Shown here: positions 1 to 45,725 of the stretch, one piece after another
Layout: each line of letters begins with the position of its first letter
Numbering within the stretch: the first letter of the stretch is position 1
NCBI GenBank assembly: GCA_023245435.1
Contig: JAHFKH010000002.1
Coordinates: forward strand, 1-45,725
Direction: 5' to 3'
Source of the DNA: Candidatus Shapirobacteria bacterium
GTDB lineage: Bacteria > Patescibacteriota > Microgenomatia > UBA12405
Length of the DNA stretch: 45,725 nucleotides
Notes under the pieces: generated by a model
Databases searched by the model: none
Seen by the model: only the letters and a program-made list of their open reading frames with translations
What the model was told of the DNA's origin: nothing
Translations under genes and position numbers: made by a program

Positions 1-8
1 TAATCAAG

Positions 9-80
9 TGCGCCCACCGAGAATCGGACTCGGATCAACGGTTCCGCAAACCGCTATTCTATCCATTAAACTATAGGCGC
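9..80 (-). tRNA. tRNA-Arg (anticodon GCG)
   Basis: The reverse complement of 9-80 folds as a 72-nt cloverleaf. Acceptor GCGCCTA/TGGGCGC (7 bp, one G-T). D stem GTTT/GAAT with GG in the loop. Anticodon stem GCGGT/ACCGT with loop TTGCGGA (anticodon GCG, G37). T stem CCGAG/CTCGG. The T loop TCCGATT is non-canonical and CCA is not encoded. Confidence 0.75.
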
Positions 81-108
81 GAATCCTGTTATTATAACCT
101 AAATTGAT

Positions 109-681
109 CTATTTATCCTTACTTTGGGTACTTGGCTTATCTTCAAGGGGGAGTCGGTCAGCAAACCATTTGGTAATTTTATCGACCAGGGTAGGTGATT
201 CATCAAGCATGGGGATTATTTTTAAAACAATTTCTTTAATTTTTTCTTGATCTTTTGGATCAATTACCATAGTTACCTGCCTGGGAAATCGTAAATTAGT
301 TTCAAAAGCGACCGTAAGGCTGGATAATGATTTTTTGAACCAAAAACGATTTAAAAGAGCCCATTCATAACGCAAATCACCAAAATAAATACCACGATTA
401 GTTAATTTATTATTAACCATTCCTGGGGGAACAGTCGATAGGGCGTAATATAAAAACATGACGGCAATTAGGGATAAAATTAAAGGAAATTCATTAACAA
501 AAAATAATATAATTGAAACTAAGACTAAAATTGCAATCGCAGTAATCCAAAAATCTCTATCTTTGCGTTGAAAACTACGTTCAGGTGCTGTCCATTCAAA
601 TAAGGTTTTTTCTTCATTAACATCCTGCAATTTTTCCTCAATCGGGTCAATATTCTTTTTTACATCGGTCATTAATATCAT
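109..681 (-). CDS. hypothetical membrane protein (two central TM helices)
   Basis: 190-aa ORF with ATG at 681 (alternative ATG at 672). It has a hydrophobic hairpin, WITAIAILVLVSIILFF...LILSLIAVMFLYYAL. I recognise no family. Confidence 0.6.
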   Translation of the reverse strand: MILMTDVKKNIDPIEEKLQDVNEEKTLFEWTAPERSFQRKDRDFWITAIAILVLVSIILFFVNEFPLILSLIAVMFLYYALSTVPPGMVNNKLTNRGIYFGDLRYEWALLNRFWFKKSLSSLTVAFETNLRFPRQVTMVIDPKDQEKIKEIVLKIIPMLDESPTLVDKITKWFADRLPLEDKPSTQSKDK

Positions 682-726
682 CTTAGCATAAAATAGGGTG
701 TCTTTTTGTTATAATCAGAAGCAATT

Positions 727-812
727 GGAAGGGTGCGGCGAATGGTAAGCCACGGGTTTGCTAAACCCGCGTCAGAAATGGCATGAGGGTTCGACTCCCT
801 CCCCTTCCGCCA
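727..812 (+). tRNA. tRNA-Ser (anticodon GCU), type II with long variable arm, CCA encoded
   Basis: Acceptor GGAAGGG/CCCTTCC. Anticodon stem CGGGT/ACCCG with loop TTGCTAA. Long variable arm CGTCAGAAATGGCATG. T arm GAGGG-TTCGACT-CCCTC. Discriminator G followed by CCA. Confidence 0.9.
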
Positions 813-946
813 AAGGGTCAAAGTTCTATGCGACCCACTTGCTAGTCAAGTATTGCCCTAACCTGTTGGTGTTTATTCTTCAAAAGAAACATTTTTCGAT
901 TTAACAGCCTGTAATATATATAAATGGTGGAAGGCAAATAACTTAT

Positions 947-2116
947 TTATTCCTCAACTTTTGCAAATAGGAGGCTCTTGGCACTGAACAAAGCAGTAAT
1001 ACTTAAGATAGCAGTGGCAATTAAATATGGAGCCCGAAGTCCAATTTGACTATAAATAAAAGTACCAGCAACAGGTCCAATAATTCGGGCGACACTGCCG
1101 ATAGATTGACTAACACCCATTATATTTCCTTGCTCACTATCAGGAGTTTTTTTTGAAATGAGCCCAGCAAGTAACGGACCCGAAAGACTATTTCCAAAAG
1201 CCAATAACGTTACTGCAACAAAAAGCAAAGACATGTTGTTACTAAACGCAATCAAACCAAGAGCAAGTGCCATACAAACGATGGATACAATAATAGCGAT
1301 TCGTTCGGGAATAAATTTTAATATTCGTTTTAATAAAAACATCTGCATCACGATACCTATGAATCCTAAATAGGCAAAGATATAGCCGTTATCTCTGGCA
1401 GTTAGATGAAGTGAGTGTTCAGAAAAAAGAGCAAAAGTTCCCTGCATTAAGGAAAAAGCAAACATCATCATAAATGATATAGAAAGAAATAAACCAACTT
1501 CTGGATGAGTCAAAGCATCACGGAAATCTCCTAAACTAAAAAATTTCTTCCTTTTTTTAACCTCAACTTTAATGTCTTCATTAACTTTTATTGACTCAGG
1601 TAGAAAGAAATAGGTAAGAATTGTAGCTACCAGAGCAACTGCCCCAGCAACCAAGGCAGGAACGCCATAACCATAAACAGAGAGTAACCCGCCGGCTGCC
1701 GGTCCAAGAATCATCCCCAAACTAAGACCGGCCATCATAATTCCCATACCTTCAGTTCTATTTTCCTTACTGGTAATGTCGGCTATATAGGCCTGAGCAG
1801 TGGAGATATTTCCACCAGAAGCACCGTCAATGATGCGGGCTAAAAACAATAATGGTATAGAATTTGCAAAACCTAAAATTCCAAAAGATAATGCTGTTCC
1901 TCCAATAGAAAACAAAAGTATTGGCCGTCTGCCAAATCTATCCGATAACTCACCCAAAATCGGCGCTGATAAAAGCTGGAATACTGAATAAACAGTGGCA
2001 AGCAATCCAATAGTCACCGGTCCAGCACCAAAACTCTCGACATAGTAAGGCAGTAAAGGAAGAATAATACCAAAACCCAACATATTGATAAAAATAATCA
2101 AAAATATAATCCACAT
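947..2116 (-). CDS. MFS transporter
   Basis: About 12 predicted TM segments. MFS-type loop motif GELSDRFGRRPILL between TM2 and TM3. ATG at 2116; the track's start at 2131 is a GTG extension. Confidence 0.85.
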   Translation of the reverse strand: MWIIFLIIFINMLGFGIILPLLPYYVESFGAGPVTIGLLATVYSVFQLLSAPILGELSDRFGRRPILLFSIGGTALSFGILGFANSIPLLFLARIIDGASGGNISTAQAYIADITSKENRTEGMGIMMAGLSLGMILGPAAGGLLSVYGYGVPALVAGAVALVATILTYFFLPESIKVNEDIKVEVKKRKKFFSLGDFRDALTHPEVGLFLSISFMMMFAFSLMQGTFALFSEHSLHLTARDNGYIFAYLGFIGIVMQMFLLKRILKFIPERIAIIVSIVCMALALGLIAFSNNMSLLFVAVTLLAFGNSLSGPLLAGLISKKTPDSEQGNIMGVSQSIGSVARIIGPVAGTFIYSQIGLRAPYLIATAILSITALFSAKSLLFAKVEE

Positions 2117-2135
2117 CCGTCTGTCTCTCACGTGT

Positions 2136-3353
2136 TTATTCGTATCTTAATGCCTCAATAGGTGATAACTTGGCGGCTCTTTGGGCGGGATAATAGCCAA
2201 AAACAACTCCAACAATTGAAGAGACACCGACGGCAAGAAGAATTGAAGTCGGGGAAACGACAAAGGGAATATTAATTAAAGTGGAGGCGATAAATGAAAG
2301 AATGATTCCAATTGTCATCCCAATTACTCCCCCAACCAGGGTTAAAACAATGGCCTCTAGAATAAATTGAGTAAGAATGTCCCGATCTCTGGCACCAATA
2401 GATTTCAAAAGACCGATCTCTTTGGTCCTTTCGGTAACAGTCATGAGCATCATGTTCATAATGCCGATGCCACCGACAACCAGAGAAATACCGGCAATAC
2501 CGGCTAAAAGAGAAGTAAGTAATCCGGTAACTGAACCGACAGTGGCAAGGGCTTCCTGAGAACTGTTGACAGTAAAATCTTTTAAATCTCCTTCGGCAAT
2601 ATTGTGTTGATCAATCATTAGGGCGGTGACATCATTTATAGTTTGATCCACAAGATCGGCATTTTCTGCTTTGGCTAGAATAAAGGAAACATAATCCTGG
2701 CCGAGAAGAATTTTCATGGCCGTGTTGACGGGGATATAAACAGCTTTGTTGGGATTAGAAATAGCACTACTGTCCTTTTCTGTTAAAACACCAACTATCC
2801 TAAATGAGCGATTATCAATTTTTATGGTTTCGCCAACCGGTTCGGCACCTTCTCCAAATAAATCAGTGACCACTTGTGAACCAATGACAGCGACTCGAGA
2901 GAGGGCGCTTTCATCGTCTTTAGTAAAAAATTCACCTTGTTTAGCTTCCAGTGACTGAATAGAGAAATAATCGGCGGAGACTCCTTGGACATTAATATTG
3001 ATAGTTTGTCCATTAGCATTGGCTTGAACTGGTTTAGAAACAAGGGCTGAAACTGCTGAAATATTTTGAATTCGGGTTTTATCAGCTAAAGCTTTAGCAT
3101 CTTCGAGTTTAAGACTGTTGGTTTGAGTGCGTATTCCCTGTCGACCTTCACTTGATCCTGGGGTGATATAAATGGTGTTGGTACCAAACGAAGAAAGTTG
3201 ATTGTTAATACTTTTAGTGGCGCCATCTCCTAAGGAAATAATTAAAATAACTGAGGCAATCCCAATAACAATGCCAAGCATAGTTAAAAGAGTACGAAGA
3301 ACATTTCCCTTGAGGGCAGCGATGGCAGATAAAATAAGTTCGCGGTAATTCAT
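2136..3353 (-). CDS. ABC transporter permease, MacB/FtsX family
   Basis: N-terminal TM helix, a large extracytoplasmic domain, and a C-terminal FtsX-like 3-TM bundle (TERTKEIGLLKSIGARDRDI...). It sits directly downstream of a MacB-type ATPase gene. Confidence 0.85.
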   Translation of the reverse strand: MNYRELILSAIAALKGNVLRTLLTMLGIVIGIASVILIISLGDGATKSINNQLSSFGTNTIYITPGSSEGRQGIRTQTNSLKLEDAKALADKTRIQNISAVSALVSKPVQANANGQTININVQGVSADYFSIQSLEAKQGEFFTKDDESALSRVAVIGSQVVTDLFGEGAEPVGETIKIDNRSFRIVGVLTEKDSSAISNPNKAVYIPVNTAMKILLGQDYVSFILAKAENADLVDQTINDVTALMIDQHNIAEGDLKDFTVNSSQEALATVGSVTGLLTSLLAGIAGISLVVGGIGIMNMMLMTVTERTKEIGLLKSIGARDRDILTQFILEAIVLTLVGGVIGMTIGIILSFIASTLINIPFVVSPTSILLAVGVSSIVGVVFGYYPAQRAAKLSPIEALRYE

Positions 3354-3357
3354 ATAA

Positions 3358-4056
3358 TTAGTTCTTTTTATCAGAAATTATTTTGCCATCTTTTAAACGC
3401 ACAACTCGTTTGGCAAAAGTGGCCATATCGTCCTCGTGAGTAATAAGAACAATGGTATGACCTTTTTTATTGAGTTCTTGAAAAAAGGTCATAATTTCAG
3501 TGGCGGTTTTACTGTCTAAATTTCCAGTTGGTTCGTCGGCTAGAATAATGGCTGGACTCATCACTAACGCCCGGGCAATTGCCACCCGTTGAATTTGACC
3601 TCCGGAAATGTGATTGGAGATATTATTGGATTTTGATTCGATATTAACGAGTTTCAAGGCTTCCATAGCCCTTTTTTGCCGTTCTTCAGGAGGAATACCA
3701 GCATACATCATGGGGCGTTCGACATTTTTGAGGACAGTAGTTCGGGGAAGTAAATTGAAAGATTGAAAGACGAAGCCAATTTCACGATTCCTAATGTAAG
3801 CTAATTCATCACTATTGTAGGAGCTGATGTCTTTACCCTTTAGAAAATATTGGCCACTAGTGGGGGTGTCGAGGGCACCTAAAATATGCATGGTAGTGGA
3901 TTTACCACTGCCTGATGGTCCCATAATAGCCACAAATTCCCCTTTTTTAATATCAAGAGAAAGTCCTTTTAGGGCCTCATAACCATCGCTTCCTTGACCA
4001 TAGATCTTAGTGATATTTCGGAGGGAAATGATAACGGTGTCGTCTTTTTGATTCAT
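3358..4056 (-). CDS. ABC transporter ATP-binding protein (MacB/LolD type)
   Basis: Walker A GPSGSGKST, signature ISGGQIQRVAIARAL, Walker B ILADEPTGNLD, H-loop ITHE. Confidence 0.95.
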   Translation of the reverse strand: MNQKDDTVIISLRNITKIYGQGSDGYEALKGLSLDIKKGEFVAIMGPSGSGKSTTMHILGALDTPTSGQYFLKGKDISSYNSDELAYIRNREIGFVFQSFNLLPRTTVLKNVERPMMYAGIPPEERQKRAMEALKLVNIESKSNNISNHISGGQIQRVAIARALVMSPAIILADEPTGNLDSKTATEIMTFFQELNKKGHTIVLITHEDDMATFAKRVVRLKDGKIISDKKN

Positions 4057-4059
4057 AAT

Positions 4060-5271
4060 TTAGCCTCCAAGTGGACTGCTACTAGTTGACTTTACAGCTC
4101 CATTTTTAGTACCAGTGATGATTTGAGTACCTTCATCAAGACCACTTTTAATTTCGGTTCGTTCTGGGCTCTTAATGCCAATTTCAACCGGAATATATTT
4201 GGTAGTTTTAGTTTTAGGATCGATAACTTGAACAGCTTTTTTGCCCTCGTAGGGTTTAATAGCGCTGTTGGGAACGGTCAAAACATTTTCAGCTTTGTCG
4301 ACTTCGATATCAACATTAGCGGTCATGGCTGGGCGGATAGAATCTTCAGGGTCGGTTATTTTGATAACAATATTGTAGGTAATAACGCCGAGAGTATTGG
4401 TACCGATGGAATCGACATGAATGACTTGACCATTGAATGTTTTACCGGGAAAAGCATCCAGATTTAATTGAGCAGAATCGCCATTTTTTACTTTTGGAAC
4501 ATCGACCTCATTTAGGGCTAATTTTACAGTATAGCTGTTAAGATCGACAATAATGAGAACTGGTGTTGAGGAGGTGCTCAGAACAGTGCCACCGTTGGCA
4601 ATTACTTTGTCACCGATTTCGTAGGCTAAATTGGCGATGGTTCCGGAAGAGGGAGCTTTAACAGTGACACTTTGAGTTGTGCGATAAATAAATTCGGCTG
4701 ATTTAAGAGAAGCCTCGGCAGTTTTTAGAGTATCAGAGGCATTATCATTGGCAACTTCAAATGAGGTTCTGGTAGCTTTTTCAGAAAAGTTTTCATCACT
4801 GGAGTGGTCTTTTAGCTGGTCATGAATGTTGTCAACTAGGGCTTGAGTATTGCGTCGGTTATTAAGAGCTTGTTGATAGGCAGAAGCGGCACTTTGGTAA
4901 GTAGCAAAGGCGGCAGCCTTTTCCTGGTCGGTGGCAGTACTACGGATTTGAAACAGATTTTGATTGACTTTAACAGAAGCACCATCTTCGACATAAATTT
5001 TTTCGATAATTCCGGTGGAACTGGAATAGACGTCAGATCTGTTGGTAGTGGCAATGTTACCGGTTTCAGAAACAATTTGGGAAATAGTGGCTTTTTCAAC
5101 AGCTTGAGTGAGATACTGGGGTTTTGCATTAGCACTTTGAACTCGCTTAAAGATAAAAAAAATGACAATTAAAATAGCAACAATTACAACTATTTTATTT
5201 TTCGTTCTTATTTTACGAAACCATTTAATTGGTTTTTGAACTGATTGAAGGATTTGTTTTAATTTATTCAT
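4060..5271 (-). CDS. efflux periplasmic adaptor (HlyD/MacA family)
   Basis: N-terminal TM anchor, a long coiled-coil middle region and a beta-barrel-like C-terminus. First gene of the adaptor-ATPase-permease operon. Its start overlaps the MarR stop by 8 nt. Confidence 0.8.
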   Translation of the reverse strand: MNKLKQILQSVQKPIKWFRKIRTKNKIVVIVAILIVIFFIFKRVQSANAKPQYLTQAVEKATISQIVSETGNIATTNRSDVYSSSTGIIEKIYVEDGASVKVNQNLFQIRSTATDQEKAAAFATYQSAASAYQQALNNRRNTQALVDNIHDQLKDHSSDENFSEKATRTSFEVANDNASDTLKTAEASLKSAEFIYRTTQSVTVKAPSSGTIANLAYEIGDKVIANGGTVLSTSSTPVLIIVDLNSYTVKLALNEVDVPKVKNGDSAQLNLDAFPGKTFNGQVIHVDSIGTNTLGVITYNIVIKITDPEDSIRPAMTANVDIEVDKAENVLTVPNSAIKPYEGKKAVQVIDPKTKTTKYIPVEIGIKSPERTEIKSGLDEGTQIITGTKNGAVKSTSSSPLGG

Positions 5272-5707
5272 TATGTTCTTTAGTTAATGTTTCTAAAAGA
5301 TTGGCATATATTCTAGTAAGATCCTTGAGGTCTTTTGTTGGAATTTTAGAGAAAATCATTTGTATTTTTTCCATGAGTTTCTTTCTAAGAGTAACAAATT
5401 CCCTCTCGCCGCTTTCAGTGATAATTAGCCTGATAATACGTCTGTCTTCTTGATCATTAATTCTTTCTATAAGTCCTACCTTTACAAGTCTTTCTATAAG
5501 TTGTGTCGCTGAAGATTTTGAAAGTTTCAAAAAGTTAGCCAAACCACTAACAGTTCCACGTGGCTCTTCTTTTAAAAATTGGAGTGCCGTAAGTTGGAGC
5601 ATAGTTGCTTTTTTCTCTTCATGATCTTCCTGTGTCTGTTGAGACATAAGTTTTCCAAACTGCATCATGGTGCTAAATAATTGTTCGAAATCGGCGTCGT
5701 TTTTCAT
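5264..5707 (-). CDS. MarR family transcriptional regulator
   Basis: Winged-HTH signature LTALQFLKEEPRGTVSGLANFLKLSKSSATQLIERLVKVGLIERINDQEDRRII. Heads the efflux operon. Confidence 0.85.
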   Translation of the reverse strand: MKNDADFEQLFSTMMQFGKLMSQQTQEDHEEKKATMLQLTALQFLKEEPRGTVSGLANFLKLSKSSATQLIERLVKVGLIERINDQEDRRIIRLIITESGEREFVTLRKKLMEKIQMIFSKIPTKDLKDLTRIYANLLETLTKEHNE

Positions 5708-5730
5708 AGTTATTAGGTTTAACAGTTAAA

Positions 5731-5749
5731 TAGTTTACCACATAAACTA
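5731..5749. promoter_or_regulatory. inverted repeat TAGTTTA-N5-TAAACTA, candidate MarR operator
   Basis: Perfect 7-bp arms lie 24-42 nt upstream of the MarR start codon at 5707. MarR dimers typically bind such palindromes. Confidence 0.45.
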
Positions 5750-5792
5750 TATATTGCAACAATTTAATCTGTGGTAGAGTTTTTGACCATAC

Positions 5793-5888
5793 TTTGATCG
5801 TCAGCTTATTTGTTGTGTGTGTAAACTTTGTCTTGATTGCTGACACTATTTGGATTCTGTCTTCAGCAGATCCAGTTTTTAAAACGTA
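5793..5888 (-). pseudogene. relic of the 3' end of a large serine recombinase gene
   Basis: It translates to YVLKTGSAEDRIQIVSAIKTKFTHTTNKLTIK. This matches 23 of 32 residues at the C-terminus of the intact recombinase at 19431-20756 (HVLKAGSAEDRIQIMSAIKTKFILHNKQLTIK). No catalytic, recombinase or zinc-ribbon domain is present. Confidence 0.8.
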
Positions 5889-5900
5889 GCGAATAATATC

Positions 5901-5925
5901 CACAATTAATATAAAATTAATTGTG
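5901..5925. repeat. perfect palindrome CACAATTAAT-ATAAA-ATTAATTGTG
   Basis: The 10-bp arms are exact reverse complements with a 5-nt spacer. It lies within about 12 nt of where the recombinase relic homology ends. Confidence 0.9.
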
Positions 5926-6047
5926 TAATATGTTTACATTTTAGGGTGTAATAATAATCATCCTCATGTTGGTTGGATGCTAAACTATTTATTAGATAAT
6001 TCTACAAACTGCTTCCAAAATATTAAAAGAGGAAGTAAAAAAATCTA

Positions 6048-6668
6048 ATGATCGCCATTATTTTGACCGCCATTGCTACTTTTATTGTCACAGGAATAGA
6101 TGAAATTGTTGTTCTAACAATACTTTTTGTTCATTACAAAGAAAATAGTTCTGTCAGAGATATCTATATTGGTCAACTAATCTCAATGGTTGTTCTTTTG
6201 GCCATTAGTCTACTGGCGGTCTTTGGTATTACTACAATACCGAAGGAGTGGATTGGTCTATTGGGATTTGTTCCGTTTTTTTTGGGAATTAAAGTTTTTT
6301 TAATCGGCGATACCGAATCTTATGACGTGTATGAAGAAAAAGATTTAATTAAAAAAACCAAAAAGTTTAATAATTTAATTTTAGCAGTGGCCATAATTGC
6401 TATCGCTGGTGGTGCTGAAGAATTATCTATTTATATACCTTATTTAGCCTCTCTGAATACTAAAGATCTTATTACTACTCTAATAACCTTTATTTTATTA
6501 GTGCCAATTTGGTGTGCAGTATGTAAAAGACTTTCTTCTGTTAAGCGCATTCGTGAAAGAATTGAAAAATTTGAAAGAATTATCGTGCCAATTGTGTTTA
6601 TTGGTTTAGGTATTTTTGTTTTAATTGAAAACAATACTCTAGGTTATTTTTTAAAATTTTTTCATTAA
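6048..6668 (+). CDS. CadD-family (cadmium resistance transporter-like) membrane protein
   Basis: Five to six TM segments. The N-terminal motif IATFIVTGIDEIVVLTILF resembles the CadD/LysE-superfamily signature. SD-like GAGGAAG lies upstream. Confidence 0.6.
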   Translation: MIAIILTAIATFIVTGIDEIVVLTILFVHYKENSSVRDIYIGQLISMVVLLAISLLAVFGITTIPKEWIGLLGFVPFFLGIKVFLIGDTESYDVYEEKDLIKKTKKFNNLILAVAIIAIAGGAEELSIYIPYLASLNTKDLITTLITFILLVPIWCAVCKRLSSVKRIRERIEKFERIIVPIVFIGLGIFVLIENNTLGYFLKFFH

Positions 6669-6691
6669 GTCCAGAGAGGTTATAATTATTT

Positions 6692-7015
6692 ATGATCAAA
6701 AAACTCTTAATCAATGCTCTTGCGTTTTATATCACGGCATATTTAATACCCGGTATTGTCATTAACGGTTGGCCGGCTCTATTAGTTATTTCCGTTGTTT
6801 GGGGAATACTGACAACTACTATTAAACCGATACTCACTATTTTAACCCTACCAATTAATATTGGAACCTTAGGCTTATTTACATTTGTGATTAATGCCGT
6901 TCTGCTCTTAATTGTCAGCAATATTGTTCCTGGATTCAGTATTAATGGTTTCGGCAATGCCTTACTTGCTGCCGTAGTACTTGCTATTACTAACGGGTTT
7001 CTGTTGCTGATTTAG
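6692..7015 (+). CDS. phage holin family 4 / DUF360-like small membrane protein
   Basis: 107 aa with four TM helices. The YITAYLIPGI...GW start and the PIL.ILTLP.N..TLGLF core are typical of the YvlD/DUF360 family. Confidence 0.6.
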   Translation: MIKKLLINALAFYITAYLIPGIVINGWPALLVISVVWGILTTTIKPILTILTLPINIGTLGLFTFVINAVLLLIVSNIVPGFSINGFGNALLAAVVLAITNGFLLLI

Positions 7016-7790
7016 CCTTCAAATTAAAAAAATTACTGTCCATCATCGCTTGGTAACCTAAATCGATTAATTTTTGATAGTTTCTTTTTCTGAAATCCAA
7101 AATAAAAATATTATTGTCAGTTAAATTTAAATAAGTTATTTTTTGATTTTTTAATTTTTTAATCTCTTCTTGTCCGATACGAAGTTGCATAAAAGCGACT
7201 GAGCTATAAAGTACGTCGGGCGCAGAAGTGTTATTATCAATTTTTTTAATTGGTCCGGTAATATCAGAAATAATTAAGTTGTTAGTATCTTTAACCAGCG
7301 ATATTGGCAAATTATTTGCTACCCCACCGTCAATCAGATATCTTTCCTCAATTTTTACCGGAGAAAATACTCCGGGAATCGAAATGGCAGCCAATAACCC
7401 GGGGAAAAGTGATCCATGGTTAAAAATGATTTCTTCTTTTTGGTTAATATCAGTGGCGTTAAAAGAAAATGGTATTTTTAGTTCAGAAAAATTTGTAACC
7501 GGGATGAAACTTCTTAGAAGTGGTTCGATTCCCCGGGTTGAGCTTTCTCCTGTTCCGAAAGCACTGGTTTTTAACATCTTCAGATAATCGAGTTCTGAAA
7601 CTATTTTTTCTAGATCAATTTGGGGATCAGTAGCATATATCGCTCCGATTATCGCCCCAATTGAGGTTCCAGATACTTTATCTATTTTTATTCCTAGTTC
7701 TTGTATTGCTTTAATAACCCCGACATGAAAAAAACCTCTGGCTCCGCCGCCGCCAAGCACCAAACCAAGACTTTTCTTAGTAGATAACAC
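6990..7790 (-). CDS. patatin-like phospholipase
   Basis: Oxyanion motif GGGGARG, nucleophile elbow GTSIGA, and catalytic Asp in DGG (LIDGGVANN). GTG start. Confidence 0.9.
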   Translation of the reverse strand: MLSTKKSLGLVLGGGGARGFFHVGVIKAIQELGIKIDKVSGTSIGAIIGAIYATDPQIDLEKIVSELDYLKMLKTSAFGTGESSTRGIEPLLRSFIPVTNFSELKIPFSFNATDINQKEEIIFNHGSLFPGLLAAISIPGVFSPVKIEERYLIDGGVANNLPISLVKDTNNLIISDITGPIKKIDNNTSAPDVLYSSVAFMQLRIGQEEIKKLKNQKITYLNLTDNNIFILDFRKRNYQKLIDLGYQAMMDSNFFNLKAKSATETR

Positions 7791-7822
7791 AGCTAAAGTA
7801 TATCTAATTTAAAGAACTAAAG

Positions 7823-9295
7823 TTAAAAAGTGTCTTTGATGGTTTTAGACATGGTAGTAAAGACGAGTTTGAGACGATCAAAAAAACTTCGATTGTCTTT
7901 TTCCTCTTCAATAGCGGCCAATTTTGCCTTTTTGTCCACTTTAATCTCTTGAGTCCGTAAAACCACTTGTAAACTATGAGGAGCAGTATTTTTACTGGAA
8001 GTAAAAGAGACCTTTTTGGCACTGGTATCAATATCCAAAATCCCCAAGTCTTTATCAAATCGATTCCACTCATCTTTGACGACACTGGAAATTATCTGTT
8101 TATTTTTCTTGAGATCATCAGTTTTATTAAGGGCATTGTTCATGTCGCTCATCAAAGTGGATGCTCCATTTAAGCTGAGTTTTACCCCATCATTAAGTTT
8201 ATCGCCGTTACCATTATCAAAAAGACCAGTAATTCCGCCAAGGGTACCACTAAGATTATCCAAAAGGTTAGAAGTTTCTGATAGACCGCTATCGATTCCC
8301 ATGGCACTAGCGGTGGCCGAATAGGGAGACACACTAATAATGTAATTAAAACTATTCAATCTGGATTGCAAAGTATTTAAAGAATCTTTAGTTTGGTTAA
8401 GATTATTAATAGTGTCATTACCGGTATCGCCAACACTTTGACGGACTTCATTTAATTTATTAAGGCCGTCAGTAGTAGTTTGTAGACCACTTTGCATTCC
8501 GGTCATAATGTCGAAAACATCATCTAAAGTCGAATCAATGGCCTTGCTGGCACTAACTAGACTATTCTTATGTGCTTTAATCTGTTTAATACTGTCTAAT
8601 TGTCCTAAAGTTGCTGGCGTCATCGCCGCAATTACACCACTGCTTTCAAAACTGTCAGTTCCAATTTCAAAATGAAAAGTTTCACTTTGTTTTGGTAAAG
8701 CCACAAAAAACGCCGCCTGATATGAACCAATTGATTGCTGCTGAGATCCGGGAGCGCTGAAACTATAGTTTTTGTTACTGTCAGACATCATTCCCACCAT
8801 CAAAATAAAATTATTTTTATAATAACTATTCACCTTACTATTAGGAGTAACAGTCACATCAATTGCCATCAAACCAGAAGCCCCCGCTAATTTTTCCGCT
8901 TTGACTGGAACTCCGTTAAGTTTGTAGTTCACATCAATATTCCAAGGAATTTCTAAGTTATTATCTTGAGGGGTGACTTCGTAGTAAAAACGTTTAGGCG
9001 CAGTTTTTTCGTCCAAATTCCAAACCAAGTGATCACTATTTATTTCTGGTTTATCCAAGGTGCTCATATTAGTTACCTGTGAATATTGACCATAGTCGGT
9101 AATTTGAGTGTTGCTGTTTAAATCAACCCCTTTAACCACACTAACTTTTTTGACTTGGCCATAATAATCTAAGGTAAAATAAGCCGTTTCATCGGTAGTC
9201 GGCACTGGTACTGCCGCTAGGACCGGAAAACGACTAATCCCTGTTATTAGGCATAAACCAATAAAACTTATTAAAATTTGAGTTATCTTTTTCAT
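7823..9295 (-). CDS. secreted protein with central heptad/coiled-coil repeats (YhgE/Pip-like repeat region?)
   Basis: Signal peptide MKKITQILISFIGLCLITG. The central Asn/Leu/Gly-rich region has L..G heptads (GLQTTTDGLNKLNEV..., LLDNLSGTLGGITGL). Its start is 2 nt after the stop of the upstream MMPL gene. Confidence 0.6.
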   Translation of the reverse strand: MKKITQILISFIGLCLITGISRFPVLAAVPVPTTDETAYFTLDYYGQVKKVSVVKGVDLNSNTQITDYGQYSQVTNMSTLDKPEINSDHLVWNLDEKTAPKRFYYEVTPQDNNLEIPWNIDVNYKLNGVPVKAEKLAGASGLMAIDVTVTPNSKVNSYYKNNFILMVGMMSDSNKNYSFSAPGSQQQSIGSYQAAFFVALPKQSETFHFEIGTDSFESSGVIAAMTPATLGQLDSIKQIKAHKNSLVSASKAIDSTLDDVFDIMTGMQSGLQTTTDGLNKLNEVRQSVGDTGNDTINNLNQTKDSLNTLQSRLNSFNYIISVSPYSATASAMGIDSGLSETSNLLDNLSGTLGGITGLFDNGNGDKLNDGVKLSLNGASTLMSDMNNALNKTDDLKKNKQIISSVVKDEWNRFDKDLGILDIDTSAKKVSFTSSKNTAPHSLQVVLRTQEIKVDKKAKLAAIEEEKDNRSFFDRLKLVFTTMSKTIKDTF

Positions 9296-9297
9296 AT

Positions 9298-11430
9298 TTA
9301 TTTTTTAATTTTTTTAAACAGATTTTTAATAAAAATGGTTATTTTAGCAATTAAGTTTTTTTCTTTAATCCGTAAAGAATCACAAATAACCAGTAAAAAT
9401 GGTAAAAGACAAATTACTAAAAACATACTAATCAAAGCCCCTCGACCAATTAATCTCCCCATATCGCCAATTGCCGCGATCGAAACTACCAAATAAAGAC
9501 CGTAACCAACCATAGTTAATACCGTCCCCGAGGTCATAATTGATACCAAACTACTCTTGATGGCACTAATCGCTGACAGTATTGGTGCTTTGCCATCTTT
9601 TCTTTCCAGTAAATAATAGTTAGTCAATAGAATGGCATAATCCACTGTCGCCCCCAATTGAATGCTACTGACCATTAAGTACCCTAAAAAAACCATAGTG
9701 TTGCCATAAAGAAAAGGCAAAGCCATATTAATATAAATAGCGGCTTTGATCGGAATTAATACCACTAAGGTTAATATTAAGGATTGAAAAGAAAATAAAA
9801 TTACTAAAGCTACCCCTAAAAGGGAAATTTTGTCTACTGTACCATAATCAGAAAGAATCACCTCTTTCATATCTTTGGTGGCTGGGGTTGTTCCTAATAA
9901 ATAAGTATCTTGGAAGTAGTATTTCTTGATAATATTTTTAATTTCTTCAATCCGGTCAAAAGCAAAATTACTTTCTGGTTCAAAACTTAAATCGACAATT
10001 AAACGGGAATATTTAGCACTGTGCAGTTGACTGGTCAAGCTTTCCGGTAAAATACTTTCAGGTATGCCCGTCGGTAAGGTTTTGGCCAAAGAAGTAACTG
10101 ATTTAACAAAATCTAATTTATCTAGTTCATCTGATAACTGCTTTTCTTTGACTTGGTTTTCGTTGGGAATCATTATTAGTAAAGAATTACTTTCCCCAAA
10201 GACGGCCTTAATTGCTTGTTGATCTTCGTAGACCACAGTTCCCTTACCTCCACCAATAGCGGTAGTGCCAAATTTAAAATTATTCATTCCTTGGGAAAAA
10301 TAGGCTGGAATTACCAAGATAAATACCATTATTGCAATTACTTTTCTCGCCCCAAAAATTTTGTTTATTAATTTATCAAGGTTGGGTACAAACGGTTTAT
10401 GCTTGGTTTTTTCGATTAATTTATCCCAACGGATAATCAGAGCTGGCATCAATAAAATAACCGACAGTAAACTCCAAAACATTCCTTTGGCTAATACCAA
10501 CCCCATGTCTTTACCAATAGAAAATTTCATTAGAGCTAAAGCCAAAAAACCGATGGTGGCCGTGGCGGCAGCAGACAGAATTGACGGCAGGATTTTATTA
10601 AGAACATTAGACAGGGTTTTTTCCATACCTAAGCCTTTGGTTTTTTCATTAGAAAAAGCATGCAGAAGAAAAACAGAATAATCCATGGCTACCGCCAATT
10701 GTAAAATGGAAGCCACACTTACCGATAAAAAAGAGATTTCCCCAAAAATAAGATTACTGCCCATGTTTAAAATAATGGCTATCCCCATAGTCAACATAAA
10801 CATCACTGGCTCAAACCAAGAGTTAGTAGTCAAAATAAGCACCACAAAAATCAACACAATTGTTCCAGTCATGATTTTAGGGATCTCGGCATTTAAAGCA
10901 TCACCTAAATTTTTGTTGTCGACAGCCGGGCCGGTAAAATGGCCTTTATTACCAATTATTTTTTTGATGTTATTAATGGCCTGATAAGTCTTGGGGTCAG
11001 AATCTCCTTTATCGAAAGTTACATTCAGCAGGGCATGATCGTCTTTATAGTAATCATCCAAATTTTGCATTTCCAGATAATCACTGCCAACATTAATTTG
11101 TCCTGTACTACCAGCCCAAATAACTGAATCTACTCCGTCAATTCTTTCAATTTGGTCTACATAATTTTTGGTTTCGTAGATGGTAATATTATCGATCATG
11201 ACCCTGGCTGATCCCGGATAGCTAAACTCTTTTTCCATTATTTTTATTCCCTGTTTAGTGGGAGTCCATGCCGGTAGATATTTAGTCAAATCGTAGTTAG
11301 TCCCTACAAATAAGCTACAAATAGCGGCAATAACCGTCATCGACAAAAATACTTTTTCAATTAGTTTCTGCTTATGGACGATAAAGCCCGCCACTATTTC
11401 TCCAAATTTTTTCTTAGGGACTTTACTCAT
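9298..11430 (-). CDS. MMPL/RND-superfamily membrane transporter
   Basis: Two repeats, each with one TM helix, a large loop and a 5-TM bundle, as in MMPL proteins. ATG at 11430 (MSKVPKKKFGE...); the track's 11502 start is a non-hydrophobic extension that runs into the divergent promoter. Confidence 0.8.
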   Translation of the reverse strand: MSKVPKKKFGEIVAGFIVHKQKLIEKVFLSMTVIAAICSLFVGTNYDLTKYLPAWTPTKQGIKIMEKEFSYPGSARVMIDNITIYETKNYVDQIERIDGVDSVIWAGSTGQINVGSDYLEMQNLDDYYKDDHALLNVTFDKGDSDPKTYQAINNIKKIIGNKGHFTGPAVDNKNLGDALNAEIPKIMTGTIVLIFVVLILTTNSWFEPVMFMLTMGIAIILNMGSNLIFGEISFLSVSVASILQLAVAMDYSVFLLHAFSNEKTKGLGMEKTLSNVLNKILPSILSAAATATIGFLALALMKFSIGKDMGLVLAKGMFWSLLSVILLMPALIIRWDKLIEKTKHKPFVPNLDKLINKIFGARKVIAIMVFILVIPAYFSQGMNNFKFGTTAIGGGKGTVVYEDQQAIKAVFGESNSLLIMIPNENQVKEKQLSDELDKLDFVKSVTSLAKTLPTGIPESILPESLTSQLHSAKYSRLIVDLSFEPESNFAFDRIEEIKNIIKKYYFQDTYLLGTTPATKDMKEVILSDYGTVDKISLLGVALVILFSFQSLILTLVVLIPIKAAIYINMALPFLYGNTMVFLGYLMVSSIQLGATVDYAILLTNYYLLERKDGKAPILSAISAIKSSLVSIMTSGTVLTMVGYGLYLVVSIAAIGDMGRLIGRGALISMFLVICLLPFLLVICDSLRIKEKNLIAKITIFIKNLFKKIKK

Positions 11431-11533
11431 ATGTTGATTTTTATACCAATGGGGGTTATGATACAGTTGTATCCGGTAATAGACAATGGCTAATTCAGCC
11501 AAAATTGTGTTTTATTACTCAATTAAACCAATA

Positions 11534-12121
11534 ATGACCAAAAACGCTAAAAAAGACCGAAGAATCGGCAGAACCAAAAAAATGATCAAAGCGGCGCTTC
11601 TCGACCTGCTACAAGGACAAAAAATTAATCAAATTTCGATTACCGAGCTTTGTGACCAGGCTGATATTAACCGAAAAACTTTCTATAACCACTATTCGGA
11701 TATCAGAGGTGTTATTGACGAAATTGAGGATGATTATATTAGTAAATATCTCTCTTACCTTGATAAGGAAAATATCCTCTATGATTTAGCTGATCCTTAT
11801 CCCTTTATTCGTCGTCTAACCGATGAAATTGAACAAAATGCCAATATTTACCTTATGGTCACTAAAACAGATGAGAGTCTTTATTTAAAAGAGAAAATCA
11901 AAAATCAGTTATCAAAACATTTAAATATAATTTCTCAACAAAAACCCCAAATTGACCGCGAGTTTTTTCTTTTTTATATTGATTTCATTACTGCTGGTAT
12001 TGCCGCTGTTTATGAACAATGGCTTGTCTCCAACAAACAAATGAATAAAGAAAAGCTCTCTAAATTAATTTGTGAAGTAGTTAGCAATGGCAGTAAAATT
12101 GTCATTCAAAGCTTAACTTAA
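11534..12121 (+). CDS. TetR/AcrR family transcriptional regulator
   Basis: N-terminal HTH RTKKMIKAALLDLLQGQKINQISITELCDQADINRKTFYNHYSD. Divergent from the MMPL operon. ATG at 11534 is preferred over the 11486 extension. Confidence 0.85.
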   Translation: MTKNAKKDRRIGRTKKMIKAALLDLLQGQKINQISITELCDQADINRKTFYNHYSDIRGVIDEIEDDYISKYLSYLDKENILYDLADPYPFIRRLTDEIEQNANIYLMVTKTDESLYLKEKIKNQLSKHLNIISQQKPQIDREFFLFYIDFITAGIAAVYEQWLVSNKQMNKEKLSKLICEVVSNGSKIVIQSLT

Positions 12122-12157
12122 AATAGTAATCTAACCAAAAGATTCTAAAATAATCAA

Positions 12158-12796
12158 ATGATTATCAACAAAAAACTGACCAATCAACTTAAAAAAATTC
12201 AGAAAAAATTAAAAGTTCCCCACCTCTCACTTGATGTTCTAGAGGATTTAAATACTGAAACTAAAAAGATTTTTGATGAATCAATAAAATATTTAATGGT
12301 GAAACGCGATCTTTTAAAAAAGGTCGATGTTCGGCGTGATTATTTAAAACTTTGGAAACATAAAGAGAAACAAATTACTTTGCCGATTAATTGGCGATAT
12401 CTCTTAAGTGCTCCTTTTATTTATAGCATGATTATTCCGGCTTTAATTTGGCATCTTGGTTTGGAAATTTATCATCAAATCTGTTTTAGACTCTACAGTA
12501 TTCCTCTGGTTAAAGCCAAAGAATATTTTATTTATGATCGGCAGCTGCTTTCTTTTTTGAATCCCTGGGAAAAAATCAATTGCTATTACTGTTCTTACGT
12601 TAATAATTTGATCCGTTACAGTTCTGAAATCGGTGCTCGGACAGAACGTTATTGGTGTCCGATTAAGTATGCCCGACGAATAGGCAAAACCCATTCTCAA
12701 TATGCTAAATTTGTCGATATTAAGGGCCAAAAACAGTTTCGGGAAGAATGGAACAAACTCCGCGACTTTTCTGATATTAGTCTTAAAAATAACTAA
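12158..12796 (+). CDS. conserved hypothetical membrane protein with Cys-containing C-terminal motif
   Basis: 212-aa ORF with one central TM segment (LLSAPFIYSMIIPALIWHLGL). Its C-terminus reads EKINCYYCSYVNN...TERYWCPIKYA. I cannot name the family. Confidence 0.6.
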   Translation: MIINKKLTNQLKKIQKKLKVPHLSLDVLEDLNTETKKIFDESIKYLMVKRDLLKKVDVRRDYLKLWKHKEKQITLPINWRYLLSAPFIYSMIIPALIWHLGLEIYHQICFRLYSIPLVKAKEYFIYDRQLLSFLNPWEKINCYYCSYVNNLIRYSSEIGARTERYWCPIKYARRIGKTHSQYAKFVDIKGQKQFREEWNKLRDFSDISLKNN

Positions 12797-12798
12797 TC

Positions 12799-13929
12799 AT
12801 GGCAGATATGGAATTTAAACTTACCAAAAATAGAACCATTGGCAATTCAACTATCTGGTTACCGATGGCTACCATATTTTTGGTGGTATTTATGGCAGTA
12901 ATTACTATTTGGTTTCTCAAAGGAGGCTCTTTTCGACTTTATGCCAGTTTATTCTTCGGACTATATTCCATTGTTGGCCAAGTTTGGATAGCTGTATTAT
13001 TGCTAGGGCTTACTCAAACTATAGTTTTTATGCCCCTTCATCTCTTATCCGAACGCTTTTCCAACAGAATCGAAGATTTTGAAGATGAGCTTGAAAAAAC
13101 TAAAGAAGACCAACAATATATTTTATTCAAAGAAAAAGTCAAAAAAGGTGATTGGTCAATAATATTTTATATTCTCAATTTTGTTATTAATGCCATTGCT
13201 TTTTTATCAGCTGGAAGAATATTTTTAATCGATTTTTACAACCAGAAATTAAATCCGCATTACTTATACCACTTTATTCCATACCCTAACTATCCTTTGA
13301 AAGGCACACTTTTTAAATTGCCAATGTTCAAGGTAACCGGAACGATGGCCTGGGAATGGAAAAATATTATGTTGTTTTGGCTGTCTTTTATAGTCGTTGC
13401 CTTAGTGTTGCGATTATTATGGCGTTTTGTTAAACCAATTTTGAGTGGAAATAAAAAAATATTATCTCTAAGAATTAACCGAAATAAATTTTTAGCCTGG
13501 ATTGGAGGAGGAACCGGAGTCTTGTTAGTAGCATCGACTTTCATTTTGAGACATATTCCCACCGGTTTAGCCCCTCTAATGTTGGCAGCCGATTTAACTA
13601 GGCAAAACACCACCATGAATACTGTTACTGCCATTGGCACCTTCATTATTACTTTTCATTTTGGTTATCAACATAATAAAAAAGAAAGAAAGGAAGCAGA
13701 ACTAGCCAAAGTTCCAGAAGAAATAATTGAAAAAGTTAGTCAGCAGCATTTAAAAAACACTTTAAGAAATGCCGTGATTTTGGCCCTAGGAGCCTTCTTC
13801 TTAACTAATCAGATTCCCTGTGCCTTTGAATTATCTGTGGCTACATTTGAATTATTGGCGATGATAACTCCCTATTTTGAAAAAAGTATTATCCGAAAAA
13901 CGGTAACTTTAAATAGCGGGACCGAATAA
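12799..13929 (+). CDS. multi-pass membrane protein of unknown function (weak YidC/Oxa1-like layout)
   Basis: 376-aa ORF starting 2 nt after the previous stop. A TM helix is followed by a charged amphipathic stretch (EDFEDELEKTKEDQQYILFKEKVKKGD) and further TM helices. The resemblance to insertases is only architectural. Confidence 0.55.
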   Translation: MADMEFKLTKNRTIGNSTIWLPMATIFLVVFMAVITIWFLKGGSFRLYASLFFGLYSIVGQVWIAVLLLGLTQTIVFMPLHLLSERFSNRIEDFEDELEKTKEDQQYILFKEKVKKGDWSIIFYILNFVINAIAFLSAGRIFLIDFYNQKLNPHYLYHFIPYPNYPLKGTLFKLPMFKVTGTMAWEWKNIMLFWLSFIVVALVLRLLWRFVKPILSGNKKILSLRINRNKFLAWIGGGTGVLLVASTFILRHIPTGLAPLMLAADLTRQNTTMNTVTAIGTFIITFHFGYQHNKKERKEAELAKVPEEIIEKVSQQHLKNTLRNAVILALGAFFLTNQIPCAFELSVATFELLAMITPYFEKSIIRKTVTLNSGTE

Positions 13930-14005
13930 TATGGTATAAAATTGTATATCCTAGAAAAAGTGACCGTTAACATTGCTATTTGAAATTTAATAATTTTATA
14001 TCTAT

Positions 14006-14623
14006 ATGAAATACAACGAACTTGCTTCTCAAGCTTCACTTGCAAAAGCTGTTACTGAACTTCAAAATAAAGGCTATCAAATCTTTGTTGTTAAAAATAG
14101 ATCCGAAGCTCTGGACAAAATTAAAGAGATTATTCCTCAAGGTGCTTCGGTTATGAATGGGGCCTCAGTGACCTTGGAACAAATTGGCTTTGTCGATTAT
14201 TTAAAATCTAATGAACATGGTTGGAACAATTTACATGCCGCCATTGTTGCTGAAACTGATCCTCAAAAACAGACCAAACTTCGTCAGCAGGCCATTCACG
14301 CCGACTACTATTTAGGCAGTGTTCACGCTTTAATTGAAAATGGTGAATTTCTTATTGCCAGCAATACCGGCAGCCAACTACCCCACATTGTCTTTACCTC
14401 TCCTAATTTAGTTTTTGTGGTCAGCACCAAAAAAATTGTCCCCGACTTTAATGAAGCCATGACCCGTATTACCGACTATGTTGTCCCTTTAGAAGACGTC
14501 CATATGCAGGAAAAATATCACGTCAACACCCAATTAAATAAAATTGTTATTTTTAAAAACGAAAATCAGATGATGGGTCGAAAAGTTACTTTTTTGCTGG
14601 TAGAAGAAGATGTCGGCTTCTAA
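14006..14623 (+). CDS. LUD-domain (LutC/YkgG-like) protein
   Basis: The C-terminal pattern ADYYLGSVHALIENGEFLIASNTGSQLPHIVFTSPNLVFVVSTKKIVPDFNEA resembles the LUD/DUF162 core. Confidence 0.6.
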   Translation: MKYNELASQASLAKAVTELQNKGYQIFVVKNRSEALDKIKEIIPQGASVMNGASVTLEQIGFVDYLKSNEHGWNNLHAAIVAETDPQKQTKLRQQAIHADYYLGSVHALIENGEFLIASNTGSQLPHIVFTSPNLVFVVSTKKIVPDFNEAMTRITDYVVPLEDVHMQEKYHVNTQLNKIVIFKNENQMMGRKVTFLLVEEDVGF

Positions 14624-15308
14624 TAAAAAAGTCGTCATTGCTAAAAACGGCCCCTATTTAGTCTCGGGGAATTTACCTCTATCTAAAGAAATCTCCACGC
14701 TTGGAGAAGAGGGTCAGCCCGAAACCTGGGTTAAAGGCAAAGAATATCCTAAACAGAAAAATTATGCTTTATGCCGCTGCGGCCACTCTCAAAACAAGCC
14801 CTATTGCGATGGTACTCATACCAAAATAAATTTTGATGGTCGGGAAACCGCGGATAGAAAACCATATCTAAATCAAGCCGATAAATTAACCGGCCCCGAT
14901 CTCGATTTAACCGATGCTCCGGTTTTTTGTTCTGGAGCTAGATTCTGTCATCTTTCTGGTGGTACGTGGAATAATGTTGATAATTCCGATGATCCTCAAG
15001 CTAAAAAGAATGCCATCCAAAGTGCCGATAATTGTCCTTCCGGTAGATTGGTAACTTGGGAAAAAAGTGGCAAAGTTATCGCCCCAAAATTTGATCCTGA
15101 AATTACTTTGACTGAAGATCCACAGGCCGAAGTCAGCGGTCCAATTCGGCTAAAAGGCGGTATTCCCTTGGAGTCTGAAGATGGCCAAAAATATGAAATC
15201 AGGAATCAGGCCACTCTCTGTCGCTGTGGCCATTCTCAAAATAAACCTTTTTGTGATGGTTCCCATATTGACGCTAATTTTAATGATGGTGACGACAGTT
15301 TAAGATAA
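14610..15308 (+). CDS. CDGSH iron-sulfur domain protein (two CDGSH motifs)
   Basis: CRCGHSQNKPYCDGTH and CRCGHSQNKPFCDGSH. Its start overlaps the LUD gene by 14 nt. Confidence 0.9.
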   Translation: MSASNKKVVIAKNGPYLVSGNLPLSKEISTLGEEGQPETWVKGKEYPKQKNYALCRCGHSQNKPYCDGTHTKINFDGRETADRKPYLNQADKLTGPDLDLTDAPVFCSGARFCHLSGGTWNNVDNSDDPQAKKNAIQSADNCPSGRLVTWEKSGKVIAPKFDPEITLTEDPQAEVSGPIRLKGGIPLESEDGQKYEIRNQATLCRCGHSQNKPFCDGSHIDANFNDGDDSLR

Positions 15309-15312
15309 TTAT

Positions 15313-15636
15313 ATGGAAGACAAAGATTTAACTCCGCTATCTGAAACAGAAATTCTTTCCCGTTTAACTCTCTTGCCGGCTTGGCAATACGAATCTGACA
15401 AAATTGCTAAAACTTTTGAGTTTGCTTCTTTTACCGATGCTATTCAATTTATTAATGGCCTGGTTGGTTTTTGTAATTTTTTAGATCATCATCCTGACAT
15501 CAATATTAGCTATAAAAAGATCACTTTTGAACTAACCCGTTTCAGTGTTGGCGGTAAAGTTACTGCTCGGGATTTTACCGTCGCTGAGAAAATTGAAGAT
15601 GATTTCCAAAATTACTCTCACCGAAAAGTTAACTAA
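15313..15636 (+). CDS. pterin-4a-carbinolamine dehydratase (PCD/DCoH) family protein
   Basis: The pattern ...W....d.i...F.F..F..A..F...V......DHHPD....Y..V...L.T includes the DHHPDI motif. Confidence 0.85.
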   Translation: MEDKDLTPLSETEILSRLTLLPAWQYESDKIAKTFEFASFTDAIQFINGLVGFCNFLDHHPDINISYKKITFELTRFSVGGKVTARDFTVAEKIEDDFQNYSHRKVN

Positions 15637-16427
15637 AAGTTTCTCCACCAACCCTGGGCAACTTTTATATAATTTAGGACATATTTTTCCAAAAATCGTC
15701 TGACATTTTTATTTGCTATCTCTTTAATTTTATTTTTTAGCTCTTTAAGATTAGTAACCTTAGTAATTTGGCCAATAATTCGATAATCTCTTGGCAACAA
15801 ACCTTCCCTTCGACCTATTTCCTGAGCAATTTCTACACCCTCGACTACATATTCTTTAAAAGCATTTACCGAATTACGTTTTTCATATTTGAGAAGATCT
15901 TTTAACTGTTTAAGCGGTATCTTTTTGGTTTCTTTTTCAGTAAAAAGATTGTTTAAGAAAATTTCCACTCCAAATTTAGTTTTGGCCATTTTTCCAAGAT
16001 AAGGAACTAAATCTTTTTTGTAGTACACCCTTTCGCCGGTTAAATCTGAAAGAACATTCTGCATCCACCCGTTTGATGGGTACCCCAAAACAACTTTAAC
16101 CTTACCTTCTAACACAGGCTCTAGAAGGGTCTTTAGATGATTATCGGAGAGATTGGTTAGATCGGCATCAATAAAAGTGACTACCTCACCCTTAGCCTTT
16201 TTTATGCCCTCAACCAAAGCGTAACTTTTGCCTCTGTTTTTCTCAAAATTAATCAATTGAATACTATTTTCAAACTTTTTCAAAATTTCCAAACTATTAT
16301 CAGTCGATCCGTCATTTATGCAAATAACTTCATCAATTAAAGGATTTTTTAATAAAACTTCGATGACGCCAGCCACGGTCTTTTCCTCATTGAAAACCGG
16401 GACTATAGCTGAAACAAATTTTTTCAT
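15633..16427 (-). CDS. glycosyltransferase family 2
   Basis: AIVPVFNEEKTV, INDGSTDNS and the DxD-like IDADL. ATGA overlap with the downstream methyltransferase gene. Confidence 0.85.
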   Translation of the reverse strand: MKKFVSAIVPVFNEEKTVAGVIEVLLKNPLIDEVICINDGSTDNSLEILKKFENSIQLINFEKNRGKSYALVEGIKKAKGEVVTFIDADLTNLSDNHLKTLLEPVLEGKVKVVLGYPSNGWMQNVLSDLTGERVYYKKDLVPYLGKMAKTKFGVEIFLNNLFTEKETKKIPLKQLKDLLKYEKRNSVNAFKEYVVEGVEIAQEIGRREGLLPRDYRIIGQITKVTNLKELKNKIKEIANKNVRRFLEKYVLNYIKVAQGWWRNF

Positions 16428-17056
16428 TTTATATCTTTAAAAAAGACAGTAATAATATCTTCCCCAAAATCTTTGGTTTCCCTTTTAATTGATGGGGGAA
16501 TGACCTCAAAACCACATTCAATTTGATCAAGAAGTTGGTGGCGTGTAGAAAAATATTCAACTTTAAAATCACTAGTACCATCTTTTTCACTCCATTCTGC
16601 CAGACATCTTTTTAAGGAATAAATTAAACCACTCCCAGTTTCCTCTTTTTTCCCGGGTTCACAAATAACAAACACTCTTTTGGTTGCAGAAAAACAGTTT
16701 TTAATAAATCTCTTTCTTTCATCTGGTTTTAGATGGTGAAGGACGTCGCAGACAACAACCACATCTGCTGGATAATAACAATTTGGTTCAAGAACATTAC
16801 CCAGACGAACATTTAAACCCCTTTCCAGAGCATAACTAAGAAATTCCTCATTAGTGTCAAAACCACTATATAGAAATCCTTTAGGTAGAAAATTTGCCAA
16901 TATTGCCGGTCCACAGGCTGGTTCCAAAACTAAGTCGCCCTTCTTGGCAAAACTTGTCATATATTGATAACGTTTAGCAAAATTAGTTCCATGGATCCAG
17001 TTAAGACCCCAAATATATAGCTGGGGATATTTATAAAAAATGCTTTTTTTACTCAT
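16424..17056 (-). CDS. class I SAM-dependent methyltransferase
   Basis: Motif I VLEPACGPA and an acidic post-I residue (SGFDTN). Rossmann-like alternation of strands and helices. Confidence 0.75.
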   Translation of the reverse strand: MSKKSIFYKYPQLYIWGLNWIHGTNFAKRYQYMTSFAKKGDLVLEPACGPAILANFLPKGFLYSGFDTNEEFLSYALERGLNVRLGNVLEPNCYYPADVVVVCDVLHHLKPDERKRFIKNCFSATKRVFVICEPGKKEETGSGLIYSLKRCLAEWSEKDGTSDFKVEYFSTRHQLLDQIECGFEVIPPSIKRETKDFGEDIITVFFKDIK

Positions 17057-17764
17057 TTATTTTCCTAATCTCCTTTGACGATTTTGAAATTCTAAAATGG
17101 CAATATCCAATTGGGTTTTGTCAAAGTCCGGCCAATAAACTTTAGGAAAATACAATTCTGAGTAAGTTGCTTGCCAAGGAAGAAAGTTTGATAGACGTTG
17201 TTCGCCCGATGTTCTGACAATAAAATCAGGATCAGGTAGACCAGCTGTATCTAGATTTCGACTTATTAATTCCTCTGTAATTTCTTCAAGTTTAATTCCT
17301 AAAGCTGTTAATTTCCGAAAACTTCTAATAATCTCATCTCTGCCTCCATAGCTTAAAGCCACATTAACAATTGTTTTTTGATTATCTTTTGTCAAATTTT
17401 TGGCTTTCTCTAAAACTTTTTGCAAAGAAGTTGGCAATCTTTCAAAGTTACCTAAAATTCTTATTTTCATCCCTCGTTTGTTAGCCTCTTTCATTTTATG
17501 AATAGCAAAATTCTCAAAAAGTTCCATTAAATATGAAACTTCCCTTTCAGATCTTTTCCAATTCTCAGTAGAAAAAGCATATATGGTAACAATTTTTATA
17601 CCTAAATCCTGAGCATATTTTATGATTTCTTCAATTCGCTCTACCCCTTTCTTATGACCCATAAAAGTGGCTAAGCCTTTTTCTTTTGCCCAACGCCGAT
17701 TCCCATCAACAATGAAACCAATGTGATACGGTAATCCTTTTCGACTAGGAGATATTTTATCCAT
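17057..17764 (-). CDS. uppS: isoprenyl transferase (undecaprenyl diphosphate synthase)
   Basis: HIGFIVDGNRRWAK, AFSTENWKR, and RTSGEQRLSNFLPWQ...E. These are hallmark cis-prenyltransferase motifs. Confidence 0.95.
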   Translation of the reverse strand: MDKISPSRKGLPYHIGFIVDGNRRWAKEKGLATFMGHKKGVERIEEIIKYAQDLGIKIVTIYAFSTENWKRSEREVSYLMELFENFAIHKMKEANKRGMKIRILGNFERLPTSLQKVLEKAKNLTKDNQKTIVNVALSYGGRDEIIRSFRKLTALGIKLEEITEELISRNLDTAGLPDPDFIVRTSGEQRLSNFLPWQATYSELYFPKVYWPDFDKTQLDIAILEFQNRQRRLGK

Positions 17765-17793
17765 CTATTTAATTTCTAAATTGTTCGGTCATA

Positions 17794-18042
17794 TTAATAC
17801 AGACCACGACCGAGGAAAATAGTAATAATTGTACCGATAATAGCGACAATAAAACTATTGGTATTGAACTCCGTAATATTCAACCCCAAAGCAAAACTTG
17901 TGACACCACCACCCACCACGGCACCAACTATGCCCAAAACCACATTTGTTAAAGTATCAGAACGAGTCTTAGCGGTATCCATAACAACCGATGCAATTAA
18001 ACCCATTGCCAATCCTAAAGTTATCCAAATAATAATATTCAC
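17794..18042 (-). CDS. GlsB/YeaQ/YmgE family (transglycosylase-associated) small membrane protein
   Basis: 82 aa with three Gly-rich TM helices (IIWITLGLAMGLIAS, VLGIVGAVVGGG). GTG start. Confidence 0.7.
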   Translation of the reverse strand: MNIIIWITLGLAMGLIASVVMDTAKTRSDTLTNVVLGIVGAVVGGGVTSFALGLNITEFNTNSFIVAIIGTIITIFLGRGLY

Positions 18043-18045
18043 TGT

Positions 18046-18750
18046 TTATTTTTTGCTCGGATATCCAAACTTATAATTGAAAATATTTGAATATATCGGT
18101 CCTAATAAAACTAAATGTGCCTCAGCTGCCAGATATTTTGCAGAAATATTTAAACGGCCATCTTTATCTAATCTTCGAACCGATACTGGTATCCGGACAT
18201 TTTGAAGAAAGCCAAAGTTAGCGATTTTACTGGCTCTTAGAACATAATCGTGATCCTCTGCCAATTTTATTTTCTCGTTAAAACCGCCTATTGCTTGATG
18301 GATTTCTTTTTTAACAAAAATACAAAACCCCGGTGCATGAGGAAAAAACCTTTGAGTGGCTCCCATATACCAATTCACCGTACTATGCAGTAATTTATCA
18401 ATTTTTCTATCACTTAGAGGTTTTACTAAACAGGATGCCACCTCAAAATCTTGTGTTTTTATTTCTTTTATGGCTTTTTCCAAAAAGTCAGGTGGCAAAA
18501 TTACATCAGCATCTAAAAAAAGCAACCATTCACCTTGGGCAAACTTAGCTCCATTATTTCGGCCATTGGCTGGCATTCCCCCCGCAACCACTTTCGCTCC
18601 TGATTTTAAAGCGATCAAACGGGTGGCATCAATTGAATTATTATCAGCCACTATCACTTCAAAATCTTTAAAAGTTTGTTGTTTAAGCGACCCTAAAAGA
18701 TAAGGTAGATATTTTTCTTCATTGAAAGTCGGAATTATGACACTGAGCAT
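18046..18750 (-). CDS. glycosyltransferase family 2
   Basis: SVIIPTFNEEKYL, ADNNSIDAT and LDADV motifs. Confidence 0.85.
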   Translation of the reverse strand: MLSVIIPTFNEEKYLPYLLGSLKQQTFKDFEVIVADNNSIDATRLIALKSGAKVVAGGMPANGRNNGAKFAQGEWLLFLDADVILPPDFLEKAIKEIKTQDFEVASCLVKPLSDRKIDKLLHSTVNWYMGATQRFFPHAPGFCIFVKKEIHQAIGGFNEKIKLAEDHDYVLRASKIANFGFLQNVRIPVSVRRLDKDGRLNISAKYLAAEAHLVLLGPIYSNIFNYKFGYPSKK

Positions 18751-18763
18751 ATTTTTTTAAAAA

Positions 18764-19351
18764 TTAGAATAATAAAGCAATGATTTGATCCGATATTTTG
18801 GCCGAATCCATTCTTTTGTTAAGAAATGAATATTCCAAAAGTAATCCATCCATCATGCTGGTAAGTAATGAGGTTAATAATTTGCTATCAATTTTTTTGG
18901 TCAATTTTTTACTGATTGATACCTCCTCAATTACTGGCTGGATTAAACAAATAAGCTGTTCTCTTAACTGAGCAATATGTTTCGTTATTTGAGAATCAGA
19001 TGAAGACAACTTAAACACAAAAGCTTTAACTAAATTTTTTTCCTTAAAACCAAAATCTAAGTAATTTTTGATTAGTCGATGTAACTTTTTGTCCACTGTC
19101 GTTTCGTTTAGGGCCGCTGTGATAGCTGAACTTAAATCATCAAAAACACCTTCGAGTACCTGTTCGTAAATTTCTGCCTTACCAGTAAAATGATAATAAA
19201 GTGCCGCTTTTGTAATATTTAGTTTTTTTGCAATGTCACTCATAGACACGCCCAGATAGCTATATTCGGAGAAAAACCAACGAGCGGTATCAATAATATA
19301 TTTTTTGGTATTTTGAACTACTCCTTCAGATTGTATTGTGGTTGCTTGCAT
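18764..19351 (-). CDS. TetR/AcrR family transcriptional regulator
   Basis: HTH IIDTARWFFSEYSYLGVSMSDIAKKLNITKAALYYHFTGK. Confidence 0.85.
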   Translation of the reverse strand: MQATTIQSEGVVQNTKKYIIDTARWFFSEYSYLGVSMSDIAKKLNITKAALYYHFTGKAEIYEQVLEGVFDDLSSAITAALNETTVDKKLHRLIKNYLDFGFKEKNLVKAFVFKLSSSDSQITKHIAQLREQLICLIQPVIEEVSISKKLTKKIDSKLLTSLLTSMMDGLLLEYSFLNKRMDSAKISDQIIALLF

Positions 19352-19372
19352 AGTTTTGATTTATTCTATTTT

Positions 19373-19390
19373 ACTTACCGCTCGGTAAGT
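19373..19390. promoter_or_regulatory. perfect palindrome ACTTACCG-CT-CGGTAAGT (TetR operator or recombinase att-type core)
   Basis: The 8-bp arms are exact reverse complements around a CT dinucleotide. It lies 22-39 nt upstream of the TetR start (19351) and 41 nt beyond the recombinase stop codon (19431). Confidence 0.5.
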
Positions 19391-19430
19391 TATCGTTAGG
19401 TTATCAAAATGGCAAATGCATGTCAAATGT

Positions 19431-20756
19431 TTAAGTTTTAATTGTCAGTTGCTTGTTGTGCAGTATAAATTTTGTCTTTATTGCCGACATTATTTGAATT
19501 CTGTCCTCAGCTGAGCCAGCTTTTAGAACATGGAGTAAGTATTCTTTTGCCGTATCTCGATCTAGAGGTATTTTTTGAGGGTAATCAAATTGGTTTAGAT
19601 TTCCAGCTAAAAATTCTTGATGAAGCACCTCGCCTCTCAGTGAATGGAATCTTTCGATTTCGTCTTTTAGTTGATTTGTTAACAATTTTTCGTCAAGTTT
19701 TATCTCATCAATATGAGCGAGTAGTTGTTGGATTAATTCCTCTTCGTTGATGTACGGCTCTTCGCAGTCATAATCAACATGCCGACCACAGTGATAATAA
19801 ACATATTTTTTAAATCTTCCGTATTTATATCTCTTATATTTTTCTTCGGCCGTTATCCACCCTCCACAACCTCCACATTTACATAATCCTCTAAACGGAA
19901 ATAGTTTTTTATTCCACTCTTTAAGGGGAACATATAATTGTTTTTGGGCTTTATCAAAGATTTCTCTTGTTATTAATGGTTCATGATTTCCTTTATAGAT
20001 AATTCCTCCGAACTCAAACTCACCGTAGTAATAGGTATTTTTGAGTAATTTATAAACCTTACTTAACGCCAGTGGTTTTCCACTTCTAGTAGTAAATCCA
20101 ATCTTATCCAACCACATTTTCACCACCCTTCCACTTTGTCCCTTTTCAGCTACTCGATTAAATATTTGTTTAATAATTGAGGCACGTTCTTTATCAACTT
20201 CTACGTAGCTGATTCGGTTATAACTCATAACGTTTAGATACCCAAGTGGAGCTATGTTAGGCCTCCATCCTGCCTCACACTTAGCTTTCATACCTCTTTT
20301 GACGTTGATGCCTCTATTATCGTTTTCCAGCTTGGCTTGGGAGCATAAGATCATCAGTAAAAATTTCTCATTTGGATTATTTGAAAATGTTTGAGAAAAA
20401 GTGCGAATTGTTTGTAATTTTCCCTGATCCATTAAATCTACTAGTGTTCCCAAATCTCCGGCATTTCTGCTCAATCTGTCGGGTGCCCAGGTTAATATAG
20501 CATCAAATTCTCCAGATCTGATATCAATTAATAGTTGGTTAAAGACTGGTCGAAGTCCTGATGACTTGGCTGAGTGACTTTCCTGCCGAATTTCCTTAAT
20601 AAATAGGTTCTCTCTTTCAGCCAATGTTTTCATTTCATTGATTTGGGATTCGATCGACATGGCTTGTCGTTCGTCTGATTCCGATGATTTTCTAGCGTAT
20701 AGGCAATACCTAGTTTGCTTTATTTCCTGTATCTTTCCATCTTCTTTCTTCTTCAT
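19431..20756 (-). CDS. large serine recombinase (integrase)
   Basis: Resolvase catalytic domain YCLYARKSSESDERQAMSIESQ and DRLSRN. Recombinase domain. Zinc-ribbon CKCGGCGG...YYHCGRH. C-terminal coiled coil. Confidence 0.92.
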   Translation of the reverse strand: MKKKEDGKIQEIKQTRYCLYARKSSESDERQAMSIESQINEMKTLAERENLFIKEIRQESHSAKSSGLRPVFNQLLIDIRSGEFDAILTWAPDRLSRNAGDLGTLVDLMDQGKLQTIRTFSQTFSNNPNEKFLLMILCSQAKLENDNRGINVKRGMKAKCEAGWRPNIAPLGYLNVMSYNRISYVEVDKERASIIKQIFNRVAEKGQSGRVVKMWLDKIGFTTRSGKPLALSKVYKLLKNTYYYGEFEFGGIIYKGNHEPLITREIFDKAQKQLYVPLKEWNKKLFPFRGLCKCGGCGGWITAEEKYKRYKYGRFKKYVYYHCGRHVDYDCEEPYINEEELIQQLLAHIDEIKLDEKLLTNQLKDEIERFHSLRGEVLHQEFLAGNLNQFDYPQKIPLDRDTAKEYLLHVLKAGSAEDRIQIMSAIKTKFILHNKQLTIKT

Positions 20757-20812
20757 GACACTACTGTACCGCAGGTTTTGTGGAAGTCTAGGAGATAAAT
20801 GTATGTTTTAAA

Positions 20813-21700
20813 CTACAAATCAAGCGTCTCGGGCATTATGGAAGCGCAAGTTAACCCAAACGTCACTGATACTTTTTTTGCTTCTTCTGGAGTTAGTTCC
20901 TTCCAAATTTTTTCTTTTTCGTAAGCGACAATTTCCTCAGTTGTAATTTCTCTTGTTTGAAAACTGGTTTCTTTAACGTTGTAAATGCCTTTAGCATTAA
21001 TTATTTCAATATTACCGATAAAGTGTCTTTCCACGACATCGTAATAGAATTGGAGAGTGTCCACGGTTAAAGTCTCACCCTCAAGGGTCAAAATCTGTTT
21101 TTGATTTTGATTTGGTGGGGTATAGATATAACTGCCTGGTTTCCTGGTCAACTGGTTTTCGTTCCACAAGCGAGCAAAAACTTCATATGCGGTTGCAGTT
21201 TTGCCATTATCGACGACTAATTTGATAACTTTAGGATCTGTCGAAACGGTTCCTTTAAAAGCTGAACTGGTAGAAACACTTAAACTCATTCCTTTAATCA
21301 TTGTGTCTGAAATCATAGAAGAGGCGTAAAGCTTTGTTTTTATGTCCTTATCCTCAGTATCAACTAATGCCAATAAATCAATTCCCAACTCAGAGGCCAT
21401 ATTTACAGCAGTACTCGTATAAGGTGAATTAGAAACAATGGATCCCTTTTTGGCGCCAATATCTTGAAGTTTAGTATTAAATGCTTCGATGACGGGTATA
21501 TCAACAGGTCTTTTATAATCCTTACATTCAAAAGCAATAAAATCATAATTTGATGGATCAACTAGTTTTACATCAACCTGTCGTCTACCTTTAGAAAGTT
21601 TTCCCCGCAAAAAGACGTTTTTGTAAACTTCTGATTCGGGGTTGAAACCCTTGATCATCTCACGGGTTTTATCTTCAAATTTTTTCCATTTTTTTATCAT
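20813..21700 (-). CDS. Mrr-cat type restriction endonuclease-like domain protein with ~170-aa C-terminal domain of unknown function
   Basis: PD-(D/E)xK layout RRQVDVKLV...DFIAFECKDYKRPVDIPVIEAF...AKKGSIVSNSPYTSTAVNMASELGIDLLAL matches the Mrr_cat pattern. I recognise no family for the C-terminal half. Confidence 0.65.
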   Translation of the reverse strand: MIKKWKKFEDKTREMIKGFNPESEVYKNVFLRGKLSKGRRQVDVKLVDPSNYDFIAFECKDYKRPVDIPVIEAFNTKLQDIGAKKGSIVSNSPYTSTAVNMASELGIDLLALVDTEDKDIKTKLYASSMISDTMIKGMSLSVSTSSAFKGTVSTDPKVIKLVVDNGKTATAYEVFARLWNENQLTRKPGSYIYTPPNQNQKQILTLEGETLTVDTLQFYYDVVERHFIGNIEIINAKGIYNVKETSFQTREITTEEIVAYEKEKIWKELTPEEAKKVSVTFGLTCASIMPETLDL

Positions 21701-21751
21701 ATTTCAAATATTTATCAACCGACATGATTATAATCTTATCCCAGGTATATA

Positions 21752-22258
21752 ATGTTAAAATTTGCAATGAAGAGAATTTTAGTTTTGTTATTTTTAGTCG
21801 GAATCATCACGGTTGGAGTTGCTTATTTCAAATCTAATAAAATTCCCGCTGATGATTTCAAAGCCCCAGGTAAAAGTTGGAATTCGCCTAAAAAAGTCGA
21901 AGATTATTTCGTTGAAAAACTGAGATTTACTCAAAGTGATTTAGAAAGACAAAAACAAAGCGAAACGGTCGATTTTCGGCCCGGCAAAGGCTCTACGCTA
22001 GAGGCAATTGTAAGTAACCTTCAATATTATGGATTCATTCGGAGTGAAAAAGCCTTAATGTATGCTTTAGAAAATACCAAAGATACTACTCAAGGAAACC
22101 CGGGAGCACTCTCTGTTGGCAGGAATGGGTCGATTGATACTGTAGCCAGTTACCGGGTTTCGGAAAATATGACTACCTGGGAAATGGCTGATACTTTACT
22201 TAACAAATCACACTATTTTGGTCCGAATGATGAGTACAACTATATGTTTATGCCCTAA
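21752..22258 (+). CDS. membrane-anchored hypothetical protein (weak YceG/MltG N-domain-like segment)
   Basis: N-terminal TM helix ILVLLFLVGIITVGVAYF. The segment GKGSTLEAIVSNLQYYGFIRSEKAL resembles the MltG N-terminal lobe, but the similarity is weak. Confidence 0.55.
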   Translation: MLKFAMKRILVLLFLVGIITVGVAYFKSNKIPADDFKAPGKSWNSPKKVEDYFVEKLRFTQSDLERQKQSETVDFRPGKGSTLEAIVSNLQYYGFIRSEKALMYALENTKDTTQGNPGALSVGRNGSIDTVASYRVSENMTTWEMADTLLNKSHYFGPNDEYNYMFMP

Positions 22259-22263
22259 ACTTC

Positions 22264-22289
22264 AAACCCTCCGATTTCTCAGAGGGTTT
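22264..22289. terminator. bidirectional stem-loop AAACCCTC-N10-GAGGGTTT
   Basis: Perfect 8-bp stem between two convergent genes (ends at 22258 and 22309), flanked by A/T runs. Confidence 0.6.
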
Positions 22290-22308
22290 AATTGAATTCT
22301 CTTTTTAA

Positions 22309-22851
22309 TTATTTTATTAGAGATATTTGTTTCTCGGTTCCAAATAATCCACCTTTGACCAATAGTTTTAAGTCGGTGGCATCATCGGGTAAGTCGAAGA
22401 CTATGTCGCCAGTTACTGATAGTCCAGGCTGTACCTGTTGCAAGAACATGTCTATCTTGCCTTGAGATAATCCTTTGGCTGTTTGACCTTCGATTGATCT
22501 ATCAAACTTTCTACCTTGGGAATCAGTAATTTTTATCATTGAGCTGTCAATTGTGACCGTCTCCTTGCCAACATTCTTGACATTTAGTGTCACCACATAG
22601 AAAGTACCTTGGGCATCCTTTTTGGTATAAGAGCTACCCAATGATTTTGCAGTAGTAACGCCTGTCGCAGTAAATGCCAGATCCTTATCGGTTACTGTGT
22701 CGTTAAGTTTGGCTACGGCATCTTCTTTTTTGGCTCCATTTTGAGTAGTACCACTATTGTTGGTGTTTGAACCCTTACCACCCCCTGAAATTGCACCAAT
22801 TATCATAATAATTACAAAGGCGATTACGCCCCATTTGAGTATTTTTTTCAT
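22309..22851 (-). CDS. DUF4352-like membrane-anchored / secreted beta-sandwich protein
   Basis: ATG at 22851 gives MKKILKWGVIAFVIIMIIGAI (TM anchor), a low-complexity linker, then FYVVTLNVKNVGKETVTIDSS...GDIVFDLP, which is typical of DUF4352. The 41-codon upstream extension in the track is not credible. Confidence 0.7.
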   Translation of the reverse strand: MKKILKWGVIAFVIIMIIGAISGGGKGSNTNNSGTTQNGAKKEDAVAKLNDTVTDKDLAFTATGVTTAKSLGSSYTKKDAQGTFYVVTLNVKNVGKETVTIDSSMIKITDSQGRKFDRSIEGQTAKGLSQGKIDMFLQQVQPGLSVTGDIVFDLPDDATDLKLLVKGGLFGTEKQISLIK

Positions 22852-22907
22852 ATTTTTTGAATAAATATTTCTAACTAATAATTCACGTATATGATGACAC
22901 ATTTTAT

Positions 22908-23186
22908 TTGTTAAGTCTATGTTTACTGCGTGGCAGTATTCTAATACTTGAATATGATGAATCTGTGTTATCAAAAGATGCTTTTACCAAAAAACTAGCT
23001 GAAAAAATCAAGAAAGCCAGAGAAGAATCAGGTATATCTCAGGAAGAACTGGCACACCAAGCGGGACTTTACCGAACTTACATCGGCCATTTGGAAAATG
23101 CCAAATATTCACCAACGGCATATGTAATTTATAAAATCAGCAAAGTCCTGAACATTAAGGCTGACGATTTACTTCCGGGTAATTAA
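22908..23186 (+). CDS. XRE-family HTH transcriptional regulator
   Basis: HTH core ISQEELAHQAGLYRTYIGHLENAKYSPTAYVIYKISKVL. The track start at 22908 is TTG. An in-frame GTG at 22965 would give a more typical 73-aa protein. Its 3' end overlaps the TerL 3' end by 4 nt (convergent). Confidence 0.8.
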   Translation: MLSLCLLRGSILILEYDESVLSKDAFTKKLAEKIKKAREESGISQEELAHQAGLYRTYIGHLENAKYSPTAYVIYKISKVLNIKADDLLPGN

Positions 23187-24691
23187 AATCTTGTATTCAT
23201 CGAAATAGACTCTAGCCTATCAAGGCCGTAGTTTCTGTCGTACAAACTACTTCCACAGCTGATAATCATTATTCCGGGTACGGGTTTATTGTCGATTTCC
23301 AAAATCTTTAGTATTAATAAGGAAAAGGCGTCAGCAAGATCATCATGTTTTTCGATTCCAAATCCGACTAGCTGACTTATTAACTCCTCGGCTCCTTTTC
23401 GAGGAAATAAAATTTTACCCTGTTCAATTAAATGAGTCACTAACGCCAATCTAGAACGCTTGTCCTGTCCATTAACCTTAACGCCCTCACAATGAATATT
23501 TCGGTCTCCTAAATGCTGGATTATTGATTGTTGGTATCCAACGTCTTCGATAAATATTTTTGATTCCTTTCCTAAAATTGACGATAGTTCTTCAATTTTT
23601 GAAACCGTTTGAGGAAAAGTCAGTCTTTGATTGACTGGATTTGGATAAATATATATTTCTAGGTTTTCTTTACCACCATATACTTTGGCAGTAACCATAG
23701 TTGTATAATCTGCTGAATCTTTTTGAGAAATTGCCAAATCAATGCCAGTTCCAATTAGTTTGAAATCCTTTTTATCTCTCTCGATTTCATTGTAGAATTT
23801 TATCCATTCAGGGTGAACTAACCTATCAGCATCAGAAATTATTTTTAGCAAATATTCTCGATACCATGAAGATTCAGACCCAATGCTAGATCTCAACTTA
23901 TTAATTGCTTCCATGTTTGGGAACTTTCCTGGCCACGCGATCGTTTCATGTTTATCGACTAGTGGAACAGATAGAAATTTACCGCTAAGTTTTTTATTAT
24001 CTATCATCGCTTTGAGTCGCATGAGTAAACAATCCTCATGGAGTAAGTTTCCGACGATAATATATTTTGTAAAATTATCACCGACCGGGAACACCTCACC
24101 AGTCAGCCATTGAGAAGTTTTGTCTCGACTCTCCCTAGTTTTAGTATTGTTTAAGTCCTCTACATCGTCGCAGATCACTAAATCTGGTCGATATTGACCG
24201 TGTCTTAAACCACGAATACTCTGTTCCGTTGAGGCAACCGCTATTCGGGCATCGAAGTTAGATAAAACAATAGAGGTCGACCCCCATTCGTCATTAACTT
24301 CCTGAAACGGCCCGATATCCTTTTTAAGTAATTCGTTAGTTTCCAACTCTCTCTTAATATTAGTGAGATGAAGCCTGGCCTGTTGTTGAGTTTGACCTAC
24401 AATTAGTACAAACTTCTTCTGTTGACTTCCAGTAATTGCCCAGATTGGATATGACAAACTCATGATTGTTGATTTACTTGACCCCCTAAAGGCAATGACA
24501 ATTCCCAACTTCAAATTTGTGTCTTCGGTCAGGGAAAACATTTCATTATGAAACGGAGCAAATGGATAGCCGATGTAGTGGCTAAAATAAATAGTAAAAA
24601 ACCAGAAGTGGCTGTTTCTGGCCAACGCCTTGCGGACACTTCTTTTCTTTTTTATCTCGACGAGTTCACTTTCATTTAATGTTTGGATCAT
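23183..24691 (-). CDS. phage terminase large subunit
   Basis: Walker A-like AFRGSSKST and Walker B LVICDDVED. C-terminal RNaseH-like nuclease motifs TGIDLAIS and EKHDDLADAF. ATG at 24691 is preceded by GAAGGAGGG. Confidence 0.85.
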   Translation of the reverse strand: MIQTLNESELVEIKKKRSVRKALARNSHFWFFTIYFSHYIGYPFAPFHNEMFSLTEDTNLKLGIVIAFRGSSKSTIMSLSYPIWAITGSQQKKFVLIVGQTQQQARLHLTNIKRELETNELLKKDIGPFQEVNDEWGSTSIVLSNFDARIAVASTEQSIRGLRHGQYRPDLVICDDVEDLNNTKTRESRDKTSQWLTGEVFPVGDNFTKYIIVGNLLHEDCLLMRLKAMIDNKKLSGKFLSVPLVDKHETIAWPGKFPNMEAINKLRSSIGSESSWYREYLLKIISDADRLVHPEWIKFYNEIERDKKDFKLIGTGIDLAISQKDSADYTTMVTAKVYGGKENLEIYIYPNPVNQRLTFPQTVSKIEELSSILGKESKIFIEDVGYQQSIIQHLGDRNIHCEGVKVNGQDKRSRLALVTHLIEQGKILFPRKGAEELISQLVGFGIEKHDDLADAFSLLILKILEIDNKPVPGIMIISCGSSLYDRNYGLDRLESISMNTRF

Positions 24692-25103
24692 TTTTCCCTC
24701 CTTCAATTGAATTTTCTAATGTGTTTGGTAAGACCGAGGCCAATTTCAGTGCCTTCATTACTAGTGCTTCCTGCTCTGGCGACAATTGCTCATCGTCGTG
24801 TTTTAATTTGGCAGTTACTTCTACTCTCGTGGCATATGATGGATGATGGTTACGTAACCAAAAAATAATGGCAGTCAAATTCTTATCTCTAATTGCACTC
24901 ATAAGTTGAGATTCAGCCATATCATTAACCAAACCATTACCATCAGAAATTGCCTCGTTAACTGCGGCCGCAAACTTTTCATCATCGCTTTTCCAACGAT
25001 AAAAACTGGCTCGACCAATGCCGACTTTTTCACAGGCAACTTGAACCACAGGTGTCTTTTTTAGTTGTTCAATTAACAGTTGTTTTTCATTTTTTGTTTT
25101 CAT
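24672..25103 (-). CDS. terminase small subunit-like HTH protein
   Basis: N-terminal HTH VVQVACEKVGIGRASFYRWKSDDEKF. It lies immediately upstream of TerL and overlaps it. The function call rests mainly on position. Confidence 0.55.
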   Translation of the reverse strand: MKTKNEKQLLIEQLKKTPVVQVACEKVGIGRASFYRWKSDDEKFAAAVNEAISDGNGLVNDMAESQLMSAIRDKNLTAIIFWLRNHHPSYATRVEVTAKLKHDDEQLSPEQEALVMKALKLASVLPNTLENSIEGGKNDPNIK

Positions 25104-25830
25104 ACTTTTTCAGTTTGTTAAATCGATCAATAATTGTTTGGCAGTACTCAGGATCAATTTCCACCATCAAGCATTTTCGTTTTGTTTGCTCACAGGCGAT
25201 AAGAGTAGATCCTGAACCACCAAAAGGGTCGTAAACATAATCACCAATCTGAGTACTATTGAGAATCAAATGTCGCAGAAGTGATATTGGTTTCATGGTT
25301 GGATGTAGTGGGCTTTTGTTGGGTTTGGGAAAAGCCAAAATACTTTTATCCTTACTCTTAAAGAATTGGTGGGTGCCAAACCAGCCATAAGCGATCAACT
25401 CGTGTTGGGGTAGATAATCCATCCGACCAATGACTGAGTGGTTTTTTATCCAGATTAAAAGTTGGCAAAATTTGAAACCGGAAATATCAAGTGCCTTTTT
25501 AAGCGCAAACAACATTTTGTCAGAATTAAAAATGTAGTAACTATTTTTAGCGGATAAATATGGCTTCATAATCTCCAACCATTGTTGAGTAAATAATTGA
25601 TATGATTCATCCGTTTGAACCTGATCGTTGGCGATTACTTTTCTCTTAACTTGTGATTTCGAGAACCCATTTTTACTTTCCACGTACGCTACACCATAAG
25701 GGACATCTGCCAATATAAGTCGAACACTTTTACTTGAAAGTAACTTTTCAACCATTACCTTATCGGTTGAGTCGCCACATAAAAGCAGGTGGTCGCCAAG
25801 GGTAACTATGTCGCCGTTTTTAATTAACAT
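25087..25830 (-). CDS. DNA methyltransferase (N6_N4_Mtase family, beta class)
   Basis: Motif IV variant DVPYG comes early and motif I DPFGGSGSTLIACE comes late. Strong SD AGGAGGTGA before the ATG at 25830. Confidence 0.85.
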   Translation of the reverse strand: MLIKNGDIVTLGDHLLLCGDSTDKVMVEKLLSSKSVRLILADVPYGVAYVESKNGFSKSQVKRKVIANDQVQTDESYQLFTQQWLEIMKPYLSAKNSYYIFNSDKMLFALKKALDISGFKFCQLLIWIKNHSVIGRMDYLPQHELIAYGWFGTHQFFKSKDKSILAFPKPNKSPLHPTMKPISLLRHLILNSTQIGDYVYDPFGGSGSTLIACEQTKRKCLMVEIDPEYCQTIIDRFNKLKKYENKK

Positions 25831-27097
25831 ACTTCACCTCCTTGCCAGTTAATTTTTGATAGCGGGAAATAATTAAATCGCAAAATATCGGTTCGTGTTC
25901 AATCATCAAGCACCTTCGTTTTAATTGCTCGCAGGCGATTAATGTTGAACCTGATCCACCGAATAAATCTAAAACAGCGTCCCCAACACTAGTACAACGC
26001 CTTAGCGCTTTTTCATGAAGGATGGGGCTCTTTTCTGTCGGATGTTCATATTCTCCACCCGATAATCTTTTCACCAGCCAAATGTTTAACAAATCCAAAA
26101 TGTCGTCAATAGTTCGATTGCCTGAGCCAATTTCTTTATTGAGAATCTCATTTAAGTTTTTCGGGTTTTCAGAAATTGTAGGCTTGCCGATAGTTCCATA
26201 AATACAAGCCTCATACGATTTATTAAAAGCAATATTTGGAGTAGGAGAAAAGCCATTTTTAATCCACAAGCAAGTCCGCTTGTTTTCAATTCCTAGTTCT
26301 GTAAATAGTCCTTGAACTAGGCCAATGTGGTTTTCATCATTCCAATAAAATACATGACAATCTGGTTTGGAAATAGTTAACGCATTTTGAATTGTCTTTT
26401 TCAAAAATTCTCTGTACTCAGAGTCAGTTTTGTTGTCATCGGTCTTACCTCCATATTTACTTTTACCTCCGACTCCTTTGTTGTAGTCGAGAGAAATATT
26501 GTAGGGCGGGTCACAGTAGATCATCGATATTGTCTTTTCTCTAGTTAGCTTTTGAACAATCCCAAGGCTTGTACTATCACCGCAAATTAATAGATGAGAA
26601 CCAAGTTGAACAATATCTCCAACTTTTGTTTTAGGGATCTTAATTTTCTCCAACTCTTTTTCGGTATTGAAGTTATCGTCCTCAATATCGAGATTTTCGT
26701 CCCAAATTCTAGACAAATCATTGTTATCAAAACCAATGTCCATCAACATTTCGATATCAAAATTCTTGAGTAGATCAAAATCCCAATCACCAGATACCTT
26801 ATTTAAAGTTAGATTAAGTTTTTTCTCTCTTTCGATATTATCTATGTCAATAAAATTTACTGGCACAGTTTTATACCCCAATTCTTTGGCTATTTTTAGC
26901 CTAAAATGCCCAGCAATCACCACTCCATATCTTGACTTATTTCCATTAGCCAAAATTGGCACCACAAAACCATTTTCCTTGATACTTTTCTTCAAATCAG
27001 AGATAGCTTTCTCGCTCCAGTATCGGGGATTATACTCGGATGGAATTAGGTCATTAATATTTACCTCAACTGTTTGAATCTCTGTTTTATTTTTCAT
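25820..27097 (-). CDS. ParB-like nuclease domain fused to DNA methyltransferase
   Basis: N-terminal ParBc-like LIPSEYNPRYW...VVIAGHFRLKIAKELG. MTase motif IV CDPPYN and motif I DLFGGSGSTLIACE. Overlaps the next MTase gene by 11 nt. Confidence 0.85.
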   Translation of the reverse strand: MKNKTEIQTVEVNINDLIPSEYNPRYWSEKAISDLKKSIKENGFVVPILANGNKSRYGVVIAGHFRLKIAKELGYKTVPVNFIDIDNIEREKKLNLTLNKVSGDWDFDLLKNFDIEMLMDIGFDNNDLSRIWDENLDIEDDNFNTEKELEKIKIPKTKVGDIVQLGSHLLICGDSTSLGIVQKLTREKTISMIYCDPPYNISLDYNKGVGGKSKYGGKTDDNKTDSEYREFLKKTIQNALTISKPDCHVFYWNDENHIGLVQGLFTELGIENKRTCLWIKNGFSPTPNIAFNKSYEACIYGTIGKPTISENPKNLNEILNKEIGSGNRTIDDILDLLNIWLVKRLSGGEYEHPTEKSPILHEKALRRCTSVGDAVLDLFGGSGSTLIACEQLKRRCLMIEHEPIFCDLIISRYQKLTGKEVKYVN

Positions 27098-27205
27098 ATT
27101 AATTTAATTTTATTGGTGGCAAACTAAAAACTTATATATTTTTAGTTGAGGCCAAATTAATATGGGAATAATACCTGTAAATAAAAACCTAAAATACCGT
27201 GTCCT

Positions 27206-27952
27206 TTAAGCTTGAAGGCTACCTAATCTTTTTTTGTGTCGTTTAACTGATTCACTGGCTTCTTTATATGTGTAATCTTCCAAACCAAACTCATTAGTGA
27301 TTATGTCGGAAATTTCAGCCATTTTATGTCCTAAATTTTTGAGTTCGAAAGCTCTTTTATCGATATCTAGCTTTGGGGCAGGTTGAAACTTTTTAGATTT
27401 GTCCGGTAATCTTTTCTGTTCAGCCATTACCATCGGCCACATAAACTTTATATCCTCCAAAGTAGTATCTGCATTTATCTCCAACATTAACGCACCGCGT
27501 TCCCCAACTCCGGAGACTATCGACACATTTCCCGGAATCATCATTGATTCAATGTTGTTAAATATCAAGTATCTTTTAACTGATTCCAGCCAATTTATTG
27601 GCAATCGATATTTTGAGACTAGATTTTTAAGGTCTCGATGAAAATCATTAATTGGGACTCTGTTATTAAATTCTTTGTTAGCCTTTTCCTTACCTAACCA
27701 ATCTTTTAACTTGATTAACATATTTTCTACTTCCGCCTCAGCCTTCCTGTTGCCATCTATAAATTCGTCCGATGCTTCACAAATCCAATTGTGCCATTTT
27801 TGATTTTCTACATCGGATACAAAACCACATTCAGAAATTTTCCACTTTTTTCGTAGTGATTTGATTTCTTCTTGAAATTTTGGATCGGAAATTAGTATTT
27901 TGGCCTTTTGGTGTAGGCGGTTTCGAGTTTTAGTAATGTGACTGTCTTTCAT
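27206..27952 (-). CDS. hypothetical protein, possible C-terminal HTH
   Basis: 248-aa ORF with an ATG start. First gene of the MTase-terminase transcription unit. The C-terminal LGHKMAEISDIITNEFG...SVKRHKKRLG looks HTH-like. I recognise no family. Confidence 0.6.
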   Translation of the reverse strand: MKDSHITKTRNRLHQKAKILISDPKFQEEIKSLRKKWKISECGFVSDVENQKWHNWICEASDEFIDGNRKAEAEVENMLIKLKDWLGKEKANKEFNNRVPINDFHRDLKNLVSKYRLPINWLESVKRYLIFNNIESMMIPGNVSIVSGVGERGALMLEINADTTLEDIKFMWPMVMAEQKRLPDKSKKFQPAPKLDIDKRAFELKNLGHKMAEISDIITNEFGLEDYTYKEASESVKRHKKRLGSLQA

Positions 27953-28105
27953 GTTCTAGCAGGATTATATCGATTCTACGCTATTGTAGGTAACTATGTT
28001 GACAAGTATATAACTAACAACACCTCAAAAATATTTGAACATATCACATAGTAGTTTAATTAAAGAAACAGATAATTTATTGAAATATTTAATAAAAACG
28101 TGACA

Positions 28106-28135
28106 TTAACATTATCATGTCGTATATTGTATAAT
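28106..28135 (+). promoter_or_regulatory. sigma70-like promoter TTAACA-N18-TGTATAAT for the MerR-like gene
   Basis: Extended -10 TGTATAAT at 28128-28135 ends 9 nt before the ATG at 28145, so the transcript would have almost no leader. Confidence 0.45.
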
Positions 28136-28144
28136 TAATTAACT

Positions 28145-28546
28145 ATGTCGTACTTGCGAATATCTCAAGCTGCAAAAATACTTAAAGTAAATACTCGGAC
28201 CCTTATGCGATGGGATAATGAAGGTAAATTTGTCGCCCACAAAGAACCACTGTCAAAAATACGGTTTTATGACGAAGTTGACATACTAAACCACGAGATC
28301 TGGTTCGAACTTAGGAGAAAACACAAAGCACATCTTAAGAAGCTCGACTCAATAAGAAAAGAAGTGGATAAGTTTGTTGTAACTCAGCCATTAGAATTCG
28401 GCGCTAACCCAAAGTTTCATAAACTCGAGGATATGAAAAAGGCATATGACGCACTAAGAGATTGGGAAAAAGAAGAAAGAAATATCACGAGCGAGTATGG
28501 TAAATTACCGAGTGGTTTTAAAGCAAAAGTTGACCCTGAAACTTAG
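28145..28546 (+). CDS. MerR/excisionase-type HTH protein (candidate recombination directionality factor or regulator)
   Basis: N-terminal YLRISQAAKILKVNTRTLMRWDNEGKF is a MerR/HTH_17-type helix-turn-helix. The C-terminus is charged and helical. Confidence 0.75.
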   Translation: MSYLRISQAAKILKVNTRTLMRWDNEGKFVAHKEPLSKIRFYDEVDILNHEIWFELRRKHKAHLKKLDSIRKEVDKFVVTQPLEFGANPKFHKLEDMKKAYDALRDWEKEERNITSEYGKLPSGFKAKVDPET

Positions 28547-28563
28547 ACAGTGAAATCGGAGTT

Positions 28564-29793
28564 CTAGCTTTCTAAACTCTTTTTTTGATTTTTAATCCTC
28601 TCAAGTAGCTCATCATAAAGAACAATTTCGATATTTTTGAACTGGTTTTTTAATATCCTAAAGTCTTCTTTTTTCGAAGAGTTGTCTAATTGGGCTGAAT
28701 TTCCCATAATTACGAATGCCCTTGGGCGTATGACATCTAAATCAATGTCTTTCTCACGTTTAACATCAGCCTTTAAGTCATTTCCTTTTCGCTCTGAGTG
28801 ATAAAGATATTTTTCAGCTTGGACAATAGCTTCTATCGCTTGTTTGTCCCACGAGTAATTTCCTCTACTATCCTTTTTGGCGATTAATAGCTTAGTTTCT
28901 GGCTTTTTGATTTCGAAAAGATCAAGATACCCCTGGGTGTCCACCAAACCAAAATCAACTTTTCTGGTTGTTCCAAGAATTACATTAAGCTGTGCGATTG
29001 AATGAATGTATTTCGAATCTATCAAAAATAGATTCTCTTCTAAAAACTTTCCCCATTCAGATTCTGACGTCTTTTTTGATGACAGTTTTTTGTCAAATCT
29101 ATCGATTACATCACTAAATGTCACCGAGTCAATTTTTAGTTTTGTATTTTTAAATAGGTCGCTTTGGGTAATTTGTAATCGATGGCTCGATTTCATTAGG
29201 GTTGAGACAATGTCCGTTACCCTACCGATATCGTGTTTATCAAAACTATCTACTCCTTGGGCAGACAGTGTCTGAATTGCAAGCTTCGTGTCAGCCGCGG
29301 CGCTATTAATCTTTTTAGCTTTCACCACTTTTGGAAATTGTGTATTAAATAACTTGTTAACAATCTGGGCTCGTCTTTGGCGATGGTAGTAGTCCATTGT
29401 ACCGAGTTCATCGGATAAACCCTCCAGACAGGAATATGTTAGGTGTAAATATTTGTTCTTTCCTTTCTTCGTAATAGAACACGCTCCGGTTTTGGAGATG
29501 TCAATTGATTTTATGTTTTTACTGTTAAAGGTTCGATGAATATAGTCAAATATACGGTTCTTACAATATCCGTTTTTCTTAAATATTTCGGGTAAAGACG
29601 AGAATCCATCAATGGTAAGTTTAGAGAAAAAGTAGTATGCAGACTTAATTGGGTAGTACTCAGTAAAGAGCTTGTTTTTATTGATTTTATAAACAAGTAT
29701 TCTTTCTGGAGATTTCTTATCATCAATAACATATCCCGATATAATTTCGCTTCCTCTAATCTTCTTGACCTCTTCTATTGTTTTTAATGCCAT
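28564..29793 (-). CDS. Shedu-like defence nuclease (DUF4263-type PD-(D/E)xK C-terminal domain)
   Basis: The C-terminal ~170 aa read EWGKFLEENLFLI...RKVDFGLVDTQGYLDLFEIKKPETKLL...AIVQAEKYL...RAFVIMGNS...FRILKNQFKNIEIVLYDELLERI. This matches my recollection of the DUF4263/SduA pattern (D...E-x-K, Q..kY, ivIiG, nieI.tYdeLl). The N-terminal ~230 aa are unassigned. Confidence 0.65.
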   Translation of the reverse strand: MALKTIEEVKKIRGSEIISGYVIDDKKSPERILVYKINKNKLFTEYYPIKSAYYFFSKLTIDGFSSLPEIFKKNGYCKNRIFDYIHRTFNSKNIKSIDISKTGACSITKKGKNKYLHLTYSCLEGLSDELGTMDYYHRQRRAQIVNKLFNTQFPKVVKAKKINSAAADTKLAIQTLSAQGVDSFDKHDIGRVTDIVSTLMKSSHRLQITQSDLFKNTKLKIDSVTFSDVIDRFDKKLSSKKTSESEWGKFLEENLFLIDSKYIHSIAQLNVILGTTRKVDFGLVDTQGYLDLFEIKKPETKLLIAKKDSRGNYSWDKQAIEAIVQAEKYLYHSERKGNDLKADVKREKDIDLDVIRPRAFVIMGNSAQLDNSSKKEDFRILKNQFKNIEIVLYDELLERIKNQKKSLES

Positions 29794-29798
29794 ATATT

Positions 29799-30683
29799 TT
29801 ACTTTTGATTAATAAAGGTATTAAAATCCATAGTTTTCTCCTGTTTATTAACAAACCAAAAGTGATCTTCAGTTATCCCAAAAATGTAACAAAATTCAGC
29901 CCATATTTTGTAAGCAATCATCTCGGGAGTTTGGTTTTCTTTCTTTATAAAGACATCTCTGTCGACCGCGGGGCCCAAAAAGTCTAATCGACCAGCAGAC
30001 GAAATCCAGTTTATATCTAGAACTAGTTCAATTATCTTTCTCTCAGGTTTAAATATGTGGATTTTATAAATTATTCCAGACGGTTTTTTAGCTAGGTGTT
30101 CCGATATTTTATTTGTAAAGTTGACAAAGTTGGATATAAGTTCAGCCGCTGCTAAACCATTAAATTTAAAGGATTCGTTTGGATCTTCGTTTTCAATGCC
30201 GTGTCCATAAAAATCCTCACTAGCGGCGAAGATAATTTGACCATCTCTAAATATCCTAATAATTTTTCTGTCTCCATTGGTGATTTGCAAATACTCACCA
30301 GCAACTGGTTTTGTGCGTCCGAGTGTCCTCAAGTCCCACCCCATGTTTCTAAAACTAACTGGATTCTCGATGTACTTAGTTAATTCCGATTCACCCCCGG
30401 CAAATAAATCCTTAACTTCATTCGGTTGAGATCTAAATGAGCTGGATATGGCAAAAGTAGTGAAGTTTCTGAAATCGGAAAAATTCTTAATGTCGTTTAC
30501 CCTATTTATTTCTTCGGGAGTGAATGTTTGGTGAACTTCATTGGCATTTTTTTCTAAAAGATAGGTCCTTACTGCTTCTCTGATCAACTCACTTCTATTC
30601 CTAATCTCAACTTCGGCTTGCTTATCAACTGCATCTAACAACTCTTCAGATAAAGTGATGTTTATTATTTGGTTTTTCCTCAT
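29799..30683 (-). CDS. ribbon-helix-helix (CopG/Arc/MetJ) domain protein fused to ~245-aa domain of unknown function
   Basis: ATG at 30683 gives MRKNQIINITLSEELLDAVDKQAEVEIRNRSELIREAVRTYLLEK, a clear RHH. I recognise no family for the rest. Its stop is 5 nt before the Shedu-like start. Confidence 0.75.
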   Translation of the reverse strand: MRKNQIINITLSEELLDAVDKQAEVEIRNRSELIREAVRTYLLEKNANEVHQTFTPEEINRVNDIKNFSDFRNFTTFAISSSFRSQPNEVKDLFAGGESELTKYIENPVSFRNMGWDLRTLGRTKPVAGEYLQITNGDRKIIRIFRDGQIIFAASEDFYGHGIENEDPNESFKFNGLAAAELISNFVNFTNKISEHLAKKPSGIIYKIHIFKPERKIIELVLDINWISSAGRLDFLGPAVDRDVFIKKENQTPEMIAYKIWAEFCYIFGITEDHFWFVNKQEKTMDFNTFINQK

Positions 30684-30689
30684 GAACTT

Positions 30690-30718
30690 ATTGTACACAC
30701 ATGTATGTGTAATTTCAA
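30690..30718 (-). promoter_or_regulatory. promoter TTGAAA-N17-TACAAT with embedded palindrome ACACAT-GT-ATGTGT (30697-30710)
   Basis: On the minus strand the sequence reads TTGAAATTACACATACATGTGTGTACAAT, then AAGTTC, then ATG. The -10 ends 6 nt before the start codon, which is leaderless geometry. A 6-2-6 palindrome fills the spacer and is a plausible RHH autoregulatory operator. Confidence 0.5.
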
Positions 30719-30736
30719 GTATTGTGGTTACCGGAT

Positions 30737-30804
30737 TGAGACACTCCTTTTTTATACTGTCTCATTTGTCTCATTTAGCTTCAAATCTTTGATAGAATGA
30801 GACA
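30737..30804. repeat. array of four 7-bp boxes TGAGACA / TGTCTCA
   Basis: TGAGACA at 30737-30743 and 30798-30804. TGTCTCA at 30758-30764 and 30767-30773. Boxes 2 and 4 extend to a perfect 11-bp inverted repeat, ACTGTCTCATT / AATGAGACAGT. Confidence 0.8.
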
Positions 30805-30899
30805 GTGGGTAAGTGGGTGTTATAGGGACAGAAAGGTTCCAGACCCACATGCTCCGCCTACGTTCGCTGAAGCTCACTCCGGCGGACACAGTCCGCTAA
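30805..30899. other. GC-rich non-coding patch with several mutually exclusive stems (unknown structured element)
   Basis: Hand count gives 54 G+C in 95 nt (about 57 percent) against AT-rich flanks. Tandem AGTGGGT at 30804-30810 and 30812-30818. Stems GTGGGT (30813-18)/ACCCAC (30843-48), TCCGCC (30853-58)/GGCGGA (30881-86) and GCGGAC (30882-87)/GTCCGC (30891-96). Confidence 0.5.
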
Positions 30900-31478
30900 T
30901 CAAAACTTTTCTGTCAATATTTTTTCGACTAACTCTCTCGTATACAATTGGTGAATATTTTGATTTTCCCAATCGATTGCGTGTCGATATTCATCATTAG
31001 AATATGCTGTTAAATTTAATTTATTGGCAATATCGTGGACATCATTATTTTCTTTGCCTTCAATTTCAAAAGTAAAATAATCGGGGGTATATTTTGATAA
31101 TTTTATTTCGACTCCCAAATAATTAAATTCCCAACTTTCCCAAAAATATATCATACCCGTATTAAATCGCATACATTCGAGCATATCTAGAGCAGATAAA
31201 AACTCCCCTGTTTTTAATTTAACCTCAACTTCTTTTCTCTCTAAATCCTGAAAGTTGCCAGTTTTGATTGAAATTTTTTCTTTATCATCACTTTTTTTAA
31301 GTCTGATATCGGTACCACTACTGTTTTTCCAGGTTTTAGTTTCTGAATCAAAACCAGGGGAAATATCAATCGATAATCGGTGATAATGATCGACCAATTC
31401 TCCTGTTTCTGATAACAATTTAAATAAATTATCAAATTTTTCTTTACTAATTTTCCCCCTGATTTCTATTTCGGTCAT
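30900..31478 (-). CDS. CYTH-domain protein (triphosphate tunnel metalloenzyme / CyaB-like)
   Basis: N-terminal EIEIRGK, then alternating charged beta-strand motifs DIRLKK, EVEVKL and FEIEG, as in the CYTH fold. Confidence 0.65.
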   Translation of the reverse strand: MTEIEIRGKISKEKFDNLFKLLSETGELVDHYHRLSIDISPGFDSETKTWKNSSGTDIRLKKSDDKEKISIKTGNFQDLERKEVEVKLKTGEFLSALDMLECMRFNTGMIYFWESWEFNYLGVEIKLSKYTPDYFTFEIEGKENNDVHDIANKLNLTAYSNDEYRHAIDWENQNIHQLYTRELVEKILTEKF

Positions 31479-31937
31479 TTATTTATCCATCCTTCCGATA
31501 TATTCACCGGTGTTGGGAAAATTATTTTTGTAATCATTTATTAATTTTGGAGTTAATTCTTTTGGTAGTAAATTATTTGGTAAATTATTCATGTCAAGCC
31601 AGGTGCACCAAACTGAACCATCAGAATGTTCGGGGTCAAGTAGATGTTCAACTTCTTCATATTTATTGATATCACCCAATATAAATAATTCGACACTATG
31701 TTCATTATCTTCTGGCATTATAAAATCACGAACATATAAGACTTTTTTAAATTCAAAATTTGCTCCGTCACACTCTTCGGCAGTTTCGCGAATACACCCC
31801 TCTAATATTGTTTCGCCGTATTCTAAATGTCCTCCAATATAATGGAAGAAATCATATTTCTGTCGATATTGGACTAATAATTTATCATTTTTGATGACTA
31901 TTAATCTTAAGCGGACGTTTATTTTGTGATTTTCCAT
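31479..31937 (-). CDS. NUDIX hydrolase
   Basis: Nudix box GGHLEYGETILEGCIRETAEECD. ATG at 31937 is preferred over the GTG at 31955. Its stop abuts the CYTH start. Confidence 0.85.
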   Translation of the reverse strand: MENHKINVRLRLIVIKNDKLLVQYRQKYDFFHYIGGHLEYGETILEGCIRETAEECDGANFEFKKVLYVRDFIMPEDNEHSVELFILGDINKYEEVEHLLDPEHSDGSVWCTWLDMNNLPNNLLPKELTPKLINDYKNNFPNTGEYIGRMDK

Positions 31938-31971
31938 GTAAATCAAATTATACACCGGGTTATAATTGGTG

Positions 31972-32412
31972 ATGAAGCCAAAAAATGGGGCGGCAGTATT
32001 AATAATGAGCCCGGATAAAATTTTATTATTTCATCGCGATAATATACCGACTATACCCGCACCCGATTGTTGGCAATTGGTGGGAGGAGGAATTGAGGAG
32101 GGAGAAACTCCAGAACAGGCACTGGTTCGGGAAGTAAAAGAGGAGGTTTGTTATGATTTGAAAAATTTTCAATTTGTGAAAAAGGTGGTGGGACAGTTAG
32201 GTGAAGAGAAATGGTTTTATGTAGCATTTGTAAATAAAGATGAAGAAAATAAATTTAAACTGGGACCCGATGAAGGACAGGAAATTGGTTGGTTTACAAT
32301 AGAAGAGGCATTAAAAATTAAATTAGCAGCGGGGACAAAAATTTTATTGGAAAAATATAAAGAAATAATTATAAAAATGATGAAAACAAAAAATGTACCA
32401 AATATTAATTGA
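31972..32412 (+). CDS. NUDIX hydrolase
   Basis: Nudix box GGGIEEGETPEQALVREVKEEV. ATG at 31972; the track start at 31966 is TTG. Confidence 0.85.
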   Translation: MKPKNGAAVLIMSPDKILLFHRDNIPTIPAPDCWQLVGGGIEEGETPEQALVREVKEEVCYDLKNFQFVKKVVGQLGEEKWFYVAFVNKDEENKFKLGPDEGQEIGWFTIEEALKIKLAAGTKILLEKYKEIIIKMMKTKNVPNIN

Positions 32413-33268
32413 GGCTTTGGTTGATAGTGCTAAAACAATTCCCCTATTGTTAATAATTTATATTGGAATTGAACTACTAGAATATAAATTTGGCAACCAA
32501 ATTCGAGAGTGGGTAGCCAAAGCGGGAAAAACAGGCCCGGTGGTGGGGGCAATTGCGGGAAGTTTTCCTCAATGTGGATTTTCGGTAATTGCCACGGCCT
32601 TGTACAATCAAAGACTGGTAACAATGGGCACATTAATAGCCGTATATTTGTCAACCAGCGATGAAGCCATACCTATAATTTTGGCTCAGCCAGATAAAGC
32701 TTATTTAATTTGGCCAATAATTGGAGTAAAAATATTGATAGCAGTGATATCGGGTTATGGGATTGATTTGATTTTTAGAAAAGAGCAATTGAAAATTATT
32801 TCTCATATTGAGTCGGTAGAAACTGGACATGATAATAAAAATCACCATCATGAAGTGGCACTAACCGAAACTGCTTGTTGTGGCCATGCGACGTGCATTG
32901 AAGTTGATAAATTTAATGTCAAAGAAGTGGTGTGGCACCCAATTGTTCATACTTTTAACGTTTTTATTTTTATATTTTTATCGACTTTATTGATTAATTT
33001 TTTATTTTTAAAACTGGGACTGGTAATTTTTGACAATGTATTTTTGATTGGATTAATTGGTTTGATTCCCAACTGCGCCTCATCGGTAGCTATCACTCAA
33101 CTTTATTTAAAGGGGGCAATTGGTTTTGGTTCGGTGGTGGCAGGGTTATCGGCTAGTGGTGGATTGGGATTGTTGATATTATGGCGAGAGGAAAAAAATA
33201 AAAAAACATTTTTTAAGATTTTGGTGTTGCTGTATGTTATTGCGGTAATAGCGGGATTAGTTGTATAA
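32393..33268 (+). CDS. multi-pass membrane protein, putative 10-TM heavy-metal exporter (ArsP_2-like)
   Basis: Two hydrophobic halves separated by a His/Cys-rich loop (HDNKNHHHEV...ACCGHATC). Motifs GSFPQCGFS and STSDEAIP. The family call is from memory and tentative. Confidence 0.5.
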   Translation: MYQILIEALVDSAKTIPLLLIIYIGIELLEYKFGNQIREWVAKAGKTGPVVGAIAGSFPQCGFSVIATALYNQRLVTMGTLIAVYLSTSDEAIPIILAQPDKAYLIWPIIGVKILIAVISGYGIDLIFRKEQLKIISHIESVETGHDNKNHHHEVALTETACCGHATCIEVDKFNVKEVVWHPIVHTFNVFIFIFLSTLLINFLFLKLGLVIFDNVFLIGLIGLIPNCASSVAITQLYLKGAIGFGSVVAGLSASGGLGLLILWREEKNKKTFFKILVLLYVIAVIAGLVV

Positions 33269-33277
33269 TAAATTTCC

Positions 33278-35014
33278 ATGAAAATGATCAGGAGATTTTT
33301 CTATTTTTTGAGTTTTTATCCGCTACAAATGGCGGCTTTTATGCTGACAAATACAATATCGGTGGGATTTGATTCGATGCGACCCTGGACCATGAAAATG
33401 ATTTTGAATAGTGCGGGCAGTGGTAACCAAAATAGTACTTATTGGTATTTGGGATTGTTTGGAGTCTCGGTAATTGGGGTAAATTTGATTAATGCCCTAA
33501 CATTTTTTTTGGCGGATACAATTAAAATTCCCCTATCAAAACAAATACGAGAGGTGGTTTTTAAAAAAATCTTGGATTTGGATTTTGCCTATCATGTTGA
33601 TAAAAATACTGGGGCATTAATTTCAGCTTTTAAACGAGGTGATGGAGCGGTTGATTCAATATTTAGCGCAGTTTTTCAAGAAATATATTGGACACTGATA
33701 TACATAACTGTGGCGTTGTGGTTTTTATTTCAGGCTGATAAATATATTGGATTTTCATTGTTGGGATTATTTTCAATCAACATGTTTTTGATTTTTTGGT
33801 TGATAAATAAAAATTTGGACAAAAGAAAAGCGTTTAATAAATCGGAAGATCAAATATCGGGAATAATTACCGACACAATGATTAACTACGACACGGTTAA
33901 ATATTTTGCGGCGGAAAAAAAGGAAGAAAAACGCTTGGCTGATAAATTTGTTGAATGGACAAATAATGTGTGGGGTTATGCCAATACTTTTAGACTGATG
34001 GATATTACCATTGGAACAGTGTCGGCATCGGGAATGTTGTTAATGCTTTTTATTGCGGTTTCTAAACTAAATAATGGCTTAACTTTGGGAGATGTAGTGT
34101 TGGTATCGGGTTTTGTCACTTCAATACATTTTCAATTTTTCCATTTATTTTCACAAATAAGACAAATTGCTAAACACGCGATTGATATGGAAACTTATTT
34201 TGCAATTTTGGATAATGAAGCGACAGTTAAAGATGCCATAAAACCTTTAAAAATAATTAAAGCCAAAGGGAAAATTGAATTTAGAAATATTGGATTTGTC
34301 TACCCTAAAAATAAACAAAAGATTTTGGATGGAATTAATTTGACAATAAATGCGGGAAGTAAGGTGGCTTTTGTGGGTCGATCGGGGGCGGGAAAAACGA
34401 CTTTGGTCAAATTATTATTGCGATTTTATGACCCCAGCAAAGGCTTGGTATTAATTGACGGAATTGATATTAAAAAATTAAAAAAATCAGAATTAAGATC
34501 AATTATATCGGTGGTACCTCAAGAACCAGTTTTGTTTAACAACACTGTAATGTTTAATTTGTCCTATGGTAAGGAAAACGCAACTATGGAGGAAATTGAA
34601 AAAGCAGCAGAGCAGGCCAATATTTTGGAGTTTATAAAAAATTTACCAAAAGGCTGGGAAACCGAAGTGGGTGAACGAGGCATAAAACTTTCGGGTGGCC
34701 AAAAACAAAGATTGGCCATAGCTCGAGCCTTGTTGGCTGACCCTAAAGTTTTGGTGTTTGATGAAGCGACATCAAATTTGGATTCGGAATCGGAAAAACA
34801 AATACAGTTGGCGTTAGAAGTTGTTTCAAAAACGAGAACAGTAATTATTGTGGCTCATCGATTTTCGACGGTTCGTGATGCGGACAAAATTGTGGTGTTG
34901 GCCGCTGGAACAATAGTTGAAACCGGCAAGCATGAAGAATTAATCACCAAAGGCGGCGTTTACGAAAAATTGTGGAATTTACAGACGAAGGGAAAGTTGA
35001 CGTTGATAAATTAG
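33278..35014 (+). CDS. ABC exporter, fused permease/ATPase (type I, ATM1/MsbA-like)
   Basis: Six N-terminal TM helices. Walker A GRSGAGKTT, signature LSGGQKQRLAIARAL, Walker B LVFDEATSNLD. Confidence 0.92.
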   Translation: MKMIRRFFYFLSFYPLQMAAFMLTNTISVGFDSMRPWTMKMILNSAGSGNQNSTYWYLGLFGVSVIGVNLINALTFFLADTIKIPLSKQIREVVFKKILDLDFAYHVDKNTGALISAFKRGDGAVDSIFSAVFQEIYWTLIYITVALWFLFQADKYIGFSLLGLFSINMFLIFWLINKNLDKRKAFNKSEDQISGIITDTMINYDTVKYFAAEKKEEKRLADKFVEWTNNVWGYANTFRLMDITIGTVSASGMLLMLFIAVSKLNNGLTLGDVVLVSGFVTSIHFQFFHLFSQIRQIAKHAIDMETYFAILDNEATVKDAIKPLKIIKAKGKIEFRNIGFVYPKNKQKILDGINLTINAGSKVAFVGRSGAGKTTLVKLLLRFYDPSKGLVLIDGIDIKKLKKSELRSIISVVPQEPVLFNNTVMFNLSYGKENATMEEIEKAAEQANILEFIKNLPKGWETEVGERGIKLSGGQKQRLAIARALLADPKVLVFDEATSNLDSESEKQIQLALEVVSKTRTVIIVAHRFSTVRDADKIVVLAAGTIVETGKHEELITKGGVYEKLWNLQTKGKLTLIN

Positions 35015-35033
35015 ATTATTGATATAATTTGGA

Positions 35034-35696
35034 ATGATTCAATCAAAAGCTTGGAACTGGAAAGTAGCTAACTCTAATTATTGGCAAGAGGCGGCGCCTG
35101 AAGTTTATCCATTAATTGGTAGATGGAAAAAATTAAAATTAAATAAATTTTTAGATTTGGGTTGTGGTGTTGGCCGTCATACAATATTAATGGCGGAAAA
35201 TGGATTTGAGGTATTCGCTACCGATCTATCAGTTGATGGTCTGGAAAAACTAAATGAAATTGCTCAAGATCAAAATTTGAAAATTAAAATTGAAAAAGCC
35301 GACATGGTTTCGTTGCCTTTTGTAGATAATTCATTTGATTGTTTAGTCGCCTATCATGCAATATATCACACTGATGAAGTTGGTATAAAAAAAGTTATGT
35401 CAGAAATTAAAAGAGTTTTAAAAACTGGTGGTGAGGCATTGATTACTTTTAATTCACAAAAAAATACTGCATTTGCAGATCCTCGAAATGAACACCTTTC
35501 CACAAATGTAGTTATAAAAAATATTGGACATGAGGCTGGAATTCCACATTATTATGCTACGAAAAAGGATGTGGAAATGTTAATCGACGATTTTGAAACG
35601 ATTGAATTTGGGTATAGAGAAGAATATTGGAATTCTCCAGAACTTGGACCTGATTATATTAGCGCCCACTATTGCGTATTAATCAAAAAGAAATAA
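35034..35696 (+). CDS. class I SAM-dependent methyltransferase
   Basis: Motif I FLDLGCGVGRH, acidic post-I residue (ATDLS), motif II-like FDCLVAY. Confidence 0.8.
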   Translation: MIQSKAWNWKVANSNYWQEAAPEVYPLIGRWKKLKLNKFLDLGCGVGRHTILMAENGFEVFATDLSVDGLEKLNEIAQDQNLKIKIEKADMVSLPFVDNSFDCLVAYHAIYHTDEVGIKKVMSEIKRVLKTGGEALITFNSQKNTAFADPRNEHLSTNVVIKNIGHEAGIPHYYATKKDVEMLIDDFETIEFGYREEYWNSPELGPDYISAHYCVLIKKK

Positions 35697-35700
35697 CACA

Positions 35701-35736
35701 AAAATGCCGGGGCATATAAATACACCTCGGCATTTT
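35701..35736. terminator. bidirectional intrinsic terminator
   Basis: AAAATGCCGGGG-N12-CCTCGGCATTTT. The stem has one mismatch and A/T runs on both sides. It lies between convergent genes ending at 35696 and 35752. Confidence 0.7.
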
Positions 35737-35751
35737 GTAGACAAATAAAAA

Positions 35752-36210
35752 TTATTTAGTAATTGAAGGGGTGAGATTTTGAGTTTGTCCTAATAATTTT
35801 GGATCTAATTCGATAGTTGTGGCAGTAACAGAACCGTCGGTGTTGTTTGTGCCAAACACAGCAACCTTGGAACCAACTTTTAGATCAGTTTTTGGAGCAT
35901 CAACTGATTTGGTAATTGCTACGGTTGAAGATAATAAAACGATTCTACTTGAACCATCGGCCATTTTTACTGTGACACTTTTGTCATCAAGAGCAATAAC
36001 GTCGCCAATTGTTTGACGATTACCGCGCATCATACCTTGTCCACCAGTACTAGGAATGCCATTACGTCCAGTAAACTGACCTGTACCGTTACGAGCAAAA
36101 CCTGTAATAGCTGTTTTGGCTTGGGCAACTTTGTAACCAATACCAAAAGAACCTCCACCAACTAATAACATTAAAATCACGACCAAAATAATTGTATTTT
36201 GATTTTTCAT
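35752..36210 (-). CDS. secreted/anchored protein, DUF5666-like
   Basis: N-terminal TM or signal segment, a Gly-rich linker, then GDVIALDDKSVTVKMADGSS...KVGSKVAVFGTNNTDGSVTATTIEL, typical of DUF5666 beta domains. Confidence 0.55.
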   Translation of the reverse strand: MKNQNTIILVVILMLLVGGGSFGIGYKVAQAKTAITGFARNGTGQFTGRNGIPSTGGQGMMRGNRQTIGDVIALDDKSVTVKMADGSSRIVLLSSTVAITKSVDAPKTDLKVGSKVAVFGTNNTDGSVTATTIELDPKLLGQTQNLTPSITK

Positions 36211-36273
36211 AAAAAAGATTGAATAATTAATTAATATATTTTAATAATTGTTTCTGAATTTAATCTGAAATTA

Positions 36274-37497
36274 TTATTCCCAACGTAATGCTTCGATGGG
36301 TTGTAAATTGGCGGCGCGGCGGGCGGGATACAAACCAAAAACTATTCCAATAACCCCAGAAACTCCCATAGCTAGGGCAATGGCACCAATAGAAATCGAA
36401 ACAGGAAAACCCATAAATAATGACAAACCATACGAGATAGAAATACCAAAAATCATGCCGATGATACCTCCAAAAAAAGTTAATATAACTGATTCAACTA
36501 AAAATTGAGTAATAATTGTTTTCTTTTTGGCCCCCAGGGCTTTTCGTAAACCAATTTCTCGAGTACGTTCGGTGACAGTAACTAACATTATGTTCATAAT
36601 ACCAATACCTCCAACCAATAAAGATATAGCCGCAATTCCACCCAACAGTGTAGTAAATGTTCCAGTGACTTGAGACACAGTGCTTAAAATTTCTTGTTGA
36701 GACATAATGGTAAAATCGGCCGAGGCGGGATTAGTTTGATGATGGCGATCAAGTAAAAAATATCCTAATTCATCTTGAGCTTGGACCATAACCTCAGACG
36801 ATTTGGCCTCAACGGCAATTGACGATAAATAATTTACCCCAGCTAATTGTTTTTGCATAGTTGAAAGTGGGACATAAACTTGGTCGTCGGGATTGTTAAA
36901 TCCACTGCCACCTTTGGCGGTAGTGACACCAATAACTTTAAAAGTTTGTTTACCAATACGAAGTGATTGACCCACCGGGTCAACCCCATCACCAAATAAA
37001 TTAGTAGCAGTCGTAGGACCAACAACGGCAACTTTGGACATTGAATCAACATCACGTGTAGTAATGAAATTGCCATTAGATAGGCTTAATTTGTGAATTG
37101 TTTCATACTCAGGAACTACTCCTTGAACTGTAGTATTAGAATTATTGGCACCGGCAATTAATTGAAAACGACGAGAAAATTCGGGGGAAACACTAAGAAT
37201 GGTGGTAATTTTTGGAGTAGTGGAAATAGCAGTGGCATCGGCTAAAGTTAAGGTAGTATTGCTGCCCGGAGCTTCACGAACATTACCGGTGCGAGCACCA
37301 CCAGGAGTTATAGTTAATAAATTGGCACCAAGAGATTGAATTTGATTTTGAATTGAAAGTTGACTTCCTTGGCCAATAGAAATTAAAGCAATAACCGAGC
37401 CAATACCAATAATAATTCCTAATGCAGCCAAACCAGTGCGCATTTTATTGAGACTAAGGGTGGAAAAAGATTCAAAAATTATTTCGATAAGTTTCAT
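36274..37497 (-). CDS. ABC transporter permease, MacB/FtsX family (paralogue of 2136-3353)
   Basis: ATG at 37497 (MKLIEIIFESF...) lies 4 nt after the ATPase stop. Same architecture and conserved TERTREIGLRKALGAKKKTI motif as the first permease. Confidence 0.85.
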   Translation of the reverse strand: MKLIEIIFESFSTLSLNKMRTGLAALGIIIGIGSVIALISIGQGSQLSIQNQIQSLGANLLTITPGGARTGNVREAPGSNTTLTLADATAISTTPKITTILSVSPEFSRRFQLIAGANNSNTTVQGVVPEYETIHKLSLSNGNFITTRDVDSMSKVAVVGPTTATNLFGDGVDPVGQSLRIGKQTFKVIGVTTAKGGSGFNNPDDQVYVPLSTMQKQLAGVNYLSSIAVEAKSSEVMVQAQDELGYFLLDRHHQTNPASADFTIMSQQEILSTVSQVTGTFTTLLGGIAAISLLVGGIGIMNIMLVTVTERTREIGLRKALGAKKKTIITQFLVESVILTFFGGIIGMIFGISISYGLSLFMGFPVSISIGAIALAMGVSGVIGIVFGLYPARRAANLQPIEALRWE

Positions 37498-37501
37498 AAA
37501 A

Positions 37502-38182
37502 TTATTTTTTATTTTTATAATCCTCGGTGATTTGACCGTCACGAATAACAATAATTCTTTTGGCATGAGAGGCAATGTCGGGTTCGTGGGTAATCATAAT
37601 AATAGTGCGACCATCTTGATTTAATTTTTCAAAAATTTTCATAATCCCTTCGGCTTGATCAGAAGCAATATTGCCGGTTGGTTCGTCGGCTAAAATAATT
37701 TTTGGATCCATTGATAACGCCCTGGCAATGGCGACCCGTTGCTGTTGACCACCGGAAAGTTGATTACTTAAATGATTTATTCGGTCTGACAAATCAACTA
37801 ATTTTAATAATTCCATTGCTTTTTGTTGCCTAAAATCGGCATTAATTCCGGCATAAGCCATGGGCAACATAACATTTTTTAAAGCAGAAGTTCGAGGTAA
37901 TAAATTAAATGATTGGAAAACAAAACCAATTTTTTTATTTCTGATTTCGGCCAAATCATCATCACGAAGTTTTGAAATGTTTTCACCATCTAATATATAT
38001 TGGCCAGAGGTTGGTGAATCGAGAGCACCTAAAATATGCATTAGGGTTGATTTGCCTGAACCTGATGGCCCCATGATAGCAACGAATTCACCTTTTTTAA
38101 TTTCAAAAGAAATTGATTTTAGAGCGGTGGTGGTAACGCCATCATTACTATATATTTTTGAAATATTTTTTAATTTAATCAT
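37502..38182 (-). CDS. ABC transporter ATP-binding protein (paralogue of 3358-4056)
   Basis: GPSGSGKST, LSGGQQQRVAIARAL, ILADEPTGN, ITHE. Confidence 0.95.
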   Translation of the reverse strand: MIKLKNISKIYSNDGVTTTALKSISFEIKKGEFVAIMGPSGSGKSTLMHILGALDSPTSGQYILDGENISKLRDDDLAEIRNKKIGFVFQSFNLLPRTSALKNVMLPMAYAGINADFRQQKAMELLKLVDLSDRINHLSNQLSGGQQQRVAIARALSMDPKIILADEPTGNIASDQAEGIMKIFEKLNQDGRTIIMITHEPDIASHAKRIIVIRDGQITEDYKNKK

Positions 38183-38184
38183 TT

Positions 38185-39384
38185 TTACCTCATACGAACA
38201 CCACCACCCAACCCACCAAATACTGATGTGGTTGATGTAGTAGTTTTTGCTGAAGATGTGGTAGTTACAGCAGTAACAACTTGTTGACCATCGTCGATAC
38301 CAGAAACAATTTCTGTATCTGTATCATTACTAAGTCCTGTAACTACAGGTAAATTAGTTAATATATTATTTTTAAGAACTCTAACAAAATTTTCTCCATT
38401 TTGAGAAACTATGGCTCCATTGGGGACAATTAAAATATTGTCTTTAAAGTCGATTAAAATATTGGCAGTAGCTGACATATTGGCAAAAATATCGGGAGTG
38501 CCCGAATCAAGAGTAATAGTAACGGGATAAGAAACAACACCCGACGAAACAGTGCCAGTGGTGTCGATGGCGACAATTTTACCGGTATAAGTTTTATCGG
38601 TAAAAGCAGAAAGGGTAACTGTAACTTTGTTACCAACTTTGACTTTGGGGACATCAATTTCAGTTAAAGAAACAGAAATTGAAGGAGTAGCGTTGGTTTT
38701 GACAATAGCAATTTTATTTTCGATATTGCTACTATTACTTGCACTAGAAGTCGGATTTAAAATCATGCCAGGGGCGAGAGAAATTGATCCAATAGTTCCA
38801 GAAATTGGAGAATACACGACAGCACCGGCAGATTGATAGGATAAACGTGAAGCTTCAAGTGATACTTTTTGTTGTTGTAATTGTTTAGTTAAATTGTTGT
38901 ATGATTCTTGGGCTAAAAGATAATCATCGTGTCTCTGAATATAAGTTGGGTCATCGGGTGAAAGACCTTGCCATTGGTTGATAAAAATGTTTTTAGTATT
39001 AACTAAAGTACTATCTAAAGAATAGATTTTGTCTTGAGTAGTTTTTAGTGAATTTTGAGCTGATAAATATGAAGAATAAGCCGATTCTAATTTTTGACGA
39101 CCGTCTAAATCTAAATCGATTTGCATAATGGGAGTGCCGGTAGAAACTTTTTGACCTTCTTTGACATATATTTTTTTGACAACTCCCGAGGCTGTAGTAG
39201 TAACAGTACGGCTATTGCTGGTAGACACAGAACCTGAGGCGGTTAGTGAAACAATTAGAGTACCCTTGGTAGCGGTGGCAGTAGTATATTTTGGAGTAGT
39301 GGTTGATGAAGAAAAAAGTTGTTTGTAAACAAAATATGAAACAATGGCTAAAATAGGCAAAATTATGAGTAACTTTTTTTTCAT
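38185..39384 (-). CDS. efflux periplasmic adaptor (HlyD/MacA family)
   Basis: TM anchor, coiled-coil region, and a beta-barrel C-terminus ending in a Thr/Ser/Gly-rich tail. First gene of the second adaptor-ATPase-permease operon. Confidence 0.8.
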   Translation of the reverse strand: MKKKLLIILPILAIVSYFVYKQLFSSSTTTPKYTTATATKGTLIVSLTASGSVSTSNSRTVTTTASGVVKKIYVKEGQKVSTGTPIMQIDLDLDGRQKLESAYSSYLSAQNSLKTTQDKIYSLDSTLVNTKNIFINQWQGLSPDDPTYIQRHDDYLLAQESYNNLTKQLQQQKVSLEASRLSYQSAGAVVYSPISGTIGSISLAPGMILNPTSSASNSSNIENKIAIVKTNATPSISVSLTEIDVPKVKVGNKVTVTLSAFTDKTYTGKIVAIDTTGTVSSGVVSYPVTITLDSGTPDIFANMSATANILIDFKDNILIVPNGAIVSQNGENFVRVLKNNILTNLPVVTGLSNDTDTEIVSGIDDGQQVVTAVTTTSSAKTTTSTTSVFGGLGGGVRMR

Positions 39385-39398
39385 AGGTTATTGTTAAA

Positions 39399-40349
39399 TT
39401 ATTTTCTGAAAATTAGCTGAACGGTGGTTCCATTATCCGAGATACTGTCAACAATTATTTTTCCTCCTTGTTTGTCCATAATTTTTTTGGCGATGGGAAG
39501 GCCAAGGCCATAACCACCTTCACCACTTTTGGTGCGGGCATTATCGGCTCGATAAAAACGATCAAAAATATGGGGTAAATCTTTTTGAGAAATCCCTAAA
39601 CCCGAGTCTTTGATAATTATTTTATTATTAGTTGAATATATTTTAATTGGTTGATTGTCAGAATATTTAATGGCATTGTCAATGATTATTTCAAATAATT
39701 CTTCGATAGATGAAGGATCACCAACAATAAAATAATTTTTGGTTTTATTGATTATTTTTATTTTTTTTGATGAAGCTTTGGCAGATAATCGAGCAATTAC
39801 TTTATCAATAGTTTCTTTTATGTTTATTGATAAATGCTGTTGACCATTACCATTTTCAAGGTGAGATAGGCGAAGCATAGAATTGGTTAAATTAGTTAAT
39901 TTATCGACTTCTTTGATACCTATTTTTAGATTATTTTTAGCTTCGGCAATATTTAATTTTGGACTACGTAATGCAACTTCAAATGTTGATTTTAGGGCTG
40001 TCAAAGGAGTGCGAAGTTCATGGGAGGCATCAGAAATAAATATTTTTTGTTCTTCAATAATTTTGGCGATGGGTTTTAAAGTAATACCCGCCAAAAAATA
40101 ACTTAAACTGCCTGAAACTACTAAAATAACAATGTTTTGATACAAAAGCTGAAGAAGTAAATGATTTTTGCTTTCACTAATAAATTCAACATCAATTTCA
40201 ATGTCGGGTCGACGCATTGGTCCTCTATTGGCAAAACGGTCAATTTCTATAGAAATCAAACCATAAATTGCCACCGAAAAAAACAAACTAACTAACATAA
40301 TAATTAGGACGTACCACAAAGTTAGTTGAAGGCGGGCGCGTTTAAACAT
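39399..40349 (-). CDS. sensor histidine kinase
   Basis: Two TM helices. H-box SHELRTPL, N-box IIDNAIKYS, G-boxes DSGLGI and GGYGLGLPIAKKI. Confidence 0.9.
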   Translation of the reverse strand: MFKRARLQLTLWYVLIIMLVSLFFSVAIYGLISIEIDRFANRGPMRRPDIEIDVEFISESKNHLLLQLLYQNIVILVVSGSLSYFLAGITLKPIAKIIEEQKIFISDASHELRTPLTALKSTFEVALRSPKLNIAEAKNNLKIGIKEVDKLTNLTNSMLRLSHLENGNGQQHLSINIKETIDKVIARLSAKASSKKIKIINKTKNYFIVGDPSSIEELFEIIIDNAIKYSDNQPIKIYSTNNKIIIKDSGLGISQKDLPHIFDRFYRADNARTKSGEGGYGLGLPIAKKIMDKQGGKIIVDSISDNGTTVQLIFRK

Positions 40350-41007
40350 TTTTATTTGTTAATCTGTAACCAAAACCGCGTAAAGTTTCAATATAATTAT
40401 TTCCGATTTTTTGACGTAAATTACGAATATAAACTTCAACGGTGTTTGGTAAAACTTCCGAATCATAATCCCATAATCGAGAAATAATTTTTTCTTTGGA
40501 TAAAATTACACCAACATTGCGCATTAAAAATTCAAGTAAAACAAATTCCCGAGACGATAATTTTATTTCTTTTTTATTAAGTAAAACTTTAAAATTAGTA
40601 TTATCTAGAGATAAATTTCCCACAGTAATTATGGATTTGGCAATATTTTGAGGGCGGCGAATTAAGGCACGAATACGAGCTAATAATTCTTCAAAAGAAA
40701 ATGGTTTGATTAAATAATCATCGGCGCCACAATCGAGGCCCGAGATTTTGTCTTCAGTTTGACTTTTGGCCGTTAACATCAAAATTGGAGTGTGATTGCC
40801 ACTAGATCGAAGTTTTTGACAAATAGTAATACCATCAATTCCGGGTAACATTAGATCTAAAAGAATTAAATCGTAATCTTGAGTTGAGGCCAAATCGTAA
40901 CCATCAGTACCAGTAAAGGCCACATCAACGGCATAGTTTTCTTGCTGTAAACCCTTTTTGAGCGATTGGGCAATTAAGTGCTCATCTTCGATGACTAAAA
41001 TCTTCAT
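40342..41007 (-). CDS. OmpR/PhoB-family response regulator
   Basis: Receiver domain with DLILLDLMLPGIDG and K in LIKPF. C-terminal winged helix ...VEVYIRNLRQKI...TLRGFGYRL. Confidence 0.92.
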   Translation of the reverse strand: MKILVIEDEHLIAQSLKKGLQQENYAVDVAFTGTDGYDLASTQDYDLILLDLMLPGIDGITICQKLRSSGNHTPILMLTAKSQTEDKISGLDCGADDYLIKPFSFEELLARIRALIRRPQNIAKSIITVGNLSLDNTNFKVLLNKKEIKLSSREFVLLEFLMRNVGVILSKEKIISRLWDYDSEVLPNTVEVYIRNLRQKIGNNYIETLRGFGYRLTNKNV

Positions 41008-41050
41008 TATATATAGTATAAGCCCGAAGCTGAATATTGGCTGAAAAGGA

Positions 41051-41308
41051 TTATTGTTCTCGTTCTATTCGAATAGTGCACTCGGTAAGGAGAGCGGCGA
41101 GAGCGCCAATGATGGCCAGAGGTGGCAAAATAACAGCGCCAGCGATACCAAAGGTTAGAGAAAAAGATAAAATCTGTTTACCCTTTTTGGATTCAATGCT
41201 AATTTTACGAACATTTCCCTCGTGAATTAATTCTTTGACTTTTTTGAGAAGATCTTCACCATTAACTTTGAATTCTTCGGTTTTTATTTTTTTAGTTTTT
41301 GTTGGCAT
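41051..41308 (-). CDS. DUF4342-like small protein
   Basis: FKVNGEDLLKKVKELIHEGNVRKISIESKKGK followed by a hydrophobic hairpin. This matches the DUF4342 pattern as I recall it. Confidence 0.6.
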   Translation of the reverse strand: MPTKTKKIKTEEFKVNGEDLLKKVKELIHEGNVRKISIESKKGKQILSFSLTFGIAGAVILPPLAIIGALAALLTECTIRIEREQ

Positions 41309-41331
41309 AAGATATTATATAATGTTTTATT

Positions 41332-43215
41332 GTGAAAAAAATATTGTTGGGATTTTTGTTTTTAATGATGGTTGGGAATGTGATGGCGGCGGAGAAATCG
41401 TATAGTATAAACAACGTAAATATTGGGGCAACGGTGAATGCCGATGGATCGATGATGGTGACCGAAAATAGGCAATATGACTTTTCGGGTAGCTACACTT
41501 TTGCTTATCAATATATTAATAAGTCAGGAGAAAGAGGAGAAAAATATAATTTATCTAATTTTAAAATTTGTGATGAAACGTGGTGTTATTTAAAGTTGGC
41601 GACAGTGGGTGATGCTGATACGATTAGACCTGTTAACAGTTTTTATGTGGTTGAAGAACCGGATAGATATTATATTAAATGGTTTTATAGGGCAAATAGC
41701 GAAATAAAAAATTTTAGATTAAGTTACAAAATTGATAACGCAGTTACTTTACATAAAGATATAGCGGAAATTTATTGGAAATGGATAGGAAATGATTGGG
41801 AAATTTCGCAAAATAATGTAAATGTAAAAGTAAATTTACCTAGTGGAATTGGAAGTAGTGATATTCAAGCCTGGGGTCACGGGCCATTGGAGGGAGTGGT
41901 AAAAATAAGTGATCAGTTATCAGTTACGAGTTACGAGTTTGTGAATTTTTCTGTTCCAAATTTATCGCCTAAAACTTTTTTTGAAGGGAGAATAATTTTA
42001 CCTAAAAATATTTTTAATAAGGGAGCGGTGGGGAATTTGACTAAAGCCGATATTTTAAATCAAGAAAATAAATATATTGCTGATACTATAGCCCAGAAAA
42101 AAATGAGGTCGGGTATTGGTAATATTTTGGCGATATTTTCGATAATTATTTTTTTATTTGCTTCTAAATTATTTTTTATAAGATTAATTGAATTTTGGAA
42201 ATATCAGAAAGAAGAAAAGTTACCTAAAGTAAATTTGTCGGGAAGAATTTGGGAACCACCAAGCGATATTGACCCGGCTCAAATTGAACAGTTGTTGTGG
42301 GCTAATAAAGAACTAACTCCAAAAGCATTTACGGCGACAATATTGTCTTTGATTCAAAATCGATACTACAAACTAACTCGGAGTGATCAAAAGATGGGTT
42401 TTATTTTTAAGAAATATGAATACTATATAGAAAAAACTCAAAACTTAAAACTTAAACATCAAAGCGGGATACAGGAGAAAGTAATCGATTTTTTGGATAA
42501 TATAGATGAAAATAAGGTAAGTTTGGGTGAAATTGCTAGTTGGTGTAAATCACATCAAACAACCAGCTATAACTTTTTTAAAGATTTAAAAGAAATTACA
42601 TTAAAGGAAAATTTAAAAGAAGGATATTTTGACCAAAAAGCAAATAAATTAAATAAGGAAGTGGGGACAATAATTTTATTAGTATTTTTGGATATTGCGA
42701 TATTTGTATTAATGTTTTTGTCGGTGGTTTTTGGAGCAAACATACTATTGATTACTGCCCAAATATTGGCGTTACCATTGGCAATTGTTTATATTTTTGT
42801 ATCGATTATATTAAAAGTAAATGGGGAAAAGAGAACCGAAAAAGGTAGCTTGGAAGCAGCCAAATGGATAGCTTTTAAAAGACATTTGGATGAATATAAG
42901 CAAACAGTAAATTACCCGATTGATTCAATAATTTTGTGGGAAAAGTATTTGGTTTACGGGACTGTGTTGGGAGTATCGGTTAAAACACTATCAGCATTGC
43001 CAGTGAAATTTAATGAAGTTGATCAATCTACTGGGGTAATGTATTGGGGTGGAAGTAATTTTATCGATAATGATTTTTTGTCAATAAATTCAGCCGTATC
43101 GTCAATATCTTTTGCAGCCTCATCAAGCTATGGGGCGACAGGATCGGGATCGTCGGGAGGATTTTCGGGTGGGGGTGGTGGTGGAGGAGGCGGAGGCGGT
43201 GGAGGAGCAGGGTAA
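41332..43215 (+). CDS. DUF2207-family membrane protein with Gly-rich C-terminus
   Basis: Signal peptide. N-terminal YSINNVNIGATVNADGSMMVTENRQYDFSGSY, typical of DUF2207. Internal TM segments. The tail reads GSGSSGGFSGGGGGGGGGGGGGAG. GTG start. Confidence 0.75.
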   Translation: MKKILLGFLFLMMVGNVMAAEKSYSINNVNIGATVNADGSMMVTENRQYDFSGSYTFAYQYINKSGERGEKYNLSNFKICDETWCYLKLATVGDADTIRPVNSFYVVEEPDRYYIKWFYRANSEIKNFRLSYKIDNAVTLHKDIAEIYWKWIGNDWEISQNNVNVKVNLPSGIGSSDIQAWGHGPLEGVVKISDQLSVTSYEFVNFSVPNLSPKTFFEGRIILPKNIFNKGAVGNLTKADILNQENKYIADTIAQKKMRSGIGNILAIFSIIIFLFASKLFFIRLIEFWKYQKEEKLPKVNLSGRIWEPPSDIDPAQIEQLLWANKELTPKAFTATILSLIQNRYYKLTRSDQKMGFIFKKYEYYIEKTQNLKLKHQSGIQEKVIDFLDNIDENKVSLGEIASWCKSHQTTSYNFFKDLKEITLKENLKEGYFDQKANKLNKEVGTIILLVFLDIAIFVLMFLSVVFGANILLITAQILALPLAIVYIFVSIILKVNGEKRTEKGSLEAAKWIAFKRHLDEYKQTVNYPIDSIILWEKYLVYGTVLGVSVKTLSALPVKFNEVDQSTGVMYWGGSNFIDNDFLSINSAVSSISFAASSSYGATGSGSSGGFSGGGGGGGGGGGGGAG

Positions 43216-43226
43216 AGCTAATTATC

Positions 43227-43253
43227 AATTACGAATTAATAATTACGAATTAA
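43227..43253. repeat. tandem direct repeat AATTACGAATTAA x2 (period 14)
   Basis: Identical 13-mers at 43227-43239 and 43241-43253, in the 62-nt gap upstream of the lipoprotein gene. Confidence 0.85.
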
Positions 43254-43277
43254 AGAAAAAAATAGTACAATAACTTA

Positions 43278-43829
43278 ATGAAAAAATATATTGCAATTTT
43301 AACCGTTTGTGTTTTAGTACTTAGCGCTTGTGGTGAACAAATTACAAGCAAAATTAATGAGACCAAAAATAAAGTTGAAAATAAAAAAACTTCAATAAAA
43401 GATTTGTTGGGTTTAGGTAAAGAACAAAAATGTGTGTGGTCGAGCGAAGTAGAAGGTGATAAATCGACGGGAACAATGTTGATTAAAGGAAATAAATTTC
43501 GTCAAAGTATAACCACTAAAATAACTGATCAAAAGGAAACAGCGATTGAAGTAATTACCGATGGAGTGTGGACATATTTATGGAATCCGAATACTAAAGA
43601 ACAAGGGATGAAAATGAAAGTGACAGACGAACAAAAAGCTGACACAGAAAAATTGGCCAACGGATCACTAGATTGGGGTAAAGAATATAATTATAATTGT
43701 TCCCCCGCTTCGGTGTCGGATAGCGAATTTACTCCACCAAAAGATGTAGAATTTATGGATTTACAGGCATTGCAAGAACAATTTAAAAACTTAATTCCAA
43801 GTGGAGTTGATGTACCTACTGGTGAATAA
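43278..43829 (+). CDS. lipoprotein of unknown function
   Basis: Signal peptide with lipobox, MKKYIAILTVCVLVLSAC. Confidence 0.75.
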   Translation: MKKYIAILTVCVLVLSACGEQITSKINETKNKVENKKTSIKDLLGLGKEQKCVWSSEVEGDKSTGTMLIKGNKFRQSITTKITDQKETAIEVITDGVWTYLWNPNTKEQGMKMKVTDEQKADTEKLANGSLDWGKEYNYNCSPASVSDSEFTPPKDVEFMDLQALQEQFKNLIPSGVDVPTGE

Positions 43830-45725
43830 AAAATATTGGATTGTGGGATTATTGTTATTGGTGTGTTTTTTGGGTTTGCGTTTAGTAAACATTGACCAAA
43901 ACTTAGTATTTTTATCTGACCAAGGGAGACATTTGTTGGAAGCGAAACAAATGGTTGAGAATCATAAGCTGCAACTTTTGGGGCCAGTGGTAACGTCAAA
44001 ATCAGTAGAAGGAAGGAATTTTTTTATAGGAGCTAACTATTATTATGTTTTGGCAATAGTTGGTTTAATTGCAGCTTGGGACCCGGTAAAAATTACTTTA
44101 ATTTTTGTTTTGATTGATTTAATATCTTGGCTATTTTTGTGCAAGTGGATGGCAAAAAAATTTAGCCATAAAATTGGATTAATTATTTTTACTTTTGTTA
44201 CTTTTTCCCCTTATTTAATTTTGCATAGCCGATTTTTTTGGAACCCGCATTTATTAATACCATTATCGGTAATGTATTTGTATTTTTTGGATAAATTTAA
44301 AATCAAACATAAAATGTGGTATTTGCTTTTGGCTTCGATTTGTTGGGGTTTTGCCACTGCTTGTCACTATGGGGCTGTGTTTTGGGTGGTACCTTTGGTG
44401 ATTATTTTGGGAAAGAAAAATATTTTTAAAATAAAAAATTGGTTAATTATTGTTTTGGGATTTGTAATCGGTGATTTACCTTTTTTTGTTTTTGAGTTGC
44501 GACATAATTTTTATAACATCAGAACAATGTTGTTAGTATTTGCAAAACCCGGCAGCGGGGGCATAATGCCCCATTACTTTATATTTCCAATGTTGGTAAT
44601 GGGAATATATTTGTTTGTAAAATATATTAAAATCAAAAAAATATATTTATTTTTGTTGATAGGTGGATTATGGTTGGGTCAGTTTTATATATTGGATAAA
44701 GTTGAAATTGATGGCTGGAAATATACCGATCAATTAAAAGTGGCTAATATAATTTCGAAAAATTGTGTGGGGCAATTTAATGTTGCCTCACTGGTTGAGG
44801 GAGACACCCAAACTTATAGTCAAAGATATTTGTTAAATTACTTTAAATGTAATCCATTGGGAATTACAGATTATCCTAACGCCAAAATATTATATGTGAT
44901 TGCTCCACGATATCGAAATGTGGAAAATGAATTGGTATGGGAAGTCAATAGTTTTGGAGGTAAGATAGTGAAAAAAATTGAGGTAAATAATAAGGTTTTT
45001 TTATATAAACTAGAAAAGCTGACTAGTGAAAAATATGTAACAATTGTAAACCCGGTTCGAAGTCGAGAACTATGGAAAGATGACAGTTTAAAACCAATTG
45101 AAGACCAATATACAATAATTAATAAATTGGGATTAAAGGCGACATGGCTAATTCAAAATGATGTTTTGTTAGATGCAAAATTGGTTTCTAAAATAAAAAG
45201 TTTTGATAATAATCAAGAATTGGGAATTTTTTTGGAGGTGTCAAAAAAATTAGCTTTAGAATCGAGAGTATATTTTGAAGAGCAGCAACCTTGGTATGAC
45301 CCACGAGTAGTTTTTTTGTCGGGATATGATATTGCTGATCGAAAAAAAATAATAGATAAAATGATTTTGGATTTTAAAAATACTTTTGGATATTTGCCAA
45401 AATCTGCGGGGGCGTGGTGGATTGATAGTTGGTCACAACAATATTTGGAAAACAAATATAATATAAAAATTGTTTTGATATGCAGTGATCAAAAAACGAC
45501 GGATAAATATGGAATATGGGGACAGTGGTGGGGGTACCCTTATATCCCCTCACCTGATAATATTTTGAGCCCGGGAAATTCTAAATCGGTAGTGATTCAA
45601 TGGGCACAACGCGATTTGGAAAAAGCCTATTTTGGATCAGGATTTAAAGTATCAAATTATTCGTTGCAAGCTAACGATTATTTGTCACAAAAACTAGATA
45701 TTAAATATTTTGAAAAATTAGCAAA
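43822..45725 (+). CDS. large multi-pass membrane protein with soluble C-terminal domain (GT-C/ArnT-like layout?), 3'-partial
   Basis: The reading frame is open from GTG 43822 (VNKKYWIVGLLLLVCFLGLRLVNIDQNLVFLSDQGRH...) to the window end with no stop. It is absent from the ORF track, presumably because it has no stop codon. It has about 9 hydrophobic segments and then a hydrophilic region. It overlaps the previous stop by 8 nt. Confidence 0.7.
   Translation, partial: MNKKYWIVGLLLLVCFLGLRLVNIDQNLVFLSDQGRHLLEAKQMVENHKLQLLGPVVTSKSVEGRNFFIGANYYYVLAIVGLIAAWDPVKITLIFVLIDLISWLFLCKWMAKKFSHKIGLIIFTFVTFSPYLILHSRFFWNPHLLIPLSVMYLYFLDKFKIKHKMWYLLLASICWGFATACHYGAVFWVVPLVIILGKKNIFKIKNWLIIVLGFVIGDLPFFVFELRHNFYNIRTMLLVFAKPGSGGIMPHYFIFPMLVMGIYLFVKYIKIKKIYLFLLIGGLWLGQFYILDKVEIDGWKYTDQLKVANIISKNCVGQFNVASLVEGDTQTYSQRYLLNYFKCNPLGITDYPNAKILYVIAPRYRNVENELVWEVNSFGGKIVKKIEVNNKVFLYKLEKLTSEKYVTIVNPVRSRELWKDDSLKPIEDQYTIINKLGLKATWLIQNDVLLDAKLVSKIKSFDNNQELGIFLEVSKKLALESRVYFEEQQPWYDPRVVFLSGYDIADRKKIIDKMILDFKNTFGYLPKSAGAWWIDSWSQQYLENKYNIKIVLICSDQKTTDKYGIWGQWWGYPYIPSPDNILSPGNSKSVVIQWAQRDLEKAYFGSGFKVSNYSLQANDYLSQKLDIKYFEKLA

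What the first reader, a model, noticed from the sequence alone, without database searches (positions are those of the whole stretch)
19352..30900. Serine-recombinase island that looks like a gutted prophage: terminase and methylases kept, all virion genes missing
The segment carries a large serine recombinase at one edge, XRE and MerR/Xis-like regulators, and a co-directional block of unknown protein, ParB-MTase, MTase, TerS-like and TerL with overlapping or near-abutting coding regions. In a phage a portal gene would follow TerL. Here the TerL 3' end collides with a convergent XRE gene (4-nt overlap at 23183-23186). No ORF resembles a portal, capsid, tail or lysis protein. The remaining space holds nuclease-type genes (Mrr-cat-like, Shedu-like). 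This could be a decaying prophage turned into a defence island. It could also be a satellite-like element that keeps its own terminase to hijack a helper phage's capsids.
Basis: partly seen in the sequence, partly recalled or inferred. Interest (0 to 1): 0.6.

Follow-up and report, generated by a model that had tools for sequence, protein, structure and literature searches.

The report
Capsid-less terminase island in CPR bacterium
This 11.4-kb island is one copy of a widespread, apparently undescribed mobile element of ultra-small (Patescibacteria/CPR) bacteria that keeps a working phage DNA-packaging motor, two DNA methylases and a serine integrase but no virus-shell genes, so it is most likely a new kind of phage-hijacking satellite that also carries anti-phage defence genes.

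Summary
Window 19431-30900 holds a large serine recombinase (LSR), Mrr-cat nuclease, DUF4352 protein, XRE, TerL, TerS-like protein, MTase, ParB-MTase, a 248-aa HTH protein, MerR/Xis-like protein, Shedu SduA and an RHH protein. No virion gene lies in the island or elsewhere in the 96%-complete genome.

It is not a decaying prophage. The same core (HTH protein > ParB-MTase > MTase > TerS > TerL > 0-10 cargo genes > LSR) recurs in about 90 loci across Patescibacteria. TerL is intact in 50 of 51 matches. dN/dS is 0.01-0.04 for TerL. Element TerLs form one clade, sister to uncultured phages that carry MTase-TerS-TerL-portal-capsid.

The family is patchy: 45 of 401 genomes in the phylum and 0 of 22 congeners. 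It usually sits at the 3' end of a tRNA (mostly Ser or Gln). Its far end carries a pseudo-tRNA 3' end plus a direct repeat, which I found here at 30835-30900.

This copy lacks the tRNA-proximal end and may be stranded.

Earlier reports of this scan reached the same reading of this family on other genomes.

The parts
19431..20756 (-). Large serine recombinase (integrase), 441 aa, at the tRNA-proximal end of the family's architecture
   Evidence: PF00239 7.8e-21, PF07508, PF13408. phrog_95 integrase 9.5e-65. 94% identical to the LSR of Shapirobacteria locus L042.
19352..19432 (.). Left junction. This is host TetR-upstream DNA, and homology to congeners G401 and G408 stops at or just inside the LSR stop codon. 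No tRNA or canonical terminal motif is present here.
   Evidence: blastn and alignment. The motif TTTTTCGRTTTAACAGCCTGTAA is absent here.
20813..21700 (-). Cargo: Mrr_cat-type PD-(D/E)xK nuclease with an unassigned C-terminal half
   Evidence: PF04471 3.2e-8
21752..22258 (+). Cargo: 168-aa membrane-anchored protein of unknown function. It belongs to cluster c31, which is also found in L008, L014, L035 and L042.
   Evidence: No Pfam, PHROG or PADLOC hit. Clustering.
22309..22974 (-). Cargo: DUF4352 membrane or surface protein, possibly for superinfection exclusion
   Evidence: PF11611 1.8e-27; phrog_806 3.7e-33; weak Sie-like phrog_8545. Cluster c8 occurs in 12 loci.
22908..23186 (+). XRE-type HTH regulator, convergent on TerL with a 4-nt overlap. 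It is a conserved family feature (cluster 4, 32 loci).
   Evidence: PF01381 6.7e-15
23183..24706 (-). Terminase large subunit. ATPase and nuclease motifs are intact: FRGSGKST at 72-80, DLVICDDVED at 175-184, D323, HDD at 454-456.
   Evidence: phrog_38 7.6e-75; PF17289. Invariant motifs in 28 homologues. dN/dS 0.013-0.04. Monophyletic element clade.
24672..25103 (-). TerS-like HTH protein, 143 aa
   Evidence: phrog_309, phrog_4044 and phrog_4102 TerS. PF13022. AF2 model pLDDT 83, with weak best fold hits to the phBC6A51 phage protein 2ao9 and to Sf6, NV1 and PaP3 TerS.
25087..25830 (-). Orphan N6/N4 DNA methyltransferase
   Evidence: PF01555 6.2e-30; PADLOC MTase_II 1e-56
25820..27097 (-). ParB_N-fused N6/N4 DNA methyltransferase
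   Evidence: PF02195 7e-10 + PF01555 3e-27. Present in 81 of 94 loci.
27206..27952 (-). Head gene of the packaging operon: a 248-aa all-alpha protein with a C-terminal HTH. It is not a capsid or portal and is probably a DNA-binding regulator or site-recognition protein.
   Evidence: AF2 pLDDT 88. No full-length fold match. The C-terminal ~50 aa superpose on the HTH of phage G20c TerS. 12-member alignment.
28145..28546 (+). MerR/HTH_17 (excisionase-like) protein, divergent from the packaging operon. It occupies the slot that holds a LexA-like S24 repressor or a 65-aa Xis-like HTH in other members.
   Evidence: PF00376, PF13411, PF12728; phrog_66. LexA-like c7 in 14 loci.
28564..29793 (-). Cargo: Shedu SduA nuclease
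   Evidence: PF14082 1.1e-27; PADLOC SduA 4.3e-35
29799..30698 (-). Cargo: RHH (CopG) protein fused to about 250 aa of unknown function, upstream of SduA
   Evidence: PF01402 6e-10
30736..30851 (+). Conserved distal terminal sequence of the element. It holds TGAGACA boxes and then a pseudo-tRNA T-arm/acceptor that begins at 30835 (GGTTCCAGACC..GCTCCGCC, 30835-30858) and runs on into the direct repeat at 30852-30900.
   Evidence: nhmmer finds it in the same orientation and at the same end in 11 other family loci, and as relics in congeners G419 and G422.
30852..30900 (+). 49-nt direct repeat: the last 7 nt of tRNA-Ser(GGA) plus its trailer hairpin. It is 98% identical to C64:10511-10559, next to the genome's real tRNA-Ser(GGA). 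This is an attR-type junction.
   Evidence: Analogous 36-nt repeat flanking the clean copy L037.
727..5888 (.). Remnant of a second, older element of the same family. It comprises tRNA-Ser(GCT) at 727-812, the terminal motif at 892-914, an efflux operon with MarR at 947-5707, and a relic of the last 32 LSR codons at 5793-5888.
   Evidence: The relic is shared with congener G401.

Best explanation
Window 19433-30851 is one copy of a phylum-wide family of integrative mobile elements of Patescibacteria.

Shown:
- The family has a fixed core: a regulator slot (LexA-like, MerR or Xis), then an HTH head protein > ParB-MTase > (MTase) > TerS > TerL > variable cargo > large serine recombinase.
- The packaging module derives from tailed phages that continue with portal, MuF, protease and HK97 capsid. 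The elements never have those genes.
- The core genes are intact and strongly conserved.
- Canonical copies lie at the 3' end of a tRNA (mostly Ser or Gln). The LSR is next to the tRNA. The far end carries a pseudo-tRNA arm plus a direct repeat of the tRNA tip and trailer.
- Both cargo slots hold mainly defence and exclusion genes. Here these are Shedu, an Mrr-like nuclease and a DUF4352 protein.

Inferred mechanism:
1. A repressor holds the element silent.
2. On induction (DNA damage or helper infection) the LSR, with an Xis-like factor, excises the element.
3. The two methylases protect its DNA.
4. TerS and the head HTH protein recognise the element's own packaging site.
5. Its own TerL pumps the DNA into procapsids made by an unrelated helper phage.

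On this reading it is a satellite that brings its own motor and steals only the shell.

This particular copy has the distal junction but has lost the tRNA-proximal end. It may no longer excise.
For: - Architecture. It is the same in L014, L017 and about 90 further loci. Of 94 loci with a full-length TerL, 81 have ParB-MTase, 72 have TerS and 65 have an LSR. In 27 loci the LSR directly follows TerL.
- Taxonomic spread. Record titles span Shapiro-, Woese-, Levyi-, Peri-, Saccharimonadia, Parcu-, Dojka- and other groups.
- Patchiness. TerL is found in 45 of 401 genomes and 41 of 320 genera in the phylum, and in 0 of 22 congeners.
- Gene integrity. 50 of 51 TerL matches have no internal stop.
- Selection. 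For pairs with dS<1, dN/dS is 0.013-0.04 for TerL, 0.012-0.13 for LSR, 0.036-0.09 for ParB-MTase and 0.045-0.12 for TerS.
- Catalytic motifs. TerL motifs are invariant.
- Phylogeny. 98 element TerLs form one clade (support 0.946). Its sister is phages L010 and L013, and L010 carries MTase-TerS-TerL-portal-MuF-protease-capsid.
- No structural genes. No homologue of the phage structural proteins occurs among 1828 ORFs of the loci. Cargo tallies show none in the 25 commonest Pfam families. Only 1 of 45 TerL-positive genomes has a PF04860 portal.
- Head protein. The head-gene model is all-alpha with an HTH, so it is not a capsid.
- Integration. Ends with tRNA and direct repeats are documented.
- Regulation. 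A LexA-like repressor occurs in 14 members.
- Mosaicism typical of mobile elements. The window LSR is 94% identical to that of L042, while TerL is only 60% identical.
Against: - No helper phage is identified.
- No excised circle, empty site or encapsidated DNA was seen.
- No replication module was found in the 25 commonest Pfam families of either cargo slot. It is therefore unclear how a concatemeric packaging substrate would arise.
- 44 of 45 carrier genomes lack a resident PF04860 portal, so a helper would have to be an external phage.
- TerL is far more conserved (median pairwise identity 53% across the phylum) than phage TerLs usually are. That is odd for a protein that must dock on diverse helpers' portals.
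- The window copy lacks the tRNA-side att end.
Confidence: 0.5

Rival explanations
1. Interference device. The island keeps TerS and TerL not to travel but to sabotage infecting phages. It would do this by cutting or mis-packaging their DNA, or by occupying their procapsids. On this view it is a mobile defence island whose terminase is itself a defence gene.
For: - Both cargo slots are full of defence systems: Shedu here, and CBASS-like SMODS/SAVED, type I, II and IIG R-M, PifA and PDC-S28 elsewhere.
- The window copy seems unable to excise, yet all its genes are intact.
- TerL is unusually conserved.
- Tandem TerL paralogues occur in 11 loci.
Against: - PADLOC has no model that matches TerL, TerS or the head protein.
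- ParB-MTase and an orphan MTase are typical self-protection for DNA that enters new hosts.
- The LSR, tRNA targeting, mosaicism and patchy spread show frequent horizontal movement, which needs a vehicle.
- Interference and transfer are not exclusive. PICIs do both (my own knowledge).
Confidence: 0.2
2. Capsid-independent or chromosome-mobilising role. TerS and TerL would process element DNA for another route, such as uptake by the competence machinery or vesicles. Alternatively they would start in-situ packaging that carries adjacent chromosomal DNA into foreign capsids, as a lateral-transduction-like device.
For: - No replication module and no portal occur anywhere in carriers.
- terS-terL point towards the cargo, the LSR and the tRNA-side flank.
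- The truncated window copy is still under selection, judging by its intact genes.
Against: - No known terminase works without a portal-bearing procapsid (my own knowledge).
- Nothing in the data points to an alternative partner.
- The element has well-defined ends with direct repeats, as expected for excision of a unit.
Confidence: 0.15
3. Gutted prophage. This would be a one-off remnant of a temperate phage that lost its virion genes and is decaying into a defence island. It is the first reader's first reading.
For: - The module is clearly phage-derived.
- This copy lacks one att end, and relics of LSR genes and distal ends litter the genus.
Against: - The same six-gene core occurs in about 90 loci of very different CPR classes.
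- dN/dS is 0.01-0.1.
- 50 of 51 TerL genes are intact.
- The element clade is monophyletic and separated from phage TerLs by a long branch.
Confidence: 0.05
4. Complete but unrecognised virus. One or more of the unknown proteins would form a novel shell.
For: Several island proteins have no family assignment.
Against: - Minimal members have only the head HTH protein, two MTases, TerS, TerL and the LSR (L021, L005, L059-L063).
- The only unknown among these is a confident all-alpha HTH protein.
- TerL-type motors are known only with portal-bearing HK97-type capsids (my own knowledge).
Confidence: 0.05

Closest known systems
Capsid-forming PICIs (cf-PICIs)
   Same: Integrated island of 10-15 kb. 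It carries its own TerS and TerL, a repressor and integrase, and is presumed to depend on a helper.
   Different: By definition cf-PICIs also encode capsid, portal, protease and head-tail connectors, and they steal only tails. Here none of these is present. The integrase is a serine rather than a tyrosine recombinase. The host phylum is Patescibacteria.
Classical PICIs / SaPIs
   Same: Size, integration at a fixed site, a repressor-controlled operon, TerS-based redirection of packaging, and defence or accessory cargo.
   Different: SaPIs use the helper's TerL and carry a primase/replication module and capsid-size genes. This family has its own TerL, two MTases and no detectable replication module.
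PLEs of Vibrio cholerae
   Same: Phage satellite integrated by a large serine recombinase. It has strong anti-phage activity and no capsid genes.
   Different: To my knowledge PLEs have no terminase, replicate with RepA and are restricted to Vibrio and phage ICP1. There is no sequence relationship to this family.
Uncultured tailed phages L010 and L013 (IMG/VR), with MTase-TerS-TerL-portal-MuF-protease-HK97 capsid
   Same: Sister clade of the element TerLs (41-46% identity), with the same MTase-TerS-TerL order and low G+C.
   Different: They continue with a complete head module, which the elements replace by cargo and an LSR.
Defective prophages such as the B. subtilis skin element (from memory, not tested)
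   Same: Chromosomal, phage-derived, carry terminase genes, and are excised by a serine recombinase.
   Different: Those are single-lineage relics with decaying genes. This is a conserved, selected, horizontally spreading family.

Membership tests
Terminase large subunit (TerL) | Profile match over both the ATPase and the RNaseH-like nuclease domains | tested here: met
   phrog_38 E=7.6e-75 over residues 18-473. PF17289 over 321-466.
Terminase large subunit (TerL) | Walker A and B motifs and nuclease acidic residues conserved | tested here: met
   FRGSGKST, DLVICDDVED, D323 and H454-D455-D456 are invariant in 28 homologues.
Terminase large subunit (TerL) | Works with a portal-bearing procapsid encoded by the same genome | tested here: not met
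   No portal or capsid in the island, the genome, or 44 of 45 carrier genomes.
Terminase small subunit (TerS) | Small HTH protein encoded directly upstream of terL, with profile or fold similarity to TerS | tested here: inconclusive
   The position is met. PHROG TerS hits range from 1.5e-8 to 4e-4. Fold hits to 2ao9, Sf6, NV1 and PaP3 TerS all have E>0.1. No PDB sequence hit.
Large serine recombinase | Resolvase catalytic domain + recombinase domain + zinc ribbon | tested here: met
   PF00239, PF07508 and PF13408.
Large serine recombinase | Flanking attL and attR sites | tested here: inconclusive
   The distal junction is present, with a 49-nt repeat of the tRNA-Ser(GGA) tip and trailer. The tRNA-side junction is missing in this copy. 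Both are present in L037.
PICI / SaPI satellites | Replication module (primase or Rep plus ori) | tested here: not met
   No replication family appears among the 25 commonest Pfam families of 77 + 116 cargo proteins, nor in the island.
PICI / SaPI satellites | Helper-phage-dependent induction and packaging | not testable with these tools
No culture is available.
cf-PICI | Own capsid, portal and head-tail connector genes | tested here: not met
Defective (decaying) prophage | Relaxed selection, pseudogenes and lineage-specific gene content | tested here: not met
   dN/dS 0.01-0.1. Intact TerL in 50 of 51 matches. Conserved architecture.
Shedu (cargo) | SduA DUF4263 nuclease domain | tested here: met
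   PF14082 1.1e-27; PADLOC SduA 4.3e-35.

The most novel reading that the evidence does not exclude
The terminase motor of these islands works without any capsid of its own lineage, and perhaps without any capsid at all. It would be a portal-independent DNA-processing or export machine, or a device that launches packaging of host chromosome from the island. That would be a new route of gene transfer in the reduced genomes of CPR bacteria. The extreme conservation of TerL across the phylum, the tandem TerL paralogues, the lack of a replication module and the near absence of portals in carrier genomes would then all be explained.
Probability: 0.12. Interest if true: 0.9.

Novelty: new variant of a known kind. 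Interest (0 to 1): 0.7.

Why it matters
Patescibacteria make up a large share of bacterial diversity, yet their phages and mobile elements are almost unknown. A 2025 preprint states that it is unknown whether satellites exist for viruses of CPR bacteria (10.1101/2025.02.15.638363).

If this reading holds, several things follow:
- A family present in about one genome in nine would be the first CPR satellites.
- They would represent a new strategy: bring the motor, steal the shell.
- They would be a main vehicle for defence systems (Shedu, CBASS-like, R-M), metal resistance and efflux genes in these tiny genomes.
- Public virus catalogues already file these islands as viruses (13 IMG/VR hits), so viral diversity and host links for CPR are partly mis-scored.
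- The serine integrases with defined tRNA sites could become genetic tools for organisms that currently have none.

Tried and rejected
- Empty site in congeners. The flanks (TetR side and w192/NUDIX side) exist in G401, G408, G419 and G422, but the genus is heavily rearranged. No genome joins the two flanks. In G408 the 13 kb between them are ordinary sugar and cell-wall genes.
- The GC-rich patch as a known RNA. Rfam gave no hit at gathering threshold or at E<=10. It is explained instead as a pseudo-tRNA arm plus a tRNA trailer.
- Direct terminal repeats on the small IMG/VR contigs, as a sign of circular or packaged forms. None were found.
- Hidden capsid in the 248-aa head protein. Rejected by its all-alpha model.
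- Promoter and terminator scan of the island. Counts were not above shuffles.
- Literature. No paper combines Patescibacteria, terminase and serine recombinase, and none describes CPR satellites. The mBio 2026 paper on patescibacterial phages describes complete phages, not these islands.
- Close TerL in cultured phages. The best match is 27.5% identity, to Haemophilus phage SuMu. In the PDB only T7 gp19 matches, at E=9e-4.


Full report
**1. What is in the window**

The window is the whole 45.7-kb contig C71 of an 800-kb, 71-contig, 96%-complete genome with 35% G+C. A 99%-identical TerL fragment in 'Candidatus Shapirobacteria UBA2283' places the organism in Shapirobacteria, a lineage of Patescibacteria/CPR.

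- LSR, 19431-20756(-)
- Mrr_cat nuclease, 20813-21700(-)
- a 168-aa membrane protein, 21752-22258(+)
- DUF4352 protein, 22309-22974(-)
- XRE, 22908-23186(+), overlapping the TerL stop by 4 nt
- TerL, 23183-24706(-), phrog_38 E=7.6e-75
- TerS-like protein, 24672-25103(-)
- MTase, 25087-25830(-)
- ParB-MTase, 25820-27097(-)
- a 248-aa unknown, 27206-27952(-)
- MerR/HTH_17, 28145-28546(+)
- Shedu SduA, 28564-29793(-)
- an RHH-fused 299-aa protein, 29799-30698(-)

No ORF matches a virion or lysis family. The whole genome has no PF04860 portal or PF05065 capsid match. It also has no tblastn match to the structural proteins of the nearest phages.

**2. It is a family, not a wreck**

TerL has more than 3000 relatives in the protein collection. 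The best 120 are at least 60% identical, and many lie on CPR contigs of 100-900 kb.

Two neighbourhoods show the same order. One is a 906-kb scaffold and the other a Roizmanbacteria contig. The order is: ~248-aa unknown, ParB-MTase, (MTase), 143-aa TerS, TerL, convergent XRE, variable genes, LSR.

A scan of one genome per species found at least 495 relatives. The best 80 are 50-82% identical. Their record titles span Shapiro-, Levyi-, Woese-, Berkel-, Doudna-, Kuenen-, Peri-, Peregrini-, Falkow-, Moran-, Nomura-, Zambryskii- and Dojkabacteria, Saccharimonadia and Paceibacterota.

I called and clustered 1828 ORFs of all loci. Of 94 loci with a full-length TerL:
- 81 have the ParB-MTase upstream.
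- 72 have TerS.
- 65 have an LSR downstream on the same strand.
- In 27 the LSR follows TerL directly. In the rest, 1-10 cargo genes (up to 6.9 kb) lie between.

Minimal members therefore have only six genes. No locus has a portal after TerL.

phmmer with the portal, MuF, protease and capsid of the related phages hit nothing in the element loci.

**3. Origin of the module**

Among 13 IMG/VR hits, most are these islands.
- L010 (33% G+C, TerL 46% identical) is a real phage fragment: MTase, TerS, TerL, Phage_portal, Mu-F, prohead protease, HK97 capsid.
- L011 (66% G+C, 39% identical) has MTase, TerL and a portal+MuF fusion.

In a FastTree phylogeny rooted on L011/L012, the 98 element TerLs form one clade (support 0.946). 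Its sister is L010+L013 (support 0.992).

No GenBank phage has a TerL more than 27.5% identical. The only PDB sequence match is T7 gp19, at E=9e-4.

**4. Selection**

TerL catalytic motifs are invariant in 28 homologues. In two genome surveys, 50 of 51 TerL matches have no internal stop.

Nei-Gojobori dN/dS for pairs with unsaturated dS (<1):

| Gene | dN/dS |
|---|---|
| TerL | 0.013-0.040 |
| LSR | 0.012-0.13 |
| ParB-MTase | 0.036-0.09 |
| TerS | 0.045-0.12 |

A decaying prophage is excluded.

**5. Distribution**

TerL (E<=1e-30) occurs in 45 of 401 evenly sampled Patescibacteria genomes, in 41 of 320 genera. It occurs in none of 22 other genomes of the window's own genus and in 2 of 18 genomes of other genera of the order.

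Some genomes hold two copies: L060+L092, L061+L070, L023+L038.

The window's LSR is 94% identical to that of Shapirobacteria locus L042, and its ParB-MTase is 80% identical. Its TerL is only 60% identical to L042's, whereas it is 82% identical to L021's. The modules therefore recombine.

In the same 401 genomes a PF04860 portal occurs in only 12. Only one of those (G016, on a different contig) is among the 45 TerL carriers.

**6. Ends and integration**

ARAGORN finds a tRNA downstream of the LSR, with its 3' end facing the LSR, in 28 of 65 loci. These are 14 Ser, 9 Gln, 2 Glu, 2 Asp and 1 Pro, at distances up to 5.5 kb. Another 13 loci end less than 1 kb after the LSR.

The GC-rich patch at the window's island edge is the other end of the element.
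- nhmmer with 30736-30900 finds it at the far side of 11 other family loci (L005, L014, L017, L031, L032, L033, L036, L037, L039, L043, L045). It is in the same orientation and lies 3.5-8 kb upstream of the head gene.
- Its conserved part ends in a pseudo T-arm and acceptor strand, GGTTCCAGACC..GCTCCGCC (30835-30858). This aligns with the 3' end of a tRNA.
- The next 49 nt (30852-30900) are 98% identical to the tip plus trailer hairpin of the genome's real tRNA-Ser(GGA) on contig C64.

L037 shows the complete layout on one contig. It reads tRNA-Ser(TGA) + 36-nt repeat, LSR ... TerL ... head gene, distal arm + the same 36-nt repeat (24 nt exact). The span is 9.5 kb.

I read this as attL = tRNA arm + element arm, and attR = element arm + trailer. 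The crossover lies at the tRNA's 3' tip. This step is inferred.

**7. This copy is incomplete at the tRNA side**

Left of the LSR stop codon come 79 nt and a TetR gene, with no tRNA.
- Homology with congener G401, which has no LSR there, stops at 19432.
- Congener G408 keeps 65 nt of the LSR 3' end next to its TetR and nothing else.
- A terminal motif next to the tRNA is shared by L014, L037 and L042 (TTTTTCGRTTTAACAGCCTGTAA). It occurs once in this genome, at 892-914 beside tRNA-Ser(GCT).
- That site also has an efflux operon and a relic of the last 32 LSR codons at 5793-5888, shared with G401. It is the remnant of an older element.
- G419 and G422 carry relics of the distal arm. In G419 it is followed by the same GIY-YIG gene that follows tRNA-Ser(GGA) on C64.

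The genus has therefore gained and lost such elements repeatedly. The intact-looking copy in the window may no longer excise. No genome joining both flanks was found.

**8. The unknown genes and the cargo**

The 248-aa head protein gives a confident model (pLDDT 88). It is all-alpha with one small hairpin. It has no full-length match in the PDB or BFVD. Its last ~50 residues superpose on the HTH of phage G20c TerS. It is a DNA-binding protein, not a shell protein.

Other members have different proteins in this slot, some with a weak OmpR-type winged helix.

The TerS-like model (pLDDT 83) has weak best matches to the phBC6A51 phage protein 2ao9 and to Sf6, NV1 and PaP3 TerS.

Fourteen members have a LexA-type repressor (LexA_DNA_bind + Peptidase_S24) divergent from the head gene. 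Others have a MerR or a 65-aa Xis-like HTH there, as in the window.

Cargo between TerL and the LSR (77 proteins) includes OB-fold and DUF4352 surface proteins, an Ltp lipoprotein, SNase, type IIG R-M, PifA/KAP, PDC-S28, HKD+Snf2, a P-type ATPase, MFS and MarR.

Cargo upstream of the head gene (116 proteins) includes CBASS-like SMODS, SAVED and patatin, type I and II R-M, and TerB_N.

No virion or replication family appears among the 25 commonest Pfam families of either set.

Eleven loci have two tandem full-length TerL paralogues, 54-58% identical to each other. They arose at least twice.

**9. Reading**

What is shown is a conserved, selected, horizontally moving, tRNA-targeting island with a phage packaging module and defence cargo but no shell genes.

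The function of the module is inferred. The most economical reading is a satellite that uses its own TerS and TerL to fill a helper phage's procapsids. The methylases would protect the transferred DNA.

Points against this reading:
- No helper is identified.
- No replication module is present.
- Almost no resident portal exists in carriers.
- TerL is unusually conserved.

The rivals are an interference-only role, a capsid-independent or chromosome-mobilising role, and, now unlikely, prophage decay or a cryptic virus.

**10. Prior knowledge**

Full-text searches found no description of such islands. A 2025 preprint states that satellites of CPR viruses are unknown. The mBio 2026 paper on patescibacterial phages describes complete phages, not these islands.

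Earlier follow-up reports of this scan described the same family on other genomes as a 'capsid-less terminase island', probably a satellite. My analysis was made independently on this window and agrees with them. It adds the following:
- selection estimates
- the structure of both ends
- TerL monophyly
- the portal co-occurrence test
- the LexA-type repressor
- the tandem TerLs
- the finding that this copy lacks its tRNA-side end

Noticed in passing
window 727-5888: Remnant of a second element of the same family. It comprises tRNA-Ser(GCT), the conserved terminal motif at 892-914, a MarR-HlyD-ABC-MacB-MFS efflux operon, and a relic of the last 32 codons of an LSR at 5793-5888 (72% identical to the intact LSR). 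The relic is shared with congener G401.
   Followed up: partly
L004, L006, L007, L052, L055, L067, L068, L071, L079, L081, L083: Two tandem full-length TerL paralogues (54-58% identical to each other) sit in one element, and they arose at least twice. In several loci a crude regex found no C-terminal HDD-type acidic motif in the upstream copy. I know of no phage with two TerL genes.
   Followed up: partly
L049:5500-6147 and 13 other loci (cluster c7): A LexA-type repressor (LexA_DNA_bind + Peptidase_S24) is encoded divergently from the packaging operon. This suggests SOS-type induction of many family members.
   Followed up: partly
G000 contig C64:10434-10854: The genome's real tRNA-Ser(GGA) is followed by the same 49-nt trailer as at the island edge, then by a GIY-YIG gene. 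This looks like an unoccupied attB. Congener G419 has the element's distal arm joined to the same trailer and GIY-YIG gene, which looks like a relic attR.
   Followed up: partly
window 18046-19409 and G000 contig C11:6741-8084: The TetR-GT2 gene pair next to the island is duplicated in the genome at 71% DNA identity. TetR homologues occur in only 2 of 22 congeners, so this pair is itself accessory.
   Followed up: no
window 30737-30806: Four TGAGACA/TGTCTCA boxes are present, including a perfect 11-bp inverted repeat separated by 29 bp. They are conserved in the distal arm of other family members. The size and symmetry would fit a recombinase or repressor binding site.
   Followed up: partly
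L017:19003-20373 and L005, L046, L051, L052, L062: Diversity-generating-retroelement-like cargo (reverse transcriptase plus bAvd) is present inside or next to several family members.
   Followed up: no
L022, L024, L026, L031-L033 and others (record titles): Many TPA MAG records that carry the element are titled 'uncultured Gammaproteobacteria', 'Bdellovibrionales' or 'Pseudomonadales'. Their low G+C and CPR-type gene content suggest these are mislabelled Patescibacteria.
   Followed up: no
window 28564-30718: The RHH-fused 299-aa protein is encoded 5 nt upstream of SduA. It may be a two-gene Shedu variant sitting in the element's distal cargo slot, which holds CBASS-like or R-M systems in other members.
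   Followed up: no

Follow-up and report, generated by a model that had tools for sequence, protein, structure and literature searches.

Among the known systems closest to the locus considered here are the Shedu systems, in which residues D269, E283, K285 and Q314 of EcSduA are needed for both defence and cleavage (10.1101/2023.08.10.552762). Among 5,499 Shedu neighbourhoods surveyed, associations with restriction-modification, BREX, transposons and prophages were reported, and no partner resembling the one described below (10.1101/2023.08.10.552793). The earlier note on this DNA took Shedu to be a single-gene system, a view which is outdated, as KELShedu is a published two-component Shedu in which the KELA gene lies 3 bp upstream of that for the DUF4263 nuclease KELB in one operon, both being required for defence (PMC12577705). 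KELA, a WYL-like SH3 beta-barrel of 110 aa, binds KELB in a complex without repressing it (Sci Adv 2025, PMC12577705). Regulators of another kind, CapW/BrxR (wHTH-WYL-WCX; see also PMC9122588), are described as encoded at the 5' edge of defence operons of several unrelated kinds, with a promoter palindrome and a proposed derepression upon infection (PMC12577705). Domains fused to prokaryotic Schlafen nucleases (pSlfn) have been proposed as phage sensors, a role demonstrated in one case, and TBP-like domains, present in 1.5% of pSlfn fusions, are listed among the putative sensors (Nat Microbiol 2026, PMC13056530). Our literature searches found no paper joining Shedu with a ribbon-helix-helix (RHH), and no paper on CPR/Patescibacteria defence systems that mentions Shedu.

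The window, a 45,725-nt stretch of a Candidatus Shapirobacteria contig (JAHFKH010000002.1), contains the features collected in Table 1. The earlier note had read the locus as a two-gene operon at the edge of a mobile island, encoding a 294-aa protein with an N-terminal RHH and a remainder of no recognised family, then a DUF4263/SduA protein starting 5 nt further on, behind a TTGAAA-N17-TACAAT promoter with a palindrome in its spacer. All of these elements were recovered, the promoter itself as a prediction. The island is represented by the recombinase, terminase and methylase genes which adjoin the cassette.

Table 1. Features of the two-gene cassette and its surroundings (positions in the window)
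Feature	Position	Strand	Remarks
Large serine recombinase	19431-20756		neighbour of cassette
Terminase	23183-24706		neighbour of cassette
Two DNA methylases	25087-27097		neighbours of cassette
MerR/HTH_17 gene	28145-28546	+	133 aa, convergent; MerR 1.5e-7, HTH_17 8e-6
Shedu nuclease gene	28564-29793	-	409 aa; PF14082, PADLOC SduA, PDB 8ps4
SduA_C/DUF4263 PD-(D/E)xK domain	28603-29070	-	residues 242-397; D280, E294, K296, Q325
RHH-X gene	29799-30683	-	294 aa; N-terminal ribbon-helix-helix and C-terminal X domain
X domain	29802-30500	-	residues 62-294 (233 aa); tandem alpha+beta; homologous to C-terminal domain of Schlafen-X fusions
RHH DNA-binding domain	30558-30665	-	residues 7-42; RHH_1 PF01402 positions 2-37 of 39
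Promoter-like site	30690-30718	-	TTGAAA-N17-TACAAT; 10/12 consensus positions; architecture kept upstream of ~30 homologues
Operator-like palindrome	30697-30710	-	ACACAT-AC-ATGTGT, within promoter spacer
Box A	30749-30776	-	AAATGAGACAAATGAGACAGTATAAAAA; two TGAGACA heptads 9 nt apart, then A-rich tract
Box B	30819-30845	-	GGTCTGGAACCTTTCTGTCCCTATAAC; conserved non-coding block upstream

The second gene of the pair encodes what is, on sequence criteria, a bona fide Shedu nuclease with intact catalytic residues and predicted activity. Its C-terminal domain matches PF14082 (SduA_C) with an E-value of 1.1e-27 (97.6 bits, cut-off 27), 19 SduA models of PADLOC match the protein (best 4e-35), and the Shedu entries of the PDB are recovered at 3e-15 (8ps4) and 4e-11 (8ti8). 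The four catalytic positions align with those of EcSduA given above; in an alignment of 13 sequences, the D, E and K are invariant and the Q almost so. The protein has the usual layout, a single polypeptide with a variable N-terminal domain ahead of the nuclease, and its residues 1-240 have no match in Pfam. Full-length homologues, some of them named Shedu, occur in other phyla with 35-45% identity over at least 94% of the length. Since relatives with the same N-terminal domain are found in Empedobacter and other phyla without the partner described next, that partner can be regarded as an add-on layer to this Shedu subtype. The convergent MerR/HTH_17 gene may be an accessory which travels with the subtype, judging from a 2.75-kb block (30858-28102) that includes it and is shared with a second locus, L087, in a different genomic context.

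The upstream gene, here termed RHH-X, lies in an open reading frame (29799-30698, minus strand) in which a GTG would give a protein of 299 aa and the ATG at 30683 one of 294 aa. Translation probably starts at this ATG, as homologues begin with MRKNQ and the GTG falls within the -10 region. RHH_1 (PF01402) matches the N-terminus with an E-value of 5.9e-10 (39.2 bits, cut-off 20.5), and the motif N8...R28-N29-R30-S31 is almost invariant in the family. About 50 full-length homologues with 42-98% identity were found, every one of them in CPR/Patescibacteria-type MAGs. PHROG matches to the N-terminal region are annotated as transcriptional repressors; models of HicB-like, VapB, MazE and NikR proteins match weakly, all below cut-off and confined to the RHH. 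Pfam shows no HTH, WYL or AlbA_2 match to the protein, and from residue ~50 to the C-terminus no match was found in Pfam, NCBIfam, PADLOC, PHROGs or PDB sequences. AlphaFold2 models the full-length protein at pLDDT 84 and pTM 0.78, and the X domain alone at 90.8 and 0.90.

The two genes are separated by AATAT, between the TAA of RHH-X (29799-29801) and the ATG of Shedu (29793); in other loci, the distance from RHH-X to the next gene ranges from -4 to +133 nt. The RHH-X mRNA is predicted to be leaderless because the ATG stands only 6 nt past the -10 box. The AT-rich region has a fair number of promoter-like sites (16 found, 10.4 expected); the promoter call leans chiefly on conservation in about 30 homologous loci, which keep the order of -35 box, inverted repeat, -10 box and, 5-8 nt on, ATG. 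The inverted repeat keeps its position, its start lying between -17 and -31 in 22 of the 30, while its sequence is clade-specific, the subclades having TACACAcaTGTGTA, TTGTAT-N6-ATACAA or ATCAACAA-N13-15-TTGTTGAT. The repeats of individual loci are short and exceed shuffled sequence modestly (mean score 6.9 against 5.1 +/- 1.4), so that the case for an operator depends on positional and clade consistency. The palindrome occurs once per locus, solely at the RHH-X promoter.

Further upstream, direct copies of TGAGACA at 30773-30767 and 30764-30758 repeat with a 9-nt period, and inverted copies (TGTCTCA) lie at 30804-30798 and 30743-30737. Box A, which contains the direct copies, occurs once in the window and, across 1.36 Mb of loci, only upstream of clade-A RHH-X genes. 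Box B is tandemly duplicated in L008; for L112, visual inspection of the alignment alone suggests a second copy. The region of the two boxes (30745-30860) remains a DNA element rather than a structured RNA in our reading of the sequence: RNAalifold gave -1.65 kcal/mol with practically no covariation, and Rfam held no match even at E<=10. A short open reading frame within box B (ATG ~30850) was discarded, its ATG not being conserved in L007 or L087. An exact 19-mer of box A in four viral contigs was judged a chance match, since its surroundings are not conserved.

The X domain has relatives far beyond this family. BLASTP aligns it with the Schlafen-X fusion P0193 at an E-value of 6e-39 (33% identity over 218 aa) and with P0200 at 3e-22; the homology spans the whole ~230-aa domain and includes the invariant motif set P-x3-R-x2-GW...T...G...K...E...F. 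A word-indexed protein search had suggested a tiny family of ~64 clusters, which was overturned by an exhaustive HMMER search that found hundreds (231 at 50% identity and E<=1e-30). Elsewhere, X forms the C-terminus of SLFN_AlbA_2 proteins of ~455-495 aa that retain the Ex4(E/D)xK motif. Of 51 sequences examined, namely 48 proteins of at least 400 aa that contain X and three AlbA_2 proteins beside a standalone X, 50 have the motif. The slot N-terminal of X is occupied interchangeably by an RHH, an HTH_17 or a Schlafen nuclease, a pattern that fits an 'output domain - X' logic. Standalone X proteins are encoded directly after a Schlafen (AlbA_2) nuclease gene, which implies that X can act through protein-protein contact. 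A search of 2.9 million viral contigs yielded no gene with an X domain. Foldseek searches with the full-length and domain-only models against the PDB, and with the former also against BFVD, assigned no fold: the best PDB matches of X are AdoMetDC and TBP (E>=3.7e-3, TM<=0.3). As a profile of X found no match among PDB sequences either, the label 'TBP-like' is tentative for this domain.

Whether RHH-X belongs to Shedu in particular can be judged from its genomic partners. In about 26 CPR/Patescibacteria loci, the gene precedes many effectors, and a same-strand gene follows within 133 nt in ~24 of them, encoding a defence-type effector where it is identifiable. Shedu is the commonest partner (~16 loci), lying directly downstream in at least 14 and convergently in two more (L088 and L169), and the Shedu genes that follow RHH-X have at least five architectures. 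The other partners are Hypoth_Ymh/HEPN, TIR_2, DUF3800, a weak HEPN_Swt1/PDC-M34B-like protein and an unknown family of 376-381 aa, giving an association with at least six effector families. The upstream partner proposed in the earlier note proved real and conserved, with adjacency conserved yet promiscuous, whereas its proposal of a two-component variant specific to Shedu was not, given these other effectors and the occurrence of the Shedu subtype alone elsewhere. On this evidence, RHH-X seems to be a regulator or sensor that is portable among effectors, rather than a Shedu-specific partner. At L170, a Shedu 59% identical to that of the window follows a 293-aa HTH_17 protein, which was considered as an HTH-X fusion and rejected (hhalign probability 0.4%).

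Comparison of closely related loci indicates, at the level of sequence, that RHH-X and effector genes recombine independently of each other. The RHH-X proteins of the window and L086 are 94% identical, and their partners are Shedu and Ymh, respectively; the Shedu proteins of the window and L087 are 91% identical, and their RHH-X partners only 63.5%. The DNA similarity between the window and L086 begins within box A (30769) and stops precisely at the RHH-X stop codon. Together, these independent identity patterns and the breakpoint argue against a co-adapted interface between RHH-X and effector proteins. The idea of a common docking segment among the effectors likewise drew no support from all-against-all BLAST at 1e-5, in which none was found.

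The observed domain identities, gene order, conservation of promoter and inverted repeat, swapping of effectors and homology between X and the domain fused to Schlafen nucleases are consistent with a two-gene defence cassette, in which an infection-responsive autorepressor precedes a complete, normally autonomous Shedu nuclease. RHH-X would dimerise through its RHH and bind the inverted repeat in its own promoter, holding transcription of the bicistronic, predicted leaderless mRNA low. X, attached in other phyla to Schlafen tRNase effectors, would be the signal-receiving part; an infection cue detected by it would relieve DNA binding and allow the effector to be made. As control would act at the promoter, leaving the effector protein itself untouched, RHH-X could be followed by any effector gene, as in the CPR genomes. 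We infer the binding at the palindrome, the repression, the sensing by X and the inducibility, and would give RHH-X as an autorepressor that gates whatever effector lies downstream about an even chance of being right. A broader reading, which we hold more tentatively, makes X a portable infection sensor wired to two kinds of output, a fused or adjacent Schlafen tRNase in most phyla and an RHH or HTH_17 promoter module in CPR; this module would combine an infection-inducible promoter with boxes A and B, its effectors being exchanged by recombination at the gene boundary.

Some observations sit uneasily with an autorepressor. Shedu has its own N-terminal gating domain, and an additional transcriptional gate is not obviously needed. 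KELA looked repressor-like by its fold yet left KELB unrepressed (PMC12577705). In L088 and L169, the convergent Shedu is beyond the reach of the RHH-X promoter, which cannot drive it, and no second operator copy was found at the promoters of these Shedu operons. The standalone X beside a Schlafen gene implies that a protein-contact mode is possible for X.

It is unlikely, though best placed among the alternatives, that RHH-X is an antitoxin-like neutraliser in the style of type II toxin-antitoxin systems, repressing the operon and directly inhibiting a toxic effector which is freed when RHH-X is lost or degraded in infection, with X as a 'hyperpromiscuous' neutraliser of many toxin folds. Promiscuous antitoxin domains do exist, such as Panacea/DUF4065, and the classic order is present here, the RHH gene standing first, with the downstream gene at -4 to +9 nt in many loci and a palindromic operator-like site within the promoter. 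The partners (PD-(D/E)xK nuclease, HEPN, TIR) are typical toxic effectors, and the weak matches to HicB-like, VapB and MazE antitoxin models point the same way, although all of them fall under the curated cut-offs and are limited to the RHH. X is large, rigid, well conserved and globular (pLDDT 91), unlike the disordered tails with which RHH antitoxins wrap their toxins, and near-identical X domains accompany unrelated effectors lacking a detectable common segment, which makes a specific inhibitory interface unlikely. The fusion of X in cis to a motif-keeping nuclease outside CPR is more easily reconciled with a sensing or regulatory role than with inhibition, and other bacteria tolerate the same Shedu subtype without X.

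Slightly less probable again is a role for RHH-X at the level of the protein, as a sensor or co-factor by which the effector is activated or targeted, both proteins being needed and the RHH serving merely for autoregulation or dimerisation. The physical coupling of X to the nuclease in Schlafen-X fusions, and its pairing with one in split Slfn|X genes, would be expected of such a co-factor, as would the two convergent RHH-X/Shedu loci, where association is kept without co-transcription, and the frequency of Shedu as a partner; KELShedu is a precedent for a Shedu that depends on a small partner which binds DNA, enters a complex and does not repress (PMC12577705). However, one X, 94% identical between loci, would need to activate structurally unrelated effectors which share no docking segment, the recombination breakpoints lie exactly at the gene boundary, and Empedobacter and other genomes encode this Shedu subtype, N-terminal domain included, on its own. 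Very improbable is an incidental adjacency, in which RHH-X regulates a neighbouring mobile element (for example as a prophage or integrative-element repressor or a partition-type RHH) alongside which defence genes accumulate: the phage-like block beside the window cassette, the similar recombinase/terminase block beside the HTH_17-X gene of L111, the tRNA-Phe adjoining some cassettes and the potential of boxes A and B to be element ends or recombination sites would agree with it, but the 2.75-kb block that spans box B and the MerR-like gene is followed in L087 by ordinary ORFs of another context and not by the window's phage-like genes, the close same-strand defence-type gene recurs in nearly all loci, and X-domain genes are missing from the viral contigs searched.

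If the broader reading of X as a portable sensor is true, these proteins would form a new sensor-regulator family in defence, and the cassette would be a natural means of swapping effectors in bacteria whose genomes are very small. How abortive or toxic effectors are silenced until infection is, to our knowledge, open for most systems, and few regulator families are known (CapW/BrxR, CapH/CapP); a compact RHH-sensor module controlling at least six effector families would enlarge this set by one, and would offer a handle on what the 'TBP-like' Schlafen domain senses. The recombination at gene boundaries displays the modularity of defence in CPR bacteria, whose immunity has had little study. For annotation, the locus is a caution that a Shedu call in a CPR genome is part of a two-gene unit. 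The 14-bp palindrome, the 294-aa protein and the predicted leaderless promoter also make a small candidate pair of operator and repressor.

In comparison with known systems, the 409-aa protein shares with Shedu (SduA) the SduA_C domain above cut-off, the D/E/K/Q residues, the variable N-terminus and a defence/mobile neighbourhood, and differs from the single-gene form in being encoded second in an operon, behind RHH-X. The likeness to KELShedu lies in the gene for a DNA-binding protein just upstream of that for a DUF4263 nuclease in one operon. RHH-X is nevertheless unrelated to KELA as described: it has 294 aa, an RHH with a tandem alpha+beta X domain and no WYL match in Pfam, and it is common to at least five non-Shedu effector families. 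With RHH type II antitoxins it shares the N-terminal RHH, the upstream position in a tight pair and the promoter palindrome, whereas its promiscuity argues against a toxin-specific antitoxin, as does the pairing of 94%-identical RHH-X proteins with different effectors, which is not the co-evolution with a cognate toxin expected of an antitoxin C-terminus. X is unrelated to the ACT-like domain of NikR-like regulators, and Foldseek matches to NikR cover the RHH alone. The 'TBP-like' class of pSlfn (PMC13056530) and X are probably one class, X being homologous to the C-terminal domain of SLFN_AlbA_2 proteins and having TBP among its best structural neighbours; RHH-X itself has an RHH in place of the Schlafen domain, with the nuclease (Shedu) as a separate gene. 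CapW/BrxR differ in their winged HTH and WYL domains from RHH-X, which is restricted to CPR and has a predicted leaderless mRNA; like them, RHH-X combines a DNA-binding domain with a putative sensor domain, stands before several unrelated effectors and has a palindrome at its promoter to which binding is predicted.

The two-gene layout proposed in the earlier note, a ribbon-helix-helix (RHH) protein followed by a Shedu nuclease, is borne out by the ORFs, which lie on the same strand with 5 nt (AATAT) between the TAA stop of the first and the ATG of the second. Residues 242-397 of the 409-aa protein match Pfam SduA_C (PF14082; E 1.1e-27, 97.6 bits against a cut-off of 27), and the protein is also matched by 19 PADLOC SduA models (best 4e-35) and by two Shedu structures in PDB, 8ps4 (3e-15) and 8ti8 (4e-11). 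In alignment, its D280, E294, K296 and Q325 correspond to D269, E283, K285 and Q314 of EcSduA, mutation of which abolishes defence and cleavage (10.1101/2023.08.10.552762); across 13 related Shedu proteins the first three are invariant and Q325 nearly so. On every defining feature that can be tested from sequence, the nuclease belongs to Shedu. RHH_1 covers residues 7-42 of the 294-aa partner (E 5.9e-10), for which Pfam, NCBIfam, PADLOC, PHROGs and PDB sequences gave, beyond RHH_1, only sub-threshold RHH-only matches. This partner is termed RHH-X, where X is its C-terminal domain of 233 aa (residues 62-294).

The pairing is genuine, and its reach is wider than had been proposed. Full-length RHH-X homologues number about 50 (42-98% identity), all of them from CPR-type MAGs or metagenomes, and a Candidatus Shapirobacteria UBA2283 contig (L007) has this pair with ~98% protein identity to that of the window, which places the window in a CPR/Patescibacteria (Microgenomates) bacterium. 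The next gene was extracted for every locus with enough sequence, and in nearly all it lies on the same strand, at -4 to +133 nt, although at L088 and L169 the adjacent Shedu gene is convergent. Most commonly it encodes an SduA_C Shedu protein, with N-terminal architectures of at least five kinds (409, ~391, ~420, ~325 and 250 aa; the window, L007, L087, L008, L009, L098, L010, L099, L105, L095/L096/L110 and, truncated, L089/L101). Elsewhere it encodes Hypoth_Ymh (PADLOC Aga_HEPN / PD-Lambda-3_B; L002/L090, L086), TIR_2 (L005/L012), DUF3800 (L011, L097, L100), a protein of 392 aa that matches PDC-M34B and, weakly, HEPN_Swt1 (L001), or a 376-381-aa family without known identity (L092, L094, L108). 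Of the suggested 'two-component Shedu variant', then, the conserved partner stands and the restriction to Shedu does not: RHH-X is a CPR-specific module that fronts interchangeable defence effectors. In two RHH-X loci a DUF2779 (Cas4-like) gene follows Shedu, with an overlap of 4 nt at L009; at L169 its neighbours encode small FtsK_gamma proteins and an RVT_1 reverse transcriptase, and at L086 the Ymh gene is followed by an FtsK_gamma gene.

The promoter-like site, its palindrome and the TGAGACA heptads described in the earlier note are all present. Some 30 RHH-X genes share one upstream layout, TTGACA/TTGAAA, a 17-nt spacer, TACAAT/TACACT and an ATG 5-8 nt further on, and because the start codon follows the -10-type box so closely the mRNA is predicted to be leaderless. 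In or around the spacer lies an inverted repeat whose sequence varies by RHH-X subclade, being TACACAcaTGTGTA in clade A, TTGTAT-N6-ATACAA in clade B and ATCAACAA-N13-15-TTGTTGAT in clade C. Single repeats only modestly exceed shuffled controls (mean score 6.9 vs 5.1 +/- 1.4), and the case for them lies in consistency of position (the left arm begins at -17 to -31 in 22 of the 30 loci) and of clade; no individual site makes it. Each locus has a single copy of the clade-A motif, located at the RHH-X promoter, and the motif was absent when sought at the convergent Shedu operons.

Further upstream, a non-coding element is conserved ahead of clade-A RHH-X genes irrespective of the effector (the window, L007, L087, L001, L008, L013, L088, L104, L112, L009). 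It consists of box B (GGTCTGGAACCTTTCTGTCCCTATAAC), a TGTCTCA heptad, box A (TGAGACA twice at a 9-nt period, then TATAAAAAAGG) and, in some loci, a second TGTCTCA. At L088 the last heptad pair takes the compensatory form AAGACA/TGTCTT, box B is tandemly duplicated in L008 and, by eye, in L112, and in L009 about 270 nt are inserted between the element and the RHH-X gene. Neither a conserved RNA fold nor an Rfam match was found for it. The RHH omega repressor recognises a heptad-type operator, and the element could be a second operator of this type, or a cassette boundary.

The placement of the pair at the edge of a mobile island is reasonable, since phage-like genes flank the cassette on the Shedu side. 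There, a MerR/HTH_17 gene convergent with Shedu and an ORF of 248 aa are succeeded by a pair of DNA methylases (one a ParB_N fusion), an HTH protein resembling a small terminase, the large subunit of the terminase and a large serine recombinase. The neighbours beyond RHH-X are an ORF of 192 aa and a NUDIX gene. The cassette moves independently of the phage-like block, because the 2.75-kb block running from box B through box A, RHH-X and Shedu to the MerR/HTH_17 gene recurs in L087, where ordinary ORFs from another context lie downstream in place of the phage-like genes. In L087 the MerR/HTH_17 gene is kept with this Shedu subtype although the flanking genes differ, and its product could be a third component or excisionase-like. 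At L111, ORFs of 427 aa (resolvase-like), 507 aa and 149 aa (HTH-like) beside an HTH_17-X gene look comparable to the window block by ORF layout. A perfect GC-rich hairpin (GCGGAC-TGT-GTCCGC, no T-run) 4 nt past the stop of the 192-aa gene may terminate that gene or insulate the cassette. Rfam and ARAGORN matched only two tRNAs in the window, at its left end. At L011 and L100, tRNA-Phe lies ~150-250 nt upstream of the RHH-X/DUF3800 cassettes and a tRNA-3'-end-like GGTTCGAGTCTGATAGGAC is repeated immediately ahead of the promoter, which suggests integration at a tRNA.

Coordinates of features in the window and in homologous loci (L-numbers)
Feature	Position	Strand	Remarks
Shedu gene	28564-29793	-	ORF, 409 aa
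RHH-X gene	29799-30698	-	ORF; 294 aa from ATG at 30683
Promoter-like site	30718-30690	-	TTGAAA-N17-TACAAT
Palindrome	30710-30697	-	ACACAT-AC-ATGTGT
Non-coding element	30745-30860	-	boxes A and B
Block shared with L087	30858-28102		2.75 kb
Hairpin	30882-30896	-	
192-aa flanking ORF	30900-31478	-	no Pfam or PHROG match
MerR/HTH_17 gene	28145-28546	+	133 aa; converges on Shedu gene, 17-nt gap
248-aa flanking ORF	27206-27952	-	no Pfam or PHROG match
Phage-like block	19431-27097	-	large serine recombinase (441 aa), DUF4352 protein, terminase large subunit (507 aa), HTH_Tnp_1_2 small-terminase-like protein, N6_N4 methylase, ParB_N-fused N6_N4 methylase
tRNA-Arg(GCG)	8-80	-	
tRNA-Ser(GCT)	727-812	+	
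L087 MerR/HTH_17 counterpart	2420-2839	-	
L009 DUF2779 gene	7623-9083	+	
L169 DUF2779 gene	7306-8811	-	
L011 tRNA-Phe	5768-5843		
L100 tRNA-Phe	5672-5746		
L115 Schlafen-X-helicase operon	765-6153	+	also L116, L119
L167 CBASS operon and Schlafen-like/X pair	1-5720	+	
L170 HTH_17 protein gene	2610-3491	+	293 aa; 9 nt upstream of Shedu

AlphaFold2 models both full-length RHH-X (pLDDT 84) and X alone (pLDDT 90.8, pTM 0.90) with confidence, in each case with X as two alpha+beta repeats. Foldseek found no significant relative of X in PDB or BFVD, the best matches being AdoMetDC and TATA-binding protein (E about 4e-3 to 1e-2, TM <=0.3). A word-indexed search had made X look like a tiny family, a view overturned by exhaustive HMMER, which returned 231 clusters at 50% identity (E<=1e-30). 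Most representatives are standalone proteins of ~235 aa or carry X behind an N-terminal SLFN_AlbA_2 domain (~455-495 aa); only four have the RHH-X architecture, and a few are HTH_17-X (P0188, P0195, L111). The window X is 33% identical to a Schlafen-X fusion over 218 aa (E 6e-39). In 50 of 51 sequences (48 long X-containing proteins and three AlbA_2 proteins encoded beside standalone X), Ex4(E/D)xK, the catalytic motif of Schlafen nucleases, lies near residue 25, and each standalone X gene with visible context directly follows a Schlafen gene (L113, L115, L166, L168, L167). X belongs to a domain family that is widespread but uncharacterised, and whose members are otherwise linked with Schlafen nucleases. 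Bacterial Schlafen nucleases were shown by Perez Taboada et al. (Nat Microbiol 2026, PMC13056530) to be antiviral effectors fused to diverse phage-sensor domains, among them 'TBP-like domains (1.5%)', a class outside their experiments, which we infer to be X. At L115, L116 and L119, overlapping genes encode a 574-aa protein, a Schlafen nuclease, standalone X and a ResIII/DEAD helicase (234 aa with an ENDFFDCK motif, 250 aa and 751 aa for the last three at L115), which may form a multi-gene Schlafen-X-helicase system. At L167, a type II CBASS operon (Patatin, CD-NTase, Cap2 E1/E2, Cap3 JAB) is immediately followed by a split Schlafen-like (231 aa) and X (239 aa) pair, which overlaps its end.

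X is invariably found C-terminal to an 'output' module or in the gene right behind one; in most phyla this module is a Schlafen RNase, in CPR it is RHH or HTH_17. Most simply, X would be the signal receiver that governs the module N-terminal to it. In the window this module would be a DNA-binding domain on its own promoter, and the RHH-X/Shedu transcript would be derepressed as the output. Between the window and L086, RHH-X shares 94% protein identity, yet the partner is Shedu in one and Ymh in the other, and the DNA stays similar from 30769, a position within box A, up to 29799, precisely at the RHH-X stop codon. Conversely, L087 has a Shedu protein 91% identical to that of the window, yet the RHH-X proteins of the two loci are only 63.5% identical. 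Such swapped partners and the stop-codon breakpoint are what promoter-level action of the upstream module would predict, and are difficult to square with co-adapted contacts between the two proteins. Full-length relatives of the window Shedu (35-45% identity, >=94% of length) occur in Bacteroidota, Thalassospira, Heliobacterium, Chloroflexota and Empedobacter, the last as Shedu alone within a Kiwa/HNH defence island, and the neighbourhoods of homologues L171 (57% identity) and L172 (43%) hold no X partner; in the sampled contexts, this Shedu appears to have no need of X in other bacteria. Upstream of a further homologue, 59% identical (L170), a protein of HTH_17 plus ~230 aa without family match was rejected as an X protein (hhalign probability 0.4%) and may be an independent case of a DNA-binding domain joined to an unknown domain as the upstream partner.

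Signal reception by X with promoter derepression would account for effector promiscuity, gene-boundary breakpoints and Shedu without X elsewhere; against it stand chiefly the convergent arrangements at L088 and L169, the split Schlafen/X pairs and the precedent of KELA (both taken up below), and we regard its chances as evenly balanced. That RHH-X is an antitoxin-like neutraliser, as its RHH domain and position might suggest, is unlikely, since it departs from a classic RHH antitoxin in lacking co-evolution with its partner. A protein-level co-factor or sensor would suit the split Schlafen/X pairs, which imply that X is able to act via protein contacts, and has a precedent in KELA, the repressor-like partner in two-component KELShedu that does not repress (PMC12577705); the exchange of partners weighs against this too, and we consider it rather improbable. 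That the adjacency is incidental and RHH-X regulates a mobile element would fit the phage-like surroundings but hardly the recurrence of the pair outside them, and is very doubtful.

Literature searches found no paper linking Shedu to RHH, nor one on CPR/Patescibacteria defence systems mentioning Shedu, and a large survey of Shedu neighbourhoods reported no RHH-X-type partner (10.1101/2023.08.10.552793). The window pair does not belong to the KELShedu type, because the fold of the partner differs, nor is it a CapW/BrxR system, as RHH-X has a different architecture, although it may work like one. Defence effectors governed by a sensor-regulator of their own are already known, and the RHH-X pair, if the proposed mechanism holds, would be a new form of this arrangement.
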